NCBI GenBank assembly: GCA_951812955.1
Contig: OX638340.1
Span: forward strand, 2,752,001 to 2,816,000
Length of the DNA stretch: 64,000 nt
Direction of reading: 5' to 3'
Source: an uncultured Gemmatimonadota bacterium
Lineage (GTDB): Bacteria; JAAXHH01
In this document: one piece after another, positions 1 through 64,000 of the stretch
Numbering within the stretch: position 1 is the first letter of the stretch
How the letters are laid out: the number at the start of each line of letters is the position of its first letter
Notes under the pieces: model-generated
The model's input: only the letters and a program-made list of their open reading frames with translations
What the model was told of the DNA's origin: nothing
The model's database searches: none
Translations under genes and position numbers: made by a program

Positions 1-172
1 AGCCTGTTGCGGGTCGTACAGGCCGCCGTCCGTCCCGTGTCTCGTCCCGTATTTCAACTTGACAGTACGCCCCGAAGCCGGGATATTTAACGTAGTAAAT
101 GGACAGGCCTTCCGTTTCCCATTCAACCAGGAATGGCTTGTCAACCAACCAAACCGATCCCGCCCTGGTCTT

Positions 173-2686
173 ATGTCCGCCCAGTCTTCGCGACCGCACC
201 GGTGTCGTACCATCCTCGCCGGAATACTCCTGTCCTGCTGCCTGCTGAGTTCCACGGCAGTCACGATGACGTCTGACGCGCAGCCGGAATCCAGGCCTGT
301 CGACACCCTGGATGCACTGCTCGCGGAAGGCATATCCCTCTACGATCAGCAGAAATTCGAGGAAGCGAAAGGGGTCTTCCAGGAAGCGGTGCGCCTGAAG
401 AGCAGGTCAGGGGAAGCCCGCTACTGGCTGGGTGTCGCCCATTATGAACTGGGCGACGACAGGGAAGCGGCGAAACAACTGCGAATCGCCGTTCGGCACG
501 AGCGGAAGAACCCGGATGTGCACTTTGCGCTGGGCCGGACGTATATGCGCATGAAGAACCGCATGGTCGACGCGCGCAAAAGCTTTAAGCAGGCCCTCCG
601 GTACGATCCGGCACACTCTGAGGTGCACTACTTTCTCGGGATCGCGTACCTGACGCAGAGCAAGCGGGATCCCGCGGCTCCGCTTTACGTCCTGCAGGCC
701 CGGAGATCATTCAGCCAGGCGGCTGCGGCGAATCCGCTGCACCCGGACGCCTACTACCGGTTGGGACTGTCCTACGAAAACCCTTCACGGGATTACAAGA
801 AGGCGCTGGCCTTGTTCTACCGGCAGCTCATGGTAAAGCCCGATCACCGGGATGCGCTTTATCACCTGGAGAGATGCAGCTACCTGCTCAAGCAGTATCA
901 GCAAGGCATCGATCTGCTGATGCAGGTGGTCGAAATCCACGGCGGCGACGTGCCGGACTACGTTCACACGTTGATCAACAAACTCAAGGCCACGATGCTG
1001 CAGTCCCAGAACCGGTTTGCCGAAGCGGATCAGGCCTACGAGGAATTCCTGGCGAAGGCAGAGCCGGAGGTACGCGTACACTACATGGACCTGGCCTACG
1101 TGGCGTCGGAGGAGGAATACCGGCAATACCGGGCTTTGGAAACGCAGGAAGACAAAGCGGAATTCAGACGCAGGTTCTGGGCGGCCCGCGATCCGAAGCC
1201 GGCCACCGCCGTGAACGAACGGCTGGTCGAACACTACCGGCGGGTCATGCATGCGCGTGAGCATTTCTCGGCGGGGCAGCAGCCATGGGATCGCCGCGGC
1301 GGAATCTACATTCGTTACGGGGAACCCGACGATCAGCAGCATTTCATCATGCAGACCGGCGAGAATGCCCTGAAGAACTACCAGCCGACCGGAGACGCCC
1401 GTATCGATGCGATCCGGGAGCGCAACTTCATGTGGAGATACCGTCTGAAGGTCGACAACGCCGGTTCGGAGTGGAGTGATCCGGCATTGCGCAGCACCCG
1501 CGATCCCGAAGCGGGAAATTACCTGCCCGAACTGGAGGAACAGCGCGTTTCAAGCTTCAACTACTTTCCGCCCAAGTCCGCGAAAACGCAGGCCCTTGGC
1601 TTCCTTGCCGAAAGCTGGGTATACCTCGAGCACGATCTCGAGTTGTTTTTCGTCGACCAGGTAGGGGTAGGCAAGTATGACTACCCGCTGCAGGTGCACG
1701 AGACGAACATCGCCGAAGCCGTCGTCCAGGACAATTATCACCCCAGGCGCCTCGCGGCCGCACTGATCAAGAAGACGCCGGAATCTTACGCCTTCGACTA
1801 CGGCGGCGTTCCGCTGCGGTTAATGTATGACATCGTGTCCTACAAGGGGAGCGGCGACCTGGCCGAAGTGGAAATCGCCTACATGGTTCCTGCCGAACAA
1901 CTGGAAACGGTGAATGACGGGCGGGGAATGCGCACCTGGTTCGACGGACACGTGGTGTTTCAGGATGACGAGTACAACCGCGTAGCCCAGACCTCCAGGC
2001 GTATCGGACCCATTGATCGGCCGCTTGTATCGGAGTCCGGAAGGGACGCGGGAATCGAACTGCACATGGGCATGATGGAGATGGAAGCGCCGCCCGGCAG
2101 CTACCGCGCCGCCATAGAGGTGCAGGACGAGGCCACCCGGCGTATCGGTATATTCGAACAGGCGTACGCCGTTCCGGAATATGACGGCGAAGCGCTGATG
2201 ATGAGCGATATCAAGCTGGCGGTGTCCATCGCGCCGGTCGACTCGATCCACGGCCCCTTCATACGCAACGGGCTTGAAATCGTACCGAATCCGGCGCGCA
2301 TGTACCAGCGCAGCGATCCCGTTCACTTCTACTACGAGATATACAATCTTACCCAGGCGGAATCCGGGCGAACGGCTTACCGGGTGGAGCTGGAAGTCAA
2401 GAACAAGGACCGGCCGCAGAACGTCTTCTGGCGTTTTCTGAAGGGTATAGACCGGCTGGTGCGGCGTTCGGACAACGAACAGTCCGTGCTCATGGTATTC
2501 GAAAACGAAGGAGACCGTCCGGACGAGTACAGTTACACCTCCATAGATACGGGCGCGACACCCACCGGCGCCTACGAAATGACGGTTCGTGTTCGGGACC
2601 TGCATTCCGGACAAACCGCCACACGGACGAAAGTCTTCGTCGTGACCAATGACCGGGTTTCGAAATCCGAGGCGCGCTCGGAATAA
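173..2686 (+). CDS. Secreted TPR-repeat protein with GWxTD domain (paralog 1)
   Basis: ORF 59..2686 has an internal Met at 173 followed by a hydrophobic signal-like segment (ILAGILLSCCLLSSTAV). TPR-like repeats (ARYWLGVAHYELGD...). GWxTD-like motif WDRRGGIYIRYGEPDD. Conserved C-terminal block shared with the downstream paralog (MSDIKLAVSIAP...FYYEIYNL). Confidence 0.75.
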   Translation: MSAQSSRPHRCRTILAGILLSCCLLSSTAVTMTSDAQPESRPVDTLDALLAEGISLYDQQKFEEAKGVFQEAVRLKSRSGEARYWLGVAHYELGDDREAAKQLRIAVRHERKNPDVHFALGRTYMRMKNRMVDARKSFKQALRYDPAHSEVHYFLGIAYLTQSKRDPAAPLYVLQARRSFSQAAAANPLHPDAYYRLGLSYENPSRDYKKALALFYRQLMVKPDHRDALYHLERCSYLLKQYQQGIDLLMQVVEIHGGDVPDYVHTLINKLKATMLQSQNRFAEADQAYEEFLAKAEPEVRVHYMDLAYVASEEEYRQYRALETQEDKAEFRRRFWAARDPKPATAVNERLVEHYRRVMHAREHFSAGQQPWDRRGGIYIRYGEPDDQQHFIMQTGENALKNYQPTGDARIDAIRERNFMWRYRLKVDNAGSEWSDPALRSTRDPEAGNYLPELEEQRVSSFNYFPPKSAKTQALGFLAESWVYLEHDLELFFVDQVGVGKYDYPLQVHETNIAEAVVQDNYHPRRLAAALIKKTPESYAFDYGGVPLRLMYDIVSYKGSGDLAEVEIAYMVPAEQLETVNDGRGMRTWFDGHVVFQDDEYNRVAQTSRRIGPIDRPLVSESGRDAGIELHMGMMEMEAPPGSYRAAIEVQDEATRRIGIFEQAYAVPEYDGEALMMSDIKLAVSIAPVDSIHGPFIRNGLEIVPNPARMYQRSDPVHFYYEIYNLTQAESGRTAYRVELEVKNKDRPQNVFWRFLKGIDRLVRRSDNEQSVLMVFENEGDRPDEYSYTSIDTGATPTGAYEMTVRVRDLHSGQTATRTKVFVVTNDRVSKSEARSE

Positions 2687-2724
2687 TACTCGTCTTCATC
2701 CGCGCGCTTCAAGGACGGCGCAAC

Positions 2725-5097
2725 ATGTCCAGCTTGAGCATACTACCCCCCCTGCTTGTCCTGCTACTGCACGTAACGTGGTTGCCGCCCGTCGCCGCCC
2801 AGGAAGCGGAATCCCTCCTGGATCGGGCAAGGACACTGTATGGCGAAGGCGAATACCGGCGGGCGGAGTCCACACTGAGAGGCCTGCTCGAACGGCAACC
2901 CGGATCGCCGCAGGCCTTGCTGTGGCTGAGTCGCACGCTCGACCGGCTGGAACGGTATGACGAGGCCGAGCACGCCGTCAAGGAAGCGCTGAGGGCCGAC
3001 AGCGCTTCCCCGGAACCCCTCATACAACTTGCACGGGTCTACATGCTCAAAGACAAGAATAAAGAAGCGCGGAAGGTCCTGGACGAGGCCGAGAAGCTGG
3101 CGCCTGACAACGCGGACGTATTCTACTATCGCGGGCGCACCTATGGAAAGGTCAGGCTCTCGTTTTTCCGGCCCGGGACGGCCGAGCGGGAATCCCGGAT
3201 CCGGGACGCGTCCTTTCGGCGCGCCATCGAGTTGAACCCGATGCATCCCGATGCTTTATTTCAATTGGGATACGACATCGAAGAGAACAGAAACGATCCG
3301 GCAACCGCGATTGACTGGTATTTAAAGCAGGCGTCCGTAAATCCAGGACATGACGAAGCGGTCAAACGCCTGGCCATCTGTGCCATAAAGGCGAAGGACT
3401 ACCTGCAGGGATACCTGCTGCTGCAGCAGGTCGCCACGGCACAGGGTTCGGCCGTCAACCCCCTGATCGAAGGACTTGCGGGACAGCTCGAAGCCTACCA
3501 CTACCATACCCTCGACCAGCACGAACGAGCTTTCGTGGCCATGCGGCGATACGTCGCGGTCCTGTCGGAAGCCTATCCCGAAGAAGCGGCCGAGTTCAAG
3601 GATCTCTCTCTGGTGGCATCCTCGAAGGAAGCCGAAGCCTTTCGCGAAGCGTCGGAACAGGAAAGGACAGCGTTGTGGCGGACTTACTGGGCAGCCCGCG
3701 ATCCTGATCCGACCACGCGCATCAACGAACGGCTGGTGGAACACTACCGGCGGATGATCTATTCCAGGCTGCAGTTTTCAGGGGGCAAGGATCCCTGGGA
3801 CCGCCGAGGCGAGATCTATGTCCGGTTCGGTCATCCGGACGACCGTCAACAGTTCATCCTGAAATCCGGGGAGGACGTGATCCAGGCGATTTTCCCGACG
3901 GGGATCCGGGACGTGGACATGATCCGCGAACTCAGTCGGCAGCGACTCAATATGCAAGTCAGCACCGGGGCTCCGATCCAGGATTTCGGCGAATTCAGCG
4001 CGCGGGCCGGACGCGAGACCAAATCGGTCGCTTTCCCGACGGAAAGCTGGGTTTACGTCCCCTTCGGCCTGGAGATATTCTTCACCGACCAGCGTAATTC
4101 ACAGGTCTTCGACTACCCGCTCCAGGTGATTGACCTGCCTGACCTGGCGGGTAATTTCGGCACGACGGACCGACTGGCGTACAACTTCCTGAATACGCCG
4201 CGAAAACAGGCGGAGGAATTGGTCAGAAAGGTGTCCGAATACCATCGCCACGACTACGGCGGAGATCCACTCAACTTCGTATACTACCTCGCGTCATTCA
4301 AGGGCACCGATGGCGGGGTGGAGGTGGAAGTGGCCTACAGCGTTCCCTCGGTCCAGCTTGGCAACGTAGAAGATGGTCTCGGAGAACGGACCTGGCTGTC
4401 CGGGCGCCTCGCTCTCCAGGACATGGACTTCAACTTCGTTCAGGGGTTGCCTTTCAAGATGGGACCGCTTCGCCGCCCCGTGTCTGAGCAGGAAAATCTG
4501 CAACTCAGTACAGGAGCGTTCCGGTTCAGCGCGCGGCCCGGGGAGTACCGGTCCGCGGTTTCTCTGCGGGATTCGATTTCGCAGAAGTACGGCATCTTCA
4601 CGTCGCCGCTTCAAATTTCGGATTACAGCGCCAATCAGATGCTGCTGAGCGACATAAAGCTCGCCGCATCCATCGTTCCCACAGATGGAACGGGACTGCT
4701 CGTTCGCAACGGCCTTTCCATTACCCCTCACCCGGCACGCATCTATTCCCACGCGACGCCGGTGTACTTCTACTACGAGATCTACAATCTGGAACGGAAT
4801 GCCGACGGCCGGACAAGATTTCGTACGGAGCTGGAGATTGCCGCCAGGGAACCCAGACGGAACCTCGTATTCAGGCTCTTGACCAACCTGGGCCGGCTGG
4901 TCGGCCAGAGTTCCGATGACCAAACGACCTACACGACCTTCGAAGACGAGGGCACGTGGGTAGACGACTTCAAATACACGTCGATCGAAACGGAGGAACT
5001 GGATCCGGGAACCTACACCCTTACGCTGACCGTCACGGATCTCCATACCGGAGAGAAGGACATGAAGATGGTTGAATTCATAGTGGTCCGGGGATGA
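2725..5097 (+). CDS. Secreted TPR-repeat protein with GWxTD domain (paralog 2)
   Basis: Signal peptide MSSLSILPPLLVLLLHVTWLPPVAAQ. TPR repeats. Motif WDRRGEIYVRFGHPDD. C-terminal region colinear with the upstream paralog. Confidence 0.8.
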   Translation: MSSLSILPPLLVLLLHVTWLPPVAAQEAESLLDRARTLYGEGEYRRAESTLRGLLERQPGSPQALLWLSRTLDRLERYDEAEHAVKEALRADSASPEPLIQLARVYMLKDKNKEARKVLDEAEKLAPDNADVFYYRGRTYGKVRLSFFRPGTAERESRIRDASFRRAIELNPMHPDALFQLGYDIEENRNDPATAIDWYLKQASVNPGHDEAVKRLAICAIKAKDYLQGYLLLQQVATAQGSAVNPLIEGLAGQLEAYHYHTLDQHERAFVAMRRYVAVLSEAYPEEAAEFKDLSLVASSKEAEAFREASEQERTALWRTYWAARDPDPTTRINERLVEHYRRMIYSRLQFSGGKDPWDRRGEIYVRFGHPDDRQQFILKSGEDVIQAIFPTGIRDVDMIRELSRQRLNMQVSTGAPIQDFGEFSARAGRETKSVAFPTESWVYVPFGLEIFFTDQRNSQVFDYPLQVIDLPDLAGNFGTTDRLAYNFLNTPRKQAEELVRKVSEYHRHDYGGDPLNFVYYLASFKGTDGGVEVEVAYSVPSVQLGNVEDGLGERTWLSGRLALQDMDFNFVQGLPFKMGPLRRPVSEQENLQLSTGAFRFSARPGEYRSAVSLRDSISQKYGIFTSPLQISDYSANQMLLSDIKLAASIVPTDGTGLLVRNGLSITPHPARIYSHATPVYFYYEIYNLERNADGRTRFRTELEIAAREPRRNLVFRLLTNLGRLVGQSSDDQTTYTTFEDEGTWVDDFKYTSIETEELDPGTYTLTLTVTDLHTGEKDMKMVEFIVVRG

Positions 5098-5211
5098 GGG
5101 GTTCGAGGTGGCCGATCACGTTCGCGGGATCATTACGTTTGGTTTTCTGATGCGCAGGACGGCCGGCAATCAGCCGGTACGCTTGGCTGATGTTACAAGC
5201 GGGTCGCGGCA

Positions 5212-8200
5212 TCAGGCTCGCTTCTGGCGAACTCCAGGTGCGATCAGGCGGTAGAGCGCGGGGGTTACGAACAGGACGAGAACCGTGGATATTGCAAGGC
5301 CGCTGAGGCCGGTGTAGGACAGGCTGGTCCAGAGATCCCGCGTGGAGGGATGTCCGGTGATGAGCAGCGGTGTGAGCCCCACGAGCGTCGTCAGGGACGT
5401 GATCAGGATGGGACGCAGGCGCTGTCCGGCCGCGGTTATGATCGCCTCATCGAGGAGCATGCCGCTTCGCTGAAGGCGGGCCATGCAGTCCACGAGCAGG
5501 ATCGCGTTGTTGACCACGATGCCGATCATGAAGACGGTGCCGAGATAGGCGCCGCGGTCGAAACTCAGATCGAAATACCAGAAAACAAGGAAAATGCCGG
5601 TCAGCCCCATGGGAACCGTCATCAGAACGACCAGGGCTCGACGGAACGATTCGAACAGGGCCGAGGTAATCAGTAAAACAAGCGCGACGGCCAAGCCTAG
5701 GGCGAAGTTCATTTCACCTCGGTCAGCCTGATCGAAATCCGACCAGTTTGGCACGTCGATGCGGTAGCCCGGCGGTAGATCGACCGACGCGAGAAATGAT
5801 CGGCGGTAGCGGTCGGCCAGGCGGATAGTTCCGACGAACTCATAAGATATCCATCGCTCGTACTGTTGCTCGCTGCGCAGAATGTCCGTCGAAACGCGCT
5901 TGAATGCCAGTACGCCGGCGTCCCCGGCGTTAATTCGGCGATCCGCGCCGCCTAGCGGGATGCGTTCGAAGCCGGTGGTTTGCTCCTTGCGGGCGACAAG
6001 CATTCGATAGGGCACGCGACGACCCTCGATCAGGAGTTCGCCGTCCGGCTGGTGTCGGTCGGTGTACGGGAACAACGCCGTGCTCAAGTCGTTCAGTCTC
6101 ATGCCGGCCCGCGCCAAGACCCGTTGCGACGGTTTCAACTGTAGCTCGTAGTATGGACCGCCGCTCCCGAACCCCCCACGGGGCGAATGGGTGATTTCGA
6201 CGTTACGCACGCGGCGGTGTCTGCCCAGTTTCAAGGCGAGGCGCTCGGCGTGATTCCGCAGGTCGTCGAAATTGTACCCCCGAAGCCGGTAGTTGATAGA
6301 AACGGCCCTTTCGCCACCCGTTGAAAACCCCTGGCCGTAACCGTAAACGCCGATATCCAACCCTCCGAACCGGGTGGCCATGTTCTCCATCTCCGCTTCC
6401 ATGGCGTAGGGCAATGGCGACCGGGCGGTCCTGTCGATGAAGAGGGTGTGCACTCTGGCCCGCGTTTCCTGTACCGTTGCGGTCACCTGGACGCCTTTGC
6501 CCCCCACCGCCAGTGCATATCGTTCGAAAGCTACCGCCACCGAATCCACGGTGGCGGTTTCCATCCCCGGGGGGCCATATATGACGACATCGATATAGGT
6601 GTAGGCGCCGCCCCAGGAGAACGACGGTCCTTTCCACACGTCTGTAATGAAGAGATACACGCTGAGACCGAAGCCGGTCACGATAGCGACCGCGATCGGC
6701 CATCGCCACCGGATCATTCGAGCGACGACGCCTTTGTACCACCGGCCGATGCGCGTTGATTTCCGCGATCCGGCCTGCAAAGTGGCACCTCGGTCCAGGA
6801 GGCGCCCGATCACGGGCACCCAGATGCCGGCGACTGCCACGGAAGCCAGGAGCGTCAGTCCGAGACCGAGCGCGAAGGGACCGATGTGTTGCTTCAACTC
6901 GTTTGAGAGATAGATGATGGGGACGAGGGCGACGACGGTCGTCAGCGTCGTCGCTGCGACGGGTATCAACATTTCCGTCGTGCCCTGCACCGTCGCACTG
7001 TCTCGATCCTCGCCTTCCTCGCGTCGACGTCGGATGTTCTCATACACGACCACCGCGTTGTCCACGAGTATACCGAAAGCCAGGGCGAGACCCGATATGG
7101 TCAACAGATCGAGACCCAATCCGAGTGCCTTGAAGCAGATCATCGCGCCAAGCGCGGAGAGGGCAATGGTGGAGAGGAGTATGACAACCGTCCGCAACTG
7201 ACGCAAAAACAGCAGCAGTAACAGGACGATAGCGATCAGGGCGACGGACACGCGCAGGGCGATGTCCCGCAATGCCAGGCGCACGTCGTCGCTGCGGTCG
7301 ACGATCAACGACAGGACGACGCCCGAAGGCAATAGATCGCCCAGGGTCTCCATTTGATTTTTTACGCGGTCGGCCACGTTGAGCATGTTGGTACCGGGTT
7401 GCCTGGCGATCTCTACGGTGATCGCCGGCAGCCCGTTCACCCGGGACACGCCCTGGGGAGTCGAGAGGGTCCACCGCGTCTCGGCTAGATCGCCAAGACG
7501 CAGGACGCGATCGCCGTCCGAGGTAACGGGCAGTCGGGCCAGGTCGTGTATCCCGACCGCCAAGGGCGCCGTCCACAAAGGGACCGACGCGCCACGTCGA
7601 CGGAGGGTGCCGGCGGCGTGGGATTCGACGCCCAGGCGCAGGGCCCTGTGGAAATCCGCAGGAGACAAGCCGGTATTTTCCATGCGGCTCGCGTCGAGCA
7701 GCAAGTGCAGTTCCTCTTCTCTGCCTCCGATGACCTCGACGTCCGAAACGCCATCGACGGCCAGCAGCGCAGGGCGGATATCCTCCAGCGCCAGTCGACG
7801 TAGCGCATGATCGGTCACAGGACCGGACAAACGATAGCTCATGAAACCATCCAGATCTCGGAAAATCTCGGGCGGTGCCTCGGATACGCGCGGCCGAACG
7901 TGGGGTGGCAGGTCTGGACGCAGGACGGCAAGCCGGTCCACGACGAGGGCGCGCGTGACGGCGACAGGAGCAGCCGGGTCGCAGCCCGCCTGAACGCGCG
8001 CGTTTCCTTCCCTGGAAACAGAGCGGACTTCGACGATGCCGGGAACGGAGGCCAACTCCGCTTCAATAGGCGCCGTCACGTGCTTGACGACGGCTTCGGA
8101 AGAAGCGCCGGGCCAGTCCGCCGAGATGACGAGGGTTGGGTAGTCTATGTCGGGCTGCAACGACAGGGGCAGTTGCGCTAAGGAAGCGACGCCCAGCGCC

Positions 8201-8268
8201 AGGACGACGAGGCCCGCCGCGCCGACGGCGATGGGACGATGAATTGCAGAGGAGAGAAATCTATCCAT
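5212..8268 (-). CDS. RND family efflux transporter permease (AcrB/CzcA superfamily), subunit 2
   Basis: 1018 aa. 12-TM RND architecture with large periplasmic loops; typical N-terminus (IHRPIAVGAAGLVVLALGVASLAQLPLSLQPDIDYP) and many RND consensus blocks. Confidence 0.9.
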   Translation of the reverse strand: MDRFLSSAIHRPIAVGAAGLVVLALGVASLAQLPLSLQPDIDYPTLVISADWPGASSEAVVKHVTAPIEAELASVPGIVEVRSVSREGNARVQAGCDPAAPVAVTRALVVDRLAVLRPDLPPHVRPRVSEAPPEIFRDLDGFMSYRLSGPVTDHALRRLALEDIRPALLAVDGVSDVEVIGGREEELHLLLDASRMENTGLSPADFHRALRLGVESHAAGTLRRRGASVPLWTAPLAVGIHDLARLPVTSDGDRVLRLGDLAETRWTLSTPQGVSRVNGLPAITVEIARQPGTNMLNVADRVKNQMETLGDLLPSGVVLSLIVDRSDDVRLALRDIALRVSVALIAIVLLLLLFLRQLRTVVILLSTIALSALGAMICFKALGLGLDLLTISGLALAFGILVDNAVVVYENIRRRREEGEDRDSATVQGTTEMLIPVAATTLTTVVALVPIIYLSNELKQHIGPFALGLGLTLLASVAVAGIWVPVIGRLLDRGATLQAGSRKSTRIGRWYKGVVARMIRWRWPIAVAIVTGFGLSVYLFITDVWKGPSFSWGGAYTYIDVVIYGPPGMETATVDSVAVAFERYALAVGGKGVQVTATVQETRARVHTLFIDRTARSPLPYAMEAEMENMATRFGGLDIGVYGYGQGFSTGGERAVSINYRLRGYNFDDLRNHAERLALKLGRHRRVRNVEITHSPRGGFGSGGPYYELQLKPSQRVLARAGMRLNDLSTALFPYTDRHQPDGELLIEGRRVPYRMLVARKEQTTGFERIPLGGADRRINAGDAGVLAFKRVSTDILRSEQQYERWISYEFVGTIRLADRYRRSFLASVDLPPGYRIDVPNWSDFDQADRGEMNFALGLAVALVLLITSALFESFRRALVVLMTVPMGLTGIFLVFWYFDLSFDRGAYLGTVFMIGIVVNNAILLVDCMARLQRSGMLLDEAIITAAGQRLRPILITSLTTLVGLTPLLITGHPSTRDLWTSLSYTGLSGLAISTVLVLFVTPALYRLIAPGVRQKRA

Positions 8269-8274
8269 GGACGG

Positions 8275-11200
8275 TCAGTTCTCATTGGCGGCGCGGACCG
8301 GTCCGGCCAGCAGTCGGTAAGCGAGGGGTACTACGAACAGGGTCAGCGCGGAACCTATGATCAATCCGCCGATGAGTGTACGCGCCAGTGGCGCGCCCAG
8401 TTCACCGCCCGCGCCGAACCCTGCGGCCAGCGGCGCGACACCGCAGACCGTGGTCACGGTCGTCATTAGAATCGGACGCAATCGGCGCCGGCCTGCCTCG
8501 TGAATGGCCTCCCTGCGGGAAAGTCCTTCTCTTTCGGCACGCACGATGAAATCGACTTTCAGGATCGCATCGTTCACGACGATACCGACAAGGACGATAG
8601 CGCCGATCCAGGTGATGACGTTGACGCTCGCCCCCCACAGGCTAAGGACGACGACAGCGCCCGCCAGCGCCAGGGGAACGACGGCGATGATGATCCACGG
8701 AAGGCGTAGCGATTCGAACTGGGCCGCCAGGATCAGGAGTACGATCAGAATCGAGAACGCCAGCGAGATCAGCATGGACCGATAGGCTGTTCGCAACGTC
8801 GACTGGGCGCCGCCGATATCGACTTCCAGACCGTCCGCCCGGTTGCTCGTCCATCCCGCGTCCGCCAGCAGGCCCCGTATGCGATCGGATACACCGATCA
8901 GGTCGTCACTGTCGATATCCGCGTTTACGATCGCTACGGGCGTCTGGTCGACGCGATACAGTTCGCCTGCGACTTCGACTGGTTCGACCGTTGCCAACGT
9001 GCGTATGGGAACCCGGCCCACGGCCGTATCGATGGGTTCGTCCAGAATGGCCTGCAACCCGGGCTGTTCCTCCTGGCTTCCCCGCACCACGATGGGTATG
9101 CGTTCATCGGTTCGGTTGAACATGGTCGCCGTCCGTCCATCCATGTAGGTACGCAACGCGTCGGCGATCTTCGCGGGCTCCACGCCGAGTTGCGCGGCGC
9201 GGCGTTCATCCACCACGACGCGATAGCCCGGTCGTCCTTCGACCCCCTGAAGGACGACATCAGCCAGCGGCAACCCGGACGCACTCAACAACGACCGCAG
9301 GACTTCCGCAACGTTTCCGGACGTGTTTTGATCGTCGCGTCCGTCGCTTCTGCGCGTGAGCACCTTGATGGATACGTCGGGTTGGTTTCCGATCAGCGCT
9401 GTCGACATGGCGGTGACCGGCGGTTTCATTTCGACCGCGGTTCCCAGGTGAACCGGAATCTGCCTCCTCAAGGTCGCCATGGCCGTTTGGACGTCGGTCG
9501 CGGTTTCATCGAGATAAACCTGTATCTGCGCCTGTTCAAGTCTCATGGCCCCCGGCGCCGACCCCGGCACGAAGGAAGACACGGCTGCGCCCGCCGTGGT
9601 CAGCGTGCCGCGCACCCCCGGGAGGGAGCGAGCGATGTCGGACAGTTCGCGTGCGGATTCCAGGGTGGCTTCCAACGAAGAACCCTGCGACAGCGAAAGT
9701 TCCATCCAGAACGCACCTTCATCGACTTTCGGAAAGAATGCCCGGGGAAGGGACCGACCCAGGTGCGCAGCGGCTGCCAAGAAAACCAGCAACAGGACCG
9801 AAGTCCGTATCGGATGATCGATGATTGCGTCCACGGCGCGGCGATACATATCATGGAACCTGGAGGACCGCGACGATACGCGGGTGGCGTCGCGCCGCGT
9901 CCATCGGGCCACGAGGGTAGGGAGCAGGGTCAGCGCCACGACCCACGCGAGCAGGAGCGTCACGGTGACGGCCAGCGCCTGATCCCGGAATAACTGTCCC
10001 GCGACGCCCGGCGTCAAGGCCATCGGCAGGAATACCGAGACGGTGGTGAGCGTAGATGCGGCCATGGGCAGTGCCACCTCCGTGGCGCCGCGTCCCGCAG
10101 CCGAATTCGCGTCGAGGCCGGTCTCCCGGTGCCGCGCGATGTTCTCGACGGAGATGATGGCGTTGTCCACCAGCATGCCGACGCCGAGTGCCAGGCCACC
10201 AATGGACATGACGTTCAATCCCACGTCTAGCGTGTCGAAAACGAAGAAGGAAGCGATAACGGCCACCGGCATGGCGATTGCTACGGGGATAGCGTAACGG
10301 ACGTTCCGGAACCAGAGAAGCAGGGCTAGGAACGCCAGCACGCCGCCGCCGGCCAGTGCCGTCAGCGCACCCCGGATGGACCGCCGGACGAAGTCGGCCT
10401 GATCGAATGCCGAGGTCAGCGCGATATCCGGATATTCGGCGTAGAATCCCACTATCACCCGATTAACATCGTCGCTGGTCGTCAGCAGATTTGCGTCCGC
10501 GGTCTTCTGGATCAGGACACCGACGGCGGGCATCCCGTCGAACAGTACGGCCCCCAGCCGCTCGCGTTCGCCCATCTCCACCTCCGCCACGTCGCGTAAA
10601 CGTATCGGTGCGGCCCCGGGTTCGCGGATCAGCACGGCTTCGCGCATATCCTCCAGGGACCGGAATGCGCCGTCAATCCTCAGGGCGTAGCGGTAGTTTC
10701 CGCGACGAAGGAGACCGGCGGGCTTGTCCTGATTATATGCCGCCAGCATTGCGTGTACGGCGTCCAGGGTCAGATCGTACGCGGAGAGACGGGTGGGGTC
10801 TATCGTGATCCGTACCTCCGGCCCGGCGCCGCCGATCACCCTGGCGCGGGCGACGCCCGGCGTCTGTTCCAGCCGGGGTCGCAGTATACGCTCTCCCATC
10901 TGTTGCAACGTAGCCAGGGAAGGTCCATCCTCCCCTGATCCGGATCTGAGCGCCAGGCCCATCATGGGCGCGTTGTCGGGATCAGTATCCAGAACCACGG
11001 GACGGTCGCTGTCCTCGGGCAGGTTAAACCGTTGCGCGTCCAGCCTTTCGCGCACGATCTGGACCGTGTTTCGAAGATCGGAGCTCCAGGCCAGTTCGAC
11101 GGTCACGAGGGATTCGCCCTCCCTGGAGATGGACCGCACCCGTTGTGCGCCGGGCAGGTTCCGCAGGGTTGATTCTATGGGTTCGGTGATCTCCCGGACG

Positions 11201-11376
11201 ACCAGACCCGGCGGGGCGTTGGCCCAGGTCGTCCACACGGTGACGGCGGGGATCTCAAGGGGCGGAAGCAGATTGACGGGAAGACGGGTCAGGGCGATGA
11301 GTCCTACGAGTACGGCGGCGCCCATAAGGCAACAAGTGGCGACAGGCCGTTGAACGGCAAGGCGGGAGAGATTCAT
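8275..11376 (-). CDS. RND family efflux transporter permease, subunit 1
   Basis: 1033 aa. N-terminus MNLSRLAVQRPVATCCLMGAAVLVGLIALTRLPVNLLPPLEIP is typical of RND permeases. Lies 7 bp upstream of the second permease. Confidence 0.9.
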   Translation of the reverse strand: MNLSRLAVQRPVATCCLMGAAVLVGLIALTRLPVNLLPPLEIPAVTVWTTWANAPPGLVVREITEPIESTLRNLPGAQRVRSISREGESLVTVELAWSSDLRNTVQIVRERLDAQRFNLPEDSDRPVVLDTDPDNAPMMGLALRSGSGEDGPSLATLQQMGERILRPRLEQTPGVARARVIGGAGPEVRITIDPTRLSAYDLTLDAVHAMLAAYNQDKPAGLLRRGNYRYALRIDGAFRSLEDMREAVLIREPGAAPIRLRDVAEVEMGERERLGAVLFDGMPAVGVLIQKTADANLLTTSDDVNRVIVGFYAEYPDIALTSAFDQADFVRRSIRGALTALAGGGVLAFLALLLWFRNVRYAIPVAIAMPVAVIASFFVFDTLDVGLNVMSIGGLALGVGMLVDNAIISVENIARHRETGLDANSAAGRGATEVALPMAASTLTTVSVFLPMALTPGVAGQLFRDQALAVTVTLLLAWVVALTLLPTLVARWTRRDATRVSSRSSRFHDMYRRAVDAIIDHPIRTSVLLLVFLAAAAHLGRSLPRAFFPKVDEGAFWMELSLSQGSSLEATLESARELSDIARSLPGVRGTLTTAGAAVSSFVPGSAPGAMRLEQAQIQVYLDETATDVQTAMATLRRQIPVHLGTAVEMKPPVTAMSTALIGNQPDVSIKVLTRRSDGRDDQNTSGNVAEVLRSLLSASGLPLADVVLQGVEGRPGYRVVVDERRAAQLGVEPAKIADALRTYMDGRTATMFNRTDERIPIVVRGSQEEQPGLQAILDEPIDTAVGRVPIRTLATVEPVEVAGELYRVDQTPVAIVNADIDSDDLIGVSDRIRGLLADAGWTSNRADGLEVDIGGAQSTLRTAYRSMLISLAFSILIVLLILAAQFESLRLPWIIIAVVPLALAGAVVVLSLWGASVNVITWIGAIVLVGIVVNDAILKVDFIVRAEREGLSRREAIHEAGRRRLRPILMTTVTTVCGVAPLAAGFGAGGELGAPLARTLIGGLIIGSALTLFVVPLAYRLLAGPVRAANEN

Positions 11377-11612
11377 GATCGCTCAGGTATAGTGGCCGTC
11401 CGCGATACGATAGACCGCGATTCGGGGGTTGGGCTCGCCGTCCTCAACGGGCGCCATATCGACCCGTACATTTCGTCGTCGAGATCAGGCGGCGTGTCGC
11501 GTACCCACTCCAGGTTGGAATCCCGCGCGGTGGCGGGGTCGGAAGATACAACCAGAAGGGCGAAGATCATCACGGGGATAACGAGTTTCAACACGTTGTC
11601 TCCTCTCGTCAC
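11373..11612 (-). CDS. Small hypothetical protein (signal/TM-anchored) inside the RND operon
   Basis: 79-aa ORF that overlaps the adaptor stop and the permease start with ATGA overlaps at both ends. GAGGAG sits upstream of an in-frame GTG. Hydrophobic N-terminus LKLVIPVMIFALLVVSS; the rest is low complexity. Unconfirmed. Confidence 0.25.
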   Translation of the reverse strand: MTRGDNVLKLVIPVMIFALLVVSSDPATARDSNLEWVRDTPPDLDDEMYGSIWRPLRTASPTPESRSIVSRTATIPERS

Positions 11613-12820
11613 TCCATCATGCTCACGCTCACCGGGACGTCATGGGCCAGCGTGACGTTTCCGGTAACGGCCACTGTATCGCCTTCGGCGAGTCCGGAGG
11701 TGATTTCTCGCCAGTCGTCTGCCTCCCGGCCCAAGGCGACGTAGGTCCACTGGGCCCGTCCATCCCGTATTCGAAAGACCAGGGGGCGCTCGTCGCGGAC
11801 GACGATGGCGCCGGCGGGCACGGCCAACCGGTTCTCGTAGAGCGTACCCTCGATTCGGATCTCGGCGTACATGCCCGGTTTCAGCCGGCCGTCGGCGTTG
11901 GGCAGGTCGGCCTCAACGTAGCCCGTGCCCCTTTCCTCGTCCACAGCGGGGTAGATACGGGCGATGCGGCCTTCGAAGGATTCTTCCGGCCAGGCGACAA
12001 CCCGAATCCGTATGCCGCGGCCGATGTCGACTGCGCCTAAGTCGCTTTCCAACACGGCGGCCTTGACGCGGATACGGGACACATCCATGATCGTGAGGCA
12101 GGTTTCCCCGGCGGCGACCTGTTGACCTTCTTCGACGAGTCGTTCTGCGATGATGCCGGAATAGGGGGCGTTGATGGCGGTTTGTTCCAGGTCCAACACG
12201 GCGCGAGCATGAGCGATCTCCGCTCCGGTAAGGCCGGTATTCTGCGCGATGAGATCATACCTGTGATCCCCGGAGAGTAACTGCACGGCTTCGTAGTCTC
12301 TGCGGGCGGTCTGAAGCGCCGCCTGATCGATTTCCTCCCGCTCGATGGCAGCTTGCGCCTTGCGCCAGGCGTTTCTCTTGGTGTGTGTCCAGGTCGTATC
12401 GGGCGCCGTGACTTCGGTAGTGTCGGTGATGAATAGCGCGTACCTGTACCGGGCGTCCATGAGCGCCGAACGGGCTTCGTCCACCTGGATGCGGAACCGT
12501 TCTTCTTCCAGTCGTGCCAGGAGTTGGCCCTCATTGACAGTTTCGCCCTCGCGTACCAGGACGCTTTGGATTCTGCCGCCTACCCCCGCGCTCAGATCGG
12601 TCCGTCGTCCGGCCAGGAGACGACCGGAGGCCACGATCGTCCTCGTCAGCGTCCTTTGGGTTGCTACCGCGGCTTCCACGGGGAAGGGCTGCGGCTCGGT
12701 TTCCACCGGGACGGCACCCATAGGCTCGTTCGAAGTACCGGTCGGTTCGGGTCGCAGGAATATGACCGCCGCGACAATGGCGAGGATGACGATAATGAGG
12801 ATGGGAATGATCGTTTTCAT
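11609..12820 (-). CDS. Efflux RND transporter periplasmic adaptor subunit (membrane fusion protein, HlyD family)
   Basis: N-terminal TM anchor (MKTIIPILIIVILAIVAAVIFL); biotinyl-lipoyl-like and beta-barrel regions; C-terminus RIRDGRAQWTYVALG...GDTVAVTGNVTLAH typical of MFPs. Confidence 0.88.
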   Translation of the reverse strand: MKTIIPILIIVILAIVAAVIFLRPEPTGTSNEPMGAVPVETEPQPFPVEAAVATQRTLTRTIVASGRLLAGRRTDLSAGVGGRIQSVLVREGETVNEGQLLARLEEERFRIQVDEARSALMDARYRYALFITDTTEVTAPDTTWTHTKRNAWRKAQAAIEREEIDQAALQTARRDYEAVQLLSGDHRYDLIAQNTGLTGAEIAHARAVLDLEQTAINAPYSGIIAERLVEEGQQVAAGETCLTIMDVSRIRVKAAVLESDLGAVDIGRGIRIRVVAWPEESFEGRIARIYPAVDEERGTGYVEADLPNADGRLKPGMYAEIRIEGTLYENRLAVPAGAIVVRDERPLVFRIRDGRAQWTYVALGREADDWREITSGLAEGDTVAVTGNVTLAHDVPVSVSMME

Positions 12821-12823
12821 GGA

Positions 12824-13273
12824 TTATCCTGAATGATTGGCATTCCCCATGAATATCATACGATGCTCGAGAATCAACTTCCGACGTATGGGTTTGCCGG
12901 GTGAATAGCTCAGATACCCCCCGAAGCCTCTTTCTCTTGCGTACACGTGCGCGACGGGTTGGAATTGTGCTCGATACACACTGTAATAGAACACCATTTG
13001 AATGGGACGGATCAGTCTGACCAACAAACTGGCCTTGATTGTGCGTCGAGGGAAATGTACGTCGCCGTCGTCATTGGTTGTCCTATCCTGGCTGCTATAG
13101 GTTTTTTCAAGGGCGAAGTGCCGCCAATACTGGTGTACGTCAACACCTTTCAGCGGGTAACCGTCCCTGTCGAACACAGTAACGCTCCAGGCAGGTACTA
13201 CGGTGGACTCTACAGGATAGCCTATTACAACTGCTGTGACAAGAATGATCACTGTCACAAAGTATTTGCGCAT
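12824..13273 (-). CDS. Hypothetical secreted protein
   Basis: 149 aa with a signal peptide (MRKYFVTVIILVTAVVIGYP). Sits in a locally AT-richer patch. Its stop lies 4 bp from the adaptor start and it overlaps the MauE gene end. No recognisable family. Confidence 0.4.
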   Translation of the reverse strand: MRKYFVTVIILVTAVVIGYPVESTVVPAWSVTVFDRDGYPLKGVDVHQYWRHFALEKTYSSQDRTTNDDGDVHFPRRTIKASLLVRLIRPIQMVFYYSVYRAQFQPVAHVYARERGFGGYLSYSPGKPIRRKLILEHRMIFMGNANHSG

Positions 13274-13731
13274 TTAAACGCCTCCCTTATTGAAAATGGA
13301 ACGTGACGCGCGTAGACAAGACTTGAAGCGGCCGCCAATATGAACGTATTCCGAACCAGCACTTCGGCAATGGAGACGTTTCTTAAGTCATCGCCTAATC
13401 CGAAACAACCGCACGGCAGGTCTGCCCCGTAATACAGCCCCCAGGCCAGCGCGCCCATAAAGGACAACATCAGCAGCACAACGATCATCGCGCTATATCG
13501 GATCCATACCCCAATCACGAGACATAAACCGGTTGAGATTTCGATCCAGGGCAACGCAAGGGCGAAAGGGACTGCCAGCGGCTCGGGTACAATGTCATAC
13601 GACCGCACGATCTGCGCGAAGAGTTCGAGCTCCGGCATCTTGGCCAACCCTGCCCAGATAAAGATACCCCCTACCACTAAACGCAGCGCCAGGAGACCGA
13701 AGGGAACTATACGATCGTGTCCGCTTGCCAT
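13255..13731 (-). CDS. MauE/DoxX family membrane protein
   Basis: Four predicted TM helices and the CGCFG motif (DLPCGCFGLGDD) characteristic of methylamine-utilisation MauE-like / DoxX proteins. Confidence 0.7.
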   Translation of the reverse strand: MASGHDRIVPFGLLALRLVVGGIFIWAGLAKMPELELFAQIVRSYDIVPEPLAVPFALALPWIEISTGLCLVIGVWIRYSAMIVVLLMLSFMGALAWGLYYGADLPCGCFGLGDDLRNVSIAEVLVRNTFILAAASSLVYARHVPFSIREAFKCANTL

Positions 13732-13755
13732 GATTCATTTACCCCCGATGCATTT

Positions 13756-14844
13756 CTACAATGTGTCGAGAGGTTGCCTGAGCGTGTATGTCACTACGGC
13801 GGGATTGGATGACTCGTCGGCGGGTTCCACCAACATGTACAGACGATCTTCCCGTGTGAAGAGCGCGTCCGGACCTCCCATGAAATCCGGCATCTGGAGA
13901 CTGCTCGCGATCTGGTTCAGATCGGCATCGTACAGATCCATGAAGACGCGGGACCCTTGCGGGTCGGCGAATACTGCGCCCAGCCACCGATCGCCGATTC
14001 TAAGGAGTTGATAGAACTGGCTCCATGAACGCATATACTCCTGCCGTTTCCGCATGTCGTCCAGGACCATCGCGTCGGGCGGGTCCCGCGGAGGCACGTA
14101 GAAGGGCGATCGACCCTGCGCGGTTTTCACGAGTTCGCCATCGGGCGTGTATTTCCTCACGGTATATTCGTACGGGGTCGCGACGTAGAGAAACCGCCCG
14201 ACCGATACAATCCCTCCACCCCGTGAAGCCGCGGCGACATTGTAGTTCTCGGACTGAGGGGCGAATTCATTGAGCGTATCGCCCTGATCGTTCAATTCGT
14301 GCACCACGTGAATTGCGCCGCTGGTATTCACGTATCCGAAAACCCGACCCTCGGCAGTTACGTGTATATCTTCCAATCGCGGCGAAGGCGAGAAGCTGTT
14401 CCTGAAAACATAGTCGTTCCCGTAGATTGAAATGCGTGACAGCGTCATGTCGTAAAGTAAAAAAACTCCATCTCGCGTAGCCGCCAATGCAAGGGGATAG
14501 CGATACTCGCCGGGACCATCGCCCGGAGCGCCGAGGTGTTTTTTGCCTCGTCCCTTCCCATCGAATACGTCGACGCGAGTGGTAACGAAGTCCAGCACGA
14601 TGCAATCACCGTTGGACGCCACGGCGCCGATCTTGGGCAAAGGACCGAGCAGGAACTCATCGCTCGAATCGAGATTGATCCTCGATTCCACCCGGTAGAC
14701 ATCGTCGAATGTCAACGGTCGCTCCTGGCTCGCGCATGCCAACGGTCCGCACAGTCCGCATAGTATGAACAGCGCAATGGCAGAACGCGAAGCGGGACAC
14801 CATCTTGTAACGGGTGTAAAGGAACTGAGGTTTTTCGTGCTCAC
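13756..14844 (-). CDS. 6-bladed beta-propeller lipoprotein, TolB-like/NHL-like (paralog A)
   Basis: Signal peptide plus lipobox-like LAC. Repeated beta-strand blades (GDCIVLDFVTTRVDVFDGKG, LYVATPYEYTVRKYTPDGELV). Clear paralog of 15566..16717. Confidence 0.7.
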   Translation of the reverse strand: MSTKNLSSFTPVTRWCPASRSAIALFILCGLCGPLACASQERPLTFDDVYRVESRINLDSSDEFLLGPLPKIGAVASNGDCIVLDFVTTRVDVFDGKGRGKKHLGAPGDGPGEYRYPLALAATRDGVFLLYDMTLSRISIYGNDYVFRNSFSPSPRLEDIHVTAEGRVFGYVNTSGAIHVVHELNDQGDTLNEFAPQSENYNVAAASRGGGIVSVGRFLYVATPYEYTVRKYTPDGELVKTAQGRSPFYVPPRDPPDAMVLDDMRKRQEYMRSWSQFYQLLRIGDRWLGAVFADPQGSRVFMDLYDADLNQIASSLQMPDFMGGPDALFTREDRLYMLVEPADESSNPAVVTYTLRQPLDTL

Positions 14845-14889
14845 GGTGCGTATCCTTTCTATGTCGCGTTGTGCTTCGCCGTCGTGGAA

Positions 14890-15531
14890 TCAACCTTGTG
14901 CCGCGATGGTATTGATGTAGACGCCAAGCTTCTCATAGAAAGTGACGGTTCCCTGTTCGTCCTGATAATCCGAGTAATTCGCCAGTAGAACTCGATTGTC
15001 ACGTCCCAGAAACACGATCAAGGGGTATCTGTTGTAATCGAACCTCTTTAACAGATGTGATTCGGCGTCCATTACGGCAACGTCTTGAATCCGGTATTGT
15101 TTCAGATGAGAGAGAAAATGGGTCTCTTGAAAATCGGAAAAAACCATAATGGCGTCTATGTTTCTTTCCCTCAAGCGACTACGATACTCGTTGAACAACC
15201 GAAGCTCCATGTCCAGACAGCGGTTGCAGTTCGTTCCCGCAAAATGGTAGATCAGCTTATAACCGCCCGTATCCGAAAACAGGTCTCTGAACCTGGTGTT
15301 GGCGCGCTGCAATCGAGCTAGATCCGGTCCCAGACCAGCGCCTTCAAGCGCATGTTCATGGATGGTCAATTGTTCGCCTATGCTCATGGTCACCTTGTTC
15401 TTCCACGTGCCGTTTTCGGCGGTTAACTCCGATACTCTTTGGAACAGCACGATATTCAATGTGAGCAAGGAAACAATTCCGGCTAAAAGCCATTTTCGAG
15501 GTATGTCGAGACTAACCGCATTCGATGACAT
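14890..15531 (-). CDS. Thioredoxin-fold protein with CxxC motif (TlpA/MauD-like redoxin)
   Basis: N-terminal TM/signal anchor (WLLAGIVSLLTLNIVLF). Redox motif GTNCNRCL (C-x-x-C) in a thioredoxin-like context. Confidence 0.6.
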   Translation of the reverse strand: MSSNAVSLDIPRKWLLAGIVSLLTLNIVLFQRVSELTAENGTWKNKVTMSIGEQLTIHEHALEGAGLGPDLARLQRANTRFRDLFSDTGGYKLIYHFAGTNCNRCLDMELRLFNEYRSRLRERNIDAIMVFSDFQETHFLSHLKQYRIQDVAVMDAESHLLKRFDYNRYPLIVFLGRDNRVLLANYSDYQDEQGTVTFYEKLGVYINTIAAQG

Positions 15532-15565
15532 GCGGACACCTCCTACGGGCTTTACTGTAATACGC

Positions 15566-16717
15566 TTAACCCGATGATTTGAGTTCGTAGACGACTACAG
15601 TTGGATTGGGCAGATTCTTAACGTCCTGCGACAACACGACGGGTGCTTCTGAACGCAGCAGATAGAGTCGGTCACCCCTGGAGACGATCCCCTGCGAACC
15701 ACCGCCAATGTGCTCGGGCAATTGCAGGTCGCCGGTAACGTAATTGAGATCTGTGTCGTAGAGATCCAAAAACACGCGACGCTCATTTGGTTCGGCCAGG
15801 ACCACTCCTATCATCTCGTCTCCTATCTTCAACAGTTGTCTTATGTGGCTCCACGTGGCGTGGTACGCTTGTCGTTTGCGGAGATCGCTCGAAATTTCGT
15901 GCTCATCAAAGTCTGTCGAAGGCGGCACATAGTGCGACGATCTGCCCCGTACCGTTCGAATCAGTTTTCCACCAAGATCGTACTTCCGAAGTTCGTACTC
16001 ATAGGGGGTGATTACATAAAGGTGTGAACCAAGCAGCAAGATACCTCCCCCTCTGGATTCTCCCACGGTACTGAACTCCTCGTATTGATCGGCGAAACTG
16101 TTCTTGATCTCTCCTGACCTAGTGCACTCGTAGACTACCCTATCGGCCCCCTTCCTGCTAGCGACACCACTCGTATAGCAAAAGAAGCGATCGTCGGCTG
16201 TCACGATAATCTGACCCAGGAAAAGAGGAAGATCGACACTGCTGTTGAACGTAAAATCTTCGCTGTACTCCTGGATTCGCAGAAGATCTCCATCGTATAC
16301 GTAGTACCTGTGTGTTTGATCGCTATAGTAAAGGTTATCGGGGTAGAGGTATTGGTCCGCATTCGTCCCAAGACTTCCAATCTTCGCCTTGCTTCCGCCC
16401 TTGGAGTCGAATACAAGTATCTGTCGAACCCCGAAGTTATCCAACACAATGAAATCGCCCTGTTCGTTTATCGCGCTGAACCAGGGCAAAGCGCTCAGCG
16501 TGAAGCCCGAATCATTGGCAAGCGGGATCTGACGTATTTCTGTATACACTTCCAAGAAAGACTGTTTATCTCCATAGGAATCGGCGAGATGAGCAATGGA
16601 TGTATTGCGGGCTTCTTCCATCGAACCATGAGTACTCTGACACGCCATTGCTCCCATGAAAAACACCATTAGCGAAAAGGACAGCAACCGTAGCGTTTCA
16701 TTCGTTCGCTCTGACAT
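15566..16717 (-). CDS. 6-bladed beta-propeller lipoprotein, TolB-like/NHL-like (paralog B)
   Basis: Signal peptide plus AMAC lipobox-like. Blades GDFIVLDNFGVRQILVFDSKG and LYVITPYEYELRKYDLGGKLI are colinear with paralog A. AGGAGG lies 9 nt upstream of the ATG. Confidence 0.7.
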   Translation of the reverse strand: MSERTNETLRLLSFSLMVFFMGAMACQSTHGSMEEARNTSIAHLADSYGDKQSFLEVYTEIRQIPLANDSGFTLSALPWFSAINEQGDFIVLDNFGVRQILVFDSKGGSKAKIGSLGTNADQYLYPDNLYYSDQTHRYYVYDGDLLRIQEYSEDFTFNSSVDLPLFLGQIIVTADDRFFCYTSGVASRKGADRVVYECTRSGEIKNSFADQYEEFSTVGESRGGGILLLGSHLYVITPYEYELRKYDLGGKLIRTVRGRSSHYVPPSTDFDEHEISSDLRKRQAYHATWSHIRQLLKIGDEMIGVVLAEPNERRVFLDLYDTDLNYVTGDLQLPEHIGGGSQGIVSRGDRLYLLRSEAPVVLSQDVKNLPNPTVVVYELKSSG

Positions 16718-16750
16718 GGTTGGATTCCCTCCTCATTAGCTTGCCTTTAA

Positions 16751-17087
16751 CAGTACAACCGGAAAGTGCTCGCTTCTTAAGTTGACGCTTATCGTGAATC
16801 GAACCACCACAATCCTATCGGTCAGGCTTGACTACGCTCAAGGCCAGGTATGAGCGCTAAATGGAGAACAATGATGAGATGTCGAGGGCTGGCAGTGGTA
16901 CACGTTATTTGCTACATGTACCCAATTGTATACTTGATTGGCTCCTGCCGGCTCCGTGGACAACGCCAGCATGCTCATTGCGCCGGCCATCGTCAATGCA
17001 CCGACGAACATTACACGAGTGAAGATGCTTCTGATTGAAGTTTTGATGACCGTGCTCCTTTCATTGTGCCTTTCCGGTTGTACTGTG
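16751..17087. repeat. Perfect 16-bp inverted repeat (cagtacaaccggaaag / ctttccggttgtactg) flanking a 305-bp AT-richer segment
   Basis: Read directly from the sequence. Left arm 16751-16766, right arm 17072-17087. The IR extends to 17 bp with one more matching base. Confidence 0.8.
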
Positions 17088-17170
17088 CAATGAATAAAAT
17101 GACACCTGACCGATAGTCATCAACAGATACATATTGGAAGTGGAAACGGCTGGATATTTAGGGTAAAACC

Positions 17171-17692
17171 CTACACCTCCATAATCTCCACCAGTTCGTC
17201 TTCAGGATACGGGAAATGCCCCTGGGTACCCCGGTTGACCCGGGCCATGCGCTCCCCGAACACCATGTCTTCTCTGATCAATTCCGAAGTCCTGTGAATG
17301 CACTCCAACGTTGGGATTCCTCCTGTCGCGATCGCTGCTTCGGCTTCCTCCAGAAGAGCCGTCATGTCGTAAAACATCTTGATATTCGGCGACAGCATCT
17401 TGCGAGCCTGTTCCGGCAGTGAGGCGCGTAACTCCAGACAGAGATCGAGGGCTTTCAGAAGATGTTCCCTCGCGATTCGAAAGCACTTCCGTGCTTTACT
17501 CAGTGAAGCGCGATACGGCAGGATATTTCCCGCCAGGCAGGCGCCCAGATCTTCTATTTCCTCCAGGGCGCCAAGTCCCATGAAATAGTGGCCCCATCCC
17601 GTAAGTGTGAGCGGATAGATCCGGTGTTCGAAGGCTTCTTTGAGCTCCACATTGTCTGGCATCGGCGGAAGTGGGCAGGTCCAATCAGACAT
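17171..17692 (-). CDS. Hypothetical protein (173 aa)
   Basis: Clean ORF with no family recognised. First gene downstream of the palindromic operator-like site at 17793-17809. Confidence 0.5.
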   Translation of the reverse strand: MSDWTCPLPPMPDNVELKEAFEHRIYPLTLTGWGHYFMGLGALEEIEDLGACLAGNILPYRASLSKARKCFRIAREHLLKALDLCLELRASLPEQARKMLSPNIKMFYDMTALLEEAEAAIATGGIPTLECIHRTSELIREDMVFGERMARVNRGTQGHFPYPEDELVEIMEV

Positions 17693-17792
17693 TGTAGGCC
17701 TCCTTCAGTACATCAATTGGTGAAGAGACTCGCGGAGATGGAACACTGGAACGATCTACCCATTAAAGAAAGGAAAGCCGGACCGGTTATCT

Positions 17793-17809
17793 ATAGGGTG
17801 TATCCCTAT
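17793..17809. promoter_or_regulatory. Palindromic operator-like site ATAGGGTGTATCCCTAT, copy 1
   Basis: Perfect 6-bp arms with a 5-bp spacer. About 100 bp upstream of the start codon of 17171..17692 (minus strand). A near-identical copy lies at 18612-18628. Confidence 0.45.
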
Positions 17810-17890
17810 TTGCTCGTTTTTTTTCACCGGAATCGAAAAAACCTGATTCCGGTCTTGAAGGAGTAGAGCGTCTCCTTTAAACGAACGTGT

Positions 17891-18526
17891 TCATTCTTCC
17901 ATTTTGATCAGACCAAGTTTGATCGCCGCTCGGATCAGATCGGGAAGGCTGTGCGTGTCTAGTTTCGCCATCAGATTTATGCGATGATTCTGCACGGTTT
18001 TTATACTGATTCGCATGGTTTCGGCTATCTGGCGATTGGATCGCCCCGATACGATCAGTCGAAGGATTTCGCGCTCACGGGGAGTAAGCCGGGGCGGTGT
18101 GCCATGGGGGTACTCCTCATACAGGTAATCGGCATGATCCATGGCCCGGGATTGGTACGTAACGCCCCTGCAAACGGTGCGTATCGCTTTGACCAACTCT
18201 TCGCCCGCTGATTTCTTGAGCACGTAGCCCCTGGCGCCGTTGTCCAGCGCTTTCCGGATCAGTGCGGGATCGGAATGCATCGACAGCATGACCACCCGGA
18301 CCTCGGAAAACGACGCGCGAATCCGCCTCGTCGCTTCGATACCGTTGATACCGGGCATCTCGACGTCCATCACTATGACGTCCGTTCGGACTCGATGCAC
18401 GGCATCGATCGCCTCCCGGCCATCCACGGCCTCGGCGACTATTCGAATATCGGACTCTTTTTCGAGCAGGTCCCGCAGCCCCTGCCGAATCAGATGATGA
18501 TCGTCTGCAATCACTACGCGTATCAT
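17891..18526 (-). CDS. LuxR/NarL-family response regulator (REC + HTH)
   Basis: MIRVVIADDHHLIRQGLRDLL...DVIVMDVEMPGINGIEA... C-terminal LuxR HTH (LTPREREILRLIVSGRSNRQIAETMRISIKTVQNHR). Confidence 0.9.
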   Translation of the reverse strand: MIRVVIADDHHLIRQGLRDLLEKESDIRIVAEAVDGREAIDAVHRVRTDVIVMDVEMPGINGIEATRRIRASFSEVRVVMLSMHSDPALIRKALDNGARGYVLKKSAGEELVKAIRTVCRGVTYQSRAMDHADYLYEEYPHGTPPRLTPREREILRLIVSGRSNRQIAETMRISIKTVQNHRINLMAKLDTHSLPDLIRAAIKLGLIKMEE

Positions 18527-18611
18527 ATGATGTTCGCGATCTCCTCTTCTGGTCGTTACATGACGAAATCCGTCGTTTGCTCAATACTAACAACAAAAAG
18601 GGGGACTATCC

Positions 18612-18628
18612 ATAGGGTGTTTCCCTAT
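18612..18628. promoter_or_regulatory. Palindromic operator-like site ATAGGGTGTTTCCCTAT, copy 2
   Basis: Located in the 196-bp gap between the two response-regulator genes, about 85-100 bp upstream of the 17891..18526 start codon. Confidence 0.45.
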
Positions 18629-18722
18629 GTTCCGCTTTTTCTTACGGTATTGGGGGGCTGAAGTGGCGAGAGAGATAGACTGCGGCCAACCGGATTGCTA
18701 CCAAGCGGGGAAAGACGACGGT

Positions 18723-19376
18723 TCATTCATCCAGGAAAGCGAGACGGTGCTTGAGGGCCAGGAGTATGAGATCCGGCAGATTGTGGACTTTCAACTTCTT
18801 CATCAGGATCGCGCGGTGTTTTTCCACGGTCTTGTCGCTGATGTTCAGGACCTCCGCCGCGGCCTGATTGGTATGTCCCTCGACGATGAGCTGAAGTATC
18901 TCCCGTTCGCGGGATGAAAGCTGCTCCAGAACGGCCTTTGACTCATTCGCCGATTCCGTCTGCAGGAATCCCGATAGCACGGTTTGAGCAATCGAAGGTG
19001 AAAGATAGATTTCGCCCTTGTTGGCGGACCGGATGGCGATCAGGAGTTCCTCCACGACGGATCTCTTGAGGAGATACCCGCTGGCCCCGCATCTGAGCGC
19101 CTGGCGCACCACGTCCTCATCCGAATGCATGGATAGTATGACGACGCGGGTATCGACGGACAGCGTCTGAATCCGCCGCGTGGTCTCGATACCGTTCAGC
19201 AAAGGCATGGCGATATCCAACATGGCGACGTCCGGTCTCTTCCGTTGTACCAGGTTCAGGGTCTCGTGACCATCGGCCGCTTCGCCGACAACTTCCATAT
19301 CCTCGGCCTTTTCGATTAGAGACACGATGCTTTGACGGACCAGTTGGTGATCGTCGGCAATAACGATCCTGATCAT
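18723..19376 (-). CDS. LuxR/NarL-family response regulator (REC + HTH), paralog
   Basis: MIRIVIADDHQLVRQSIVSLIE... LSSREREILQLIVEGHTNQAAAEVLNISDKTVEKHR. Its start overlaps the kinase stop (ATGA). Confidence 0.9.
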   Translation of the reverse strand: MIRIVIADDHQLVRQSIVSLIEKAEDMEVVGEAADGHETLNLVQRKRPDVAMLDIAMPLLNGIETTRRIQTLSVDTRVVILSMHSDEDVVRQALRCGASGYLLKRSVVEELLIAIRSANKGEIYLSPSIAQTVLSGFLQTESANESKAVLEQLSSREREILQLIVEGHTNQAAAEVLNISDKTVEKHRAILMKKLKVHNLPDLILLALKHRLAFLDE

Positions 19377-22159
19377 TTCTCCTCCAAAGGAATTGTAGCG
19401 ACCAGACGGGCTCCCGCGCCTGGTTTCGAGTAAACATTCATGCGGCCATTCAGCGATTCAAGGCGTTCCTGCATATCTATCAAACCGATTCCTGTTTCAT
19501 TCTGATCCGAAAGTGTATCTGCAAGATCAAAACCCTGGCCGTTATCCTGTATCGATAGTTGTACGACTTCGCCATTGCGTTTCAAGCTAACTTCCACATG
19601 AGAGGCTTGTCCGTGTTTGACGCAGTTCGTCAGCCCTTCCTGCAGTATACGATACAGGCAGATATCGATTGGATTGGAGATTTCCGTAGTATCCATGCCA
19701 ACGTATGAGACCGGCATTTGAGTTCGTTGTGTTAAACTCTTGCATAGTCCTTCCAATGCTGTATTCAGCCCGACTGTATCCAGTGTCGGGGGACGGAGAT
19801 TATGGGAGATCGCACGTAGTTTCTCCAGCGTCTCGTCGGTTAGCGCCACGGCGTCGCTCAGCCGTTCTGCCGTATGATCGGAGACCCCGGACAACTCGTT
19901 CCGGGTTATTTCAAGGCTCATCTTCAGCGCCGTGAGCGCTTGTCCCGTATCGTCATGGAGATCCCGCGCCAGCCGGCTTCTTTCCGATTCCTGAATGTCG
20001 ATGAGTCGTCTGGAGAGTCTCTTCAATCCCAGGGCCTGATGCCGTAGCGATGTTGCCATATCGAGGTTCTTCAACGCCAATTCCAATTCGGCCGACAGGA
20101 CCAGCAACTGTTCTTTTTCATCGCTGTTGAACGGTTCTTCGCTGAGTTTTGCACCCAGTGCAATACATCCTTGACGGTCAGATCCTTGTCCGAGTACGAC
20201 CATGAGTTCGCACCCGGTGTCTCTCATACTTTCATTTGCGTACAGTTCGCGATACTCGACCAACGATTGCTCGGGGGGTATCGATCGCAGAAGGCCTTCG
20301 ACCTTGCCGGCTGCTTCAGTGAAGAACGTTTCATTTCTCTTGAGATCCTGCTCCGGCTTCTCACGCACTGCGTACCATCGGACCGAAAGCGATTCCTGAG
20401 GACTTTCTGCAAGGTATATCGCCAGATAGCAAACGTCCAATCCCTCCAGCAACTCTTGCCCGGTGGCGCTCAAAAGCGCATTACGATCCTGGTATTGCGT
20501 TAAGGATTGCTCGAGTCTGAAAAGGCGTTGTCGGTTTTCATATTCATCACGCAAAAGATATTGATTCAGTAAGCGGATGACGGGCGTCTTCACCCAGGTC
20601 CACCCTCCGACGAGTATCAAGGTGAATCCAGCGGCAGCGCTGGCGATCAGAAGATCGGAGGTTTCCATACCGGTCGGCCACACGGATATCAGTTCAAATA
20701 GTGCGATTAACGTCCAGAAGCTGAATATGAGATATATGCTCTTGGCATTGGCCAGGTAACGCAGACCACTTCCGAAGACGAACTTCAGGCCGAACACTCG
20801 GTGTGCCAGAATGGTATAGACAAAGGCGAGCGGCAGTCCACACTGCAGTACTACGTGGATGATCCGATCGAAGAGCCAGACTAATACCGGCAGGGCGGCC
20901 CCCCTTATTGGAATCAGGTCCCAACTGGCCAGAAGTGTACCAGGTTGCGTAATAGTCCACACGGGAGCCAAAATGAGGGCCGAGATGAATCCTGCCTTGA
21001 TGATATGCAGTCGCGTGCGTTGCTGATGCCGCGCGACGGAACGTTGGGCTATCATAAGACATCCCGCGGCGATGACAACGAGGGTGGGCAGCGCGGGAAC
21101 GGGCACTGGTTCAACGATTTCCGTGATGATACCAACTCCTGCGTGGTCCCACCCATAGGTCAGACTCAGCAAATAGATCAGACGGCACGATAGCCAGACA
21201 ATCAGGGGCGTCAGGATGAACCACCGGTTTTTGAGCAGCCATGATCCGAAAGCCGTCGCACTGGGGAAGACGGCAAGAATCCGAAACATGAGAACGATTT
21301 CCAGTAAGGATGCCGCGACGATGGCGAATATGCTGAGGAACAGTACCCAGTCCGGCCATCCGGCTATCATGGGATGGAAAGCGGGCGAGGAGGAAAGCGC
21401 CATAGCGAGGAAGAGCAACGCGCATCGAAAGGCAAGGGGACTGTGCGGACTCCTGAACCCCATCCAGGTTCCGAAGACCAGCAGGACCATCGGTAAAATC
21501 AGATACGGCCCCCGTTGGAACCACGTCATCGCGCCTACGCCCAGTACGAGTTCCTCCTGATTGACCTCGACTGCGTATCGTACCTGTTCCGTGGCCTCAA
21601 GCGTGAGTATACCAGCGTGCATGCTGCCGTCGCGAAGCCAGGCAAGATTGAAACGTTCACCGGGCTTGCTCCGCAAACGCGCCTGGAAATAGGCTTCGGG
21701 ACGTGTCCCGAGATCCGTGCCATCAATAGAGATCACCAGGTCACCCGGTCGCAATCCGGCTTTGTCCGCAGGGCTGTCCGCGTCTACTTGCGTGACGGTA
21801 ATACCGCCGTCCTCGCGTATGCGAACGAGGTGGAACCACGTGCCCTCCTGCAGATTGCTCACCGCACTTTTCGTGAGTCCCTTCGTCTGTATCATTTCAT
21901 TTCCGAAGAACTGGATACCCGGTGACCAGTGCTCGATTTGCGTGAACCGTACCAGCGTCCACGTGACCAGTCCTAAATGCATACACGTGAACATGACCAG
22001 TGCGCTGAGTGCGACGTATCGGCGGATGAGTGTCTTCAACCGAGAGCTACTCAATTGCGAGGGAATTGTATTTGAAGAGTCATTCATGTCAACATACAGA
22101 TTGCTTTTCGAGAAGCATCCTGAAGCAATTTCGGAAAACAGGTGGACTTGACTCAACAA
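19373..22159 (-). CDS. Membrane sensor histidine kinase with N-terminal PDZ domain, multi-TM region, GAF-like and HisKA_3/HATPase_c domains
   Basis: PDZ-like segment VTQVDADSPADKAGLRPGDLVISIDGTDL after TM1. About 8-10 hydrophobic helices. H-box ERSRLARDLHDDTGQALTAL (NarL-type HisKA_3). Then N/G boxes (DNGQGFD, GIGLIDMQERL). Confidence 0.85.
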   Translation of the reverse strand: MLSQVHLFSEIASGCFSKSNLYVDMNDSSNTIPSQLSSSRLKTLIRRYVALSALVMFTCMHLGLVTWTLVRFTQIEHWSPGIQFFGNEMIQTKGLTKSAVSNLQEGTWFHLVRIREDGGITVTQVDADSPADKAGLRPGDLVISIDGTDLGTRPEAYFQARLRSKPGERFNLAWLRDGSMHAGILTLEATEQVRYAVEVNQEELVLGVGAMTWFQRGPYLILPMVLLVFGTWMGFRSPHSPLAFRCALLFLAMALSSSPAFHPMIAGWPDWVLFLSIFAIVAASLLEIVLMFRILAVFPSATAFGSWLLKNRWFILTPLIVWLSCRLIYLLSLTYGWDHAGVGIITEIVEPVPVPALPTLVVIAAGCLMIAQRSVARHQQRTRLHIIKAGFISALILAPVWTITQPGTLLASWDLIPIRGAALPVLVWLFDRIIHVVLQCGLPLAFVYTILAHRVFGLKFVFGSGLRYLANAKSIYLIFSFWTLIALFELISVWPTGMETSDLLIASAAAGFTLILVGGWTWVKTPVIRLLNQYLLRDEYENRQRLFRLEQSLTQYQDRNALLSATGQELLEGLDVCYLAIYLAESPQESLSVRWYAVREKPEQDLKRNETFFTEAAGKVEGLLRSIPPEQSLVEYRELYANESMRDTGCELMVVLGQGSDRQGCIALGAKLSEEPFNSDEKEQLLVLSAELELALKNLDMATSLRHQALGLKRLSRRLIDIQESERSRLARDLHDDTGQALTALKMSLEITRNELSGVSDHTAERLSDAVALTDETLEKLRAISHNLRPPTLDTVGLNTALEGLCKSLTQRTQMPVSYVGMDTTEISNPIDICLYRILQEGLTNCVKHGQASHVEVSLKRNGEVVQLSIQDNGQGFDLADTLSDQNETGIGLIDMQERLESLNGRMNVYSKPGAGARLVATIPLEEK

Positions 22160-22307
22160 GCAAGTTTACTCGATCCAGGCCCGATACACCACCGGCGGTT
22201 TTCCCCGATCTCTGTACGACGACATGACCGCTTACATACAGCGGCCGGAACAGTGGCGTCACGTTCATGGGGTCGGTACGAGGTCGGGGCATGTCAGGGA
22301 AGGGATA

Positions 22308-22703
22308 TTAGCCGTCCGGTTCGGCGACATAGGTGTAGAGGATCGTTCCATCCCGGTCAAGCTGGAAGACCTCGTACCGCTTGGAGGGCGAGTATAGAAT
22401 ACGGCCATCAGGTGTTTGCGACAGATGGTTAAAGTTGGTTCGCACAGGTATGGTTGGTTTGCCGCCTATCACGAACTTACCGATTCCGTAACGAAGATTA
22501 CCGCCCATTTCGTAAACGGCGAAAATCGGTTCGTCCCATACGGAATTCACGGCGATCTCTCCGTCGTTCCCGGCCAGGATTCCGCTGGGAGGCAACAGAT
22601 TCTCGATGCGAAAATCCGAGAGGTGCGCGCCGTTCATCGTAAAGACCGTAATACGATTGTTTCCCGAGTCAAGAACAATGACTTTCTCATTGGATATGGC
22701 CAC
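22308..22703 (-). pseudogene. Fragment of a 6-bladed beta-propeller protein (same family as 13756..14844)
   Basis: VIVLDSGNNRITVFTMNGAHL...YEVFQLDRDG aligns to internal blades of the intact paralogs. It lacks the N-terminal signal and the C-terminal third, and flanking frames are broken. Confidence 0.55.
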
Positions 22704-23032
22704 ACCTAGAGGTCGATTCAGCTCTCCGGGACCAGACCTCCCATACTATTCCGATGAGAAACCGCCCCTGATGATTCGACCACCCAGATCGTGTGATGCC
22801 GGTCGTCAGCCAGAAAGAAACGGCCATCCGCGTCCATGTTTTCATGATGTCTGTGACCGATAGTATCTGGGCATTGGGCGGATAGTTAAGCTTGCCGTAA
22901 CCTGGGGCAATCGGCCTCGTAAGTCGCGATGACGGTACCGTCCCACTTCATTCTGAATACGGGGTATTCCTTGACCGCAGAATATAGAATATGACCCTCA
23001 GGCGTCTGGTTGAAATGCTGATCGCCCTGGTC

Positions 23033-23566
23033 CTATCCAACAGTCTGGTCTGGCACTCTTTCACCTCGGCTTCCTACAACGCTACCACACAAATCGTAGA
23101 CCGTAAAAAGTGTTTGCCCCCAGAGAGAATTGACCGCGATCTGGCCGTTCTTGCTCGCCAGTATTCCGGATGTCATTTGAAATTCCAACCGGAAGTCGTC
23201 TAAATACATACCATCCATCTTGAATATCATTACCCGGCTATTGCCGGAATCGTTCACGATGACTTTGTTTTCAAATACAGCTGCTCCTCCTGGACGCAGC
23301 AGTTCACCGGGGCCGGCCCCGTCCCGGCCAATGCGGCTGATCAGTTTGCCCTCTGAGTCACAAATCCAGACTGTATTCTGCTGCCCGTCCGTCAGGTAAA
23401 ACCGGCCGTCGTTGTCCCGTATCAGGTCTCCGATTTTTCCAGCAATCTCATCTTCAAGATCCAGCGGAATTGCACTGACTTTCTCGACTGCGAATGGCTG
23501 GGCATTTGCGGAACCCAAAAGTAACCACCATGATACAGGTTGATACAACCATGATAAGAACGGCAA
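23033..23566 (-). pseudogene. N-terminal fragment of a 6-bladed beta-propeller protein (signal peptide retained)
   Basis: Signal peptide, then VIVNDSGNSRVMIFKMDGMYLDDFRLEF...QIAVNSLWGQTLFTVYDL, highly similar to fragment 22308..22703 and to the intact paralogs. Truncated after about 177 aa. Confidence 0.55.
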
Positions 23567-23619
23567 AGTCGTTTACGCCTTTCTTCAAGAATTCACGTGT
23601 AAGGCGCCTCATTCCCACA

Positions 23620-23796
23620 ACCGTACCCGGACCGGCACGTGTGGGCCAGTGTAGTGTTGCCGGTGTCGGCCACCGTGTCGCCCTCGCTGATCCCTGAGGT
23701 CACTTCCCGCCAATTGTCGCCTTCCTTACCCAGGTTGACGTACGTCCACTGGGCCCTTCCACTACGAATTGAAGTAAGAATACCCGGGAATCCCAC
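23620..23796 (-). pseudogene. C-terminal fragment of an RND adaptor (MFP) gene
   Basis: IRSGRAQWTYVNLGKEGDNWREVTSGISEGDTVADTGNTTLAH versus the intact adaptor C-terminus IRDGRAQWTYVALGREADDWREITSGLAEGDTVAVTGNVTLAH. Nothing upstream of it is adaptor-like. Confidence 0.6.
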
Positions 23797-25289
23797 TACA
23801 ACCCCGGCCGCTCCACGTCCTCAGCCGCCGGTCCCTGCAGGTTGACGTTGTCCGTGGTGGGCCAGCGCACGGTATACTGTGCGGAGCGGTCCCGCTTGTA
23901 TCCGGCGTGCCAGTAGTTGCTGGCGGCCAGCCACTCCAGCAGGTCTTCCTTCATCTTCGTCTTGATCCCCGCATACGCATCGTCGTCCCACCGGTTCCAC
24001 AGCTCCCCGGGATCGCCTTCCAGGTCGTATAGCTCGCCCTCCTCCTGGCCGATGTAGTAGACCATCTTGTGGGTCGGGCCGCGCATCATGATCTGGTAGT
24101 TGTCCTCGCAGAAGACATAATCCCGCGGAACGACCGCTCCATCCGGGTCGGCGTAGGGCATGAGGGAACGCCCTTCCAGGTAAGTGGGGACCGGAACGCC
24201 CGCCGCTTCGAGGATGGTGGGGCCCAGATCCATGAGGGAAACCAGGTCGCTTACGTGGTCGCCCCGGCGCCGGCGGTCCGGGTAGCGGATGATGAGCGGA
24301 ATGTGGGTGATGGTGTCGTACATGAGCCACTTGTAGGCCATGGCGTGGTCGCCTAGATTCTCGCCGTGGTCCGAACAAAAGACGACCAGCGTGTTGTCCA
24401 GGTAGCCTCTTGCCTCCAGGGCGTCCATGATTTCGCCCATCTTCTCGTCCACCGTGGTGACTTTCGCGTAATAGTGGCGGCGCATGCTATCGATGCGGTC
24501 GTCGTTCGCCAGGTACATGTTGATGCCGGATTCGTGGCCGGCCGTGGAGAACATCTTCTTCAGCGCTTCATGCTGTCGCGGTTTCTCCGCCAGTTCGTTC
24601 TCCCGGGTTACCGGCCGGGGTATCTCCACTCCGTCGTACTGGCTCAGATGGCGGGGCAGCGGGTCCCAGGGTTCGTGGGGACCCGTAAAGCCGATTTCGA
24701 GGAAGAAGGGTTTGTCGCCGCGGTGGTTGCGGATCCAGTTGAGCGCCGAATTGCCGATGAAGACGTCGCTGTGGAACCGCTCTTCCTCGTGCCACGGCAC
24801 GCCCTGCAGTTTCGTCCACCAGTCCGGGTCGGTCTTGTGCCGGTCGTTGGGCCGTTCCACCCCGTGGAAGGTCATGTACCGGCCCCAGTCGTCGTCCGCG
24901 CCGCCGCCGGCCAGGTTCATGTTGGTCGGATTCTCGACGACGACCCGTTCGTGGAACCCGCCGGGCATGTCCCGAGGCATGAAATGCATCTTGCCGATGC
25001 TGGCGCACCAGTAGCCGTTATCCGCGAGGTCCTGCACCCAGTTGCGGTGGAGTCCCCAGGGCTGGAAACTGTAGACGCCCGTGTTATGGGGGTACATGCC
25101 GGTGAAGATGGCGGCCCGCGAGGCAACGCAGGTGGCGCCAGGACAGTAGGCCTGCCGGAAGGAAACCCCTTCCCGGACGAGCCTGTCGTGGGCCGGGGTG
25201 GTCATGTGGGGATTGTCCCAGCCGCGGATCGTATCGACGCGCTGCTGGTCGGTCATGATGAGGATGATATTCGGGCGATCCGAGGGCAT
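23796..25289 (-). CDS. Sulfatase family protein (arylsulfatase-like)
   Basis: PNIILIMTDQQRVD N-terminus, metal-binding Asp cluster, and the formylglycine motif region AYCPGATCVASRAAIFTG (C-V-A-S-R). Length 497 aa. Confidence 0.85.
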   Translation of the reverse strand: MPSDRPNIILIMTDQQRVDTIRGWDNPHMTTPAHDRLVREGVSFRQAYCPGATCVASRAAIFTGMYPHNTGVYSFQPWGLHRNWVQDLADNGYWCASIGKMHFMPRDMPGGFHERVVVENPTNMNLAGGGADDDWGRYMTFHGVERPNDRHKTDPDWWTKLQGVPWHEEERFHSDVFIGNSALNWIRNHRGDKPFFLEIGFTGPHEPWDPLPRHLSQYDGVEIPRPVTRENELAEKPRQHEALKKMFSTAGHESGINMYLANDDRIDSMRRHYYAKVTTVDEKMGEIMDALEARGYLDNTLVVFCSDHGENLGDHAMAYKWLMYDTITHIPLIIRYPDRRRRGDHVSDLVSLMDLGPTILEAAGVPVPTYLEGRSLMPYADPDGAVVPRDYVFCEDNYQIMMRGPTHKMVYYIGQEEGELYDLEGDPGELWNRWDDDAYAGIKTKMKEDLLEWLAASNYWHAGYKRDRSAQYTVRWPTTDNVNLQGPAAEDVERPGL

Positions 25290-25386
25290 CCGCGGGCTCC
25301 ATGGTGAAAATGATCAGGGAAGAAGCGCGATTTACGAAGGACGGGCCCCGGTGTGGTCGGCCCGACCCGAACGTCGACAGACCGGG

Positions 25387-26757
25387 CTATGCCACTCGGT
25401 CCTCCATCGCGCCGTTTTCGCCCGCTTCTGACCGGGGATGCAGCCTGTTCACCTCGGCCTTGATGATACGTTGCCCTTCGACTTCGCGTACCACGATTCT
25501 GGCATTTCTGAATGGCACTTCCTCACCGGATTCGGGCACCCGGCCGAGTTCATTGAAAATCAGGCCGCCTACGGTTTCGAACCCGTCCGGCGTGATATCG
25601 AGATCCAGGATGTCGTTCAGCGTATCGATATTGAGCCGGGCATGCACGATGTACGAGCCGTCGGGCATCGCCTCATACATGGGGTCCTCGTCGTCGTATT
25701 CGTCCTGTATCTCGCCGACGATCTCCTCGAGCAGGTCCTCCAGGGTCACCAGCCCCGCGGTGGTCCCGTGTTCGTCGACGACGATGGCCAGATGGATCTT
25801 GTCCTGCTGGAACTCCTTCAACAACTCGGCGGCTTTCTTGGTCTCCGGCACGACATAGGGCGGACGGAGCAACGCATCCAGATCCTTCTCTCCTTCCGGA
25901 TCTTCGCTGAGTTGAAGCAGATCCTTGGCGTAGACGACCCCCACTATATCATCGACGGAATCGCCGTAGATTGGAATCCGCGAGTGTCCCATCTCACGGA
26001 TGAGTTCCAGCAGTTCCGGTACGGGCCTGGACCTTTCGGCGCATACCATATCCACTCTCGGGACCATCACCTCGCGCACGCTGGTGTCGTGCAATTCGAT
26101 GATGCTGCTGATCATCTCCTTGTCGTCGGGTTTCAGCTCGCGGGTTTCTTCCAGCTCGAGTACCCGGTGCAGTTCGTCGTCTAACCAGTAAGGATTGCGT
26201 CCGCTGCTGAAAAGCCCCGCGCGTGCCATGCGCCGGTTGAGTAACAGCAGCGGCGTAATCAGTGGCCAGAACAGCCAGTAGCTGATGAGTACGAGTACGG
26301 CCGAGACGCGAACGGTCGGCTCGGAGTAGCGCGACACGATCAATCTCGGCAGCCATTCGATGAGCACCAGCAGCAGCCCGATGGCGAACAGTCCCGAGAA
26401 GGTCAATGTGAGTGCCGATCCGATTGATTCGGTGAGCGGCGGGGTCAGGAAAAGGGCTACCACGGAGATCACGACACCGGCCGTGGTAATGATTTTCCCG
26501 ATCAGCAAGGTAGTGAAAAGGCGTTCCTGATTGTCCAGCCACCGGGTAACGCGGTTGGACTGTCCACCCTCGTGGGCGGCCTTAAGTTCCTGGAGCGTAT
26601 TTTTGGGCAGGCTGGAAAACGCGGATTCCGCTCCGGTCAGGAGCATGGCGTAGATGGTGCACCCTGTGAGGACAAGCCATTCGACCAATAGGGGAATGTC
26701 GTCATCCACAACATTTTTCTCCCATGTGACCTTCCGGAATCCCGCTGGCGGCCGCAT
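25387..26757 (-). CDS. HlyC/CorC family transporter (DUF21-CBS-CorC_HlyC)
   Basis: N-terminal DUF21 4-TM domain, a tandem CBS pair, and a C-terminal CorC_HlyC transporter-associated domain (TLEDLLEEIVGEIQDEYD). Confidence 0.85.
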   Translation of the reverse strand: MRPPAGFRKVTWEKNVVDDDIPLLVEWLVLTGCTIYAMLLTGAESAFSSLPKNTLQELKAAHEGGQSNRVTRWLDNQERLFTTLLIGKIITTAGVVISVVALFLTPPLTESIGSALTLTFSGLFAIGLLLVLIEWLPRLIVSRYSEPTVRVSAVLVLISYWLFWPLITPLLLLNRRMARAGLFSSGRNPYWLDDELHRVLELEETRELKPDDKEMISSIIELHDTSVREVMVPRVDMVCAERSRPVPELLELIREMGHSRIPIYGDSVDDIVGVVYAKDLLQLSEDPEGEKDLDALLRPPYVVPETKKAAELLKEFQQDKIHLAIVVDEHGTTAGLVTLEDLLEEIVGEIQDEYDDEDPMYEAMPDGSYIVHARLNIDTLNDILDLDITPDGFETVGGLIFNELGRVPESGEEVPFRNARIVVREVEGQRIIKAEVNRLHPRSEAGENGAMEDRVA

Positions 26758-27172
26758 CCGCCGAATAGACCCGTTCCTTCTCCCGCATCACTTTGCGCTG
26801 TGACGCGTTGTGGTGGTCATATCCGAGCAGATGCAGGCACCCATGGACCACGAGCCGATGCAACTCGTCGTCCAGGGACACATGATAACGGTCGGCCTGG
26901 TCCCGGGCCCGGTCGACGGAGATGTACACGTCGCCCAGGGTTTCCTCTTCCGACCCGGGTTCGTCGTCCATTTTGAACGACAGCACGTCCGTTGCGCGAT
27001 CCAGATGGCGGTACCTGTGATTCAACTGCCGGATATAAGGGTCATCGACCAGTACAACGGTCACGGCCGCATGGTCTCGGCCCTCGCCCCGAAGTACCCG
27101 GCAAGCTGCACTCCAAAGCGCCTCGCGCCGAACGTCCGGCGCGGGCAGCACGGTCTCGATATCGATATTCAA
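26702..27172 (-). CDS. ybeY: rRNA maturation RNase YbeY
   Basis: Signature HGCLHLLGYDH zinc-binding motif; 156 aa. Confidence 0.9.
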   Translation of the reverse strand: MNIDIETVLPAPDVRREALWSAACRVLRGEGRDHAAVTVVLVDDPYIRQLNHRYRHLDRATDVLSFKMDDEPGSEEETLGDVYISVDRARDQADRYHVSLDDELHRLVVHGCLHLLGYDHHNASQRKVMREKERVYSADAAASGIPEGHMGEKCCG

Positions 27173-27190
27173 GCGTCGTCGCGGGTGGAA

Positions 27191-28153
27191 TTACAGATTT
27201 TCACAGCGTTCGTAGGCCTTGATGATGTCCTGCACGAGCCGATGCCTGACCACGTCCGTTTCCGTCAGATAGACGAAGGAGATACCCCGTATGTCCGCGA
27301 GCACATCCTGCACGTGTACCAGTCCGGAAACTTTGTCCTTGGGCAAATCGATCTGGGTTATATCGCCCGTGATGATCGCCTTTGAGTTCGCTCCCAGACG
27401 GGTCAGGAACATTTTCATCTGCGCCGTCGTCGTGTTCTGGGCTTCGTCGAGTATGACGAAGGCGCTGTTCAGCGTACGGCCGCGCATATACGCCATGGCG
27501 ATGATTTCAATGGTCCCGTCTTCGATGAGGCGCCCGGCCTTGTGGTTCGGGATCATGTCGTGCAGCGCGTCATAGAGCGGCTTCAGGTACGGGTCCACTT
27601 TTTCCCGTGGATCGCCGGGAAGAAACCCGAGACTCTCTCCCGCTTCCACGGCCGGCCGCGCCAGCACGATCCGGTCGACTTCTCCCCTGCGGAGGGCCGA
27701 GATGGCCATCGCGACGGCCAGGTAGGTCTTCCCCGTGCCCGCGGGTCCTATGGAGAATACGATATCACATTTCCGAACCTGGTCCACGTACTGCTGCTGA
27801 TTGGGACTCCGCGCGTGGATCCGTTCCTTCCGGGAAAGCACTTCGATGCCATCTCCGGCAGGCGGACCCTGATCTCCTCCGTTTTTCTTTCCCAATCGCG
27901 TTGCCCGGATAATGTCGTCCACTTCCTGTGTCCTGCCCTGCTGGACGGACTTGATCATTTCGCGCAGCACGCTGGTGATCTGCCTTACCTCTTCCGCTCT
28001 GCCCGTGATCACGACTTCTTCGCCCCGGGCCGTGATTTTCGCGTCGAATTCGCTTTCGATGGCACGCAGCCTGGAATCGTACTGGCCGTAGAGCGCGAGG
28101 GGATCGATACCCTTGGCCGATAATCGATGCGTAACCGTGTTTTTCAATGATGG
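27191..28153 (-). CDS. phoH: PhoH family protein (PhoH/YbeZ ATPase)
   Basis: Walker A GPAGTGKTYLAVAMA and conserved RPAVEAGESLGFLPGD. ORF 27191..28342 has an unlikely N-terminal extension; the probable start is Met at 28153 (MPSLKNTV...). Confidence 0.85.
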   Translation of the reverse strand, partial: PSLKNTVTHRLSAKGIDPLALYGQYDSRLRAIESEFDAKITARGEEVVITGRAEEVRQITSVLREMIKSVQQGRTQEVDDIIRATRLGKKNGGDQGPPAGDGIEVLSRKERIHARSPNQQQYVDQVRKCDIVFSIGPAGTGKTYLAVAMAISALRRGEVDRIVLARPAVEAGESLGFLPGDPREKVDPYLKPLYDALHDMIPNHKAGRLIEDGTIEIIAMAYMRGRTLNSAFVILDEAQNTTTAQMKMFLTRLGANSKAIITGDITQIDLPKDKVSGLVHVQDVLADIRGISFVYLTETDVVRHRLVQDIIKAYERCENL

Positions 28154-28347
28154 CATAGATTGGCAGGTCAATACATGTACGGTGCGACTCGCCTGCCTGT
28201 TCCCATTAGCCCTGAACAGGCAACGCCTTTCGCCTCGTTTCTGTAACTGAAATCTACGGGAAAAGCCGGCCGGTGTCAAGCGGATTCCGCCTGCCTTGCC
28301 GGCGATGGACCACCACCTGTCGGCGGGACCGGCGTGATGCACCGGGG

Positions 28348-28854
28348 TCAGCCGGAATGCGTCCCGATCCCAAGGCTGGCGAGCAACCCGTCGAAATTCG
28401 TCACGATCCCGTGTATTTCGCCCATGACCTCCGCGGCGGATGTCCGTACGCGATCCGCCGTCCGCCGGTCGATCAGTCCCTTGTCGCAGGCCTGGCGCAG
28501 TTCATCTTCGTCCAGTATCCGGCTGTCGCCGTCCGGGAAGAACCACAGGTCCAGCAACTGGTCGTCGTATTCCACGCGGTCAGGTCCGATTCTGACCCGG
28601 TCGCAGAGGTGGACGTAGTGCCCCGCGAGGTTCCCGTCCGGCCCGATCATCTTCCAGAGTACGTAGGGAAGCCCTTCCTCGTAGTAGGCCAGGGTCAGCG
28701 TGCCGGAAGGTATCCGGATGTCCCTGTGGCGGTACGCCCGGTCGGAACGGTAGGAAATGACCATGCGGTTGCCGCCGTGGTGGAGCAGGTCGCACGGGAA
28801 GGACTGGTCGGGCTTGCCGAGGTTGTGCTTGATCTCCGTAACGGTGGCGGTCAT
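28348..28854 (-). CDS. DUF402 (FomD/YgaC-like) domain protein
   Basis: About 170 aa. Acidic cluster DLWFFPDGDSRILDEDEL resembles DUF402 nucleotide-phosphatase-like proteins. Assignment is tentative. Confidence 0.45.
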   Translation of the reverse strand: MTATVTEIKHNLGKPDQSFPCDLLHHGGNRMVISYRSDRAYRHRDIRIPSGTLTLAYYEEGLPYVLWKMIGPDGNLAGHYVHLCDRVRIGPDRVEYDDQLLDLWFFPDGDSRILDEDELRQACDKGLIDRRTADRVRTSAAEVMGEIHGIVTNFDGLLASLGIGTHSG

Positions 28855-28861
28855 GGAGGGA

Positions 28862-29389
28862 TTACGCGATCCGTTCAAGGACTTCCCGCATTTCCTTCAC
28901 GAGGGGGCCGTTTCCGTTCTGCCTGTACCAGGTGCGGATGCGGGGGTAGATTTCTTCCATGGGGATCTTGCCCTTGTTGTCCCGCATGATCGCCTGGCAC
29001 TCCTCCGGCCGCGGTCCCCAGCGGGCCAGTTCGTTCAGGCCGTCGTCCATGAAGATGAGATAGGGAATGGCCCGCGAACCGTCGGTGAGGTACCTGTCCA
29101 TGATATCGAGGTTCTCGTCCCTGCGGAAGATCCTGTACGCGATGGAGGGACTGCGCTCCAGCAAGCGGATGATGGGCGGGAGGCTCTGTACCACGTCGCC
29201 GCACCAGTCCTCCCCGAGGATGAGCACCTTCAGGGGCGTGGCAAAGCCGGCAAAGAAACCCGCATCCTCCGGATCCAGCGACATCTCCCGGTAATTCTCG
29301 TTGAATCTCTCGAGATTCTTCTCGCTGTTCCGCATGTAGTCTTCCCAGCTGAATCCCGCGGCGAATCGATCGTCGGAAACTACGGACAT
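28862..29389 (-). CDS. Thioredoxin-like fold protein (single-Cys WCGDV motif)
   Basis: LILGEDWCGDVVQSLP in a thioredoxin-like context; 175 aa. Confidence 0.5.
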   Translation of the reverse strand: MSVVSDDRFAAGFSWEDYMRNSEKNLERFNENYREMSLDPEDAGFFAGFATPLKVLILGEDWCGDVVQSLPPIIRLLERSPSIAYRIFRRDENLDIMDRYLTDGSRAIPYLIFMDDGLNELARWGPRPEECQAIMRDNKGKIPMEEIYPRIRTWYRQNGNGPLVKEMREVLERIA

Positions 29390-29438
29390 GGCAACTCCAG
29401 GCTGTTTACAGGTTGAAATGAAGCGGGGTGCATATACA

Positions 29439-30005
29439 TCAAATGAACCACTCGGTGCGTTCCGAGGCGGGTACTCTTTTCTGCGCGGGGACCTGCGAAG
29501 GATAGCCGGTGTAGAGGAAACCGATGATTTCTTCCACCTGGGGATCGATATTCAGTAGCCTCAGTGTATCGGGATCCCGTATCAGCCCTCCCGTGCTCCA
29601 CTGCATGCCGATGCCTTCCTCCCAGGCGGCCAGCGAGATGTTATGGATCGCGCAGCAGGTGGCGGCGTAATCCTCCCGCGCCCGGAAGTCGTCCTCGTCC
29701 TTCTTGCAGACCACGCCGATGACGACAGGCTTGGACATGATCTTGGCATACCCCTTCTCGGTGGCCTTACGCAGTATGCCGGTATCGTCCGACTTGGTTT
29801 TCTTCCGCTGGATCTTGCAGTAAATTTCTGCCAGGTACTCCTTGGTTTTCCCCGTGACGACCAGGAAGCGCCAGGGTTCCGTCAACTTGTGGTTCGGCGC
29901 CCACACGGCCGTTTCAAGTACCCGGGCGATCGCCTCGCGGGGGACCGGTTCGGACTTGAACTCGTATATAGACCTTCTGTTGCGGATTGTGTCGAATACG
30001 GTCAT
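29439..30005 (-). CDS. Nitroreductase family protein
   Basis: RRSIYEFKSEPVPREAIARVLETAVWAPNHKLTEPWRF is a classic nitroreductase N-terminus; 188 aa. Confidence 0.85.
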   Translation of the reverse strand: MTVFDTIRNRRSIYEFKSEPVPREAIARVLETAVWAPNHKLTEPWRFLVVTGKTKEYLAEIYCKIQRKKTKSDDTGILRKATEKGYAKIMSKPVVIGVVCKKDEDDFRAREDYAATCCAIHNISLAAWEEGIGMQWSTGGLIRDPDTLRLLNIDPQVEEIIGFLYTGYPSQVPAQKRVPASERTEWFI

Positions 30006-30026
30006 TTGGTTCCCGGTCCATTGAAG

Positions 30027-30224
30027 CTACTTCGGGACCGAATCCTCCACCTGGATCGACTCCACCTGGATCAGATCGCCTTCTTGCTGCGCGCCGGAGC
30101 CGCCGTGGGCGCAACTCGAGCATCCTTTCCTGCCCCGGGACGTGAACTGCCGCGTGAAGGTGCGGACGACAAAGGCAGCCGCGAGTCCAACGGTTATGGC
30201 GACGATCAGGGTTTGAAGATCCAT
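30027..30224 (-). CDS. FeoB-associated Cys-rich membrane protein
   Basis: 65 aa: one TM helix (LIVAITVGLAAAFVV) followed by GCSSCAHGG. Lies immediately downstream of feoB. Confidence 0.7.
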   Translation of the reverse strand: MDLQTLIVAITVGLAAAFVVRTFTRQFTSRGRKGCSSCAHGGSGAQQEGDLIQVESIQVEDSVPK

Positions 30225-30303
30225 GATTATAAGATAACGGGGAAATGGTTATATGCCAAATGGTCCAGGGGCGGGTTACCCGTGCCCAATGGTCCAAGGT
30301 GGG

Positions 30304-32592
30304 TTACCCGTACCCCAGGAGACGTCCCCCCTGGTAGACAATAAAGGACCCCACATAGGCCAGGGCCGTCATGTACAGGACCATGACGATGGGCCATTTC
30401 CAGCCTTTGGTCTCTCGCTTCACGATGGCGACCGTGGCCATGCACTGGCAGGCCAGGGCGAAGAAGACCATGAGGGCGACCGCGACCAGCGGCGTGTAAA
30501 CCCGTTCGCCCGTTTCCGGGTCCACCTCGTTCTGCAGGGCCGACCTGAGATCGACCGAAGTCTCGTCGGCCTCCTCCACGTTGTAGATCGTGGCCATGGT
30601 GCTGACCAGCACTTCCCGGGCCACGAAGGAAGTGATCAGCCCGATGCCCACCTTCCAGTCGAACCCCAGGGGTTCGATGGCCGGTTCGATGAGTTGACCG
30701 AGCTGGCCGGCGTAACTCTGTTGTATGCGCGACCTGGACGACATGGAGTCGAAGTCGTCGGGTTGTGGGTAGGAGGCGAGGAACCAGAGGACGACCGATA
30801 TGGCGAGTATGATCTGGCCTGCTTCCGTCACGAAGACCTTCGCCCGTTCGAACATCTGCAGCAGAACCCACTTGAGAGAGGGACGCCGGTAGGGCGGCAG
30901 TTCCATGACGAAACTGGTGGAAACGGCATCCTTCATAAAAAACCGCTTGAACACCAGCGCGGCGCCGATGGCGACGACGATCCCGAATATATACATGGCG
31001 AACAGCATGAGCCCCTGGAGCGTAAACACGCCTAAGATCGTCATGGATGGGAAGAACGCGCCGATCAGCAGGATATACACGGGCAGGCGGGCGCTGCAGC
31101 TCATCAGCGGCGCGATCATGATCGTGATGAGGCGGTCCTTCCAGTTCGAGATCGTCCGGGTCGCCATGATGCCCGGTATCGCGCAGGCGAAGGACGAAAG
31201 CAGCGGCATGACCGAATGGCCGGACAGTCCCATGCTCTTCATGAAACGGTCCATGAGAAATGCGACACGGGCCATGTAGCCCGTGTCTTCGAGCAGGGCC
31301 AGGAAGAAGAATAGAAAGAGAATCTGGGGAAGAAAGACCAGCACGGCGCCGACACCCGCTATGACGCCGTCCACGAGCAGGTTACGCAGCAGGCCTTCAG
31401 GCAGGAATTGGTAGACAAAGGCGCCCAGGGCGCCGATCCCGTCCTCGATCAACGCCATGGGCGCTTCGGCCCAGGAAAAAACAGACTGGAAGACCAGCGC
31501 GAACACCATCAGCACGATGGCGGGGCCGGCGGCACGGTGGGTGAACACCCGGTCCAGCCGGACGCTCAGGCTGGCCTGGGCGTTTCGTTCTTCCCGAACG
31601 ACCTTCGAATACAGTTCGTCGATCTGGTCATACCGGAGTATGGTCTCCAGCATCCGCCAGGGCACCTGCATCTCGTCCAGCCTGCCCCGCGTCTGCTCCA
31701 CGATGCGTTTCAGGTCTTCCTTGCAGGAGGGATCCTGGCGGCCTTCCATCCACGTCTGAAGCGCCTGGTCGCTTGAAGTCACGCGCAGCGCTTCCGAAGT
31801 CTGCGCCACTTCGTTCAGGTTCGTATGTTCTGCAAACCAGGCCGCCGCCGGGGAGAGCGCTTCGTCGAGCAGGCCGCCCAGCAGGCGCCGCCTCGGAAAC
31901 CGTTCGGCGAAGGAGACGTTGGCCCTGCCTGATTCCGAACCGGTTGGCGCCGGTCCGGCATCCATCGGTGATCCGGGCGTGGTTTCTTCCGGCGATCCGG
32001 ATAAACCGGGCGTGGCTTCTACCGGCGATCCGGATGATCGCGTATTCGACCCCACCTGGTCGAACATCATCTGGCGCAGTTCGTCGATTCCCTGCTGCCG
32101 GGAGGCGATTACGGGGACGATCGGGACCTTAAGTTGATCGGAGAGCGCGTCCAGGTCGATGTGGACGCCGCTGCTGACGGCGTTGTCCATCATGTTCATG
32201 GCCACGGCGACGGGGATTCCGAGGTCGATGAGCTGAGTGACCAGGTAGAGGTTACGGTTGAGATTCGAGGCGTCCGCCACGACCACGATGAGCCGGACGT
32301 CCAGGTCCTCGTCCGCTTCTCCGATCAGCACCTCCCGGGCGATGGAATCGTCGAGGGACTTCGGGGTAAGGCTGTACATTCCCGGCATGTCGTGCAGACG
32401 TAGCGAGCCGCCGTCAGGACCCGTTACGATGCCCGTCTTCTTTTCCACGGTCACGCCGGGATAGTTGCCGGTTTTCTGGCGGAGTCCGGTCAGTGAATTG
32501 AACACGGACGTCTTGCCGGTATTCGGATTACCGACAAGGAGCACGTCGATGACGGATTCACGGGCTGCGAATGTATCGGTTGTTTCGGCCAT
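30304..32592 (-). CDS. feoB: Ferrous iron transporter FeoB
   Basis: G-domain VLLVGNPNTGKTSVFNSLTG and a large polytopic membrane domain. ORF extends to 32787, but the conserved start is MAETTD at 32592. Contains a low-complexity insert (SSGSPVEATPGLSGSPEETTPGSP). Confidence 0.9.
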   Translation of the reverse strand: MAETTDTFAARESVIDVLLVGNPNTGKTSVFNSLTGLRQKTGNYPGVTVEKKTGIVTGPDGGSLRLHDMPGMYSLTPKSLDDSIAREVLIGEADEDLDVRLIVVVADASNLNRNLYLVTQLIDLGIPVAVAMNMMDNAVSSGVHIDLDALSDQLKVPIVPVIASRQQGIDELRQMMFDQVGSNTRSSGSPVEATPGLSGSPEETTPGSPMDAGPAPTGSESGRANVSFAERFPRRRLLGGLLDEALSPAAAWFAEHTNLNEVAQTSEALRVTSSDQALQTWMEGRQDPSCKEDLKRIVEQTRGRLDEMQVPWRMLETILRYDQIDELYSKVVREERNAQASLSVRLDRVFTHRAAGPAIVLMVFALVFQSVFSWAEAPMALIEDGIGALGAFVYQFLPEGLLRNLLVDGVIAGVGAVLVFLPQILFLFFFLALLEDTGYMARVAFLMDRFMKSMGLSGHSVMPLLSSFACAIPGIMATRTISNWKDRLITIMIAPLMSCSARLPVYILLIGAFFPSMTILGVFTLQGLMLFAMYIFGIVVAIGAALVFKRFFMKDAVSTSFVMELPPYRRPSLKWVLLQMFERAKVFVTEAGQIILAISVVLWFLASYPQPDDFDSMSSRSRIQQSYAGQLGQLIEPAIEPLGFDWKVGIGLITSFVAREVLVSTMATIYNVEEADETSVDLRSALQNEVDPETGERVYTPLVAVALMVFFALACQCMATVAIVKRETKGWKWPIVMVLYMTALAYVGSFIVYQGGRLLGYG
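31964..32050. repeat. Short imperfect tandem repeat (about 33-36 bp x about 2.5) inside feoB
   Basis: Repeated cggcgatccgg...ccgggcgtgg(t/c)ttct(t/a)c units, read from the sequence. Encodes a Ser/Gly/Pro/Thr/Glu-rich insert. Confidence 0.5.
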
Positions 32593-32807
32593 GGCCAGGG
32601 TTTGGATCAGAATGGAACGGTGTCGCGATCGGATGTGGAAACCCGATGCGTCCGGATCGGACCAATATAACGCGGTACAATCAAAAAGGGAACAAAAAGC
32701 AGTCCAGGAGCTCGCGAAACTCACCCGTCGATAAGGCGATATTGGTACGCCGGTAAATAACATGGACGTGGCCGGACTGGCAGGCAAATACCCGTGTCTG
32801 ATTGTCT

Positions 32808-34067
32808 TTATCCTGGGCGAGCAAGGTGTGGCTCTTCATCGAATGCTCCCGTTGTATCGAATTCCTCCGTCGAATCAAATTCTTCTGTCGTATCGAATAC
32901 CCTCGTTGGATACCGGGTTTCCTGCTCCTCCTGGCGTCGAGAGGCTTTGAATCTCCGAAATCGTCTCCATGCCAGGGAAAGACCGGTCCATACCAGGACC
33001 ACGGCGCCGGCTGACGCCACGCCCGCGATGAGCTGACCGAACCATCCGGCCGCTTCGCCCGTGTGTATCCAGCGCAGCCAGGTGCGGATCTGCCGTCCCA
33101 TGTTCAAGCTGGTGAAGGGTATCCATTCGACCACCCCTGCATCGCTCGTGGATACGGTGAGCGTCGATCGAGTCAGCGGAATGCGGTTGTCCATTTCAGA
33201 AACGGTCAGCGTGGTGGTTTCCGCGCCTTCTTTCGGCAGGTTCAGCGTGATGTACGCCCATTCCGGTACCTGCCTGCGCGCCGCGTCCAGAAAAGATTCG
33301 GAGGGAGCGACCGGCAACGGCGTGGTTTCATCCCCGGGCGTTGCCGGTTCAGACGCGGTTTGCGCTGCCCGTTGGGGCGGTTCCGTACCCGTAAGCGTGT
33401 AGACCAGGTCGCCCGCCCAACGATAGGAAATGACGACCCCGCTCAGCGAGATCAGGAAGAGGGCGGGAAGACACCAGAATCCGAAGGAATTGTGCCAGTT
33501 GAAATCCCGGTTTTTCCCCTTGATTTTGAAGTTCGGTACGAAGACTGCCTTGAACGCCGCCCATGTCCACCGGCGGGGCCACCAGATGTACAGACCCGTG
33601 ATGGTCAACAGGCAGAACGCCAGGTTGCAGGCACCCGTAACCGCGCGGGCGACCGCCCGGTTTTCGCCTTCCGCGCCGAACCAGCGGTGCCAGTACATGA
33701 TCTCCCGGAGGAAATCGCGGACGGCAATGTTTCCTTCGCCCCGAACATCCCCGGTATAGGGATCGACGAAGACGGTTTTCGCGCGGCCGTACCGCACGAC
33801 GTACGCCTCGGCCGGATCCGGACGTATGGTAACGGAGGCTGGCTCCGCTTCGGGATCGGCGTTCCGGACCGACGTGAGCACTGCGTCCATATCCATCCGC
33901 GCGGCGCCGGGATGGGGAGGATGGACCGTGGCGTAATTCCGGTTGGCGTAATCGACGATCTGACTCTGGAATGTGAGCAGCACGCCGGTTACCGACATGA
34001 ACAGGATGACGACGCCGGTGACGACGCCCGACGAGAGGTGGATCCAGAAGATGGTTTTTCGAATCAT
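32808..34067 (-). CDS. PepSY-associated TM helix domain protein (PiuB-like)
   Basis: MIRKTIFWIHLSSGVVTGVVILFMSVTGVLLTF typical N-terminus; 4 TM helices with periplasmic loops; 419 aa. Confidence 0.75.
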   Translation of the reverse strand: MIRKTIFWIHLSSGVVTGVVILFMSVTGVLLTFQSQIVDYANRNYATVHPPHPGAARMDMDAVLTSVRNADPEAEPASVTIRPDPAEAYVVRYGRAKTVFVDPYTGDVRGEGNIAVRDFLREIMYWHRWFGAEGENRAVARAVTGACNLAFCLLTITGLYIWWPRRWTWAAFKAVFVPNFKIKGKNRDFNWHNSFGFWCLPALFLISLSGVVISYRWAGDLVYTLTGTEPPQRAAQTASEPATPGDETTPLPVAPSESFLDAARRQVPEWAYITLNLPKEGAETTTLTVSEMDNRIPLTRSTLTVSTSDAGVVEWIPFTSLNMGRQIRTWLRWIHTGEAAGWFGQLIAGVASAGAVVLVWTGLSLAWRRFRRFKASRRQEEQETRYPTRVFDTTEEFDSTEEFDTTGAFDEEPHLARPG

Positions 34068-34237
34068 AATGCCCCGCGGTTATTCGATGGAATTGACACC
34101 GAGAACCAGGGGGCTTATATTCAAATACAGGCCGGGACCGGATTGTACTCGCCAAACGTACGTATCCCCCTGGTCCAGGGACTATCGGGGAGAGCCGGCC
34201 AGCCGAACCGATAGTCCTTTTTTTATTACCCTTCAGT

Positions 34238-34501
34238 TCAGATTCTTTCCACCAAAACCGAACGAGCCTCCGCGCATCGAATAGACAGGTGATAGTTCCG
34301 TACGCGTATCTCGATAGGGTCACCCATCGGTGCACGCTTGATCAATTCTACGGTCGTGCCCGGAAGCAGCCCCAGTTCCATCAGGTGCACTTCTTCCCCC
34401 GCCGTGCCCTTGATCTGCCTGATCGTTCCTTTTTCGCCAGGCTTCAGTTCATCCAGGCGAATCGTCTGCGCCGTTGTACTGGTAAAGAGTTCGGAGTGCA
34501 T
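34238..34501 (-). CDS. feoA: FeoA family protein
   Basis: 87 aa; SH3-like FeoA motif (LDELKPGEKGTIRQIKG...LGLLPGTTVELI). Confidence 0.8.
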   Translation of the reverse strand: MHSELFTSTTAQTIRLDELKPGEKGTIRQIKGTAGEEVHLMELGLLPGTTVELIKRAPMGDPIEIRVRNYHLSIRCAEARSVLVERI

Positions 34502-34671
34502 GGGTTATCTCGTGTCAGAGGGTCCTATGCCGGTACTAGCTACGGAACTGAAAGGTGTTATCCGAATAGGCAGGATCTCCTGTCGGTGGAATCGATCCGT
34601 TATAGTATGAATTTGACCTGACACGACGGTCTCCTTAAAACCCGCCGCCGGTCTACCGAATACCTCGTTCC

Positions 34672-35202
34672 TCACGCAGACTCCGATCGGATTACCAGGC
34701 ATTCACCCACTTCCTCGCATACCGCGCAGGAATCGAAATCGCAGATTGACAGCACGTTGGCGTCCCAGTAGGACTTGAGGAACGCCTTGCCGTGGGGGTC
34801 GTCCGAAAGGAGGAACTGCAGGAAGAGCAGTAACCGTTCCCCCGTCTTCGTACTGATCAGGTGCTCGATCTTGCACGCGTCGATTTCCGCCTGATCCGCG
34901 TCGATATGCAGGACGCCCTTGAGAAAGGCGATGAGGATCTGCCGGTGCGACCAGACCGACTGCGCCAGCCGGTTTCCCTCTTCCGACAGCAGGAGAAACC
35001 GGTTCCGGTCTTCCTCGAGATATCCCTTCTCCCGGAGCGACTTGATCATGATCGACGCGCTGCCGGGCGTGATGTGCATTTCCCGGGCGACATCCGACAC
35101 GCGGGCGTATCCCTGGTCCTCGATCAACTGCTGGACCGTCATCAGGTAGTGCGCGCCGCTGTGCGTGATCTCGTTGTGCTCGAATTCTCTCCAGACATCC
35201 AT
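34672..35202 (-). CDS. DtxR/MntR family metal-dependent transcriptional regulator with Cys-rich C-terminal tail
   Basis: HTH SGAHYLMTVQQLIEDQGYARVSDVAREMHITPGSASIMIKSL and dimerisation/metal-site region (HRQILIAFL...DACKIEH). C-terminal tail ICDFDSCAVCEEVGEC. ORF runs to 35247; start chosen at the internal Met. Confidence 0.75.
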   Translation of the reverse strand: MDVWREFEHNEITHSGAHYLMTVQQLIEDQGYARVSDVAREMHITPGSASIMIKSLREKGYLEEDRNRFLLLSEEGNRLAQSVWSHRQILIAFLKGVLHIDADQAEIDACKIEHLISTKTGERLLLFLQFLLSDDPHGKAFLKSYWDANVLSICDFDSCAVCEEVGECLVIRSESA

Positions 35203-35355
35203 AATCCTGTTCGATTCGTTATGGCAACCATCGTGTTGCCGTCGCATAGAAATGTTTGGCTACTCAAATATGACTTTGCATTATATAACCTTCCGTTGGG
35301 GTGTCAAGAAAAAAGAAGGCGAGCAGTGTTTTTTTCGCAATGACAAGTTTTGTAC

Positions 35356-35384
35356 TTGACGGGCGGACCGGGCCATGGTATATT
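35356..35384 (+). promoter_or_regulatory. Sigma70-like promoter candidate (TTGACG-N17-TATATT)
   Basis: Near-consensus -35/-10 hexamers with 17-nt spacing, 47 bp upstream of the transposase ATG, in an AT-richer patch. Confidence 0.35.
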
Positions 35385-35431
35385 GAGGGTAGATAAGGAC
35401 AACAAACCATTTACCCTGTTGGAGTTATACC

Positions 35432-36307
35432 ATGAACTTGCACGAAGTGTTTACCCGATTCCCCGATCAGAAAGCCTGTATCGACCACCTGGAAGCGATC
35501 CGTTTTGCAAACGGCGCATATTGCCCGTTGTGCGGGAGCATGGAGAACGTCCGCCGGTCCAACCTGAAAAGCCGTGTCGGACGCTGGAACTGCCATGACT
35601 GCAAATCCTCGTTTAACGTCCTATCCGGTACGCCGTTATCCGGTACGCATATCCCGTTGCCCCGATGGTTCGCGGTCATGGCCCTGATGGTCAATGCCAA
35701 GAAGTCGCTGTCGAGCCACCAGTTGGCGCGGGATCTCGGATTGACCCAGCCTACGGCCCTGTACATGCAGGAACGCCTACGGGCGGTTATGGCATCCGAT
35801 CAAGCCGGTATGCTGGCCGGCATCATCGAAGCGGACGAAACCTACGTGGGCGGACGCCCGCGCAAGCAGAACAAGCGCGACGATTCCCCGACCGGCGGAC
35901 AGGGTAAATCGGACAAGACCCCGGTAATCGGCGCAGTCGAACGAGATGGCAAGGTCGTGGCGAAGATCGCCGATGACATGACCGGCAAGGGCGTGCTGAA
36001 CTTCATCCAGACCGCCGTAAGTCCGGCGGCTCAGATACTGGTTACCGATGAGAACAAGGCATATCGGGCGGTACGCGGCATGATGGCGCACAGCGTGATC
36101 AATCACCGTTACGAGTACGTCAACGGGCCGGTACACACGAACACGATTGAAGGGTTTTGGAGCCTGTTAAAACGGGCGTGGTACGGCAGTCATCACAAGT
36201 ACACGGTCGGACGTATGCCGTTGTTTATCGCGGAAGCGGCTTGGAAGTACAACCACCGGAAAGACGGATGCGCGTGGGACAGTTTCACGCGTGCATTGTT
36301 CGCGTAG
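35432..36307 (+). mobile_element. IS1595-family transposase gene (IS ends not defined)
   Basis: 291 aa. N-terminal zinc-finger (CPLCGS...CHDCKS) and DDE region (ADETYVGG...DENKAY...NTIEGFWSLLKR) typical of the IS1595/ISXO2-like family. Local GC drop. Confidence 0.8.
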
Positions 36308-36325
36308 ACAGGAACTCGTTTTCGC

Positions 36326-37576
36326 TTAGACGGGCGATAAGATACTCCATAGGCCGGTCGCCCTTGATCTTGTTGCAATGACCACATAGCAGTTGCAGGT
36401 TGCCGATATGACCCCCCCCCCCTTCGACTGTGGCACGACATGATCGACCTCGAAATGCCGGTAATCGAACGAGTATTTACACCCGTTGCATTGCCCCTCT
36501 TGCTCTCCGAACAGGATATGCTTCGTCTCCCTGTTCTTGTACATCACGTCCAGCACGCCCTCTTGCTTCGGTATATCCTTCCGGTGGATGATATCCCCGA
36601 ACAGCCCGTGATGATCCCGTAGACGATGCTCCACGAGTTCCACGGCCTTCTCCGACAGGTCGATCCCCGCCCATTGCCTCAAGTGCGTTTCAGCCGAAAC
36701 ACACGCGGTAGCGCATCCACAGAACGGATCCAAGACCACGTCGCCCTCGTTGCTGGATGCAAGGATGATGCGTTCCAACAACGCAAGGGGCTTCTGGGTT
36801 TTGAACCCCGTATATTCCTTACCTCTGAGGAAGGGTATATGCGTAATCCAATCTTCAGGAAACTTGCCATTTGGGTTTAGTTCGCAAATCCCTGAAGATG
36901 GTCTCCCAGAACCCAAAGACGATTTAGCGTAGCCCGACCGATTTCGGGATGATTCAGCGTATGGAAGACGTATCGGATCGACGTTGAACGTCCACTGGTC
37001 GGTCTTAGCGTAGAAAAGTATAGTATCGTGCGCCCTCGACAATTGCCGTTGCCTGTTACCGGCCATTCGAGAATAACACCATACAATCTCGTTTCGGAAG
37101 CCAGACCGCCCGAAAACTACATCCATGAGCGTTTTAAGGTAGTGGCTGGCCGTCGGGTCGCAATGCAGATATATCGACCCCGTAGACTTCAATACGCGGC
37201 GCATCTCGATCAAACGCACGGCCATCATGCACAGATACGATTGTGTGTGTTTCCCATGCGCCAAGCCCGCCGTTTCCACTACTCGATACAATGCCGGTTC
37301 CGTGTCTGCGATCAGTCCCATCCAGGCCACATCCAGGTCGGAGAGGGTCCATGTATCCTTGAACGCGGCCCCGGCCGCCTTGCTGCCGATGGGCGCCGCA
37401 TAGTTCCGGTTCGAGTTGAACGGCGGATCAAGGTATATCAGGTCCACGGATTCGGAGTTCATGCCGCGTAGAATGTGCAGGTTGTCGCCCGTCCATATGG
37501 TACGGTTGACCCAGTTAGGAGCAGCCATAGACGCCCTTTCGACAACGGCCCCGAAGTTCCCCCCGGAGCCGTTCAC
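36326..37576 (-). CDS. Beta-class DNA amino-methyltransferase (N6A or N4C) fused to a C-terminal HNH nuclease domain; HNH frame disrupted at a G11 homopolymer
   Basis: Motif IV DPPF (DLIYLDPPFNSNRNY) precedes motif I (VVLDPFCGCATACV). C-terminal CNGCKYSF...VDHVVPQSKGG starts an HNH motif. The as-read frame then gives VISATCNCYVV. A +1/-2 shift at the homopolymer restores GNLQLLCGHCNKIKG. Confidence 0.75.
   Translation of the reverse strand: MNGSGGNFGAVVERASMAAPNWVNRTIWTGDNLHILRGMNSESVDLIYLDPPFNSNRNYAAPIGSKAAGAAFKDTWTLSDLDVAWMGLIADTEPALYRVVETAGLAHGKHTQSYLCMMAVRLIEMRRVLKSTGSIYLHCDPTASHYLKTLMDVVFGRSGFRNEIVWCYSRMAGNRQRQLSRAHDTILFYAKTDQWTFNVDPIRLPYAESSRNRSGYAKSSLGSGRPSSGICELNPNGKFPEDWITHIPFLRGKEYTGFKTQKPLALLERIILASSNEGDVVLDPFCGCATACVSAETHLRQWAGIDLSEKAVELVEHRLRDHHGLFGDIIHRKDIPKQEGVLDVMYKNRETKHILFGEQEGQCNGCKYSFDYRHFEVDHVVPQSKGGGVISATCNCYVVIATRSRATGLWSILSPV
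36412..36422. repeat. C11 (G11 on coding strand) homopolymer tract inside the HNH-coding region
   Basis: Eleven consecutive C residues counted from the sequence. Confidence 0.9.
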
Positions 37577-37966
37577 CGCGTGATTGTGGATTGTTTGTGA
37601 ATAAATCGGGGTTGCGCTGCCCTGTCAAGCGTAACGTACACGGTAGTCGGGTTCGTGCCTAATCTCATACATAGTTAAAGGACCGGAGATCATGCACGAT
37701 CCCCGGTCCTTTAACTATAGTCCTCTGCGATCTAACCGTCAATCGGCTCTATCAGTCCGGACGGCGATACTTTCCTGCATCAACCACGGCCCATACCATG
37801 ACTACGAGCGGAACGGCGTACCGTCAACATTACGGGCGGAGGGTTGCGCGGTAAGTACAAAACTTGTCATTGCGGTTTTTTTTCGCGGGGCGGGTGCGAG
37901 GTGGGTACGTACGCGCACAAGCGTGCGCGCGTTCCGTAGTTGTGCTAAAAAGGAGTTGAATGTATT

Positions 37967-40321
37967 TTGTATCATAGGAGTTCTATGCCCCGTAAACTAC
38001 ACCGGGACCTCGGCATGACGAATACGATACCTTTTGCGGAACTTTCGGACCGGCTCAAGGACGACGATTTGCCGGAGATCCTGGTTCGGGATCATCTCGA
38101 CAGGATGGAGCCGGCCTATTTCGAGCGTTACGAGCCCGGGGTGATCCGTAGCCACATCGCGATGATCAGCCGGCTGGGACCTGAGAACGCCGCGGAGATC
38201 GAGGTAGAACCCCTGGGCGATTCGACGTGGCGGCTAACCGTCGTCGCTTTCGACAACCTGTCGGTGATGTCCATCCTGTCGGGACTCCTGGCGACCAGCG
38301 GATTGAGCATTCGCCGCGGGGACGTATTCACCTACGTGGACGCGGAACCGGCAAGCGATGCTCGCAAGCGGTCCCGTCGCCCTCAACGGCGGCGGCGCGT
38401 CGGTTCGGGCGCTCCGGCCGCTCCGCAGGGCATCACCTCGTCGTCGTTGCGTTCCCAGCGAAAGATCGTAGACGTATTCCGCGTGCACGCGCCATCGGAG
38501 TCGCCGTCGGACTGGCCCGCCGTTACGCGGGAAATCAAGGACGCCATGGGCAACCTGCGGTCGAACAGCGCCGGGGCGTTGCAGAGAAGGCTCAACGAGC
38601 GCGTCGTGGATTACCTCCGTCACGAGCGGGACGCGGAGCACTCCTCCATGTTCCCGGTGCATGTGGGGATCGACAATGATACCGTGTCCGGGGCGACCCG
38701 GCTCGACATCACGGGGCAGGACACGCCGGCGTTTCTGTACGCCCTTTCTACCGCCCTGGCCCTGCGCAATATTAACATTCGACGAATCGATATCGCGGCC
38801 GCCGGGATACAAGTGCAGGATACGCTCGAGGTGACCGACCGGCGGGGATCGAAAATCACCGATCCGCGGAAACTTCAGGAACTGCGATTCGTTATCACGC
38901 TCATCAAGCAGTTCACCCACCTGCTGACCCGGGCGCCGAATCCCGCCCAGGCCCTGGAACACTTCAATCAATTGATCGACCAGGTCCTGGCCAACGTACA
39001 GTCCGGCCGGGCGATGGAGGAGATGTTCGACCAGTTGGAGAAGCAGGAAGTAATCAGCGCGATGGCAAAGATTTTCGGCACGAGCGATTTCCTGTGGAAG
39101 GACTTCCTCAGGATGCAATACAAGAACCTGTTCCCCGTGCTGCAGGACATCAGGGTGGTGGGTATCGTAAGGTCGAGGGAGCAGATGGAAAGCGAACTGG
39201 CCGCGCGGTTGTCCAGGGTCGGAAGTTACGCCCGCCGCAAGGAACTGTTGAACCGGTACAAGGATAAGGAGATGCTGCGGATCAGCATGCGCCAGATCCT
39301 GGAGAATAACGAGGACATCCAGGCCTTTTCCCATGAACTCACCACGCTGGCCGAGGTGGTCCTGGAATCGGCCTTCGAGATCTGCGACCGGGAGCAGCGC
39401 CTTCAGTACGGTGGCCCGCTTTTGCCGTCCGGCGAGCCCTGCGTCTTCAGTATCTGCGCGCTGGGAAAATGCGGCGGCCGGGAACTGGGCTGGGCTTCAG
39501 ATATAGAACTGATGTTCGTTTACGCGGGACAGGGCACTACGCAAGGCCCCCAGGCCGTGTTGAATTCGGAGTATTACGAGCGTCTCGCGCGCATGATCTG
39601 CGGCACGATCGAATCACGGCGAGAGGGCCTGTTCGAGATCGACCTCAGGTTGCGGCCCTATGGCGACAAGGGTGCGCTGGCGTCGTCCCTGGAGAAGTTC
39701 AACGCGTATTTCAACGAAAAGGGAGGCGCTTTGCCCTACGAGCGCCACGCCCTGATCAAGCTGCGCGCCATCGGAGGCGATCCGGTCCTGGGCGCCGCCG
39801 TGGAAACAGCCCGCGATACATTCGTGTACAACGACGCCCCGGTCGACGGCAGGTCGTGGACCCACCTTCGCGAGCGTCAGAACGACGAACTGGTCGAAAC
39901 CGGCGCCATCAACGTCAAATACAGTTACGGTGGATTGATCGACATCGAGTATTACGTACAGGATCTGCAGATCCTCTACGGTGCTACGAACCCCTCTGTG
40001 CGCGGTCCGACGACCCTGGAGGCCATGGACGCCCTCAGCCGGGCCGGATACCTTGCAGACGAAGCGCGCAGCATGCTGGAACGGGCGTACGGGTTCCTTG
40101 TCAGGCTGATCAACGCCCTACGCATGGTACGCGGAAACGCAAAAGACCTGGTCCTTCCGGAAAAGTCGTCCCAGGAATTCCTGTTTCTCGCCCGTCGCCT
40201 CGGATACGAGGAGGGGAGCGGACCGGGACCGGACGAACAACTGCGGCAGGACATTGAACGGAACATGGAATGGGCGGCCATGGCGATGAGAACACGGTTC
40301 GTCCATAAGCTGTTCGACTGA
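37967..40321 (+). CDS. GlnE/GlnD-family nucleotidyltransferase with two N-terminal ACT-like domains
   Basis: NTase motif GKCGGRELGWASDIELMFVY and GlnE-domain signature FEIDLRLRPYGDKGALAS in the C-terminal half. Two ACT-like segments in the N-terminal half (LTVVAFDNLSVMSILSGLLATSGLSI; TPAFLYALSTALALRNINIRRIDI). Confidence 0.65.
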   Translation: MYHRSSMPRKLHRDLGMTNTIPFAELSDRLKDDDLPEILVRDHLDRMEPAYFERYEPGVIRSHIAMISRLGPENAAEIEVEPLGDSTWRLTVVAFDNLSVMSILSGLLATSGLSIRRGDVFTYVDAEPASDARKRSRRPQRRRRVGSGAPAAPQGITSSSLRSQRKIVDVFRVHAPSESPSDWPAVTREIKDAMGNLRSNSAGALQRRLNERVVDYLRHERDAEHSSMFPVHVGIDNDTVSGATRLDITGQDTPAFLYALSTALALRNINIRRIDIAAAGIQVQDTLEVTDRRGSKITDPRKLQELRFVITLIKQFTHLLTRAPNPAQALEHFNQLIDQVLANVQSGRAMEEMFDQLEKQEVISAMAKIFGTSDFLWKDFLRMQYKNLFPVLQDIRVVGIVRSREQMESELAARLSRVGSYARRKELLNRYKDKEMLRISMRQILENNEDIQAFSHELTTLAEVVLESAFEICDREQRLQYGGPLLPSGEPCVFSICALGKCGGRELGWASDIELMFVYAGQGTTQGPQAVLNSEYYERLARMICGTIESRREGLFEIDLRLRPYGDKGALASSLEKFNAYFNEKGGALPYERHALIKLRAIGGDPVLGAAVETARDTFVYNDAPVDGRSWTHLRERQNDELVETGAINVKYSYGGLIDIEYYVQDLQILYGATNPSVRGPTTLEAMDALSRAGYLADEARSMLERAYGFLVRLINALRMVRGNAKDLVLPEKSSQEFLFLARRLGYEEGSGPGPDEQLRQDIERNMEWAAMAMRTRFVHKLFD

Positions 40322-40406
40322 TATGCTCGACGGACGACTTTCAACAGACGCTTACGACTGAGGCTTTCGACGGACGGCTCTGATTTTCACTACCTGGAAT
40401 GGCACA

Positions 40407-43400
40407 ATGAATCTGCGGCAAAACAAAATGAAGGTGGCATTGGTCCTGTCGGCCTCGTTGATCATGGCCGCGAGTCTTGCCGTCCTCATCCTGCTGAGTA
40501 CCGGCTGGGGCATGAACCTGGTCCGCCAGGCCGTGTTGCGGAATGTCCAGGAACGGCTCAACGGGCAGATTACGATCGAACGGATCGAGCTTGGTTTGAA
40601 GACGCACCTGGCGGTGCGGGGCGTATCTCTAGCCCTGGCGGAAAACCAGGGCGGCACGGAAGTCATGGGAGCGGATGAAATCCGGATTGGCTTCAACGCC
40701 TGGGACGCCCTGGTCGATGATGCGCCTCTCTACAGCGTCGATATCGACGGATTCCGCATGGCCTACTTCGAAGATGCCGCGGGGAGCGGGAAGAATACTC
40801 TGGACCTGCTGCTGGAGAGTCCGGCGCGCGGCGCGGAAGCGGCCGGGTCGTCTGAGGGAGAACAGTCCGGCCTGCCGATCGATCTGCGCGACCTGCGGAT
40901 CCGGAACGGACAGTTCCGCTATTTCGACCCCGCGGATTCCACGGCGGTGAGCGCCGGGGAAGTCGGTTTCCGCGGTGCCCTGCTCCAGCCGTTCAAGGTG
41001 GATGGCGAAATAGCCGCGGGGCATGTGGCTTTCAATATAGGAGGCTATGAAGACGCCGTCACGAATATGGAAGCGGCCGTTTACTTCGAAGAGGATGCCC
41101 TGACCATTCACGATCTGACGATGGAATTCGCCTATGGCCCCCCGATAGCGTTCCACGCGACCGGCGAGATCTCGACAGCGCGCGGGAATCCCGCCACACT
41201 GGATTTCGCCGCGAACGGACAGGTAGGCGCCATTCTGCGCGTCATAGGTTTTGAGAACGACATGCCCGGGATTTTCAGCATGACCGGGTCGCTGCGAAAC
41301 AGCCTTTCCGACCCCGACGTGAAGACCAGATTCATCTCGCCGGTGGTGCGAACGGAGTACGGCCCGTTCAATCTGGCCGCGGTGGACATGGCATATGGGC
41401 AGCATGTACTCACGGTAAGCCGGTTCCGGGGTAAGCATGAGGCCGGATGGATATCGGGAAGGGGCCTGCTCGATTTTAGCGGGGAATCAACCGGATACCG
41501 CCTGCAGTTGGAGTCTCCCGGAATCGCACTCCACGCATTGCCGCCGGTCCTCGCCGACAGCGGGAGCGAATTGGAGGGAGACGTGGGTCTGGCCTTCGAA
41601 ATGGAAGGAAGAGGGTTCGACGGCCCGCCTCGCCGGGCGGATCTGAACGCTTCTTCCTCCCTGGTGAGCATAAACGGCCTGCCGTTGCGGGAAGTCACGG
41701 CAATGGCCGAGTACCGCCGCGGACTGCTCTGGGCCGACCTTAGGGAAGCGTCTTTCCGGGCCGACGCCGAAGGCCGGCTCGGTACGGATGGAGAACTCCA
41801 GCTGACCGGTTCGGTCGACGTGAATGACATTGGAAACCTGCCCCCTCCGCTGGACATCGCCGGGCTTCGAGGTACGGCCAGACTGGATACCTACCTGCTG
41901 GGCACGCTGCGGCGGCCGACCGTCCGACTGGCCGGTTGGGTCAGCGAAATGGCCTATGGCGATGTCCCGTTCGGTGAGACGAAGATCGAGGGATTCCTCG
42001 ACGAAGTACGCAACCTGACGATCAATGCCGTGCTGGACAGGCTGGAGATCTATGCCAGGACGAGCCTGGCCGGGGACCCGGCCGTCACCGGTTATTTCAA
42101 CCTGCATGATCTCAGACTCGGCGATTACCTCTGGGACGATCCCGGCTGGGGGCTGGATGCCATCCTTCGCATGCAGGGCGATATTTCCGGTACCGTTCAG
42201 CAGCCTGTCGTTACCGGAAAGGGTACTGTACGGAGCCTGGTGATCCGAAACGAAGACCTGGGCGGCACCGATCTGGACATGACGATTACCAGGGACCGCC
42301 TGGAATTCTCCATGACGCGAAACCCAGGACCTACTGTTTCGGCGGAAGGGTCCATCGAGCTGACCGGGCAATACCCCTACGATTTGCGGCTCGAACTTCT
42401 TCAGACTTCGCTGTCTCCGCTCCTCTCCATACTCTCCAAAAAACCGATTGAGGGCGGCACCGGCACGTTCAGCGGGAACATACATGCCGTGGGACTGGCC
42501 GGATATCCGGACCGGTCCACCGTAACGGTCTCCCTCGATTCGCTGGGTATCCTGATGGACGGCCGCGAACTGCATTTCGCCGCTCCCTCCACCGTGAAAC
42601 TCGAGAACCAGGTCGTTACCGTGGACGAATTCAGACTGACGGGTGATTTCGGCGAGGTAACGGTCAACGGTACGGCGAGTCTGGCCGCCGAAGGCCGGGT
42701 CGACCTCGAAACCGTTCTGGAGGGCGTACGGCTGGAGTTTTTCTCGCCTTTCCTTGTGTCCGACGGTACGTTCAGCGGCTCCACGGATGGGGTGATCTCC
42801 CTGAGTGGGACCCCGGCCGTCCCCAGGATCAACGGCCTGTTTACTATTTCGGACGTGAGTTACACATTGAACGAAAAAACGAACCTCCTGGGTACGGTGA
42901 CCGGATCGGTGCTCTACTCAGACCGGTCGATCAAGGTCCCCGTCCTGTCCCTGCATACCCTGCTGGGATTGTCGGAGATCAATCTGACCTATCCCATCGA
43001 TCTCGGGTGGGCGCCGGGCGGTCAGCCGGAATCACCTCCGCCCGGTGACAGATACGCGGCCGCCCTGGTCATGGATAACCTGGCCGTAGCGCCCCTGAGG
43101 GAGTTCTTCGAGGTGGTGCCGGCCGATCTGGACGGATACATCAAGGGCAGGATCGACATGAACGGCTCGGTCCGGGACCGGAGCGATCTGGCGGGGAACG
43201 TGGCACTGGATTCACTGAAGCTGTTCGGCCTGCAAAACGAGTTCGTCAATACCCATCCGGTCAGTCTGCAATTCGACGGGACCCATATCCATATGGATTC
43301 GCTGTCCGCCGTGATACGCAATAAAAACCAGCCCGATGACGAGCGGGGCCGCCTTACGTTGAACGGCCGCCTGGCGTACGGCATCGGCGGGACCGAAACG

Positions 43401-45119
43401 GGTGAGTCCGATTTCACCATCCGGGGCGAGGCCTTCCGTATGGACGCCGTCATGGCGCTTACGAATCTCGACCTGCCTCTGGGGGGTAACGTGAATACCC
43501 GGATCGAAGTCACCGGACCGGCATCCGCCCAGGTCATTGACGCCCGCGTTTCCGTGGATCAACTGAGATACAACGAGGCCGTCCTGGACAGCGTAGCCGC
43601 CCATATGGTGCATAGCGGTGGGGAAATCGACATCCGGGATCTGCGAATCCGCAAGGGGGACGATACCATCACCGCCCACGGCATCATACCCTTGGACACC
43701 GGCCGCGACGAACGGACAGGTAATGCGGCCGGATCGGGGGATATCGCCCTGACCGTGGAAGGAGAGGACGTCGACCTGTCGTTCCTGAGTGGTATTGTCT
43801 ACGATCTCGAACGCATCGAGGGTAAGGCCGACATCCGCCTGTCCATCGGTGGAACGCCATCTGCTCCACGGTCGGTTGGCCGGATTTCCGTGCGAAACGC
43901 GGCGCTGCGGTTCCGTGAGATCGAGCCGATGTTCCGGGCCGGCGAACTCGAGATTGAAGTCGACGGAAGTGCTTTCAAGTTAAATCCGGTTGCGATCCGC
44001 GCGGGTGACGGCACGGTCCGTTTGTCCGGCGACATCATGACGGATAATCTGTCCTTTGCCGAAATCAAAGCATATGCCGATTTCAGTCAGGCTGAAGTGG
44101 AGCGCCTCGGTTCGGCATTGCTCGTAATCGACGGATCGCTGGCCTGGACCGGAACCCGGGATCGTTCACGGGTTTACAACGTGGCCGACCCGCTCGTCAT
44201 AAGCGGAGTGGTCATGCATCCGCTTAATCTGGGTGAATTACTGCTCGACAACGCGATCATACGTCCGCAGGACGCGCCCGACCCATTCCTGGAAAGCATC
44301 GCGTTGGACATCGCCGTGGACGTGACCAATCTGGATGTCGAGAACAACGTCGCCCAATTGACCGTCGAAGGGGGCGTGGCCTTCGGCAATACGGCGCAGA
44401 ATCCCCTGGTGACCGGAAATGCCATCGCCAGGGAAGACGGACTGATCAAGTACCTCGGTACCACCTTCGAACTGGATGCCGGCCGGATCGACCTGACCAG
44501 GCGTGTGCCGCTGGAGAGCTTCACCGCGTTGATCGAGTACCCTGTGGCACAGCTCGACCCGGTGCTCACCATACAAGCCCGAGCCCCCCGCGTGCGGGAC
44601 ATATATGGGACCGATTACGAAGTGGAACTGCTCGCGTCAGGACCGGTATCGACGGTAACGCCTCAGTTACGGGCGGTGCCGTTCGACGAATCCAGTCCGA
44701 CCTACTGGGCTTCCGGGCCGCTGGCCGGTCCCGAGGTCATATCCCTGTTGACTTTCGGCATGGCCGGACTCACCTCCCTGGGCACGCCGGATGCGATGGC
44801 CGGTATGGGAAGCAGGGCTATTTTGATGGCCACCGGGGCATCGGCGGAGCGGTTTTTGAAAATCGACCAGGTCCAGATCGAGGGTGATCTTTTCTCGGGA
44901 GGCGGCGACGAAACCGGATCGCCCGCGCAGATTACACTAAGCAAGCGGATCAACCGGCGCGCCCGGGTCAGCTACACCCGTCTGTTCGAATCTTCGGAAT
45001 ACACGTTGCGGGTAGGATACCAGTTGACGGATTTCGTGTTCATCGAGACCTTTTCCGAACAACTGGGCGAACATCCTCAGAATGGGATAGACCTCCGAGT
45101 TAAATTCCGATTTCGCTAA
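40407..45119 (+). CDS. tamB: Translocation and assembly module protein TamB (DUF490/AsmA-like)
   Basis: 1570 aa. N-terminal TM anchor, long beta-rich periplasmic region, and a C-terminal DUF490-like block (RINRRARVSYTRLFESSEYTLRVGYQLTDFVFIETFSEQ...LRVKFRFR). Confidence 0.8.
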   Translation: MNLRQNKMKVALVLSASLIMAASLAVLILLSTGWGMNLVRQAVLRNVQERLNGQITIERIELGLKTHLAVRGVSLALAENQGGTEVMGADEIRIGFNAWDALVDDAPLYSVDIDGFRMAYFEDAAGSGKNTLDLLLESPARGAEAAGSSEGEQSGLPIDLRDLRIRNGQFRYFDPADSTAVSAGEVGFRGALLQPFKVDGEIAAGHVAFNIGGYEDAVTNMEAAVYFEEDALTIHDLTMEFAYGPPIAFHATGEISTARGNPATLDFAANGQVGAILRVIGFENDMPGIFSMTGSLRNSLSDPDVKTRFISPVVRTEYGPFNLAAVDMAYGQHVLTVSRFRGKHEAGWISGRGLLDFSGESTGYRLQLESPGIALHALPPVLADSGSELEGDVGLAFEMEGRGFDGPPRRADLNASSSLVSINGLPLREVTAMAEYRRGLLWADLREASFRADAEGRLGTDGELQLTGSVDVNDIGNLPPPLDIAGLRGTARLDTYLLGTLRRPTVRLAGWVSEMAYGDVPFGETKIEGFLDEVRNLTINAVLDRLEIYARTSLAGDPAVTGYFNLHDLRLGDYLWDDPGWGLDAILRMQGDISGTVQQPVVTGKGTVRSLVIRNEDLGGTDLDMTITRDRLEFSMTRNPGPTVSAEGSIELTGQYPYDLRLELLQTSLSPLLSILSKKPIEGGTGTFSGNIHAVGLAGYPDRSTVTVSLDSLGILMDGRELHFAAPSTVKLENQVVTVDEFRLTGDFGEVTVNGTASLAAEGRVDLETVLEGVRLEFFSPFLVSDGTFSGSTDGVISLSGTPAVPRINGLFTISDVSYTLNEKTNLLGTVTGSVLYSDRSIKVPVLSLHTLLGLSEINLTYPIDLGWAPGGQPESPPPGDRYAAALVMDNLAVAPLREFFEVVPADLDGYIKGRIDMNGSVRDRSDLAGNVALDSLKLFGLQNEFVNTHPVSLQFDGTHIHMDSLSAVIRNKNQPDDERGRLTLNGRLAYGIGGTETGESDFTIRGEAFRMDAVMALTNLDLPLGGNVNTRIEVTGPASAQVIDARVSVDQLRYNEAVLDSVAAHMVHSGGEIDIRDLRIRKGDDTITAHGIIPLDTGRDERTGNAAGSGDIALTVEGEDVDLSFLSGIVYDLERIEGKADIRLSIGGTPSAPRSVGRISVRNAALRFREIEPMFRAGELEIEVDGSAFKLNPVAIRAGDGTVRLSGDIMTDNLSFAEIKAYADFSQAEVERLGSALLVIDGSLAWTGTRDRSRVYNVADPLVISGVVMHPLNLGELLLDNAIIRPQDAPDPFLESIALDIAVDVTNLDVENNVAQLTVEGGVAFGNTAQNPLVTGNAIAREDGLIKYLGTTFELDAGRIDLTRRVPLESFTALIEYPVAQLDPVLTIQARAPRVRDIYGTDYEVELLASGPVSTVTPQLRAVPFDESSPTYWASGPLAGPEVISLLTFGMAGLTSLGTPDAMAGMGSRAILMATGASAERFLKIDQVQIEGDLFSGGGDETGSPAQITLSKRINRRARVSYTRLFESSEYTLRVGYQLTDFVFIETFSEQLGEHPQNGIDLRVKFRFR

Positions 45120-45242
45120 ACCTCTATCTTTGCTTGAAGAAACGACAGGGCACCAGACGGTCAGGCGATTCACATGGTAGAAGGTATGCGTCTTTCCTCG
45201 AAGTCATCCGGTTCCACACGGTGCGGGCCCAATCCATACTGG

Positions 45243-47048
45243 ATGAGGTACCTGGTTGCGGCCTGTCCGCTCCTGGTCCTGTCGATCCTGGTCGCCGCTC
45301 CGGCGCATCCCCAACAGTCCCTCATCGTCGACCGCATCCTGATCGAAGGCAATGCGGCCATCCCGGAAGACCGGATTCTCGATCTGATCGAGACCAGAAC
45401 GGACGGGATACTGCGCAGCGGAAGGATGAACAACGCCGTATGGCGGACCGACCTGGACGCGATCGGGAGTTTCTACATGAACAGCGGATTTCTGGAAGCC
45501 CGGATCCGGTACATTCGCGAGCGTATTGAAGCGGATCGGATCGAGTTGAGGATCGTTATCGACGAGGGCCCCAGATACACCGTGCGCGCGGTCAATCTGC
45601 ATGGCTTCGGATTCCTTGCCGAGGATGAGATCAGGCAAAGCCTTCTGACGAGGGAAGGCCAGGTATTCTACCGGCTGTTCACCGCGACGGACAAGCGCTA
45701 TATCCAGCGTCTCGGCGACCGCAGGGCATTGCTCGACATGACGGTTGACTATCAAGTCGTGCAGCATCCGGAAGATCATACGGTGACGGTCAATTTCCTG
45801 GTCGTCGAAGGCCATCCGATCCGTGTGGGCGACATAAGGGTCGGGGGTCTGAGGAAGACGCAGCGAAACGTGGTGATCCGTGAATTGGAGATCGAATCGG
45901 GAGAGCTGTACGATAACGGGAAAATATCTTTGAGCCAGACCCGGCTCTTCCAGACGGGATTGTTCCGAAGCGTGCGCCTGTCACCCGTGGAAAGCGACAC
46001 CGCCGCCAACGTGCGGGACCTGGTGGTGGAGGTTACCGAACTGCCCGGGGGGGAGGTGAGCTTCGGCGCCGGGTTCGCCTCGGCCGAACACTTCAGGGGC
46101 AGCTTCAGCGTCGCCTACCGGAACTGGCTGGGGCAGGGGATCACCATCGGCTCCAACGGTCAGATCAGCTCGCTATTGCAGCAAGTGGACACCGGAATCA
46201 CGCAGCCGTGGTTGTTCAGGACCCGGACGACGGGCATACTGCGGGCGTTTTACCGTCGTGAGGACCGGACCAGCCACTCCGAGCGCGAAGTAGGAATGTC
46301 CGTAGCGGTCAACCGCGAACTCTCCCGCACGTACCAGAGTCAACTGATCTATACCCTGAAAAACATCGAAGTTTCATCGCTCAGCGAGGAATTGACCGAA
46401 CTGCTTCGAAGCGGTTCGGAACCGGACAGCCTCCGGACCAGGCGCGAGGGCAGTCTGACCGGGGTCGTTACCTACGACACCCGGGACGATATCCTGAACC
46501 CGACGAGGGGATTCTACGGACAATTCCAAAGCAGCCTGGCCAGTCCGCTGCTCGGCAGTTCCACCCAGAATCGCAACTCGGTACTGACGATTATTGCCGT
46601 AGCCCGCAAATACCTGTCCGTTCCCAACGCCCCGGATTTCTCCACTTCCCTGACGTTCAGCTACGTGAAGGCGCTGGACGATAACCGGGTGCCCCTCGAT
46701 CGGAAACTCTTTATCGGCGGCGACCGGTCGGTGCGGGGTTTCAGGATCAACCAGATCGGCCAGCCCGATGGCGGACTGATCGCCATCAGCGCACAGAATG
46801 AAGTCCGTATTCCATTTCCCCTGTTTAGCCTGGCCGTGTTCGCGGACTGGGGCGGAGTTGGAAAGACAGTGGACACTTTCAGCTTCGACGATCTCCTCCT
46901 GGGCTACGGCGGCGGAATAAGGGTAAATTCGCCGATCGGGCTGATTCGAGGCGACGTGGGATTTCACAATCAAAGCAAGATCGACGTGCCAAATTCGAGA
47001 AAGTACGACCGGACCTTCTTCTACTTCGGCCTCGGCCAGGCGTTTTGA
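45243..47048 (+). CDS. tamA: Omp85-family outer membrane protein assembly factor (TamA/BamA-like; POTRA + beta-barrel)
   Basis: Signal peptide MRYLVAACPLLVLSILVAAPAHP. POTRA-like repeats. C-terminal beta-barrel ending ...DRTFFYFGLGQAF (aromatic terminus). Adjacent to tamB. ORF begins at 45174; an internal Met was chosen. Confidence 0.75.
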   Translation: MRYLVAACPLLVLSILVAAPAHPQQSLIVDRILIEGNAAIPEDRILDLIETRTDGILRSGRMNNAVWRTDLDAIGSFYMNSGFLEARIRYIRERIEADRIELRIVIDEGPRYTVRAVNLHGFGFLAEDEIRQSLLTREGQVFYRLFTATDKRYIQRLGDRRALLDMTVDYQVVQHPEDHTVTVNFLVVEGHPIRVGDIRVGGLRKTQRNVVIRELEIESGELYDNGKISLSQTRLFQTGLFRSVRLSPVESDTAANVRDLVVEVTELPGGEVSFGAGFASAEHFRGSFSVAYRNWLGQGITIGSNGQISSLLQQVDTGITQPWLFRTRTTGILRAFYRREDRTSHSEREVGMSVAVNRELSRTYQSQLIYTLKNIEVSSLSEELTELLRSGSEPDSLRTRREGSLTGVVTYDTRDDILNPTRGFYGQFQSSLASPLLGSSTQNRNSVLTIIAVARKYLSVPNAPDFSTSLTFSYVKALDDNRVPLDRKLFIGGDRSVRGFRINQIGQPDGGLIAISAQNEVRIPFPLFSLAVFADWGGVGKTVDTFSFDDLLLGYGGGIRVNSPIGLIRGDVGFHNQSKIDVPNSRKYDRTFFYFGLGQAF

Positions 47049-47108
47049 ACGGCGTAACCGGTCAAGTTTCCAAAATCGAGATGCCGCGAAGTCGCTGGGA
47101 GATGGGGC

Positions 47109-47699
47109 TTATTCGAGATTGGCATGGCGATCGAACATGTCGCCTTCGGTTTCATCGAGCCGCGCCATGATCAGCAGGACGCCGGCATCGAGAACCACAC
47201 CGAGGCTCTGTTCGAACAGCGTGCCCATCGGCTGGCGGGACTGGAGTTCCCGGTCGCCCGACACTTTCGTAGATTTCGGCGTAGGCGCTGGTATGACGAC
47301 GACGATGTCCGCCATCCGGGCGACGGGAGACGCGGAATCCGCGGTCGCTAACGCAACGCGCGCGCCGGCCTCGGCGGCTTTACCGGCATAGTGGACCAGC
47401 CGTTCCGTCACGCCCGATCCCGATCCGATCAGCAGCAAATCTCCCGATCCGATCGCCGGCGTGGTTGTTTCGCCCACCACGTGGACGGGCAGACCGAGTT
47501 GAGCAAGCCGCATGGCGAAGCTCCTCATGACCAGCCCGGAACGTCCCGCTCCTGCGACAAAGACCCGCCGGGCCTCGGTGACTTCCCGTGCCAGCGCTTC
47601 GACCTCTTCGCAGGAGACCTGGTTCAGAGTCCGCCGTATCTCGTCGAGAACTGTCCGCCGGATGTCGTCAAATGGGGAAGGGGATTTCTGGTTATTCAT
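47109..47699 (-). CDS. hxlB: 6-phospho-3-hexuloisomerase (SIS domain)
   Basis: SIS motifs VFVAGAGRSGLVMRSFAMRL and LLLIGSGSGVT; 196 aa. Overlaps the HPS gene. Confidence 0.75.
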   Translation of the reverse strand: MNNQKSPSPFDDIRRTVLDEIRRTLNQVSCEEVEALAREVTEARRVFVAGAGRSGLVMRSFAMRLAQLGLPVHVVGETTTPAIGSGDLLLIGSGSGVTERLVHYAGKAAEAGARVALATADSASPVARMADIVVVIPAPTPKSTKVSGDRELQSRQPMGTLFEQSLGVVLDAGVLLIMARLDETEGDMFDRHANLE

Positions 47700-48345
47700 C
47701 GATTCGATCCATGACCTCCCTGATCCGTCGGATAGCTTGGCCGGGATCGGCGTTTCCGGTAACGTAACCTCCTACGATCACGATATCCGGTTCATGGGGA
47801 ACCAGGCGCTCGATCATCCTGGGATTCAGTCCACCCGCGACGGCCCGCCCCGCCCGTTCAACAACCGCGTTGACCCGGTCGAAACCTTCCAGGGTCCGCT
47901 CGGGATCGCTCTGCCCCTGGTTGTCAAAAGCCGTGTGCACACAGATGTAGTCCAGCCCGGACAGATCCAATTCGCGGGCCAGGAAGACGGCCTCGTCCAC
48001 TTCGCGTGCGGCGATCAGGTCGGCCATGATCTGGCCGCCGGACCGCTTCGCCCGTTCACAGGATTCTCGAAGCGTAGCCTGGTGGGCCGTCCCAAGCACG
48101 GTAACGATATCCGCTCCCGCATCGAATGCGAGGCCCGCTTCCATAGCGCCGGCATCCACGATCTTGAGATCCGCCAGCAACTTCCTGTCGGGATATTCCC
48201 GCTTGATCTCGGAGATGATGTCGATCCCGTAACGGATCAGCAGGGGGGTTCCGAGCTCGATGATGTCCACGTGGACGGCGGTCTGCTCCAACAGGCGGCG
48301 AACCGCCCCCGCTTGAGGCTTGTCCAGGGCGAGTTGGAGCAACAT
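47692..48345 (-). CDS. hxlA: 3-hexulose-6-phosphate synthase (OMP-decarboxylase fold)
   Basis: MLLQLALDKP...VDIIELGTPLLIRYG...KLLADLKIVDAG is characteristic of HPS/KGPDC family members; 217 aa. Confidence 0.75.
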   Translation of the reverse strand: MLLQLALDKPQAGAVRRLLEQTAVHVDIIELGTPLLIRYGIDIISEIKREYPDRKLLADLKIVDAGAMEAGLAFDAGADIVTVLGTAHQATLRESCERAKRSGGQIMADLIAAREVDEAVFLARELDLSGLDYICVHTAFDNQGQSDPERTLEGFDRVNAVVERAGRAVAGGLNPRMIERLVPHEPDIVIVGGYVTGNADPGQAIRRIREVMDRIDE

Positions 48346-48401
48346 GATGGCCGGGCTCGCTTGGAGGAGGCGGACTTCGCATCCTGTCCGCCTGACCTGA
48401 T

Positions 48402-49178
48402 TTATTCCGGGTGGTCGCCGATACAGACCCGGAGCAGGTTAGGGTGTCCCGGTATATCCTTCGTACCGGCGCCGTAACCGATTTTTCTCAACACCATCTT
48501 TGGCGGAACACCGTGCCCGTCGGCCGTGGCTTTAAGAAACGCGGCGCCGGTCGGAGTGACCAACTCACCCTCGATACCGGTGTGGTAAACTGGCATGTCC
48601 CGCATCAGTTCCAGCGCGCCCGGGGCGGGTACCGGCATAAGACCGTGTGCACAATGGATAAAGCCCCTTCCCATCGGCAGCGCCGAGGCGTACACCATTT
48701 CTATGTCAAGCAGGGCCAGGCCTATGCATGCGCCCACGATGTCGACGATGGCATCGACCCCGCTGACTTCGTGCAGGTGGACCTCCCGTTTCGAAATGCC
48801 GTGTACCTTGCTTTCCGCCGTCGCCAGATGATCGAATACCTGGATCGCCCGCCGCCTGACAGCTCCGTCAATCGTGCTGCCTTCGATTATGGAAGTCAGA
48901 TCTTCGAGGTGCCTTGCTTCTCCGTGGTCGTGGTAAGGCCCGTCCTCGCCGGGTCCCTCGATGATTTCACGACCCTCCGCGGTCTGGACGATGACGTCGA
49001 CCTTGGTCCCGGCGATGTATTGCCGGGTCACTGTTTTCCGGGTGAGCCGATAACCGTCGAGAGGAAGTTTTTGCAGTTCGCCGCTCAGCGCGTCGAAATC
49101 CAGGCCGGCGTCCACCAGTGCGCCGAGGATCATATCGCCGCTGATTCCGGAGAAACAGTCGAAGTACGCTATGGCCAT
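48402..49178 (-). CDS. larC: LarC-like (DUF111) nickel-insertion protein, N-terminal domain only
   Basis: MAIAYFDCFSGISGDMILGALVDAGLDFDAL is the hallmark DUF111 N-terminus. 258 aa, so only the LarC1-like part. No LarC2 is evident nearby. Confidence 0.6.
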   Translation of the reverse strand: MAIAYFDCFSGISGDMILGALVDAGLDFDALSGELQKLPLDGYRLTRKTVTRQYIAGTKVDVIVQTAEGREIIEGPGEDGPYHDHGEARHLEDLTSIIEGSTIDGAVRRRAIQVFDHLATAESKVHGISKREVHLHEVSGVDAIVDIVGACIGLALLDIEMVYASALPMGRGFIHCAHGLMPVPAPGALELMRDMPVYHTGIEGELVTPTGAAFLKATADGHGVPPKMVLRKIGYGAGTKDIPGHPNLLRVCIGDHPE

Positions 49179-49258
49179 GCATCCGCCCCATACATAAATG
49201 ACCGGACGATCTGAGTAAATCGTCCGGCCATGAGAAACTACAGAATAGGCTGGTCCGG

Positions 49259-49996
49259 CTACCTGCGGGAGTCGCCGTCGGCATTCGTTTCACCGCCCGT
49301 TTCCCCGGCGTCGCCCGCGTCACCCGCGTCCGCACCGCCGTCGGCATTCGCTTCACCGCCAGCGTTCCCGGTGTCGCCCATGCCACCCGTGTCCGCGCCG
49401 CCGTCGGCATTCGCTTCACCGCCAGCGTTCCCGGCGTCGCCCATGCCACCCGTGTCCGCGCCGCCGTCGGCGTTCGCTTCACCGTCAGCGTTCCCGGCGT
49501 CACCATCATCGCCAACCCCTTCGGTCATTTCCTCTTCGGTCATTTCGGCTTCTTTCAATTCCAGGGCGACGAGCAGTTCATCCACGTCTTCGGGCCAGGC
49601 TTCGTTCATTTCCAGCGCGATCGTCAGTTGATCGGCAACGAGTTCCATGGCCTCTTCCGCGATGCCCATTTCTCCCAGGCTTTCCTTAAAACTCTTCCCG
49701 TCGTACTCGATCTCACCCCCGGCGACCAATGTGAATTGGGCCAGCAGGTCCGCTTTCCACGCATCCTGGTCGACCCCTTCGAGTTGGCCCTTCAACTGCT
49801 CTTCTTCCACGGCCGCGTCGACGAAATCATCGATCACGCCCATAATCATTTCTTCACCGCCCAGGCGGTCATAGAGGGGACCGTCCATCACCCATTCCAT
49901 GTTCGGGTCGTCATGCTGGGCATGCAGGGGTGCGGCGGTACCGATCAGCAGGAATAGCGCGGGAAGCGCCACGGAAGTCAAAGCCATGCGAATCAT
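49259..49996 (-). CDS. Secreted truncated-hemoglobin (group I trHb) homolog lacking the proximal His, with acidic Gly/Asp/Asn tandem-repeat tail
   Basis: Signal peptide MIRMALTSVALPALFLLIGTAAPLHAQ. LYDRLGGEEMIMGVIDDF...FTLVAGGE colinear with HbN-type trHbs, but Leu replaces the expected F8 His and FV replaces the B10 FY. C-terminal about 21-aa repeats GGMGDAGNAGGEANADGGADT. Confidence 0.55.
   Translation of the reverse strand: MIRMALTSVALPALFLLIGTAAPLHAQHDDPNMEWVMDGPLYDRLGGEEMIMGVIDDFVDAAVEEEQLKGQLEGVDQDAWKADLLAQFTLVAGGEIEYDGKSFKESLGEMGIAEEAMELVADQLTIALEMNEAWPEDVDELLVALELKEAEMTEEEMTEGVGDDGDAGNADGEANADGGADTGGMGDAGNAGGEANADGGADTGGMGDTGNAGGEANADGGADAGDAGDAGETGGETNADGDSRR
49270..49505. repeat. 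About 63-bp tandem repeat x about 3.5 (coding the acidic tail of the trHb-like protein)
   Basis: Repeated unit ccgccgtcggcattcgcttcaccgccagcgttcccgg(t/c)gtcgcccatgccacccgtgtccgcg, read from the sequence. Confidence 0.8.
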
Positions 49997-50159
49997 TTGG
50001 TATTCTCCTTGTTCCCCGGTCGGGGCGCGTTGTTTCAATCCAGACCCAGTTACTCGCCGTATTTCGTCGTACACGTCAACGGGGTTTTACCGGAAGATAG
50101 TGGTAAACCTTTAAAAAATCAACGAATTCTCCCCTGGGCCGACTGGATCGGGTACGCGT

Positions 50160-50990
50160 TTACAGGAGACAGGTGTCGATTACATGAGCGACACCGTCCG
50201 CGTCGTTGGTCGGCGCGACCAGGTCCGCCGCGCGCCGAACCGTGTCCGGCGCGTTCCCCATGGCGACGCCGAGTCCGGCGTATTCGATCATGTCCAGGTC
50301 ATTGAAGTTGTCGCCGATGCTGATCATTCGCTCGGATCCGATACCGTAGCGTTCGCCGAGGAATGCGAGGGACTTCGCCTTGGACACGCCGGCAGGTACG
50401 ATTTCCATGCACCAGTAGTCGCCCACCAGGGTGCTTCGCGACAGGATAATGCCGATCCGGTCGCCGAATTCAGCCAGTTCCGCCTTCAGCTCATGCATGG
50501 ACGATCCCCTTCCGGCCACGGCGATCTGCGCAGGGTCCCGGCTGAGCACCTGTTCCAGGCCGTCCACCTGAAAGACCTTGTCTGCGTTGGCCTCCAGGTA
50601 GCGTTCCCGCCAGCCGTTCGCCGAGCGGGGCAGTTCAACCCAGATGTACCGGCTTTCCGGTACCGGTTCGTAAACGAGGGGATCGTGTCCGCGCCGTTTG
50701 CAGAAATCAACCAGGTCGACTGCCAGTGCCCGCGGCATGTTTACCGCCCTGAGCAAAGGACCGTCGAGGGATTCGAGTATGAGCGCGCCGCTGTGGAAGA
50801 TCAGCGTCGTGGAAGGCGGTACCTTTTCCGCCGCGGCCCGGCCGGAGTTGAGGCTTCTCCCGGTGCAGAGCGCCACGCGCTTTCCCGCCGAGACGGCTCT
50901 TCGAAGGGCCTGGAGCGTTCCGGCGGAGATCTCGCGCCGGGACGTCAGCAGCGTGCCGTCGATGTCGATGGCGATCAGGTCGTAGGACAT
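50160..50990 (-). CDS. Cof-type HAD-IIB family hydrolase (sugar-phosphatase-like)
   Basis: MSYDLIAIDIDGTLL motif I, CTGR motif II region, and GDNFNDLDM motif IV; 276 aa. Confidence 0.8.
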   Translation of the reverse strand: MSYDLIAIDIDGTLLTSRREISAGTLQALRRAVSAGKRVALCTGRSLNSGRAAAEKVPPSTTLIFHSGALILESLDGPLLRAVNMPRALAVDLVDFCKRRGHDPLVYEPVPESRYIWVELPRSANGWRERYLEANADKVFQVDGLEQVLSRDPAQIAVAGRGSSMHELKAELAEFGDRIGIILSRSTLVGDYWCMEIVPAGVSKAKSLAFLGERYGIGSERMISIGDNFNDLDMIEYAGLGVAMGNAPDTVRRAADLVAPTNDADGVAHVIDTCLL

Positions 50991-51008
50991 TTCCGAGGTT
51001 CTTTCGGG

Positions 51009-51838
51009 TCAGGGTATGAAGCGCTCGATAGCCCGGGCGACGCCGTCGTCGTCCACGGAAGCCGTGACATGGTCCGCAAGGGCGCGGACTTCGGGTGGTC
51101 CGTTTCCCATGGCCACGCCCAGGCCCGCCACGTCGAGCATTTCCAGGTCGTTCAGGTTGTCTCCCACCGCCATGACCTCGGTGAGATCGATCCCGAGTAG
51201 CTGGGCCAGTCTGCGCAGTCCGTCGCCCTTGGACACGCCAAAAGGCATGACCGTGATGACACTGTAGCAACGATCCCATGGACTGATTTCGAAGACCACG
51301 CTCGTGTTCGGAAGATGTGCCCTGATGTGTGATTCCCGGCATCTGACCCGTTCGTTGCGCTCGGCGACCGTTATGCAGGTGACGTCCTGCCCGAGATAGT
51401 CGCACAGGTCGTCCACCCGGTGAACGCGGTCGGCGTTCTGCGCGGCGTAGTCGATAAACGCGTGGTTGTCCGGATCTAAGGAATCATAGTAGAAGTATCG
51501 CACTTCAGGTAGCGGGCCGTACACGATGGGATGAAACCCGATGCTGCGAAACACGCGCACGGAATCCATCGCGAGATGATTCGAAAGGTGTCGCAAATAC
51601 CTGGCGCGACGATTGGGGGCGTCGTAAATCATGGCGCCGTTGTTCAGCACGTACGGTACGTTCAACGGTAGATGCCGCACGGCCTCTTCAGCGGATGGCA
51701 GGCTACGCCCCGTGCATACCGTGACGAAGACGCCGCGGCCGACCGCGTGCCGCACCGCGTCCGCCGTGGCGACGGTCATGACCTTTCTTCCGTCGATCAG
51801 CGTGCCGTCGATGTCCAGGGCGAGGAGACGATACATGA
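51009..51838 (-). CDS. Cof-type HAD-IIB family hydrolase (paralog)
   Basis: MYRLLALDIDGTLI...VCTGRSL...GDNLNDLEM. ORF extends upstream through the tRNA genes; start set at the conserved Met (276 aa, same length as its neighbour). Confidence 0.8.
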
Positions 51839-51906
51839 TATAACGGATTAAAAAAAACGGAGACTTATGGAAAGCCTCCGCCTTTCGTTTCAGACCTTGT
51901 ACCCGA

Positions 51907-51980
51907 TGGGCGCTAGTGGACTCGAACCACTGACCTCCACGATGTGAGCGTGGCACTCTAACCGGCTGAGCTAAGCGCCC
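51907..51980 (-). tRNA. tRNA-Val (anticodon CAC)
   Basis: Manual fold of the reverse complement: acceptor GGGCGCT/AGCGCCC; D-arm GCTC...GAGT; anticodon stem CCACG/CGTGG with loop CTCACAT; T-arm AGTGG TTCGAGT CCACT; discriminator A. Confidence 0.7.
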
Positions 51981-51986
51981 GGCAAA

Positions 51987-52060
51987 TGGGCCCGCCAGGA
52001 CTCGAACCTGGGACCGTCCGATTATGAGTCGGATGCTCTAACCAACTGAGCTACAGGCCC
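51987..52060 (-). tRNA. tRNA-Met (anticodon CAT; elongator type, tRNA-Ile2/lysidine not excluded)
   Basis: Reverse complement GGGCCTGTAGCTCAGTTGGTTAGAGCATCCGACTCATAATCGGACGGTCCCAGGTTCGAGTCCTGGCGGGCCCA. G1:C72 is paired, so not an initiator. Loop CTCATAA. Confidence 0.7.
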
Positions 52061-52148
52061 ATGTTTGCGACCCAGTCAGCCTACCCGACAGATTGGATCA
52101 ATATAGGCGAACGGGGGGGCATCGTCAAGCAAAAGATGGGGGTGAAGC

Positions 52149-53915
52149 TCAATCTCCCCGGGCCGATTGCAGCAGGACTTTTTCCTGTTGCTTGAGCTCC
52201 ATGTAAGTGGCCATGGCGTCGTTCAATTCGTCGCTTCGCCCACCCTTTTCCATCTGCTTTATCTGTTCCATGAGTCGGGCCATGCTTTCCTTGAGCCGTT
52301 TCTGTTTTATCCGGATGATATGGTCCCGGGCTCTTTGTTCAAGGTTTACGCCGGAGTCCGATGCATTGATCAGTTCCGTCATCATCCGTGCGGCCTCGTC
52401 ATCGCCGATGGTATCGATCAGGCCGGAAAGGTCGTACGTTCCCTCGCCGCCCAGTCTCGCGAAACACAGCTCGACGATCCGGCGGTACAGGGGGTGCTTG
52501 AAATCCCGAGGTTCCAGTTGGTTTTCGACGAGTTCGGCTATGGCCCGGCCGTCGAGCATGAGTTGCACCAGGTCCCGTTCCACCATCGCGTCGCCGTCCG
52601 GCGCCCCCTCGGCTCGAGGCGCTCGGCGATCGCGTTGCACGGCGCCCGGGCTGCGCAGTTCGGAGGCCAGCAATCCCTGCAGTGCCGGAAACCGGCGTTC
52701 GGCTTCTTCCCGGTACGTTTCCCGGTGGACCAGGTTCGTTGTTTTTCGGATGAGTTCGGTCAGCGTACGAAACACTTCCTCCCGGTCGCCCGAACCCTGG
52801 AGGTTGGCGTGGTGTCCCATGAAATCGGCGATGGAATCGGCGCTGTCGACGAGTTTCATGAACCCGTCCGGCCCGTGTTCTCTCACGTAGGAATCGGGAT
52901 CGTAGTCTTCCGGCAGGCGTACGATCCGGGTCCACAGCCCCGATTCCACGAGGGGTTCGATCGCGCGCCAGGTCGCCCTCACCCCGGCCTGGTCGGAGTC
53001 GTAGACCAGAAACGCCTGCTGTCCGTACCGCGCCAGGAGCCGGGCCTGTTCCCGCGTCAACGCCGTTCCGCAAAGGGCGACCGCCCCGTGGATGCCCTGC
53101 TCGTACAGGCCGAGCAGGTCCATGTATCCCTCCACGACGAGTACCCGTCCCCGTTGCCGCAGCGCATCCCGGGCCTGGTACAGTCCGTAAAGCACCTGGC
53201 TCTTGCGGTAGATGGGGGATTCCGACGAATTCAGATACTTGGGCTGGTCCTCGTCGGAAAGCGCTCTCCCGCCGAATCCGACCACGCGGCCACTGGGCGC
53301 CTGAATGGGAAAGATGAGCCGTTTCCTGAAGGCATCGTAGGTACGCTGCTCGCCGGTCTTGGCCAGTCCGGCCTTAACGAGCAAGGCCGCGTCGATGCCC
53401 TGATTCCGGGCCGCGTTCAGAAGGTCGTTCCATGAATCGGGCGCGTAACCGAGCCCAAAGGACTTGACCGTCTCTTCGGATAGCCCGCGTCGTTCGGTGT
53501 AACGCCGGACGATCGAATCGCGGCCGGCGTTGAGCAGGCGTTCGTGGAAGAACCGGGCGGCGAACCGGGTTACCTGCGCGAGGCTTTCCGCCTCGCTTCC
53601 GGCCTCGCGCTGCCGGTACGTATCGGGTATGGTGATATTGAGGCGGCGGGCGATGTGGCGGACCGCTTCCACGAACGTGACGTTTTCGTGCTCCATGAGG
53701 AAGGAGAATACGTTGCCGCCCTTGCCGCATCCGAAACAGTGGTAAATCTGCCGTTCCGGGTTGACGCTGAAGGAAGGGGTCTTCTCGTCGTGAAACGGAC
53801 AGAGTCCCTTGTAGTTTTTACCCGCTTTTCGCAGCGTGACGTAGTCGGAGACGACGTCCACGATGTCCGCTTGCGACCGGATCGAATCGATGAGCTCTTC
53901 CGGTATCCGCGCCAA
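52149..53915 (-). CDS. dnaG: DNA primase DnaG
   Basis: Zinc-binding CPFHDEKTPSFSV...YHCFGCGKGGNVFSFLME, TOPRIM region (VLVVEGYMDLL), and a C-terminal helicase-interaction domain; 588 aa. Confidence 0.92.
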   Translation of the reverse strand: MARIPEELIDSIRSQADIVDVVSDYVTLRKAGKNYKGLCPFHDEKTPSFSVNPERQIYHCFGCGKGGNVFSFLMEHENVTFVEAVRHIARRLNITIPDTYRQREAGSEAESLAQVTRFAARFFHERLLNAGRDSIVRRYTERRGLSEETVKSFGLGYAPDSWNDLLNAARNQGIDAALLVKAGLAKTGEQRTYDAFRKRLIFPIQAPSGRVVGFGGRALSDEDQPKYLNSSESPIYRKSQVLYGLYQARDALRQRGRVLVVEGYMDLLGLYEQGIHGAVALCGTALTREQARLLARYGQQAFLVYDSDQAGVRATWRAIEPLVESGLWTRIVRLPEDYDPDSYVREHGPDGFMKLVDSADSIADFMGHHANLQGSGDREEVFRTLTELIRKTTNLVHRETYREEAERRFPALQGLLASELRSPGAVQRDRRAPRAEGAPDGDAMVERDLVQLMLDGRAIAELVENQLEPRDFKHPLYRRIVELCFARLGGEGTYDLSGLIDTIGDDEAARMMTELINASDSGVNLEQRARDHIIRIKQKRLKESMARLMEQIKQMEKGGRSDELNDAMATYMELKQQEKVLLQSARGD

Positions 53916-53966
53916 GGCGCTCCCCCGCGTTCCCCCGCCGGTTCCGGGCGGGACTGTTCAAGGTCC

Positions 53967-54548
53967 TCACACCAGGTCGCACGCCTCGGGCGGCATCCAG
54001 TGCGCGTCCCGGTTCTCCCATTTGACGTTGCACCCGATGGGATTGGTGAGCGGCGTCCTGACCGGACGCCCCGCCGTCACGTCGTCAAGGGCTGCTTCCA
54101 GGTCGTTCGCCGTTATGCCGTCCGCGTCTCTGGGACTGTCGACGCCGCGGCCGGTATAGACCAGGCTGCGGTCCGGGTCGAATACATAGAAGTGGGGTGT
54201 TCTGAGGGCGCCATACGCCCGCGCGACATCCTGGGACGCGTCGCGCACGTAGACCCAGGGGAAGCGATGGACATTCATCCGGGAGACCATATGATCGAAA
54301 TCGTCGTCGGGATGCGTGACCTCGCTGTTGGAATTGATCCCGACGAACCGGACTCCGCGGGAGGCATACCTTTCCGCGGAAACGCGGGTGACCTCGTCGG
54401 AACCGGTTACGAAGGGACAGTGGTTGCAGGTGAAAAACACCACCAGCGTCTCCGCGGCGGAGAAATCGTCCAGGCTGTAGGTCCTGCCGTCCGTCGCCGG
54501 AAGCGAGAACCCCGGCGCGGTTTCACCCAATTGCAGCGTAAAGGCCAT
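53967..54548 (-). CDS. Thioredoxin-family protein (AhpC/TSA-like, CNHC motif)
   Basis: [13 protein letters not shown] redox motif. Start set at [14 protein letters not shown] (ORF runs to 54596). Confidence 0.7.
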
Positions 54549-54649
54549 GATCACCCTCCTGTCGAAACGATGTAACGCAATAACGAAGACGCACACCCCG
54601 GCTTGCGCGGTTCGAACCGGTTCGCCGCGGCGTCATCCCGCGAAAGCGC

Positions 54650-57130
54650 TTAATCTCTCATCTCCACGATGGTTACCCCGGTCCCCCCATCGCGCTCTTC
54701 GGCGAAATGGGACGATTTGACCAGGGGATGGTGTTGCAGAAACTCCCGGATCGCGCTGCTCAGGGCCCCGGTACCCTTTCCGTGCAGGATTCGGATTTCG
54801 TTGAGGTCATCGAGGGCGGTCCGGTCGATGCAGCGGTCCACGGCGTCGATGGCCTCCCTGGCGCGATAACCCCTCACGTCCAGTTCCGACAGGGGATCGC
54901 GGGGACGGTCCACCTGTACTTTGACGCGATTCGCGGTAGTCCCGGTTGAGGCCGCCGGATCGGGTTTGTGGAGACTGACTTCGGACCTCCGCGCCGTGAT
55001 CTCCATCCTGCCGGTCTGGATGCGCAGGCGGTCTCCCTGGTCCTGGAGTACCCTGCCCGCCTGCCGCAATGACTCCAGCCATACCTCGTCGCCCGCCGAG
55101 ATCACCTCCCCACCTGTGCGTTCGGGAACGGTATCCCTGGAATCCCCTCCGGCGCGTTTTGGAACCCGGTCCCCGGTATCCGCGTCCGCCGCGGCCGTAT
55201 CGGTATCAATGGCATCGAGCATGCTCTGAAGCAGAACGCGCTGGTCCCTGACCGCCTTGTGTGATTCCTCGACAGCCCCGGACGCGGCCTGTTCCCTGCG
55301 GACCTCGGCCACTGCCCGGTCGATGGCGGCCTGGGCGTCTTTCAGCATCCGGTCCATCTTCTCGCGGCTGGAATCGATCACGTCGCGTTCTTTCTGCTTG
55401 TATGAAGCGATCCGGTCTTCGTAGGACCGTTTCAAGGCATCGAGTTCAACGCGAAGCCGGTCCGCCTGCTCCTGCGCGGCGACGAGCTGTTCGTGCTTCC
55501 GGTCCACGTCCGTGATCAATTCGTCCAGCCGCCGTTCGGGGGTCCCCATGTACCGGGCGGACCGCACGAGGACTTCTTCGGGCATGCCGAGCCGGCGTCC
55601 GATCTCGATGGCGTAGCTGGCCCCCGGGATGCCCTGCCGGAACTGGTAGGTCGGCGCGAGGGTTTCGACGTGGAAGACCATCGATCCGTTTTCCACCCGA
55701 CCGGTCCGGTTGGCGAAGGCCTTGAGCGCGTCAAGGTGGGTCGTCGCCGCCGTGACGGTCCCCCGCAGGGTAAGCGATTCCAGGATGGACATGCCCATGG
55801 CCGCCCCCGCTGAAGGGTCCGTGCCGGCCCCCAGCTCATCGAGGAGCACCAGGGTGTGTTCGTCGGCGTCTTCCAGGATGGTGCGTATATGCCCCATGTG
55901 GGCCGAAAAGGTACTCAGATTCGCCTCGATCGACTGCTCATCCCCGATGTCCGCGAAGATGGAATCGAACACGGCGATATCCGTGTCGTCGTCAGCGGGT
56001 ATGTGCAAACCGGCCTGCGCCATCATGGTCAGGATTCCGATGGACTTCAGGGCGACCGTCTTGCCGCCCATGTTGGGACCGGTAATCACGAGCGTTCGCA
56101 TGGCTTCGCCGATTTCCAGGTTCAGCGGAACGACCGCCTCGCACTGGTCCGCCTGTTGAAGGATGGGATGCCGTGCGTTGCGCAGGATAACGCGGCCGTC
56201 GGAATTCAGCCTCGGCGGTGCTGCCCGCAGGTCAATCGAAAGCACGGCGGCCGCGTGATAGAAGTCGAGCTGGCCCAGGAGGCCGTAGGAAACGGCTATG
56301 GAATCCGCCTGACGGTGTATCTGGTCGGTCAGGGTTAACAGAACGCGTTCGATTTCGCGGCCTTCCTCCACGATCAGTTCGCGCAGCCGGTTGTTGAATT
56401 CGACGACACCCATGGGTTCGATGAATACCGTGGCGCCGCTCGCGGACTGGTCATGGACCACGCCCTGGACCTGGCCGCGGTGATCCATGCGTACCGGGAC
56501 CACGTACCGCCCGTCCCGCATGGTGATGACCGGGTCCTGCAGCGCCCGGGCTCCTGTTTCGGACTGAACGAACCGCTGAAGCCAGTTTCGCGCGCGTTCC
56601 CGCATGGTCTGTTGATCCGCGCGGATCCGGCGCAGCGCGGGACTGGCGTGATCGCGTACGTTGCCGTCGGCGTCGATCGCTTGCCCGATCGACGTTTCGA
56701 TCTCCTGGAAATCTCCCAGCCCGGATGTGAGGGACCGGACATGGGGCTCGGTGGAACGACTCCTCAACCGCAGGCCGAATGCCCGCATGAGGCGGCTTAC
56801 ACGGAGGGTGTCCGCCACGTCCAGCAGGACCTTCGGATCCAACATGGCACCGGCCGCGCCGGCCTGTTCCAGGGCCTGGCCAATGTCTTTGATGCCTCGC
56901 AGGGGAACGGTTTCCCGCTTGTCGAGGAATCCCCGCATCTCGGTGACGGTCTGGAGGTTCTTCCGGATTACGCCGATCTCGTTTGCCGGATCCAGGGACA
57001 TCGCCCGGCGATGACCCTGAACGGAGACCGTCCTTTCCGATACCATCGTCCTGACGGCGTCGAATTCCAGGACCTGCAGCGTGTGGGGAGGTATTCCGGG
57101 TTTCATGTTCGGTCGTTGGTGATTCGCCAC
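54650..57130 (-). CDS. mutS2: Endonuclease MutS2 (MutS domain III/V + Smr)
   Basis: Walker A ITGPNMGGKTVALKSIGIL; DELGAGTDP; C-terminal Smr (RILHGKGTGALSSAIREFL); 826 aa. Confidence 0.9.
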   Translation of the reverse strand: MANHQRPNMKPGIPPHTLQVLEFDAVRTMVSERTVSVQGHRRAMSLDPANEIGVIRKNLQTVTEMRGFLDKRETVPLRGIKDIGQALEQAGAAGAMLDPKVLLDVADTLRVSRLMRAFGLRLRSRSTEPHVRSLTSGLGDFQEIETSIGQAIDADGNVRDHASPALRRIRADQQTMRERARNWLQRFVQSETGARALQDPVITMRDGRYVVPVRMDHRGQVQGVVHDQSASGATVFIEPMGVVEFNNRLRELIVEEGREIERVLLTLTDQIHRQADSIAVSYGLLGQLDFYHAAAVLSIDLRAAPPRLNSDGRVILRNARHPILQQADQCEAVVPLNLEIGEAMRTLVITGPNMGGKTVALKSIGILTMMAQAGLHIPADDDTDIAVFDSIFADIGDEQSIEANLSTFSAHMGHIRTILEDADEHTLVLLDELGAGTDPSAGAAMGMSILESLTLRGTVTAATTHLDALKAFANRTGRVENGSMVFHVETLAPTYQFRQGIPGASYAIEIGRRLGMPEEVLVRSARYMGTPERRLDELITDVDRKHEQLVAAQEQADRLRVELDALKRSYEDRIASYKQKERDVIDSSREKMDRMLKDAQAAIDRAVAEVRREQAASGAVEESHKAVRDQRVLLQSMLDAIDTDTAAADADTGDRVPKRAGGDSRDTVPERTGGEVISAGDEVWLESLRQAGRVLQDQGDRLRIQTGRMEITARRSEVSLHKPDPAASTGTTANRVKVQVDRPRDPLSELDVRGYRAREAIDAVDRCIDRTALDDLNEIRILHGKGTGALSSAIREFLQHHPLVKSSHFAEERDGGTGVTIVEMRD

Positions 57131-57139
57131 CGGCCAAAG

Positions 57140-57754
57140 TTAACCGCTTCGGACCGGTAGCGCGGGACGTTCGTCCGACAATGCGCGCGGTTGACCGGGG
57201 TCGGCCGGCGCGGGGGGTGCCTGGGTGGAACGCAGATATCGCTCCAGTTCCTCCATGAAAGGCGGGGAACCGGGTTCCAGTCGGTCCATTACGGAATCGA
57301 TGATGGTCGGGATGATGGTCATGGCCTCCGGGGCAAGGGACGATCGGTCAATCTCCGCCCTGGCCGTACCGGTGAACGGCATGAATGCATAGAGGATCAA
57401 CAAAAGGCTCGAGATGACATATCCCCGCGCACCCCCGATCAACATGCCGGCCAGGCGGCTGAGCAGGGACCTGGAACCGGCCCGGAAAGACCGGCCGGCC
57501 GCGCCGGTTACAGCGTTGGCCAGCGCGAGCGACAGTATCAGGCAGGCGAACAGGCTGAACCAGTGCAGCCAGCCGGGGGGTAAGCCCGTCAGGCGGCCGA
57601 GGAGACCGGACACGAGACCGAACTGGGTCAGGGCGATGACCAGGGCCGAGACGATCCCCGCCAGGTCCAGCAGGCTCCTGGCAGGACCCTTGCGGAAGCC
57701 GGTAGCCGCCTGGTAAAGGACGAGGATCACGATGGCGATATCGATCCAGTTCAT
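57140..57754 (-). CDS. cvpA: CvpA family membrane protein
   Basis: MNWIDIAIVILVLYQAATGFRKG N-terminus; 4 TM helices; 204 aa. Confidence 0.75.
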   Translation of the reverse strand: MNWIDIAIVILVLYQAATGFRKGPARSLLDLAGIVSALVIALTQFGLVSGLLGRLTGLPPGWLHWFSLFACLILSLALANAVTGAAGRSFRAGSRSLLSRLAGMLIGGARGYVISSLLLILYAFMPFTGTARAEIDRSSLAPEAMTIIPTIIDSVMDRLEPGSPPFMEELERYLRSTQAPPAPADPGQPRALSDERPALPVRSG

Positions 57755-57835
57755 GGCATCAAAACACGGAAAGCCTCTCCGGGGTTTCGGAGAGGCTTCG
57801 CAAGAGGACCGGCGCTGACCGCAATCAGAAAGGGA

Positions 57836-58318
57836 CTATACCGTCCGCTCGGTCTGCCCGGTCTGCGTGGTTCCCATGGTCAGGCATTCCCGCACGATGT
57901 GGTTGACGAGCCTGCCGTCCGCCCGGCCCTTGACTCGAGGCATGACCGCCCCCATGATCCTGCCCAGGTCTCCCGGCCCCGCGGGGCCGGCCCGGTCGAT
58001 GACATCCCTTACCACGGATCTGATCTCTTCTTCGGACAACTGATCCGGCAGGTAGGACGCGAGGATCTCGAGTTCTTCATCGGCCTGTGCGATCAGGTCC
58101 TTACGATCGCCCTTGACGGCGAACTCCCGCGCTTCTCTCCGAGACTTGATCAGGGAGGAGATCACTTCGACCGTTTCCTCGTCCGGCAAATCTTTGCCCT
58201 TTGCGATCTCCCGGTTCTTGATCTGAGCGCGTATCATGCGGATCAGACCGAGACGTACGGTCTCCCGGTTCCTGAGCGCGGATTTCATATCTTCCGCCAA
58301 ACGCTCTGTTAGCGCCAT
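57836..58318 (-). CDS. GatB/YqeY domain protein
   Basis: MALTERLAEDMKSALRNRETVRLGLIRMIRAQIKNREI is the canonical YqeY N-terminus; 160 aa. Confidence 0.85.
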   Translation of the reverse strand: MALTERLAEDMKSALRNRETVRLGLIRMIRAQIKNREIAKGKDLPDEETVEVISSLIKSRREAREFAVKGDRKDLIAQADEELEILASYLPDQLSEEEIRSVVRDVIDRAGPAGPGDLGRIMGAVMPRVKGRADGRLVNHIVRECLTMGTTQTGQTERTV

Positions 58319-58335
58319 GACCCGCTCCGGTTTGA

Positions 58336-58533
58336 TCAGTATCTTTCCTGCTGGAGCCGCTTCTGATTCTTCCGCTTCGCCGCGTTCAGCTTGCGCTTGC
58401 GTTTCGCGCTCGGTTTCTCAAAATGCTGATGCTTGCGTATTTCAGACATGATGCCGACTTTCTCGCAAGTCTTGGTAAAACGACGCAGGGCCTTTTCGAA
58501 CGGTTCTCCTTCCCTGACACGAATACCTGGCAT
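58336..58533 (-). CDS. rpsU: 30S ribosomal protein S21
   Basis: [42 protein letters not shown]... is near-consensus S21. Confidence 0.92.
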
Positions 58534-58688
58534 CCTCACACCCCCTCTCTCGCCACTCGAATCGGGTGAACCAAGTCTTACTCTCCGTCTCTATTCCAAC
58601 CTTTCCAATATGCCATGGGCCGGTTGAAATAGCAAGGAGTTTAATTCGTTCGATCCCGGTACCCACCCTTCGTCCGGCCCATCGCCGT

Positions 58689-59048
58689 TCAAGCGGCCAG
58701 TTCGGGCATTTGGCGTCCCCCGAGCAGATGCATATGGAGATGAAATACGGTCTGTCCCCCGTCCCGGCCGCAATTGACGATCAGCCGGTACCCGCCGTTG
58801 TGAATTCCGGCGTCCCGGGCGATCCGGTTCGCCGCCGCGGTGAGCCGGCTCATGATCCCGGCCGTATCGCCGCCCAGGTCGGCGACCGTTTCGATATGCG
58901 CTCGCGGTACGACAAGCACGTGCACCGGCGCCGCGGGATTTATGTCCCGAAAGGCCACGACGTGTTCGTCCTCGTAGACGAATTCGGTCGGGAGCGTTCC
59001 GGCAATTATGCGGCAGAACAGACACTCGGACATGGTATCGTCCTCCAA
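58689..59048 (-). CDS. HIT family protein (histidine triad nucleotide-binding)
   Basis: CLFCRIIAG...VHVLVVPRAHI...HLHMHLLGG histidine triad. Confidence 0.88.
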   Translation of the reverse strand: MEDDTMSECLFCRIIAGTLPTEFVYEDEHVVAFRDINPAAPVHVLVVPRAHIETVADLGGDTAGIMSRLTAAANRIARDAGIHNGGYRLIVNCGRDGGQTVFHLHMHLLGGRQMPELAA

Positions 59049-59091
59049 TGCTTGGCGCGCGACGCGGTACGGTGACGCCCACCGGCCGTTT

Positions 59092-59838
59092 TCACGCGGA
59101 ATCGAGGGCCGCCATAAGCAGAGCCAACCCCGCGATGGAGGCCGTATCGGCCCGTAGGCGCGAGCGTCCCAGCGAAACCGATTGCATGCCGGCTTCCCGG
59201 GCCATATCGAGCTCCTCCCGGGCGAAACCCCCTTCGGGACCGATCATCAACAGGATGCGCCTTGCTTCCACGACCAGGCACGATGTGAGCGCCGGCCCCG
59301 TTCCCCTTTCTTCTTCCGAGGCGATCAGGGCCAGGTCGTAGGATGACGCGGTGCCCACGACTTCCTGCAGGCTCATGACCGGGACAATCAGCGGCAGCCG
59401 GGCGCGCAGCGACTGTTTCATTGCGCTCAGGGCGATACGCCGCCAGCGTTCCAGCCGTTGTCCGCCCGGTTCGCCTCCGCCCGCCACCGTGCGGGAACTG
59501 CGCATGGGTATGATGCCGGCAACGCCCAGTTCCGTCGCTTTCTCGACGACCGTGTCCAACCGCGGCCCCTTGAGCAGCGACGGGACGAGCGTCACTTCGG
59601 CCGATCCCCCCTCGCCGTCTCTCCGGCGGTCGAGAATCTCGATTTCCACCTCGGGTTTCATGCGGACGAGCACGCCTTCGTAGATCCAGCCTTCGCCGTC
59701 CACGAAATGCACGGAGTCCCCTGGTTTCTTGCGCAGTGCGCGCGCCAGGTGATTCCGTTCGTCCCCGTCCGGAACGAAAGCCGAGTTCCCCACGATCTGG
59801 TCCGGAGGTACATAACTGAATTCCATCATATCCGCCAT
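59092..59838 (-). CDS. rsmE: 16S rRNA (uracil1498-N3)-methyltransferase RsmE
   Basis: N-terminal PUA-like region (MEFSYVPPDQIVG...HLARALRKKPGDSVHFVDGEGWIYEGVLV) and a C-terminal SPOUT region (LMIGPEGGFAREEL). Start set at the internal Met. Confidence 0.8.
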   Translation of the reverse strand: MADMMEFSYVPPDQIVGNSAFVPDGDERNHLARALRKKPGDSVHFVDGEGWIYEGVLVRMKPEVEIEILDRRRDGEGGSAEVTLVPSLLKGPRLDTVVEKATELGVAGIIPMRSSRTVAGGGEPGGQRLERWRRIALSAMKQSLRARLPLIVPVMSLQEVVGTASSYDLALIASEEERGTGPALTSCLVVEARRILLMIGPEGGFAREELDMAREAGMQSVSLGRSRLRADTASIAGLALLMAALDSA

Positions 59839-59855
59839 TCGCCCGGGCCGCCGGG

Positions 59856-60743
59856 TTAACCGGGCGGCCTGCCGGCCGCGCCGGCCCACCAGACTCCCAG
59901 GGTCTCCCGCTCCAGCAACGCGAAACCATGGTCTTCCAGCGCCGTTTCAAATGCCCTGGCTTCCTCGATGAGCAAACCGGAGAGGATCAACTCGCCGTCG
60001 GGGTGAAGAAGGGCTTTGAAGCCGGGAAGCATGGCGGTCAGACTGGATGCGCCGATGTTGGAGACGATGATCCGGTATTGTCCGCCGACCGAGGGATGGT
60101 CCAAGCGGCCGGCATAGGTATCGACCCGGCCGGCCATCCCGTTCAGCCCGGCGTTTTCCAGCGCGTTTCCGATGGTCTCGGGATCGATGTCGATGCCCGT
60201 TGCCCTGGAGGCGCCCAGGAGCGCCGCGGTGATGGAAAGTACGCCGGATCCCGATCCCACGTCGAGCACCCGGTCGCCCGGCCGTATCCGTTTTTCCAGT
60301 TGCCGAAGGCAAAGCTGCGTGGTTTCGTGCCCGCCCGTACCGAATCCGGCGCCCGGGTTGATCCGGACTACGAGAAGGCCATCGGAACGGGTCACCTCGG
60401 ACCAGGGCGGAGCGACCAGGAGCCGTTCCGATACCCGCACGGGCCCCAGCTGTGTTTTCCATTGCCCGGCCCAGTCGGCTTCGGACACCCTGCGCGTGGC
60501 GATCCGGCATTCTCCGTCCACCATGCCCAGTTCGCGAAGCGCATCCCAGAGGCGGGAGATCCGGTCGATCTTTTCGTTCACGCCGGGCCGGTCGGGCCAG
60601 AACCCGGTAAGGCATTCCGATCCGGTGGCGGGCGGACCCGCGGACTGAACGACCCCGGTGGCGCCCAGTTCCCAGAACGCGTTGGCGATCGCCTCTTCGG
60701 ATTCGGGCGTGGTGGCTATGGTTATTTCGACCCAGTGACGCAT
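59856..60743 (-). CDS. prmA: Ribosomal protein L11 methyltransferase PrmA
   Basis: MRHWVEITIATTPESEEAIANAFWELGATGV... and SAM-binding VLDVGSGSGVLSI. Confidence 0.85.
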   Translation of the reverse strand: MRHWVEITIATTPESEEAIANAFWELGATGVVQSAGPPATGSECLTGFWPDRPGVNEKIDRISRLWDALRELGMVDGECRIATRRVSEADWAGQWKTQLGPVRVSERLLVAPPWSEVTRSDGLLVVRINPGAGFGTGGHETTQLCLRQLEKRIRPGDRVLDVGSGSGVLSITAALLGASRATGIDIDPETIGNALENAGLNGMAGRVDTYAGRLDHPSVGGQYRIIVSNIGASSLTAMLPGFKALLHPDGELILSGLLIEEARAFETALEDHGFALLERETLGVWWAGAAGRPPG

Positions 60744-60792
60744 AGGCGAGGGATGGGCGGCATTCGAACCGGGTCCGCGTTCCCGCAGCGGT

Positions 60793-61944
60793 TCAGTCGC
60801 CGAACAACTCTTCCCTGATCCGGTTGAAGAATCCCCGGTCGTTCTCCGGCGTCTTAGTCCTCCCGCTGTCCAACCCGGACAACTCCCGGTACAGTTCCTT
60901 TTCCCTGCCGGACAGTTCGGTGGGCGTCCAGACGATGACTTTCACGAGCTGGTCGCCCTGGCCGTACCCGTTCAGGTGGGGCATGCCCTTGGCGCGCAAC
61001 CGGAAGACCTTGCCGAACTGGGTGCCGGGAGGAATGGTAAGGCGTACCTTGCCCGTAAGGGTCGGGACCTCCGCCTGGTCGCCCAGGGCCGCCTGGCTGA
61101 AACTGAGGGGCAACACGTAAACGATGTCGTCGTCCTGGCGTTCGAAGAACTCGTGGGGTTCCTGTTCGATGACGACGAGCACGTCTCCGGCCGCTCCGCC
61201 GCGGACACCGGCGTGGCCCTGTCCCTGGAGGCGCATGTAGTTCCCGTCGCCGGCGCCGACCGGGATATCCACCTTGACCGTGACCGTCTTCATCTGCCGC
61301 CCCTGTCCCTCGCACGTGCCGCAGGGCCGGTCGATCGTCTTTCCCTGGCCCTGGCAGTTCGGACAGGTCGTGACGTTCATCACGACACCGAAGAGGGAGG
61401 ACGCGCGTTGCTGGACCTGTCCCTGCCCGTGGCAGGTCGGACAGATTCGCACGCTGTTAGGTTCGGCGGCGCCGCTGCCGTCGCACGGCTCGCAGGGCAT
61501 ATACCGCTTGATGCGGATCGTCTTGCTGACGCCCCGGGCCAATTCCTCCAGGGTCAGCTTCAGGTTTACCCGGAGATCCGTGCCCCGGTTGCTTGCCCTT
61601 CCACGGGTCCGACCGCCGAAGAAGTCACCGAAAATACCGCCCAGGTTTCCCAGAATGTCTTCGAAATCCCCCGCGTGGGAGAAATCCGTCCACTGGAAAC
61701 CGCCCGATCCGAAGTCGCCCGCCACGCCCTGGTGGCCGAACTGGTCGTATCGCGTGCGCTTTTCCGGATCGCTGAGTACCTCGTAGGCTTCGGCGGCCGT
61801 CCTGAATTTCTCTTCGGCCGCCTCGTCGCCCGGGTTCCGGTCCGGATGAAACTGCATGGCCAGCTTCCGGTACGCCTTCTTGATCTCGTCCTCGGATGCC
61901 GAGCGCGCAACGCCCAGGGTATCGTAGTAGTCCCGTTTATTCAT
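60793..61944 (-). CDS. dnaJ: Molecular chaperone DnaJ
   Basis: J-domain with HPD ([10 protein letters not shown]...AMQFHPDRN); G/F region; four CxxCxGxG zinc-finger repeats; 383 aa. Confidence 0.93.
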
Positions 61945-62749
61945 CTTCAGCGGAATCCCGTATCCGACCGTTGTCCCGGTCCGGCGTTTTCGCCGGCGTG
62001 CGCGTCACGATGACCTTGGCCGCGCGAAGGACCTTTTCGTTGAGTGTGTAGCCCTTTTCGACCACGTTGATTACCGTGTCGGCCGGATGTTCTTCGTTAT
62101 CGACGGCCATGACGGCTTCGTGCAGCGTGGGATCGAAGGGCGCGCCTTCAGCGGTGATCTCCTTCATGCCCGCCTTCACCAGTTTTTCCAGGAACTGCTG
62201 GCGGATCATCTCGAAACCCTGGGCGAAGGACCGGGTTTCATCGGATGTCTGCGGCGCCTGGAGGGCCCGTTCTATGTTGTCCAGTATGGGCAGCAACTCG
62301 GTGATCAGCGATTCCCCGGCGTTTTTAACCAGCGCGGTGAATTCGCGCCCGGTGCGCTTCTTGTAGTTGTCGAACTCGGCGGCCAGGCGCACCAGACGAT
62401 CCTTGTAGCGCAGGGCCTCCTCGGCCAGTCTGGCCTGTTCATCCCCGGGCGCGTCCTCGGAGGCGCCGACAGGCTTCTCCCCGGGGGCGGCTGCTCCTTC
62501 AGGCGCGTCCTCGGAGGCGCCGACAGGCTTCTCTCCGGGGGCCGCTTCTCCTACTGGTGCGTCCTCGGCGGTCCGCCTTGCCCGGTCCTCCGCCGCGGTC
62601 GCCGGTCCATTTCCCGGTCCGGCGCGACGGTCCGTCCCCGGTCCGGAATCCGACCCGGCTCCGGATTCGCTCTCGTGCGCGGTAGTCTCCGTCGCTTCGA
62701 CTGCTTCTTCCTGTGTACCTGCGACTTCGACTTCTTGCTCCTTGCTCAT
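61937..62749 (-). CDS. grpE: Nucleotide exchange factor GrpE (with N-terminal low-complexity repeat)
   Basis: Conserved C-terminal block [11 protein letters not shown]...[16 protein letters not shown]-terminal 18-aa tandem repeats [18 protein letters not shown]. Confidence 0.9.
62450..62575. repeat. 54-bp tandem repeat x about 2.3 inside the grpE 5' region
   Basis: gcgcgtcctcggaggcgccgacaggcttctc(c/t)ccgggggc... repeated, read from the sequence. Confidence 0.8.
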
Positions 62750-62879
62750 GACTCGAATTTCCCCTTACAGGATGAAAGGCCCGTTCCTTTGCCGGCGTGT
62801 CCCGTCCGGTACCAAAAGGAAGCGGGCGTGATCACTCACGTCCGCTGGAATACCGATCCGGGGCGAAAACAGACCTGTT

Positions 62880-63911
62880 TCACGCGAACTTCATATTCAG
62901 ATACCGCGCCGTATACCCGACGACGGACATCAGGCGCGCATAGGGCATGCGGGTCGGTCCGATGACCCCGATAATGCCAGCCATGTCGCCAATTCGATAG
63001 GTCGAAGTCACCACGCTGCAGGACTTTACTTCGTTCTGTCCGTTCTCCCGTCCGATGGTGACGGCGATCCGGTTTTCGTGATGGCGCTCGCTCAGCCAGT
63101 GGGCCACCGTACGCTTGTGCTCGAGGAACTGAAGCAGCGACGAGAGCTTCGTGTAATCCGTCACGAACTCCGGCTGAGAAACGATATAGGTCGTACCCCC
63201 GATATGGGTTTTCTCGTTCTCCTCGAAATCGAAGAGGTAATCGCTGTACTGGATGAACAGCTGGACGATCTTCCGCTTGGACTGCGGCGCGTCCTCCAGG
63301 CGTTCATCGAGCTGCCCCTTGATCTCCCTGAGGGAGCAGCCGTTCAATCGCTCGTTCAGGAACCAGGTGGCATCGGCGAGCCGGTCCGCGGGAATTTCCG
63401 CGTCGAGTTCGGCGACGATGCTCCTGACCAGTCCGGAAGTGAGGGTCAGCACCAGCAGCACCTTCCGGTGGGCCACCGGTATGAATTCCACGCGTTCGAG
63501 TCTGCCGTCATACAACTTCGGCGCCAGCGCCACACCGACTTCCCTGCATACCAGTCCGAGTATGTGCGCGGTATGGCTCAGAAGCTCCTGGACGCTCAAC
63601 CAGTCGTTTTCAAGCTCGAGATGGATCCGTTCCCTATCCCGCTTGGCGATGGGGCGCACGCGGAGGAGGGTGTCCACGTAATACCTGTAGCCCTTGTCCG
63701 TCGGAACACCGCCGGACGAGGGATGAGGGCGGGCGATGTACCCGGCGTCTTCGAGGTTCACCATGGCATTGCGCACCGTCGCCGGACTGACGGCGTGGGG
63801 CGACTGGCTGGCTATCGACTTGGAACCAACGGGCTGGCCCGTGGAAACATGGTGTTCAACCAGGCTTCGGAGAATATCCTTGTCCCGGTCGGTCTGAAGT
63901 GTATACGCCAT
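62880..63911 (-). CDS. hrcA: Heat-inducible transcriptional repressor HrcA
   Basis: MAYTLQTDRDKDILRSLVEHHVSTGQPVGSKSIA winged-helix N-terminus. hrcA-grpE-dnaJ gene order. Start set at the internal Met (ORF runs to 63992). Confidence 0.88.
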   Translation of the reverse strand: MAYTLQTDRDKDILRSLVEHHVSTGQPVGSKSIASQSPHAVSPATVRNAMVNLEDAGYIARPHPSSGGVPTDKGYRYYVDTLLRVRPIAKRDRERIHLELENDWLSVQELLSHTAHILGLVCREVGVALAPKLYDGRLERVEFIPVAHRKVLLVLTLTSGLVRSIVAELDAEIPADRLADATWFLNERLNGCSLREIKGQLDERLEDAPQSKRKIVQLFIQYSDYLFDFEENEKTHIGGTTYIVSQPEFVTDYTKLSSLLQFLEHKRTVAHWLSERHHENRIAVTIGRENGQNEVKSCSVVTSTYRIGDMAGIIGVIGPTRMPYARLMSVVGYTARYLNMKFA

Positions 63912-64000
63912 GACGATCCTGAAACCTGTATTGGGAAGTGCCATGCACGGCGAAGGTTCGGCAGTGGGATGAACCTCGTCCGGACCACGCAACGCAAATC

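Follow-up and report, generated by a model that had tools for sequence, protein, structure and literature searches.

A probable IS1595-family transporter insertion sequence with a methylase-HNH cargo gene split by a poly-G tract

Between the genes for an iron-dependent repressor and a GlnE-like protein, the window (the whole 64-kb stretch of DNA analyzed here) contains a transposase gene and a convergent gene for a predicted DNA methyltransferase with a C-terminal HNH domain (MTase-HNH). This arrangement raises the question of whether an insertion sequence (IS) has landed in a methylase gene or whether both genes travel as one unit. A sequence-only reading had proposed the former, with the IS inserted at, or replacing, the 3' end of the MTase-HNH gene. 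Our analysis gave the other answer: positions 35336-37874 very likely represent a single 2,539-bp IS1595-family transporter IS with MTase-HNH as its cargo. We favor one transporter IS over an IS inside a methylase gene because of the shared inverted repeats (IRs), the target-site duplication, the empty site, the presence of the same units elsewhere, and the conserved tail of the cargo protein.

The locus had been singled out as an islet of lower GC content. The GC content of 35250-37966 was 0.547 compared to 0.596 for the window, which places the interval at about the 10th-15th percentile among windows of its size. A drop was thus present, but it was modest (0.55 vs. 0.60), and another 2.7-kb stretch near 14.5-15.5 kb had an even lower value (0.50). 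It was also not uniform. The core of the transposase gene (35700-36000) had a GC content of 0.60-0.63, and troughs were seen in the intergenic and IR region at 35100-35550 (0.46-0.49) and at 36750-37050 (0.49-0.52), the latter being the swapped recognition module of the methylase. The limits of about 35250 and 37960 that had been drawn for the islet have to be moved to 35336 and 37874. An ORF survey revealed no other credible gene in the interval, in agreement with the claim that it holds only these two genes.

The assignment of the transposase to the IS1595 type was confirmed by matches to Pfam DDE_Tnp_IS1595 (PF12762; 1.7e-35, positions 1-153 of the 153 of the model), to the N-terminal Zn_ribbon_IS1595 (PF12760; 2.9e-09; 37.2 bits, cut-off 25.4), and to NCBIfam NF033547 (3.3e-50; 170.9 bits, cut-off 75). 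At E<=1e-40, the transposase had more than 4,700 relatives, the closest with 96% and 81% identity. The promoter-like site upstream of the gene (Table 1), whose TTGAC and TATATT positions are kept in three related elements (L001, L099, and L101), is probably the transposase promoter.

The methylase part of the second gene matched N6_N4_Mtase (PF01555; 3.1e-42) and has the beta-class motif order, with DPPF near the N-terminus and DPFCGCAT near residue 285. The nearest solved folds were those of the beta-class N6-adenine methylases M.BceJIV, CcrM, M.MboIIA, and M.RsrI. The AlphaFold model had a mean pLDDT of 60, was poor in the HNH and recognition parts, and was used only to confirm the methylase fold. 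Judged by its motifs, the cargo is a beta-class amino-DNA-methyltransferase. M17 is the likely start, since homologues begin with M-x-x-PNWVNRT and a GGAG-like ribosome site is conserved. An HNH match (1e-11) was obtained once one base was added to the frame, so that the convergent beta-class amino-methyltransferase with C-terminal HNH domain, as described earlier, could be verified. The HNH domain is of the Cas9/IscB type, and its catalytic and zinc residues (C363, C366, D378, H379, N393, C398, C401, and N402) are invariant across the family. Fold and structure comparison found no solved structure spanning a beta-class methylase and an HNH domain. The leader of the gene holds a 48-bp near-perfect palindrome (37671-37718; DNA fold of -21.2 kcal/mol, z = -7.7), which overlaps a promoter-like site on the minus strand (37742-37714) found by the promoter scan. 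A vestigial inner right IR near 37625-37660 was hinted at by the alignment; the match was too weak to be claimed. No Rfam families were found within the element.

Table 1. Positions of the features of the proposed element and its target site in the window
Feature	Position	Strand	Basis or remark
Left copy of the 8-bp target-site duplication, GTTTTTTT	35328-35335	.	Identical to 37875-37882
Left terminal inverted repeat (IRL), CGCAATGACAAGTTTTGTACTTGACGGGC	35336-35364	+	29 nt, 90% complementarity to IRR
Promoter-like site for the transposase gene, TTGACG-17-TATATT, TG-extended	35356-35384	+	Consensus scan; -35 hexamer within IRL
IS1595-family DDE transposase, 291 aa, apparently intact	35432-36307	+	Pfam and NCBIfam matches over nearly the whole models
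Distal half of the HNH motif and C-terminal tail (HIGNLQLLCGHCNKIKGDRPMEYLIARLSENEFLSTRTMHA*), now out of frame	36285-36411	-	Shifted-frame translation
MTase-HNH frame without correction; 400 aa if M17, the likely true start, is used, 416 aa with the GTG at 37576	36326-37528	-	Methylase complete; HNH truncated after D-H
Homopolymer G11 (C11 on the plus strand) at the K-G-G-G-G site of the HNH	36412-36422	-	One base short of in-frame G12
Variable central methylase module, residues 153-243, presumed target-recognition domain	36800-37072	-	Swapped compared to the L001 gene; lowest-GC coding part of the islet
Non-coding leader, methylase start to IRR	37529-37845	-	Alignment; about 200 bp longer than in the L001, L085, and L086 elements
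Right terminal inverted repeat (IRR)	37846-37874	-	Pairs with IRL
Right copy of the 8-bp target-site duplication, GTTTTTTT	37875-37882	.	Matches the left copy; single in the L088 empty site

Both genes are enclosed by a single IR pair and a single 8-bp duplication. A target-site duplication of 8 bp is the value tabulated in ISfinder for the IS1595 family. The outer 22 nt of IRL and IRR pair perfectly and were present at just two places in the window, compared to none expected in shuffles. When the 64 kb were scanned for IRs with up to 3 mismatches, the same two matches were returned, both outside the gene pair, and no IS end was found between the transposase and MTase-HNH genes. The exact 22-nt repeat had no match in the genome contig collection searched, from which the source genome is absent. 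Look-ups of the transposase and methylase proteins returned no exact copy on record.

The element is inserted in the divergent promoter region between the repressor gene and the GlnE-like gene. We found three orthologous loci in close relatives of the host, in which the GlnE-like protein is identical to 95% (L088) or 87% (L089 and L090). At all three, the repressor and GlnE-like genes are adjacent with neither islet gene between them, and the gene order around the site is as in the window. In the empty site of L088, the octamer GTTTTTTT occurs once, in the context ...CAGTGTTTTTTTTCGCGG.... The insertion between these two housekeeping genes is recent. The orthologous loci lacking both genes support that the interval is horizontally acquired mobile DNA, as had been suggested.

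Convergent transposase and MTase-HNH genes were present in five further units at unrelated sites, each with its own 8-bp duplication: L001 (TAGATGAA), L085 (AACAGGAA), L101 (CGATAAAT), L009 (GAACTTTT), and L049 (TTATTTTA). The L001 unit splits an ERG4/DUF1295-like gene into pieces of 198 aa and 207 aa. In L048 (duplication AAATCTTT), the transposase gene is located upstream on the same strand instead of being convergent, and L086 is a 2,325-bp contig bounded by the repeats. Altogether, 8-bp duplications were seen in seven other related elements. The ends of the relatives (GGGAATTAT.../CGGAATA...) presumably resemble the end consensus of the ISNwi1/ISNha5 subgroup. L099 and L100 have the same repeats, a transposase protein with 96% identity, and the duplication GTTATTTC, together with unrelated cargo. 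As the same backbone is combined with other cargo, the cargo position is exchangeable. For P0292, several samples gave one and the same locus, which has a different cargo again and lacks a clean target duplication. A 58-aa small ORF upstream of the L101 methylase gene matched no family and is missing from the window.

Compared to the relative P0002, the methylase showed 89% identity in the N-terminal part and 97% in the C-terminal part, but only 28% in the central module, for which P0004, P0005, P0008, and P0009 were nearest (59%). The same module forms a gap in the nucleotide similarity to L001; outside of it, protein identity to L001 is 89-97% at about 78% DNA identity. According to these sequence comparisons, the methylase is modular and under selection. 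The pairwise identities of transposases and methylases co-vary (Mantel r = 0.77, p = 0.0006), and the association of the two genes appears to be long-term.

The methylase-HNH homologues number more than 8,000, and relatives of MTase-HNH occur at at least 593 places in bacterial genomes. About 85% of the wider family in genomes lack both flanking repeats and an IS1595 transposase within 5 kb; the cargo is not dependent on the IS. The names of many carrier genomes point to sponge symbionts. The view that MTase-HNH fusions are typical of phages was not supported: in phage (50,697) and plasmid (72,556) records essentially only the methylase part matched, with at most 47% identity, and a full-length relative was present in only 3 of 2.9 million viral contigs. 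A scan of JGI metagenomes with methylase-HNH returned two distant loci only. In the literature library searched, the topics of IS1595 elements with methylase passengers, methylase-HNH fusions, and IS1595 in sponge symbionts yielded no description of this element or fusion. This is a large and barely described cargo family that moves between phyla, partly on IS1595 elements.

No G/C run in the window other than the G11 tract reaches 8 bases; the next longest has 7. The tract splits the HNH after D-H, and the copy in the window lacks an intact nuclease motif in the same polypeptide. A polypeptide with both the methylase and an intact nuclease motif is limited to the hypothetical G12 allele and to relatives, among them P0003, P0007, and the L101 gene. 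With G12, the frame reaches the stop at 36285-36287 and overlaps the end of the transposase gene by 23 nt in antisense, close to the overlap of about 22 bp reported before. The corrected C-terminal tail LIARLSENEFLSTRTMHA is kept in the in-frame relative P0003 (LIARLSENEYLSTQTATA), which argues that the 23-bp overlap is native.

A G run at the same site was found in four lineages (G11 here, G9 in L001-L003, G8 in L085, and G9 in L087), and three of these four are out of frame, by different amounts. The tract length of L001 was the same in three independent assemblies (L001, L002, and L003) from three samples. Of 6 cargo genes in this clade, 5 had a G run of at least 8, compared to 1 of 72 in the wider MTase-HNH family, and the in-frame L101 gene has an independent G9 run at another position. 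Across the 24 codons after the G run dN/dS was about 0.06-0.15; the HNH codons downstream of the run appear to be still under purifying selection. As at phase-variable loci, a simple-sequence repeat is located in the ORF and changes in its length shift the frame. These features suggest that the G run may be a hypermutable off-switch for the nuclease. Programmed ribosomal or transcriptional frameshifting was rejected as a general mechanism, as no single correction would restore all three off copies (+1, +1, and +2 nt are needed).

Several other explanations have to be weighed against a transporter IS with a switchable cargo. Seen alone, the antisense overlap of the corrected frame resembles the junction left by an IS1595 element of about 1 kb that inserted into, or replaced, the 3' end of a resident methylase-HNH gene. 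However, no IR-like sequence separates the genes, the duplication brackets both of them, and the nucleotide similarity to L001 is unbroken across the junction. In-frame relatives share the overlapping tail as well as the convergent overlap. The empty site, which lacks both genes, and the conserved tail refute this origin, and we regard it as extremely unlikely. The methylase-HNH might also be part of the machinery for spread or retention of the element, for example, if the HNH cut unmethylated element-free alleles so that repair would copy the element in, or if it performed second-strand cleavage in transposition. The co-variation of the identities over deep divergence, the recurrence of the pairing in either of two gene orders and with transposases that share only 30-40% identity, and the Cas9/IscB type of the HNH are consistent with such a role. 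Nevertheless, the close IS relatives L099 and L100 transpose with target duplication and other cargo instead of methylase-HNH, and typical IS1595 members are about 1 kb long and are not known to have such a gene. Off-frame copies still show fresh-looking insertions, and most members of the MTase-HNH family are solitary. We consider a function in spread or retention very improbable.

Two further alternatives concern the G run itself. The frameshift would be an assembly artefact if the real tract were G12 and the full methylase-HNH protein were encoded. Long-read consensus loses bases at 11-base homopolymers, the 3.8-Mb contig of the chromosome-scale metagenome assembly suggests long reads, and the frame downstream of the G run is perfectly intact. 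An artefact is still rather unlikely, since tracts exist at the same site in three other lineages, two of which are also out of frame by different amounts, and one off-length was reproduced in three independent assemblies with different naming styles (NODE_, scaffold_, and k119_). Moreover, the window has no other broken genes or long homopolymers. Alternatively, the HNH may be dispensable or harmful and the G run a mutational weak point, which would mean plain decay by irreversible knock-out instead of a reversible switch. This is a possibility to be taken seriously, if on balance a doubtful one. Three of the four tract-bearing copies are off, all by contraction, the same off-length was seen in three samples, and no switching was observed within a lineage. 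The L004 methylase-HNH genes adjoin fragmented transposases, which indicates that parts of such elements do decay. On the other hand, the distal HNH codons are free of any further lesion in all three off copies, purifying selection between the off copies is strong, this clade shows a strong enrichment of long G runs, and the L101 gene, which is in frame, has its independent G9 run at another position.

For the transporter IS with switchable cargo, we propose the following mechanism. The transposase would bind the repeats, whose inner ends would carry the -35 of its promoter, and would move the whole unit by 8-bp staggered cuts in AT-rich targets. The methylase is probably N6-adenine specific, and its swappable central module would set the target sequence. 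The C-terminal HNH (beta-beta-alpha-metal) domain would cut DNA, and methylase and HNH together could form a one-protein, restriction-modification (R-M)-like selfish or defence module riding on the IS. This restriction-like reading is drawn entirely from domain logic and module swapping. The slippage-prone G run would most likely act as a mutational off-switch, possibly also as an on-switch, for the nuclease only. A one-base contraction of G12 is proposed to have split the HNH motif in this copy, so that the element should now make a methylase, predicted to be active, without the nuclease. As the nuclease half is out of frame, this methylase would act as an orphan, in line with the orphan modification gene of the sequence-only reading. 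A far wider proposal is that an IS1595 lineage across many bacterial phyla routinely carries a one-protein methylase-nuclease, with the recognition module shuffled and the nuclease alone toggled by poly-G. Such an element would be a minimal transposable phase-variable R-M, addiction, or homing device that keeps methylation on while cutting is switched. We put this forward as speculation that is more probably wrong than right by a wide measure.

For the host, the insertion is predicted to bring a new methylation specificity to the genome. If the tract switches only the nuclease, the element would be a natural example of the safe silencing of a selfish or defence module with protection kept on. 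The annotation can be corrected in any case: the two genes form one mobile unit with defined ends, insertion site, and empty-site control, which can be named and tracked.

IS1595-family elements with passenger genes have been termed 'transporter IS' (tIS; Siguier, Gagnevin & Chandler 2009, as cited in PMC11891212). The element shares with these the zinc-ribbon and DDE_Tnp_IS1595 transposase in a single ORF, terminal IRs of about 25-30 nt, the 8-bp duplication, extra gene(s) inside the repeats, and a size of 2.3-3.0 kb. Its passenger is located inside the IRs and the duplication, both genes are absent from the empty site, and the L099 and L100 elements have other cargo. It differs in carrying a methylase-HNH fusion, whereas the cargo of IS1595-family tIS in PMC11891212 consists of transcription regulators, and methylases are named there only for an IS1380-family element.

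Like Type IIC/IIG R-M enzymes (MmeI, BcgI), MTase-HNH combines methylase and nuclease domains in one polypeptide. As in these enzymes and in mobile R-M units, one recognition module would guide both activities and the gene is carried on mobile DNA; the swapping of the recognition module between otherwise near-identical genes is a further R-M likeness. The Type IIG enzymes known so far combine a gamma-class methylase with a PD-(D/E)XK nuclease at the N-terminus. In contrast, MTase-HNH has a beta-class methylase with C-terminal HNH, and the nuclease is out of frame in this copy.

Phasevarions are known from Haemophilus, Neisseria, and Helicobacter, in which Type III mod genes contain simple repeats, and PADLOC scored the methylase of MTase-HNH best as Type III Mod-like. 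Similar to phase-variable methylase genes, the methylase ORF contains a homopolymer that varies in length from one related copy to another and thereby toggles the frame. Different from phasevarions, the tract is located after the methylase domain and would, therefore, switch only the nuclease and not methylation, and the host is an uncultured Gemmatimonadota-like bacterium instead of a host-adapted pathogen. The best sequence and fold matches, over residues ~20-310, were to the orphan beta-class methylases CcrM, M.BceJIV, M.MboIIA, and M.RsrI. Identity to these is only 17%-25%, and MTase-HNH has an additional C-terminal HNH domain and a variable recognition module. Unlike the orphan beta-class methylases, it is carried by an IS and is not a conserved chromosomal regulator.

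The IS1595-family transposase and the methylase-HNH gene, coding for a beta-class amino-methyltransferase with a C-terminal HNH nuclease, were enclosed together by the longest inverted repeat of the region (arms of 29 nt, 90% matching), which did not bracket the transposase alone. The outer 22 nt of the arms were identical and, with up to 3 mismatches, had no other match in the 64 kb, where zero was expected. The octamer GTTTTTTT was present directly outside both arms. We located orthologous loci by the adjoining GlnE-like protein, which was 95% identical in L088 and 87% identical in L089 and L090. The gene order FeoB, PepSY_TM, FeoA, iron-dependent repressor, GlnE-like gene was common to the window and these three loci. 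In the three relatives the repressor and GlnE-like genes adjoined, and neither the transposase nor the methylase-HNH gene was found. The L088 spacer (...GCGAGCAGTGTTTTTTTTCGCGGGG...) contained a single octamer copy exactly at the insertion point of the window. One octamer at the empty site, and two octamers and repeats around both genes in the window, are the traces that a recent transposition classically leaves, and both genes moved jointly in it. The element is a 2,539 bp unit inserted into the divergent promoter region that separates the repressor gene from the GlnE-like gene, 20 bp from a consensus promoter of the repressor. We classified it as an IS1595-family transporter IS. The spacer right of the insertion showed an 11-bp indel (GGGTGCGAGGT-like) compared to the L088 empty site.

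Coordinates of features in the window and, where a locus is named, in relatives
Feature	Position	Strand
Consensus promoter of the repressor	35307-35280	
Octamer, left copy	35328-35335	
IRL (left terminal inverted repeat)	35336-35364	
IS1595-family transposase, full-length	35432-36307	+
Corrected methylase-HNH stop	36285-36287	-
Methylase-HNH ORF	37576->36326	-
C11 run (G11, coding strand)	36412-36422	
Probable methylase-HNH start, M17	37528	-
Leader	37529-37845	
Palindrome	37671-37718	
IRR (right terminal inverted repeat)	37846-37874	
Octamer, right copy	37875-37882	
Spacer with indel	37883-37915	
Low-GC stretch	13255-16717	-
Two adjoining tRNA genes (Rfam)	51907-52060	-
L004, two methylase-HNH genes	1446-2923, 8590-9485	
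L068, tandem paralogues	1053-3700	
L081, tandem paralogues	4824-7400	
L099, IS with other cargo	5877-7096	
L101, second G9	6485-6493	
L103, related IS	3406-6948	

In the profile search the transposase matched Pfam DDE_Tnp_IS1595 (1.7e-35) and Zn_ribbon_IS1595 (2.9e-09), and it matched NCBIfam NF033547 (3.3e-50). The convergent methylase-HNH frame had a complete N6_N4_Mtase domain (3.1e-42) and was broken within G11, where one frame reads ...EVDHVVPQSKGGG and the next reads GGHIGNLQLLCGHCNKIKGDRPMEYLIARLSENEFLSTRTMHA followed by a stop. The addition of one G resulted in a full HNH domain (1e-11) and placed the stop 23 nt into the antisense of the transposase gene. Since homologues start with M-x-x-PNWVNRT after a conserved ribosome site, M17 is probably the true start. 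Genes and frameshift were thus as the sequence-only reading had described them. The GC drop it had reported stood in part: GC was 0.547 in the interval versus 0.596 in the window, but the transposase core was at genome level, the troughs were the intergenic/repeat region and one methylase module, and a lower stretch of equal size exists. The lowest-GC stretch of the window (~0.50) may be another acquired cluster; its genes, all on the minus strand, code for two six-bladed beta-propellers (DUF5128), one thioredoxin-like protein and one membrane protein of the MauE/DoxX type.

The same reading had seen in the antisense overlap a hint that a resident methylase gene had its end hit or replaced by an IS. 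Two-gene units recurred elsewhere. At L001, L002 and L003 a convergent unit (methylase 76% identical to that of the window, ~78% DNA identity over both genes) with the 8-bp duplication TAGATGAA interrupted an ERG4/DUF1295-like gene, leaving pieces of 198 and 207 aa. Convergent units were also present at L085 (duplication AACAGGAA, repeats CGGAATAA...GGGCTTGAC) and L086, where the repeats form the limits of a 2,325-bp contig. The convergent unit of L101 (transposase 81% identical, duplication CGATAAAT) had window-type repeats and an in-frame methylase-HNH gene. Both genes lay within repeats in L009 (duplication GAACTTTT) and L049 (duplication TTATTTTA), convergent and with transposases 30-40% identical, and in L048 (duplication AAATCTTT) and L007 (7 of 8 duplicated bases matching), with the transposase upstream on the same strand. 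Transposase and methylase identities co-varied (Mantel r = 0.77, p = 0.0006, twelve pairs; r = 0.43 without the close clade). Because the corrected C-terminal tail was kept in the in-frame relative P0003 (LIARLSENEYLSTQTATA), the overlap is native and no scar. Recurring units and conserved tail, together with the enclosing repeats and the empty site, ruled out insertion into a resident gene. The earlier observation was largely right. Of its interpretation, the horizontal origin was borne out by the missing genes at the orthologous loci, and the proposed relation between the two genes was wrong. On the long-read-like 14-kb contig L004, two intact methylase-HNH genes had IS1595 transposase ORFs in fragments next to them; the cargo may persist there longer than the transposase, and the breaks could be errors.

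The leader was ~200 bp longer than in the L001, L085 and L086 elements, and the extra part had no counterpart there. Within the leader was a near-perfect palindrome of 48 bp (two 24-nt arms without a loop; -21.2 kcal/mol, z = -7.7) that overlaps a minus-strand promoter-like site. The palindrome was found neither in these three elements nor a second time in the window.

G11 was the sole G/C homopolymer of at least 8 in the window. At the same K-G-G site, L001-L003 had G9 (one base too many for an in-frame length, or two too few), L085 G8 (one short), L087 an in-frame G9 and L086 GGC GGC GGC; 80 wider-family loci had mixed codons, always keeping the frame. Runs of at least 8 occurred in 5/6 cargo genes of the clade of the window versus 1/72 in the wider family, the 5/6 including an independent second G9 in the recognition-module region of the in-frame L101 gene. 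The distal HNH frame was open and conserved in all three off copies, with the HNH out of frame. Over the 24 codons past the run we found 2 synonymous and 0 non-synonymous changes between window and L001, and a dN/dS of ~0.06 between L001 and L085. A single programmed frameshift is unlikely, because the off copies need different corrections. The G11 of the window may be a homopolymer miscall, which we consider less likely than not. The pattern is consistent with a tract prone to slippage, which would knock out only the nuclease and could possibly restore it, as a candidate switch; the L001 element had one tract length in three assemblies. A poly-G tract that disables the nuclease alone is a lead worth following.

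The methylase motif order (DPPF, then DPFCGCAT) was that of the beta class. By sequence and fold, the nearest solved relatives were the N6-adenine methylases M.MboIIA, M.BceJIV, CcrM and M.RsrI and Type III Mod subunits; PADLOC scored a Type II/III methylase. The HNH was of the Cas9/IscB type, with zinc and catalytic residues invariant across the family alignment. The family comprised at least 8,000 candidates (all <1e-3) and at least 593 places in genomes. Among the best genome matches listed were many MAGs with sponge-symbiont-like names (Poribacteria, Poriferihabitaceae, Porisulfidus) and many Dehalococcoidia, Chloroflexota and Acidobacteriota, also Latescibacterota, Nitrospirales and Gemmatimonadota. 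The fusion was nearly absent from the phage, plasmid and viral-contig collections searched. Among the matches listed, ~85% of genome copies were solitary in unrelated contexts, and the IS1595 transposase was the sole recurrent neighbour. The proteins of L005-L084 were 50-60% identical across many phyla, and the Bacteroidia contigs L068, L081 and L091 carried 2-3 paralogues in direct tandem, ~1.25 kb apart. The distribution suggests cross-phylum transfer within one habitat, and a cargo family spreading across phyla is a further lead worth following.

The transposase would be transcribed from a promoter with its -35 inside IRL, bind the repeats and move the whole unit, while the cargo would methylate a site chosen by its central module. 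In in-frame copies the HNH may cut DNA without that methyl mark, a putative defence or addiction function favouring retention of the element; in the window copy the nuclease would be off and the methylase act alone. Window and L001 proteins shared 89% identity over the N-terminal part and 97% over the C-terminal part; at residues 153-243 identity fell to 28%, and the window module there was closest to that of P0004/5/8/9. A conserved scaffold with a shuffled central module would be expected if diversifying pressure acted on target specificity, as it does in restriction-modification systems.

The transposase of L099 and L100 was 96% identical at the protein level and 88.6% at the DNA level. These loci had the terminal repeats of the window element and the duplication GTTATTTC, and their 1.2 kb from transposase stop to IRR was unrelated to that of the window. 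No family, in Pfam or elsewhere, matched the two products of this cargo, a protein of 166-197 aa whose N-terminus resembles a signal peptide and an ORF of 82 aa. The related IS of L103-L107 (transposase 67% identical, ~3.5 kb between repeats), for which no clean target duplication was found, carried a pair of small ORFs of 77 and 97 aa that overlap in a toxin-antitoxin-like arrangement, plus an ORF of 312 aa that contains a DPPH motif and matches N6_N4_Mtase below threshold. Judged by these sequences, the cargo position is exchangeable. Siguier et al. (2009, as cited in PMC11891212) introduced the 'transporter IS' concept for several families, IS1595 among them; the window element and its relatives with varied cargo fit the concept as outlined there.

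Follow-up and report, generated by a model that had tools for sequence, protein, structure and literature searches.

The locus described here raises the question why a gene for a fused DNA methylase and nuclease is broken in the middle of its nuclease domain, at a long run of guanines, and whether this break is a switch, a scar or an artefact. The window (the whole stretch of DNA analysed, 64,000 nucleotides) has as its longest homopolymer a C11 on the forward strand, i.e., G11 on the reverse, coding strand, at positions 36412-36422. Its other long G/C runs comprise three of 7 nt and none of 8-10 nt. Lying inside an ORF at a frame-shifting position and exceeding a length of about 8 nt, the G11 has the properties of a slippable homopolymer. 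Its mere occurrence is not significant from dinucleotide composition alone (a G11 was present in 12 of 100 dinucleotide shuffles), and composition could thus not settle the issue of chance; consequently, the case for the tract rests on the comparative data given below. The lengths of G/C runs drop off much faster in the real window than in the shuffles.

Reading frames and domains of the methylase-nuclease gene

The gene and its parts, all on the reverse strand, are organized as follows.

36326..37528, reverse strand: ORF as read, a beta-class N6/N4 DNA methyltransferase followed by the first half of an HNH domain and a 28-aa out-of-frame tail
36632..37447, reverse strand: N6_N4_Mtase domain (Pfam), residues 28-299, with DPPF and DPFCGCATA motifs
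36423..36490, reverse strand: N-terminal half of the HNH domain, read in the methylase frame, with the CNGC zinc pair and the catalytic DH
36412..36422, reverse strand: G11 homopolymer in the Gly-rich loop of the HNH domain, being the third base of Lys AAG and then GGG GGG GGG G
36285..36411, reverse strand: C-terminal half of the HNH domain (HIGNLQLLCGHCNKIKG...), open to the homologous stop and readable only after +1 or -2 nt at the tract

Translation probably starts at the ATG at 37528, where the protein begins with MAAPNW like its homologues, rather than at the GTG at 37576 given in the ORF list. The methylase domain is intact and unaffected by the frameshift (PF01555, E = 2.8e-42, positions 1-219 of 221). 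With this full domain and a motif IV (DPPF/Y) that precedes an FxGxG-like motif I, it is a beta-class amino-methyltransferase, and its nearest solved relatives are M.MboIIA, RsrI and CcrM. As read, the ORF continues across the tract as ...DHVVPQSKGGGVISATCNCYVV... (in a longer stretch ...EVDHVVPQSKGGGVISATCNCYVV...) up to a stop at 36326. The earlier note had claimed that the G11 sets the HNH domain out of frame and that G12 or G9 would restore a complete motif ending at about 36285, and both claims are borne out. The protein as read matches only half of the HNH model (PF01844, positions 1-26 of 47), with 17.6 bits under a cutoff of 21.4 bits, and its Asn and second CxxC pair are out of frame. 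A G12 or G9 leads to ...SKGGG(G)HIGNLQLLCGHCNKIKGDRPMEYLIARLSENEFLSTRTMHA* with the TGA at 36287-36285, and this repaired protein covers the model entirely (positions 1-47 of 47, E = 9.4e-12, 45.3 bits) with the elements CNGC...DH...NLQLLCGHCN of the beta-beta-alpha-metal motif all present. A G10 opens the third frame; G10 and G11 are therefore out of frame, G9 and G12 in frame.

Beta-class methylases of about 410 aa with a C-terminal HNH fusion form a very large family, of which the repaired protein is a member. With more than 100 homologues it shares the organization of methylase and nuclease in one polypeptide, the domain architecture of single-chain (Type IIC/IIG-like) restriction-modification enzymes. 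The best 120 full-length homologues are 54-76% identical and nearly all of them carry both domains. The Pfam HNH domain is absent in only three of these 120 (P0001, P0002 and P0010), and these are exactly the out-of-frame genes with a poly-G tract, namely the window protein and two relatives. Truncation of the 3' end of the gene by an insertion sequence was considered and rejected because the C-terminal tail LIARLSENEFLSTRTMHA is kept in the relatives. No characterised methylase-HNH fusion of this family was found in the literature searched.

The missing base may also be another one than a guanine, a point absent from the earlier note. Relatives have the form AAG GGG GGG GGG GAT CAT, which is a G11 followed by AT, and the window allele corresponds to such an in-frame ancestor of the L001 type minus the A of the Asp codon. 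Since the window allele is explained equally by loss of this A or by a change from G12 to G11, the lost base may be the A flanking the run. Repair by an added G places a Gly at the position of the usual Asp. That Asp is not invariant among the homologues, being Ser in P0013 and His in P0020.

The host insertion sequence

The methylase-HNH gene is a passenger of an intact 2,539-bp IS1595-family element (35336-37874), an element that the earlier note did not mention, as perfect inverted repeats and a target duplication enclose the gene.

35328..35335: 8-bp target-site duplication GTTTTTTT, left copy
35336..35357, forward strand: left terminal inverted repeat CGCAATGACAAGTTTTGTACTT
35356-35384: promoter-like TTGACG-17-TATATT, facing the transposase gene
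35432..36307, forward strand: IS1595-family DDE transposase, 291 aa, apparently intact, with a zinc ribbon and DDE_Tnp_IS1595 positions 1-153 of 153
37671..37718: perfect palindrome with 16-bp arms and a 16-nt loop, inside the element and upstream of the methylase gene
37853..37874, reverse strand: right terminal inverted repeat, matching the left repeat perfectly over 22 nt
37875..37882: 8-bp target-site duplication GTTTTTTT, right copy

The family assignment follows from an ISXO2-like DDE transposase with an N-terminal zinc ribbon (PF12762, E = 1.7e-35, positions 1-153 of 153; PF12760, E = 2.9e-9; NCBIfam transpos_IS1595, 170.9 bits with a cutoff of 75) in combination with the terminal inverted repeats and the 8-bp duplication, a duplication length typical of the IS1595 family. 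The transposase gene lies directly downstream of the methylase-HNH gene and is convergent with it, and the last 23 nt of the C-terminal HNH half, and thus of the repaired ORF, overlap the 3' end of the transposase gene. The palindrome overlaps the -10 of a promoter-like site on the reverse strand (37742-37714). The element is flanked by what we take to be a DtxR-like regulator gene and a glnE-like gene, names that come from ORF translations and not from a family library.

Related elements carry the same gene pair within 25-nt inverted repeats bordered by 8-bp duplications (TAGATGAA, AACAGGAA, GTTATTTC), and in the case of L005 the element makes up an entire contig of 2,325 bp. The true ends of the window element were found via its closest transposase relative (L021/L022, 96% identical). 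Another end on the methylase side, at about 37624-37648, resembles the inverted repeats of L001, L004 and L005 (CGGAATA...GGGCTTGAC); it was rejected, being a degenerate inverted repeat with no target duplication. This site may be the relic of a captured cassette.

Tract length in related elements

The same codons were compared in six distinct element copies, given here with the local sequence, the resulting run and the state of the frame.

Window: AAG + G10 + T CAT; G11; out of frame
L001 = L002 = L003: AAG + G8 + AT CAT; G9; out of frame in the other frame, needing G8 or G11
L004: AAG + G7 + C GAT CAC; G8; out of frame, one G below G9
L019: CGG + G13 + GGC GAC CAT; G16; in frame, with five glycines
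L005: AAG GGC GGC GGC GAT CAC (GGCGGCGGC); no run; in frame
L020: GGC GGA CCG GAC (GGCGGACCG); no run at this site; in frame there

The earlier note had proposed a comparison of tract length in related strains, and such variation is indeed found: the relatives have G8, G9 or G16 at these codons, and the first two lengths are out of frame, in different frames. The run-bearing copies compared are different lineages (about 67-89% protein identity) and not strains of one species; the variation, with G8, G9, G11 and G16 giving both in- and out-of-frame copies that keep the downstream coding sequence, is thus one across lineages. The corrections needed differ as well, +1 nt for the window and L004 and -1 or +2 nt for L001. 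L001, L002 and L003 come from three separate ENA assemblies, yet they are 100% identical over 5-7 kb and are therefore counted as one biological observation. Two of the copies are damaged elsewhere: L019 is a decayed element in which the N-terminus of the methylase and most of the transposase are gone, and L020 is split or frameshifted in the methylase. A run at this site was absent from the relatives found by scanning genome contigs (50-66% identical), and DNA-pattern scans of JGI metagenome contigs and of viral contigs gave no matches. Taken at the level of sequence, the tract is a true hotspot of frameshifts that recur across this element family.

These comparisons bear directly on the sequencing error that the earlier note had listed among its explanations. 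In that case the true sequence would be G12 (or G11 with an A after it), and an intact gene would have lost a single base in the consensus of this assembly. The simplest possible correction, one added base, would suffice, and long-read consensus calling has most difficulty with runs of 11-12 G/C. Contig names of related elements (ctgN_52x_l and similar) look long-read metagenomic, and the 3.81-Mb contig from which the window comes may be of the same kind. However, no other broken gene or homopolymer-linked frame change occurs across the 64 kb; with its otherwise long and unbroken ORFs, the window also speaks for a contingency tract in this respect. Moreover, relatives with contig names in the style of short-read assemblers (NODE_.., k119_..) are out of frame too, in two different frames. 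Because other assemblies carry out-of-frame lengths, real frameshifts do occur at this site, and the tract is a hotspot in the relatives even if the window itself was miscalled. We regard a miscall as unlikely.

Selection downstream of the tract

The coding sequence downstream of the tract was analyzed by the Nei-Gojobori method on 33 codons without transposase overlap, with 128 codons upstream of the tract as comparison. The dN/dS in the downstream HNH frame (0.03-0.27) is indistinguishable from that upstream (0.06-0.21). This is well illustrated by the pair of the window and L001, each shifted into a different wrong frame: dN/dS amounts to 0.12 downstream versus 0.10 upstream, with a dS of about 0.25. 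In the frames that are actually read, dN/dS is about 0.9-2.9 and exceeds 1 in 11 of 12 comparisons, values on which we reject a coding role of the alternative frames. Judged by these substitution patterns, purifying selection has acted on the nuclease half during practically the entire divergence of the elements. The breaks would then be either very recent and independent, or reversible, or bypassed.

Of the possibilities left by the earlier note (phase variation, recent inactivation by a frameshift, or an error of sequencing), the recurrent hotspot with its selected downstream frame favours a switch or very recent independent hits. An old dead gene is disfavoured by the purifying selection that still acts on the HNH frame downstream. 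Recent and independent permanent inactivations are nonetheless compatible with the low dN/dS, since the lineages are deeply diverged (dS from 0.2 to more than 1).

The latter possibility amounts to recurrent, irreversible decay: the poly-G is a mere weak point, a settled element has no need of the nuclease or pays a cost for it, and the copies pseudogenise independently with no switch involved. Three of the four run-bearing copies are out of frame, in line with this explanation, and the losses in L019 and the split methylase of L020 add other damage among the relatives. A query with the C-terminal part returned at least 120 matches of 159-286 aa, apparently fragments of the family and many of them on long contigs. 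Loss of restriction with retention of modification is also the usual fate of restriction-modification systems, and the G skew across the whole element could produce runs without selection. Against decay, none of the out-of-frame copies has a stop or a further indel in the 41-42 downstream codons, the HNH frame being open to the homologous stop in every copy, and dN/dS downstream equals that upstream even where both copies are broken. With the downstream frame and dN/dS unmarked, all three breaks must under decay be very recent. Perfect inverted repeats, a target duplication and a full transposase also give the window element a young and intact appearance. Altogether, decay is a possible explanation that we consider rather doubtful.

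G-run enrichment, codon usage and recoding

Long runs are not a peculiarity of the window copy. Six of the seven distinct IS-borne methylase-HNH genes contain a G/C run of at least 8 nt, and all six runs have G on the sense strand, whereas about 232 kb of other DNA compared contains just two runs of this length (Poisson P = 2e-10). Two of the six lie at other sites, both in the recognition domain: a G14 in L020, which is frameshifted there, and a G9 in L023, which is in frame. The codon usage of these genes is shifted as well. GGG makes up 26-44% of the Gly codons in the methylase-HNH genes with the tract excluded, versus 5-13% in the transposase genes of the same elements (P = 8e-7). In the host genes of the window GGG accounts for 19% of the Gly codons, and their seven Gly triplets include none made of GGG throughout. 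The methylase-sense strand is mildly G-rich across the whole element; since this element-wide G excess fits part of the GGG difference, the runs may stem partly from mutation bias instead of a selected mutability.

The uniform orientation of the six runs would also suit recoding at the level of RNA or ribosome, in which RNA polymerase slips on the guanines, or ribosomes shift by -1 on G GGG GGG, and a minority of full-length protein is made next to abundant methylase only. The trans-frame peptide would be SKGGGGHIGNLQLLCGHCNK, and a protective ratio of modification to restriction would result for a mobile single-chain system. The predominance of the out-of-frame state among the run-bearing copies and the conserved downstream frame fit this explanation, and precedents exist in the transcriptional slippage used by IS elements (PMC1088944) and in TssM1, for which slippage on an A11 run in tssM1 leads to two functional length variants (PMC4256274). 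Similar to TssM1, the window has an 11-nt homopolymer just before the frame change to a conserved C-terminal domain, and a short and a long product are plausible. In contrast to TssM1, with its A run, conserved out-of-frame arrangement and demonstrated slippage, the run here consists of G, the shifts vary and the run-free relatives are in frame. Programmed recoding relies on the same conserved shift, usually with a stimulatory element, yet each copy needs its own correction (+1 nt in the window and L004, -1 or +2 nt in L001), and the close run-free relatives L005 and L020 as well as L023 are simply in frame at the site. The sequence downstream of the tract showed neither a stable RNA fold nor a covarying one (z = +0.8, covariation term +0.52). 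To our knowledge, the documented bacterial slippage sites are A/T runs, which likewise counts against recoding. Programmed recoding is thus the least supported explanation and a very improbable one.

A possible contingency tract

We propose that the G11 serves as a slipped-strand contingency tract by which the nuclease is turned off with the methylase still on, a reading to which we assign a probability of about one in two. The GGG codons of the Gly-Gly-Gly loop of the HNH domain, following AAG, would have merged into a long poly-G, and slipped-strand mispairing at replication would alter its length. Lengths of 3n (G9, G12) would give the full methylase-nuclease, while all others would end the protein inside the HNH domain, so that the methylase would be intact and the nuclease dead. 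The recorded G11 would accordingly represent the state 'methylase on, nuclease off', the safe direction for the host. Because the DNA stays methylated, the nuclease could be re-armed without self-restriction. This scheme supposes that the tract switches reversibly and frequently within a population, that the two domains act as a restriction-modification pair, and that the nuclease-off state is presumably of use to its carrier.

A contingency tract would account jointly for the tract itself, the differences in length and frame among lineages, the enrichment of runs and the preserved downstream frame. Several observations weigh against it. The run occurs at this site in four lineages only, and the in-frame state of L019 may be due to chance; one in-frame copy out of four is also the expectation of neutral drift among three frames. 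In addition, a loss of the adjoining A is not a classic slippage event.

A more far-reaching proposal is that the sense-strand poly-G is a selected, built-in feature of an IS1595-family clade with swappable methylase-nuclease cassettes, where slippage on the DNA, and possibly also of RNA polymerase, would give mostly methylase only and occasionally the full protein. We hold this to be decidedly unlikely. If true, a single-chain restriction-modification gene could enter unmethylated genomes by transposition or transfer with survival of the recipient, a new regulatory logic for mobile restriction-modification systems that is possibly widespread in sponge-associated bacteria.

Relation to known systems

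Phase variation of restriction-modification genes by homopolymers and simple sequence repeats is already known, and poly-C/G tracts occur in type III mod genes (PMC3711429). The closest parallel is the single-chain Type IIG enzyme Cj0031 of Campylobacter jejuni, which is phase-varied by a poly-G tract (PMC4889913). As in Cj0031, a G homopolymer lies within the coding sequence, its length gates downstream translation, and methylase and nuclease reside in one polypeptide. Unlike in Cj0031, the window tract follows the methylase domain, the HNH domain is fused to a beta-class methylase, the gene sits on an insertion sequence, and switching is deduced only from lengths that differ between lineages. 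Since the tract follows the methylase domain, only the nuclease would be lost and methylation should persist, with no change of the 'phasevarion' type.

The IS1595 family is likewise established, as are transposon-like restriction-modification units with 8-bp duplications. A unit in Neisseria gonorrhoeae has 26-bp inverted repeats, an 8-bp target duplication and a gene with transposase motifs, and it carried a truncated Type IIG gene and an S subunit (PMC2853133). The window element shares with IS1595-family elements and with this unit an ISXO2/IS1595-type DDE transposase with an N-terminal zinc ribbon, short inverted repeats, an 8-bp duplication and a restriction-modification gene located within the repeats. 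It differs from the Neisseria unit in its passenger, a methylase-HNH fusion convergent with the transposase gene with a 23-nt overlap of the 3' ends, and in the exchange of passengers among related elements. In the literature searched we found no report of a beta-methylase-HNH fusion as IS cargo, of a tract placed such that the nuclease alone is lost, or of the recurrence of poly-G across this element clade.

If the tract does switch, restriction would be uncoupled from modification within one polypeptide, and the element could reside in a genome as a harmless methylase with a nuclease that is re-armed stochastically. Contingency loci would then reach beyond host-adapted pathogens, into environmental or symbiont bacteria and the cargo genes of insertion sequences. 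In annotation, such genes should be neither taken for plain pseudogenes nor silently 'fixed'. Passengers have been swapped in the related elements, with a methylase-Mrr_cat fusion in L027, a plain methylase in L025 and unknown ORFs in L021/L022, and the methylase-HNH and methylase-Mrr fusions borne by IS1595 elements represent an uncharacterised pool of compact, mobile restriction-modification enzymes.

Possible exchange of passenger genes and recognition domains

The IS1595-family element of the window (35336-37874) belongs to a clade of elements whose transposases are 74-96% identical, and which was compared here across the window element, its nearest transposase relatives L021/L022 and the loci L023, L025 and L027. 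The passengers differ among the members of this clade, yet each of them is convergent with the transposase gene. Besides the methylase-HNH fusion of the window element, the passengers are:

L023: intact methylase-HNH
L025: plain methylase of 290 aa
L027: fusion of a methylase with an Mrr_cat PD-(D/E)xK nuclease
L021/L022: two ORFs of 82 and 166 aa, without Pfam match

A cassette exchange is suggested by the homology between the window and L021/L022, which ends exactly at the transposase stop codon.

A further sign of possible exchange lies inside the methylase, at its presumed target-recognition region:

36800-37070, - strand: presumed target-recognition region, methylase residues ~150-240

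When compared to L001, L004 and L005, related elements that carry the same gene pair between their own 25-nt IRs, this stretch has no DNA homology while homology is present on both flanks. At the protein level, it is similar to the homologues P0004, P0005, P0008 and P0009 instead of the L001, L004 and L005 enzymes. The combination of homologous flanks with a differently related center suggests that the recognition domain has been swapped by mosaic exchange, in which case methylation specificities would differ too.

Region upstream of the methylase gene

On the 5' side of the methylase gene, the element contains two features:

37671-37718: perfect palindrome with 16-bp arms (ATAGTTAAAGGACCGG) and a 16-nt loop
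37624-37648: CTTGAC-containing stretch, ~96 nt before the start of the methylase gene

The palindrome, which is missing in the shorter elements L001, L004 and L005, overlaps a promoter-like sequence (TTGACG-17-TATAGT, 37742-37714, - strand) at its -10 box and could correspond to an operator or a 5' hairpin. The CTTGAC-containing stretch matches the position of the terminal IR (..GGGCTTGAC) in L001, L004 and L005, and may be a relic IR that was brought along with the cassette upon its capture by a different IS backbone.

Gene overlap, strand composition and G runs

In the window, the methylase-HNH ORF, in its repaired frame, shares its last 23 nt with the 3' end of the convergent transposase ORF (36285-36307). 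The same overlap is present in L005, with similar ones in L020 and L023, and the C-terminal tails of the homologues P0006 and P0007 correspond to another frame of the conserved DNA at this overlap. Within one element, GGG accounts for 26-44% of the glycine codons in the methylase-HNH gene vs 5-13% in the convergent transposase gene, as calculated for the window pair (35432-37528) and its counterparts in L001, L004, L005 and L023. The third-position GC skew is of opposite sign in the two genes, meaning that a single strand of the element's DNA is G-rich. Long G runs occur on the sense strand in the recognition domain of two further IS-borne methylase-HNH genes:

L020, 4842-4855: G14, frameshifted, splitting the gene into ORFs of 265 and 203 aa
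L023, 6485-6493: G9, in frame

Across all fetched loci, the only G/C runs of at least 8 nt besides those in methylase genes are a C10 (L010, 1455-1464) and a G13 (L013, 6432-6444), located on two MAG contigs.

Split family members and origin of the relatives

A protein search with the C-terminal part as query returned at least 120 matches, and those listed are all 159-286 aa long, comprising the methylase C-terminus and HNH. Many of them sit on long contigs. Their lengths hint that genes of this family are frequently split or truncated upstream, though they could partly be due to the way the search ranks short proteins. Record labels such as KARI17, KELL22 and ROBB21 and long-read style contig names occur among L002, L004, L005 and L020; these names alone suggest that the elements come largely from sponge-associated metagenomes. 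In the whole 64-kb window, Rfam gives no match at gathering threshold other than two adjacent tRNA genes (51907-52060, - strand).

Follow-up and report, generated by a model that had tools for sequence, protein, structure and literature searches.

The 64-kb stretch of Gemmatimonadota DNA analysed here (the window) encodes, judged by its sequence, an unusual variant of the nickel-inserting protein LarC: a stand-alone LarC1 half-enzyme, here termed LarC1-solo, followed by an ordinary pair of genes for 3-hexulose-6-phosphate synthase (HPS) and 6-phospho-3-hexuloisomerase (PHI). We favour, with some reservation, a joint reading in which LarC1-solo is a functional nickel-inserting half and the RuMP module formed by HPS and PHI sits in a variable slot behind it, linked to it by position. 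A LarC1 that occurs naturally without LarC2 throughout a clade offers a ready-made test of the autonomy of the insertion half and of its substrate. LarC (IPR002822/PF01969) is used as a marker of nickel-pincer synthesis in genome mining (PMC13524815), and such mining calls for caution, as matches to these families may be half-enzymes with the rest of the pathway unproven. Of lesser weight, the HPS/PHI pair adds a formaldehyde-fixing module to a Gemmatimonadota lineage that is probably sponge-associated, judged by the names of related MAGs.

Organisation of the locus

The genes form a co-directional string on the minus strand, in the order tRNA-Met, tRNA-Val, two Cof-type HAD phosphatases, a secreted globin-like protein, a hairpin, LarC1-solo, HPS and PHI. 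The string is flanked by dnaG and bamA/tamB and lies in the conserved chromosomal backbone of a Gemmatimonadota genome. Its features are:

47109-47699, minus strand: PHI (HxlB), 6-phospho-3-hexuloisomerase, 196 aa, SIS domain (TIGR03127, PF01380)
47692-48345, minus strand: HPS (HxlA), 3-hexulose-6-phosphate synthase, 217 aa, OMP-decarboxylase/HUMPS barrel (TIGR03128, PF00215)
48369-48392, minus strand: small GC-rich stem-loop GGCGGAC-N10-GTCCGCC inside the 56-nt LarC1-HPS spacer (read from the sequence)
48402-49178, minus strand: LarC1-solo, stand-alone nickel-insertion domain protein, 258 aa, without the LarC2 half (PF01969, TIGR00299.2)
49198-49231, minus strand: conserved hairpin with a 13-bp stem, then TTTATGTAT; 20 nt between its end and the LarC1 ATG (terminator-like match, 15 pairs)
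49259-49996, minus strand: secreted truncated-globin-like protein, 245 aa counted from an internal ATG (PF01152, weak)
50160-50990, minus strand: Cof-type HAD-IIB phosphatase, 276 aa (TIGR00099, 149 bits, cut-off 137; PF08282)
51009-51836, minus strand: second Cof-type HAD-IIB phosphatase, 275 aa (TIGR00099, 152 bits)
51907-51980, minus strand: tRNA-Val(CAC) (ARAGORN; Rfam RF00005)
51986-52061, minus strand: tRNA-Met(CAT) (ARAGORN; Rfam RF00005)

The tRNA-Val and tRNA-Met genes, situated between dnaG and the HAD genes, score 74 and 68 bits against RF00005, and a sigma-70-like promoter match (10/12) was found at 52128-52100. The tRNA stretch is 86% identical to that of the related locus L175, compared with 64-69% for the flanking genes. 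A longer ORF of 315 aa was rejected as the second HAD gene, since it overruns tRNA-Val and the orthologs have 275 aa. The HAD-IIB phosphatase at 50160-50990 lies upstream of LarC1-solo in all clade loci that reach that far, and the secreted globin-like gene precedes LarC1-solo in nearly all clade members. The globin-like protein matches PF01152 weakly (E 0.0016) and is 54% identical to its L091 ortholog, which occupies the same position and is annotated with PF01152; the acidic C-terminal tail of the window protein is encoded by a tandem repeat (63 bp x 3.6, 49273-49501, TRF).

The stem of the hairpin at 49198-49231 is kept in 7 genomes while its loop and flanks vary, and two one-sided G/A changes leave the sense-strand pairing intact as G.U or A-U. 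The hairpin would either terminate the upstream gene or belong, as a 5'-UTR stem, to the LarC1-HPS-PHI unit; hairpins lie 5' of LarC1 in other lineages too. A terminator scan of the minus strand found nothing in the LarC1-HPS interval, where the stem-loop at 48369-48392 lacks a U tract and does not resemble a terminator. The idea that a known regulatory RNA lies upstream of LarC1 or in the spacer before HPS was also considered and rejected, as only the two tRNAs pass the Rfam gathering threshold in the whole window.

LarC1-solo is a conserved LarC1 domain

LarC1-solo matches PF01969 (Ni_insertion, E 1e-86) over profile positions 1-234 of 375 only, scores 206 bits against TIGR00299.2 ('nickel_LarC1', cut-off 90) and aligns with residues 1-236, the LarC1 domain, of M. 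thermoacetica LarC (LarC_Mt, PDB 12bi, E 6e-62). The protein, whose N-terminus reads MAIAYFDCFSGISGDM, carries the N-terminal motif, the cluster of nickel-binding histidines and the acidic pocket of a LarC1 domain, and a LarC2 domain is neither fused to it nor encoded immediately downstream. The initial annotation had taken this 258-aa protein, upstream of HPS on the same strand, for the LarC1 half only and had staked that view on a DUF111/LarC match; the PF01969 and TIGR00299.2 matches, together with the extent of the alignments, bear it out.

Mutation of D15, R71, E104, H108, H116, H118, E119, D124, D128, H160, Y180, E187 or H226 cripples the activity of LarC_Mt (PMC13510736), and the counterparts of all these residues are present in LarC1-solo (D15, R89, E122, H126, H134, H136, E137, D142, D146, H178, Y198, E205 and H245). 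Altogether 13 of the 14 LarC_Mt residues with an activity-reducing alanine substitution are kept in the window protein, H53 alone being different (Q). Twelve of the 13 residues present are invariant in a 16-sequence alignment of the clade, and R89 is not in its invariant or near-invariant columns. H70 of LarC_Mt, for which no substitution was reported, maps to a variable His-rich loop of LarC1-solo, and H72, at which a substitution made no substantial difference, corresponds to the conserved H90. His-rich inserts are long in deeper clade members and only a few residues in the lineage of the window.

The LarC1-solo sequences form a monophyletic clade on a stem of 0.147, compared with a median internal branch of 0.026, and a metagenome scan for further members gained one (L095). 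Carriers of LarC1-solo include the closed chromosomes OZ241920.1, OZ252103.1 and ERZ21861969 ctg21612c and the MAG APA_bin_41. In at least 16 sequences of 57-99% identity the stop follows PNLLRVCIG at the same position. The dN/dS ratio of LarC1-solo is 0.06-0.19, that of DnaG 0.14-0.19 and that of HPS/PHI 0.23-0.40. These rates indicate that LarC1-solo is functional and under strong purifying selection.

The missing LarC2 half and the possible function of LarC1-solo

Neither LarC2 nor LarB or LarE was found in the 64-kb window, either by tblastn with 41 full-length LarCs and verified LarB/LarE references or by Pfam searches of the 37 window ORFs, in agreement with the initial annotation, which had seen no larB or larE. 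A LarC2 remnant, or a LarC2 in another frame, was rejected as well, since the best tblastn match of the 41 LarCs outside the LarC1 ORF had an E value of 0.13. Nor did the 8-10 kb around LarC1-solo show any of the three proteins at the 14 clade loci scanned (12 distinct LarC1 sequences; about ten genomes). At L175/L176 and L177, LarC1-solo was the sole PF01969 gene called and no AIRC (LarB-type) or PP-loop ATPase (LarE-type) domain appeared among the Pfam matches of its neighbours, several of which have no Pfam match. A search with the LarC2 half of the Gemmatimonadetes LarC L070 gave nothing on LarC1-solo genome contigs among the best 120 of 644 matches, a weak negative.

Outside the clade, LarC2 is immediately downstream, fused or as an adjacent ORF, in 140 of 146 loci, and the window gene, neither fused nor adjacent-split, departs in this from 96% of its relatives. 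Of the 145 distinct loci that have both halves, 131 carry them fused and 14 as adjacent split ORFs; LarC2 is immediately adjacent in every split case and lies in the -1 frame in 13 of the 14.

The ancestor of LarC1-solo would have lost, or been parted from, the CTP-dependent activating half. Most likely the protein would still bind nickel and insert it into a pyridinium-bisthiocarboxylate-type ligand. Its substrate may already carry a nucleotidyl group, as a P2TAD-like dinucleotide would, and be turned into an NPAD-type cofactor, or a LarC2 encoded at another site in the genome may act in trans. Full-length LarC turns the AMP-carrying analogue P2TAD into cofactor (PMC13510736), and NPAD appears, in a citation within PMC13524815, as a natural adenine-dinucleotide nickel-pincer cofactor. 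Furthermore, at L076, L086, L138, L147 and L153 a LarC1-only gene directly adjoins verified LarB and LarE, and no LarC2 lies within reach. The 2026 cryo-EM model of LarC assigns CMPylation of the substrate to LarC2 and formation of the Ni-C bond to LarC1; the cooperation of the distant sites is left open and the linker is needed, its alteration dropping activity below 10% (PMC13510736), which argues against an efficient canonical reaction by an unlinked LarC1. Since LarB, LarE and a user enzyme of the LarA, AKR or OCD type were not seen at the clade loci, LarC1-solo may also have a role other than pincer-cofactor synthesis.

An ordinary split LarC, in which LarC2, larB, larE and the user enzyme are encoded elsewhere and the canonical CTP-dependent pathway operates in trans, appears possible though somewhat unlikely. 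It would agree with the retained catalytic residues of LarC1-solo, with the existence of separate LarC1 and LarC2 ORFs in the 14 split loci and with the frequent dispersal of lar genes: LarB or LarE lies within 10 kb in only about one in four of the first 81 loci outside the clade, and in the Poribacteria loci L007/L008 and L094 LarC adjoins TCA-cycle and malate-dehydrogenase genes, not lar genes. Activation and insertion of the molybdenum cofactor are carried out by separate proteins in bacteria (PMC13510736), an analogy that may lend some plausibility to a two-protein LarC. Nevertheless, LarC2 never leaves the side of LarC1 in the split loci, where the prevailing -1 frame suggests joining to LarC1 by frameshifting and not action in trans; the intact linker matters in the solved LarC, and the blank search with the LarC2 half of L070 points, weakly, the same way.

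HPS and PHI form an ordinary RuMP module

HPS passes the curated equivalog threshold of TIGR03128 (RuMP_HxlA) narrowly, with 204.1 bits against a cut-off of 200, and PF00215 spans its full length (residues 1-208). It is nearer to solved HPS (3f4w, E 6e-37; 9lj9, E 6e-35; 3ajx, E 1e-29) than to KGPDC/SgbH (E about 1e-15) or OMPDC (E about 1e-7). Its homologs make up about 82 clusters at 58-97% identity, the few with a source name being Gemmatimonadetes or Gemmatimonadota, and in the phylogeny the gene falls in a Gemmatimonadota-specific group. PHI passes TIGR03127 (RuMP_HxlB, 224.1 bits, cut-off 160) and also matches the SIS family PF01380; among solved structures it comes closest to B. subtilis YckF (1m3s, E 1e-37), the HPS-PHI fusion 9lj9 and MJ1247 (1jeo). 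The HPS stop TAA (47692-47694) and the PHI ATG (47697-47699) create an overlap of 8 nt, read directly in GATGAATAA and kept in relatives. Both gene identities and the overlap had been proposed in the initial annotation and stand as they were given. Profile scores and structural matches show an ordinary, bona fide RuMP module, and the overlap marks it as translationally coupled. The predicted activity would convert formaldehyde and ribulose-5-phosphate to hexulose-6-phosphate and on to fructose-6-phosphate, reversibly and probably in this direction, and the most likely role in a heterotroph would be formaldehyde detoxification and assimilation; of the two roles that the initial annotation had suggested, formaldehyde detoxification and reverse-RuMP pentose synthesis, the sequence may fit either.

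A variable slot downstream of LarC1-solo

In close relatives, with LarC1 83-99% identical, the order HAD-HAD-hypothetical-LarC1-HPS-PHI is kept, and for a clade member at 79% the link is limited to an HPS on the same contig. LarC1-HPS-PHI recurs at L175/L176 (LarC1 65% identical) with a gap of 12 bp, the HPS there being about 51-53% identical to that of the window. At L005/L006, L091, L092, L093 and L177 (57-67%) the order is GHMP kinase-HAD-HAD-globin-(CopC/CopD)-LarC1-arabinofuranosidase, so that four or more of the clade's deeper branches have an alpha-L-arabinofuranosidase in the slot after LarC1. HPS/PHI were found in none of about 150 non-clade LarC loci examined. Within the window's own group the pair evolves faster than its surroundings: between the window and L001, protein identity is 76% for HPS and 75% for PHI, against 92% for LarC1 and 97% for the first HAD phosphatase, DNA identity is 84.7% over the LarC1-HPS-PHI segment against 95% and 91% in the flanks, and dN of HPS/PHI is two to three times that of LarC1.

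The original occupant of the slot would have been the GH51 alpha-L-arabinofuranosidase, displaced by HPS/PHI in the lineage of the window and in a second sub-lineage (L175/L176). The sequence in which the two were gained and lost is tentative, as the LarC1 and HPS trees are neighbour-joining trees of short proteins. A single acquisition of HPS/PHI shared by the window group and L175 has no bootstrap support in the LarC1 tree (0/200); in the HPS tree the L175 HPS, with P0324, is closest to the window group, weakly. Because HPS and PHI occupy a variable slot, their adjacency to LarC1 looks positional; co-transcription is possible, and there is no sign of a common biochemical pathway. The coupling of HPS/PHI to the nickel-pincer-cofactor gene that the initial annotation implied does not extend to a general association, being confined to the window lineage and L175/L176, with arabinofuranosidase in deeper members. 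The exchange is an example of one set of genes replacing another at a fixed place in the chromosome.

We consider it unlikely that LarC1-solo, HPS and PHI are instead a single operon with a common function, for example a nickel- or pincer-dependent step that feeds or regulates sugar-phosphate or formaldehyde metabolism, or metallation of HPS or PHI by LarC1-solo. HPS requires Mg2+ or Mn2+ and PHI is cofactor-free, and along their full length both match solved canonical enzymes. The dN of the pair does not suggest a tightly co-adapted unit, and neither the arabinofuranosidase in the deeper branches nor the lack of HPS/PHI at every other LarC locus examined fits a shared function. On the other hand, the genes share a strand, their spacers measure 12-56 bp, the LarC1-HPS interval shows no terminator-like site, the conserved hairpin directly 5' of LarC1 sets it apart from the globin-like gene, and the same gene order recurs in two sub-lineages whose HPS proteins are about 51% identical. 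The neighbours are sugar-related throughout (GHMP kinase, Cof-type phosphatases, arabinofuranosidase), and enzymes with a nickel-pincer cofactor are now known to act on C5 and C6 sugars (PMC13524815).

Further readings of LarC1-solo

That LarC1-solo works outside cofactor biosynthesis, in the binding, storage or chaperoning of nickel or another metal together with the CopC/CopD and globin-like genes, is doubtful. CopC and CopD lie directly upstream in L091, L093 and L175/L176, the secreted globin-like gene is an almost constant neighbour, deeper members carry the long His-rich inserts and no lar partner was seen at any clade locus. Both the acidic pocket for the substrate and the Glu proposed as catalytic are invariant, and a mere metal binder would have no need of them; moreover, hairpins separate LarC1-solo from the upstream genes, and the window's lineage retains just a few residues of the His-rich insert. 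Equally doubtful is a self-sufficient nickel cyclometallase independent of CTP and LarC2, whose constant position heading a short operon of sugar or sugar-phosphate enzymes (HPS/PHI, or arabinofuranosidase) would reflect a novel nickel-pincer-dependent step in the carbohydrate or formaldehyde metabolism of these Gemmatimonadota; it could manage alone because its substrate, an adenine-dinucleotide pincer precursor, would already bear the nucleotidyl handle. A decaying remnant of a full-length larC, to which the missing C-terminal third of the family profile might point, was rejected as highly improbable given the fixed stop in at least 16 sequences, a dN/dS as low as that of DnaG and the lack of a downstream LarC2 remnant in any frame.

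Comparison with known systems

The preferred reading, a functional nickel-inserting half beside a RuMP module in a variable slot, sets the locus apart from several known arrangements. The LarC cyclometallases of L. plantarum and M. thermoacetica (PDB 12bi) possess LarC2, which binds CTP, carries out the CMPylation and forms the hexamer core, whereas LarC1-solo has LarC2 neither fused nor adjacent and larB/larE are not nearby. The adjacent split larC1/larC2 genes (the L. plantarum frameshift; Poribacteria L007, L009 and L094) share with it the same LarC1 end, PNLLR..G, and an ORF of 254-290 aa; there, in contrast, LarC2 overlaps or follows within 0-81 nt, almost always in the -1 frame, and in the window the next gene is HPS. 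The LarC1-only genes of Desulfobacteraceae (L076, L086) and of metagenome contigs (L138, L147, L153) encode 255-267 aa, and their loci likewise contain no LarC2. These, however, sit in bona fide lar clusters with verified LarB (NF033503) and LarE (TIGR00268), in many cases accompanied by an aldehyde:ferredoxin-oxidoreductase-like gene; their products share only about 50% identity with the window protein and are not its sister group. A likeness of logic only may be drawn, as in PMC13510736, to MogA and MoeA (the G and E domains of Cnx1) of molybdenum cofactor synthesis, where nucleotidyl activation and metal insertion are separable and the folds are unrelated to those of LarC.

The HPS/PHI pair resembles hxlA-hxlB of Bacillus subtilis, rmpA-rmpB of Mycobacterium gastri and the archaeal HPS-PHI fusions: the genes are adjacent, co-directional and translationally coupled, and their products pass the NCBIfam equivalog models and match solved enzymes over their full length. 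It differs from them in that no HxlR-type regulator was seen, and in its place 3' of a LarC1-only gene in a conserved backbone, where it evolves faster than its neighbours.

Gene content of the locus

The initial annotation had described an HPS/PHI pair co-oriented with a partial nickel-pincer gene. All three open reading frames were found on the minus strand at the positions it gave, in the following setting:

47109-47699, minus: PHI (6-phospho-3-hexuloisomerase, HxlB), 196 aa; RuMP_HxlB equivalog, 224 bits (cut-off 160)
47692-48345, minus: HPS (hexulose-6-phosphate synthase, HxlA), 217 aa; RuMP_HxlA, 204.1 bits (cut-off 200)
48402-49178, minus: 258-aa LarC1-only protein; Pfam Ni_insertion and NCBIfam nickel_LarC1
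49231-49198, minus: hairpin with a 13-bp stem, ending 20 nt before the LarC1 start
49259-49996, minus: secreted truncated-globin-like protein whose acidic tail stems from a 63-bp repeat
50160-50990, minus: Cof-type HAD-IIB phosphatase
51009-51836, minus: Cof-type HAD-IIB phosphatase, 275 aa
51907-52061, minus: tRNA-Val(CAC) and tRNA-Met(CAT), flanked by dnaG and the first HAD gene
upstream of tRNA-Met, minus: dnaG
downstream of PHI, other strand: bamA and tamB

Both RuMP enzymes score above their equivalog cut-offs, HPS narrowly, which upholds their identities. Solved hexulose-phosphate synthases (3f4w, 9lj9, 3ajx) match HPS with E-values of 6e-37 to 1e-29 and keto-gulonate-phosphate decarboxylases far less well (about 1e-15), while the solved matches of PHI are B. 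subtilis YckF and MJ1247. At the junction the HPS frame reads ATC GAT GAA TAA and the PHI frame ATG AAT AAC, confirming the 8-nt overlap.

The 258-aa protein (N-terminus MAIAYFDCFSGISGDM) matches Pfam Ni_insertion with an E-value of 1e-86, as its DUF111/LarC assignment demanded, over profile positions 1-234 of 375 only. It passes the nickel_LarC1 threshold and aligns to residues 1-236 of full-length M. thermoacetica LarC (LarC_Mt, PDB 12bi; E 6e-62), and is therefore exactly the LarC1 half. Cryo-EM assigned to this half the histidine cluster that binds nickel and an acidic pocket, the proposed site of Ni-C bond formation, and to the LarC2 half CTP binding and CMPylation (PMC13510736). All residues of this half that are crippling when substituted in LarC_Mt are kept in the window protein, where they are D15, R89, E122, H126, H134, H136, E137, D142, D146, H178, Y198, E205 and H245. 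Also kept is H90, the equivalent of LarC_Mt H72, a residue that could be substituted without substantial effect. The sole difference among substituted residues is H53, of moderate effect, which is Q in the window protein; H70, with no reported substitution, falls within a variable His-rich loop. Since every crippling position is kept, the gene is, by residue conservation, predicted to be functional, with its insertion machinery retained.

A clade of LarC1 with no LarC2 nearby

We compared 160 LarC loci from species-representative genomes and metagenomes. LarC2 lies immediately downstream in 140 of the 146 LarC1 homologs that have sufficient downstream sequence and fall outside the clade of the window protein (LarC1-solo), and both halves are present in 145 distinct loci (131 fused, 14 adjacent-split). 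No LarC2, LarB or LarE was found within 8-10 kb in any of the 14 clade loci scanned; the partial gene is neither fused to nor adjacent-split with LarC2. As annotated initially, larB and larE are not in view: tblastn queries with 41 full-length LarCs and with verified references for LarB and LarE detected no LarB, LarE or LarC2 in the 64-kb window, nor did Pfam scans of 37 of its ORFs detect LarA, LarB or LarE. Twelve distinct sequences represent the clade in the tree, and the database contains at least 25 clusters of it. It is monophyletic on a long stem (0.147; median internal branch 0.026), and its sister group holds Poribacteria, Latescibacterota and another Gemmatimonadetes MAG with a normal 403-aa LarC. 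In an alignment of 16 clade sequences, 106 columns are invariant and the stop after PNLLRVCIG is kept. The LarC1-only gene, more than HPS/PHI, is the unusual part of the locus.

A programmed -1 frameshift is known in L. plantarum larC. Of the 14 adjacent-split loci, 13 have LarC2 in frame -1 with respect to LarC1 (mostly Poribacteria: L008, L010, L016, L017, L020, L031, L038, L061, L066, L094, L098, L141, L162), which suggests that this frameshift is widespread and that such cases are not truly separate genes. A second, unrelated LarC1-only class directly follows verified LarB (and LarE) in five loci (L076, L086, L138, L147, L153), from which LarC2 is absent, making them candidates for a LarC2-independent nickel-pincer pathway; an aldehyde:ferredoxin-oxidoreductase-like gene lies beside the cluster in L086 and L147/L153.

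Association with HPS/PHI

The nearest public record is Gemmatimonadetes MAG APA_bin_41 (LarC1 protein 99%, DNA 93-95% identical); other close relatives are three closed chromosomes (about 3.7-3.9 Mb) and further Gemmatimonadetes/Gemmatimonadota MAGs. Isolate names, together with Poribacteria as the next-nearest LarC and HPS relatives, suggest that bacteria of this lineage are probably sponge-associated.

Where the loci of close relatives were read (LarC1 83-99% identity), they keep the order HAD-HAD-hypothetical-LarC1-HPS-PHI, and a 79% member (P0023) carries LarC1 and an HPS on one 65-kb contig. LarC1-HPS-PHI recurs in a distant sub-lineage (L175/L176; LarC1 65%, HPS only 51% identical, gap 12 bp). 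In five other clade members (L005/L006, L091, L092, L093, L177; 57-67% identity), including the deepest branches of the NJ tree, a GH51 alpha-L-arabinofuranosidase or its fragment directly follows LarC1, in the common block dnaG - GHMP kinase - HAD - HAD - globin - (CopC/CopD) - LarC1 - arabinofuranosidase ... cytochrome c554 - bamA - tamB. Outside the clade, neither HPS nor PHI was within reach in any of about 150 LarC loci. On the simplest reading, LarC1 would be fixed and the slot behind it variable, with arabinofuranosidase as ancestral filler and HPS/PHI in some lineages.

HPS and PHI are the fastest-changing genes of the locus (dN/dS 0.23-0.40; LarC1 0.06-0.19; DnaG 0.14-0.19). Protein identity to locus L001 is 97% for HAD1, 92% for LarC1, 76% for HPS and 75% for PHI. 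The DNA of the LarC1-HPS-PHI segment (47109-49288) is 84.7% identical to L001, with flanks at 95% (dnaG side) and 91% (bamA/tamB side), and 94.6% identical to APA_bin_41, which is locus L011. This mosaic divergence from L001 suggests recombination or allele replacement at the slot. Co-transcription of LarC1 and HPS is plausible, given the hairpin ahead of LarC1 and the lack of a terminator between the two genes. Nothing here points to a shared biochemical function. Of the proposed coupling, the adjacency stood, being real and locally conserved; with arabinofuranosidase in five clade members and HPS/PHI in none of the outside loci, it is most likely positional.

Surroundings of the unit

The hairpin is kept in seven genomes with varying loop and flanks, and two one-sided G/A changes leave the sense-strand bases paired, as G.U or A-U. 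It may serve the globin-like gene as terminator or LarC1-HPS-PHI as a 5'-UTR element. The 63-bp tandem repeat (49273-49501; 3.6 copies, 91% matches) encodes the acidic GDAGNAGGEANADGGADTGGM-type tail, and its opposite strand holds long spurious Pro/Ala/Ser-rich ORFs. A 315-aa ORF (51009-51956) was rejected as the HAD gene, as it runs through tRNA-Val; the real start is 51836. A sigma-70-like promoter match (10/12, 52128-52100) precedes the tRNAs, whose stretch is 86% identical to L175 (flanking genes 64-69%).

Between PHI and bamA (47048-47109) the window lacks about 1.7 kb present in all close relatives (L011 2190-3948; L001 12058-13816; L012 12084-13839), which encodes a conserved hypothetical protein of 541-558 aa without a Pfam match; in more distant relatives this interval additionally contains a cytochrome c554-like gene. 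In L091, L093 and L175/L176, genes for the copper-handling proteins CopC and CopD separate LarC1-solo from the globin-like gene. The window's lineage has lost both of these genes, and also the GHMP (galactokinase-like) kinase found next to dnaG in other lineages.

Farther away, a low-GC stretch (about 12000-24000; GC 0.50-0.57, elsewhere 0.59-0.65) is a possible acquired island. Its genes code for several NHL/six-bladed beta-propeller (DUF5128) proteins, a thioredoxin-like protein, a MauE/DoxX membrane protein, a PDZ-containing histidine kinase and a LuxR-type response regulator; next to the regulator gene lies a second ORF of similar appearance (18723-19376). At 35432-37576, between a DtxR-like repressor and glnE, an IS1595-family transposase adjoins an HNH-domain DNA methylase (N6_N4_Mtase + HNH_5); a similar methylase-HNH gene directly follows LarC2 in the Poribacteria locus L094.

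Possible modes of action and relation to known systems

LarC1-solo may need no LarC2 if its substrate already carries a nucleotidyl group. Full-length LarC converts the AMP-carrying analogue P2TAD (PMC13510736), a natural adenine-dinucleotide nickel-pincer cofactor is mentioned as reported in work cited by PMC13524815, and the five LarB/LarE-linked loci likewise combine LarC1 with no LarC2. We would place about level with this a LarC2 encoded elsewhere that may act in trans, given that separate LarC1 and LarC2 ORFs occur naturally; however, LarC2 is adjacent in all 14 split cases, 13 of them recalling the L. plantarum frameshift. Linker changes, moreover, cripple the solved LarC (PMC13510736), and a LarC2-directed database search gave, as a weak negative, no contig of a LarC1-solo genome among the best 120 of 644 matches. 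A different, metal-related role, to which CopC/CopD and the globin-like protein upstream of LarC1-solo in several lineages could point, would rank below both.

Judged by its sequence, the HPS/PHI pair is a module of an already known kind in a new host lineage. New in the LarC family is the LarC1-solo clade, which lacks the defining LarC2 domain yet keeps the LarC1 active site.
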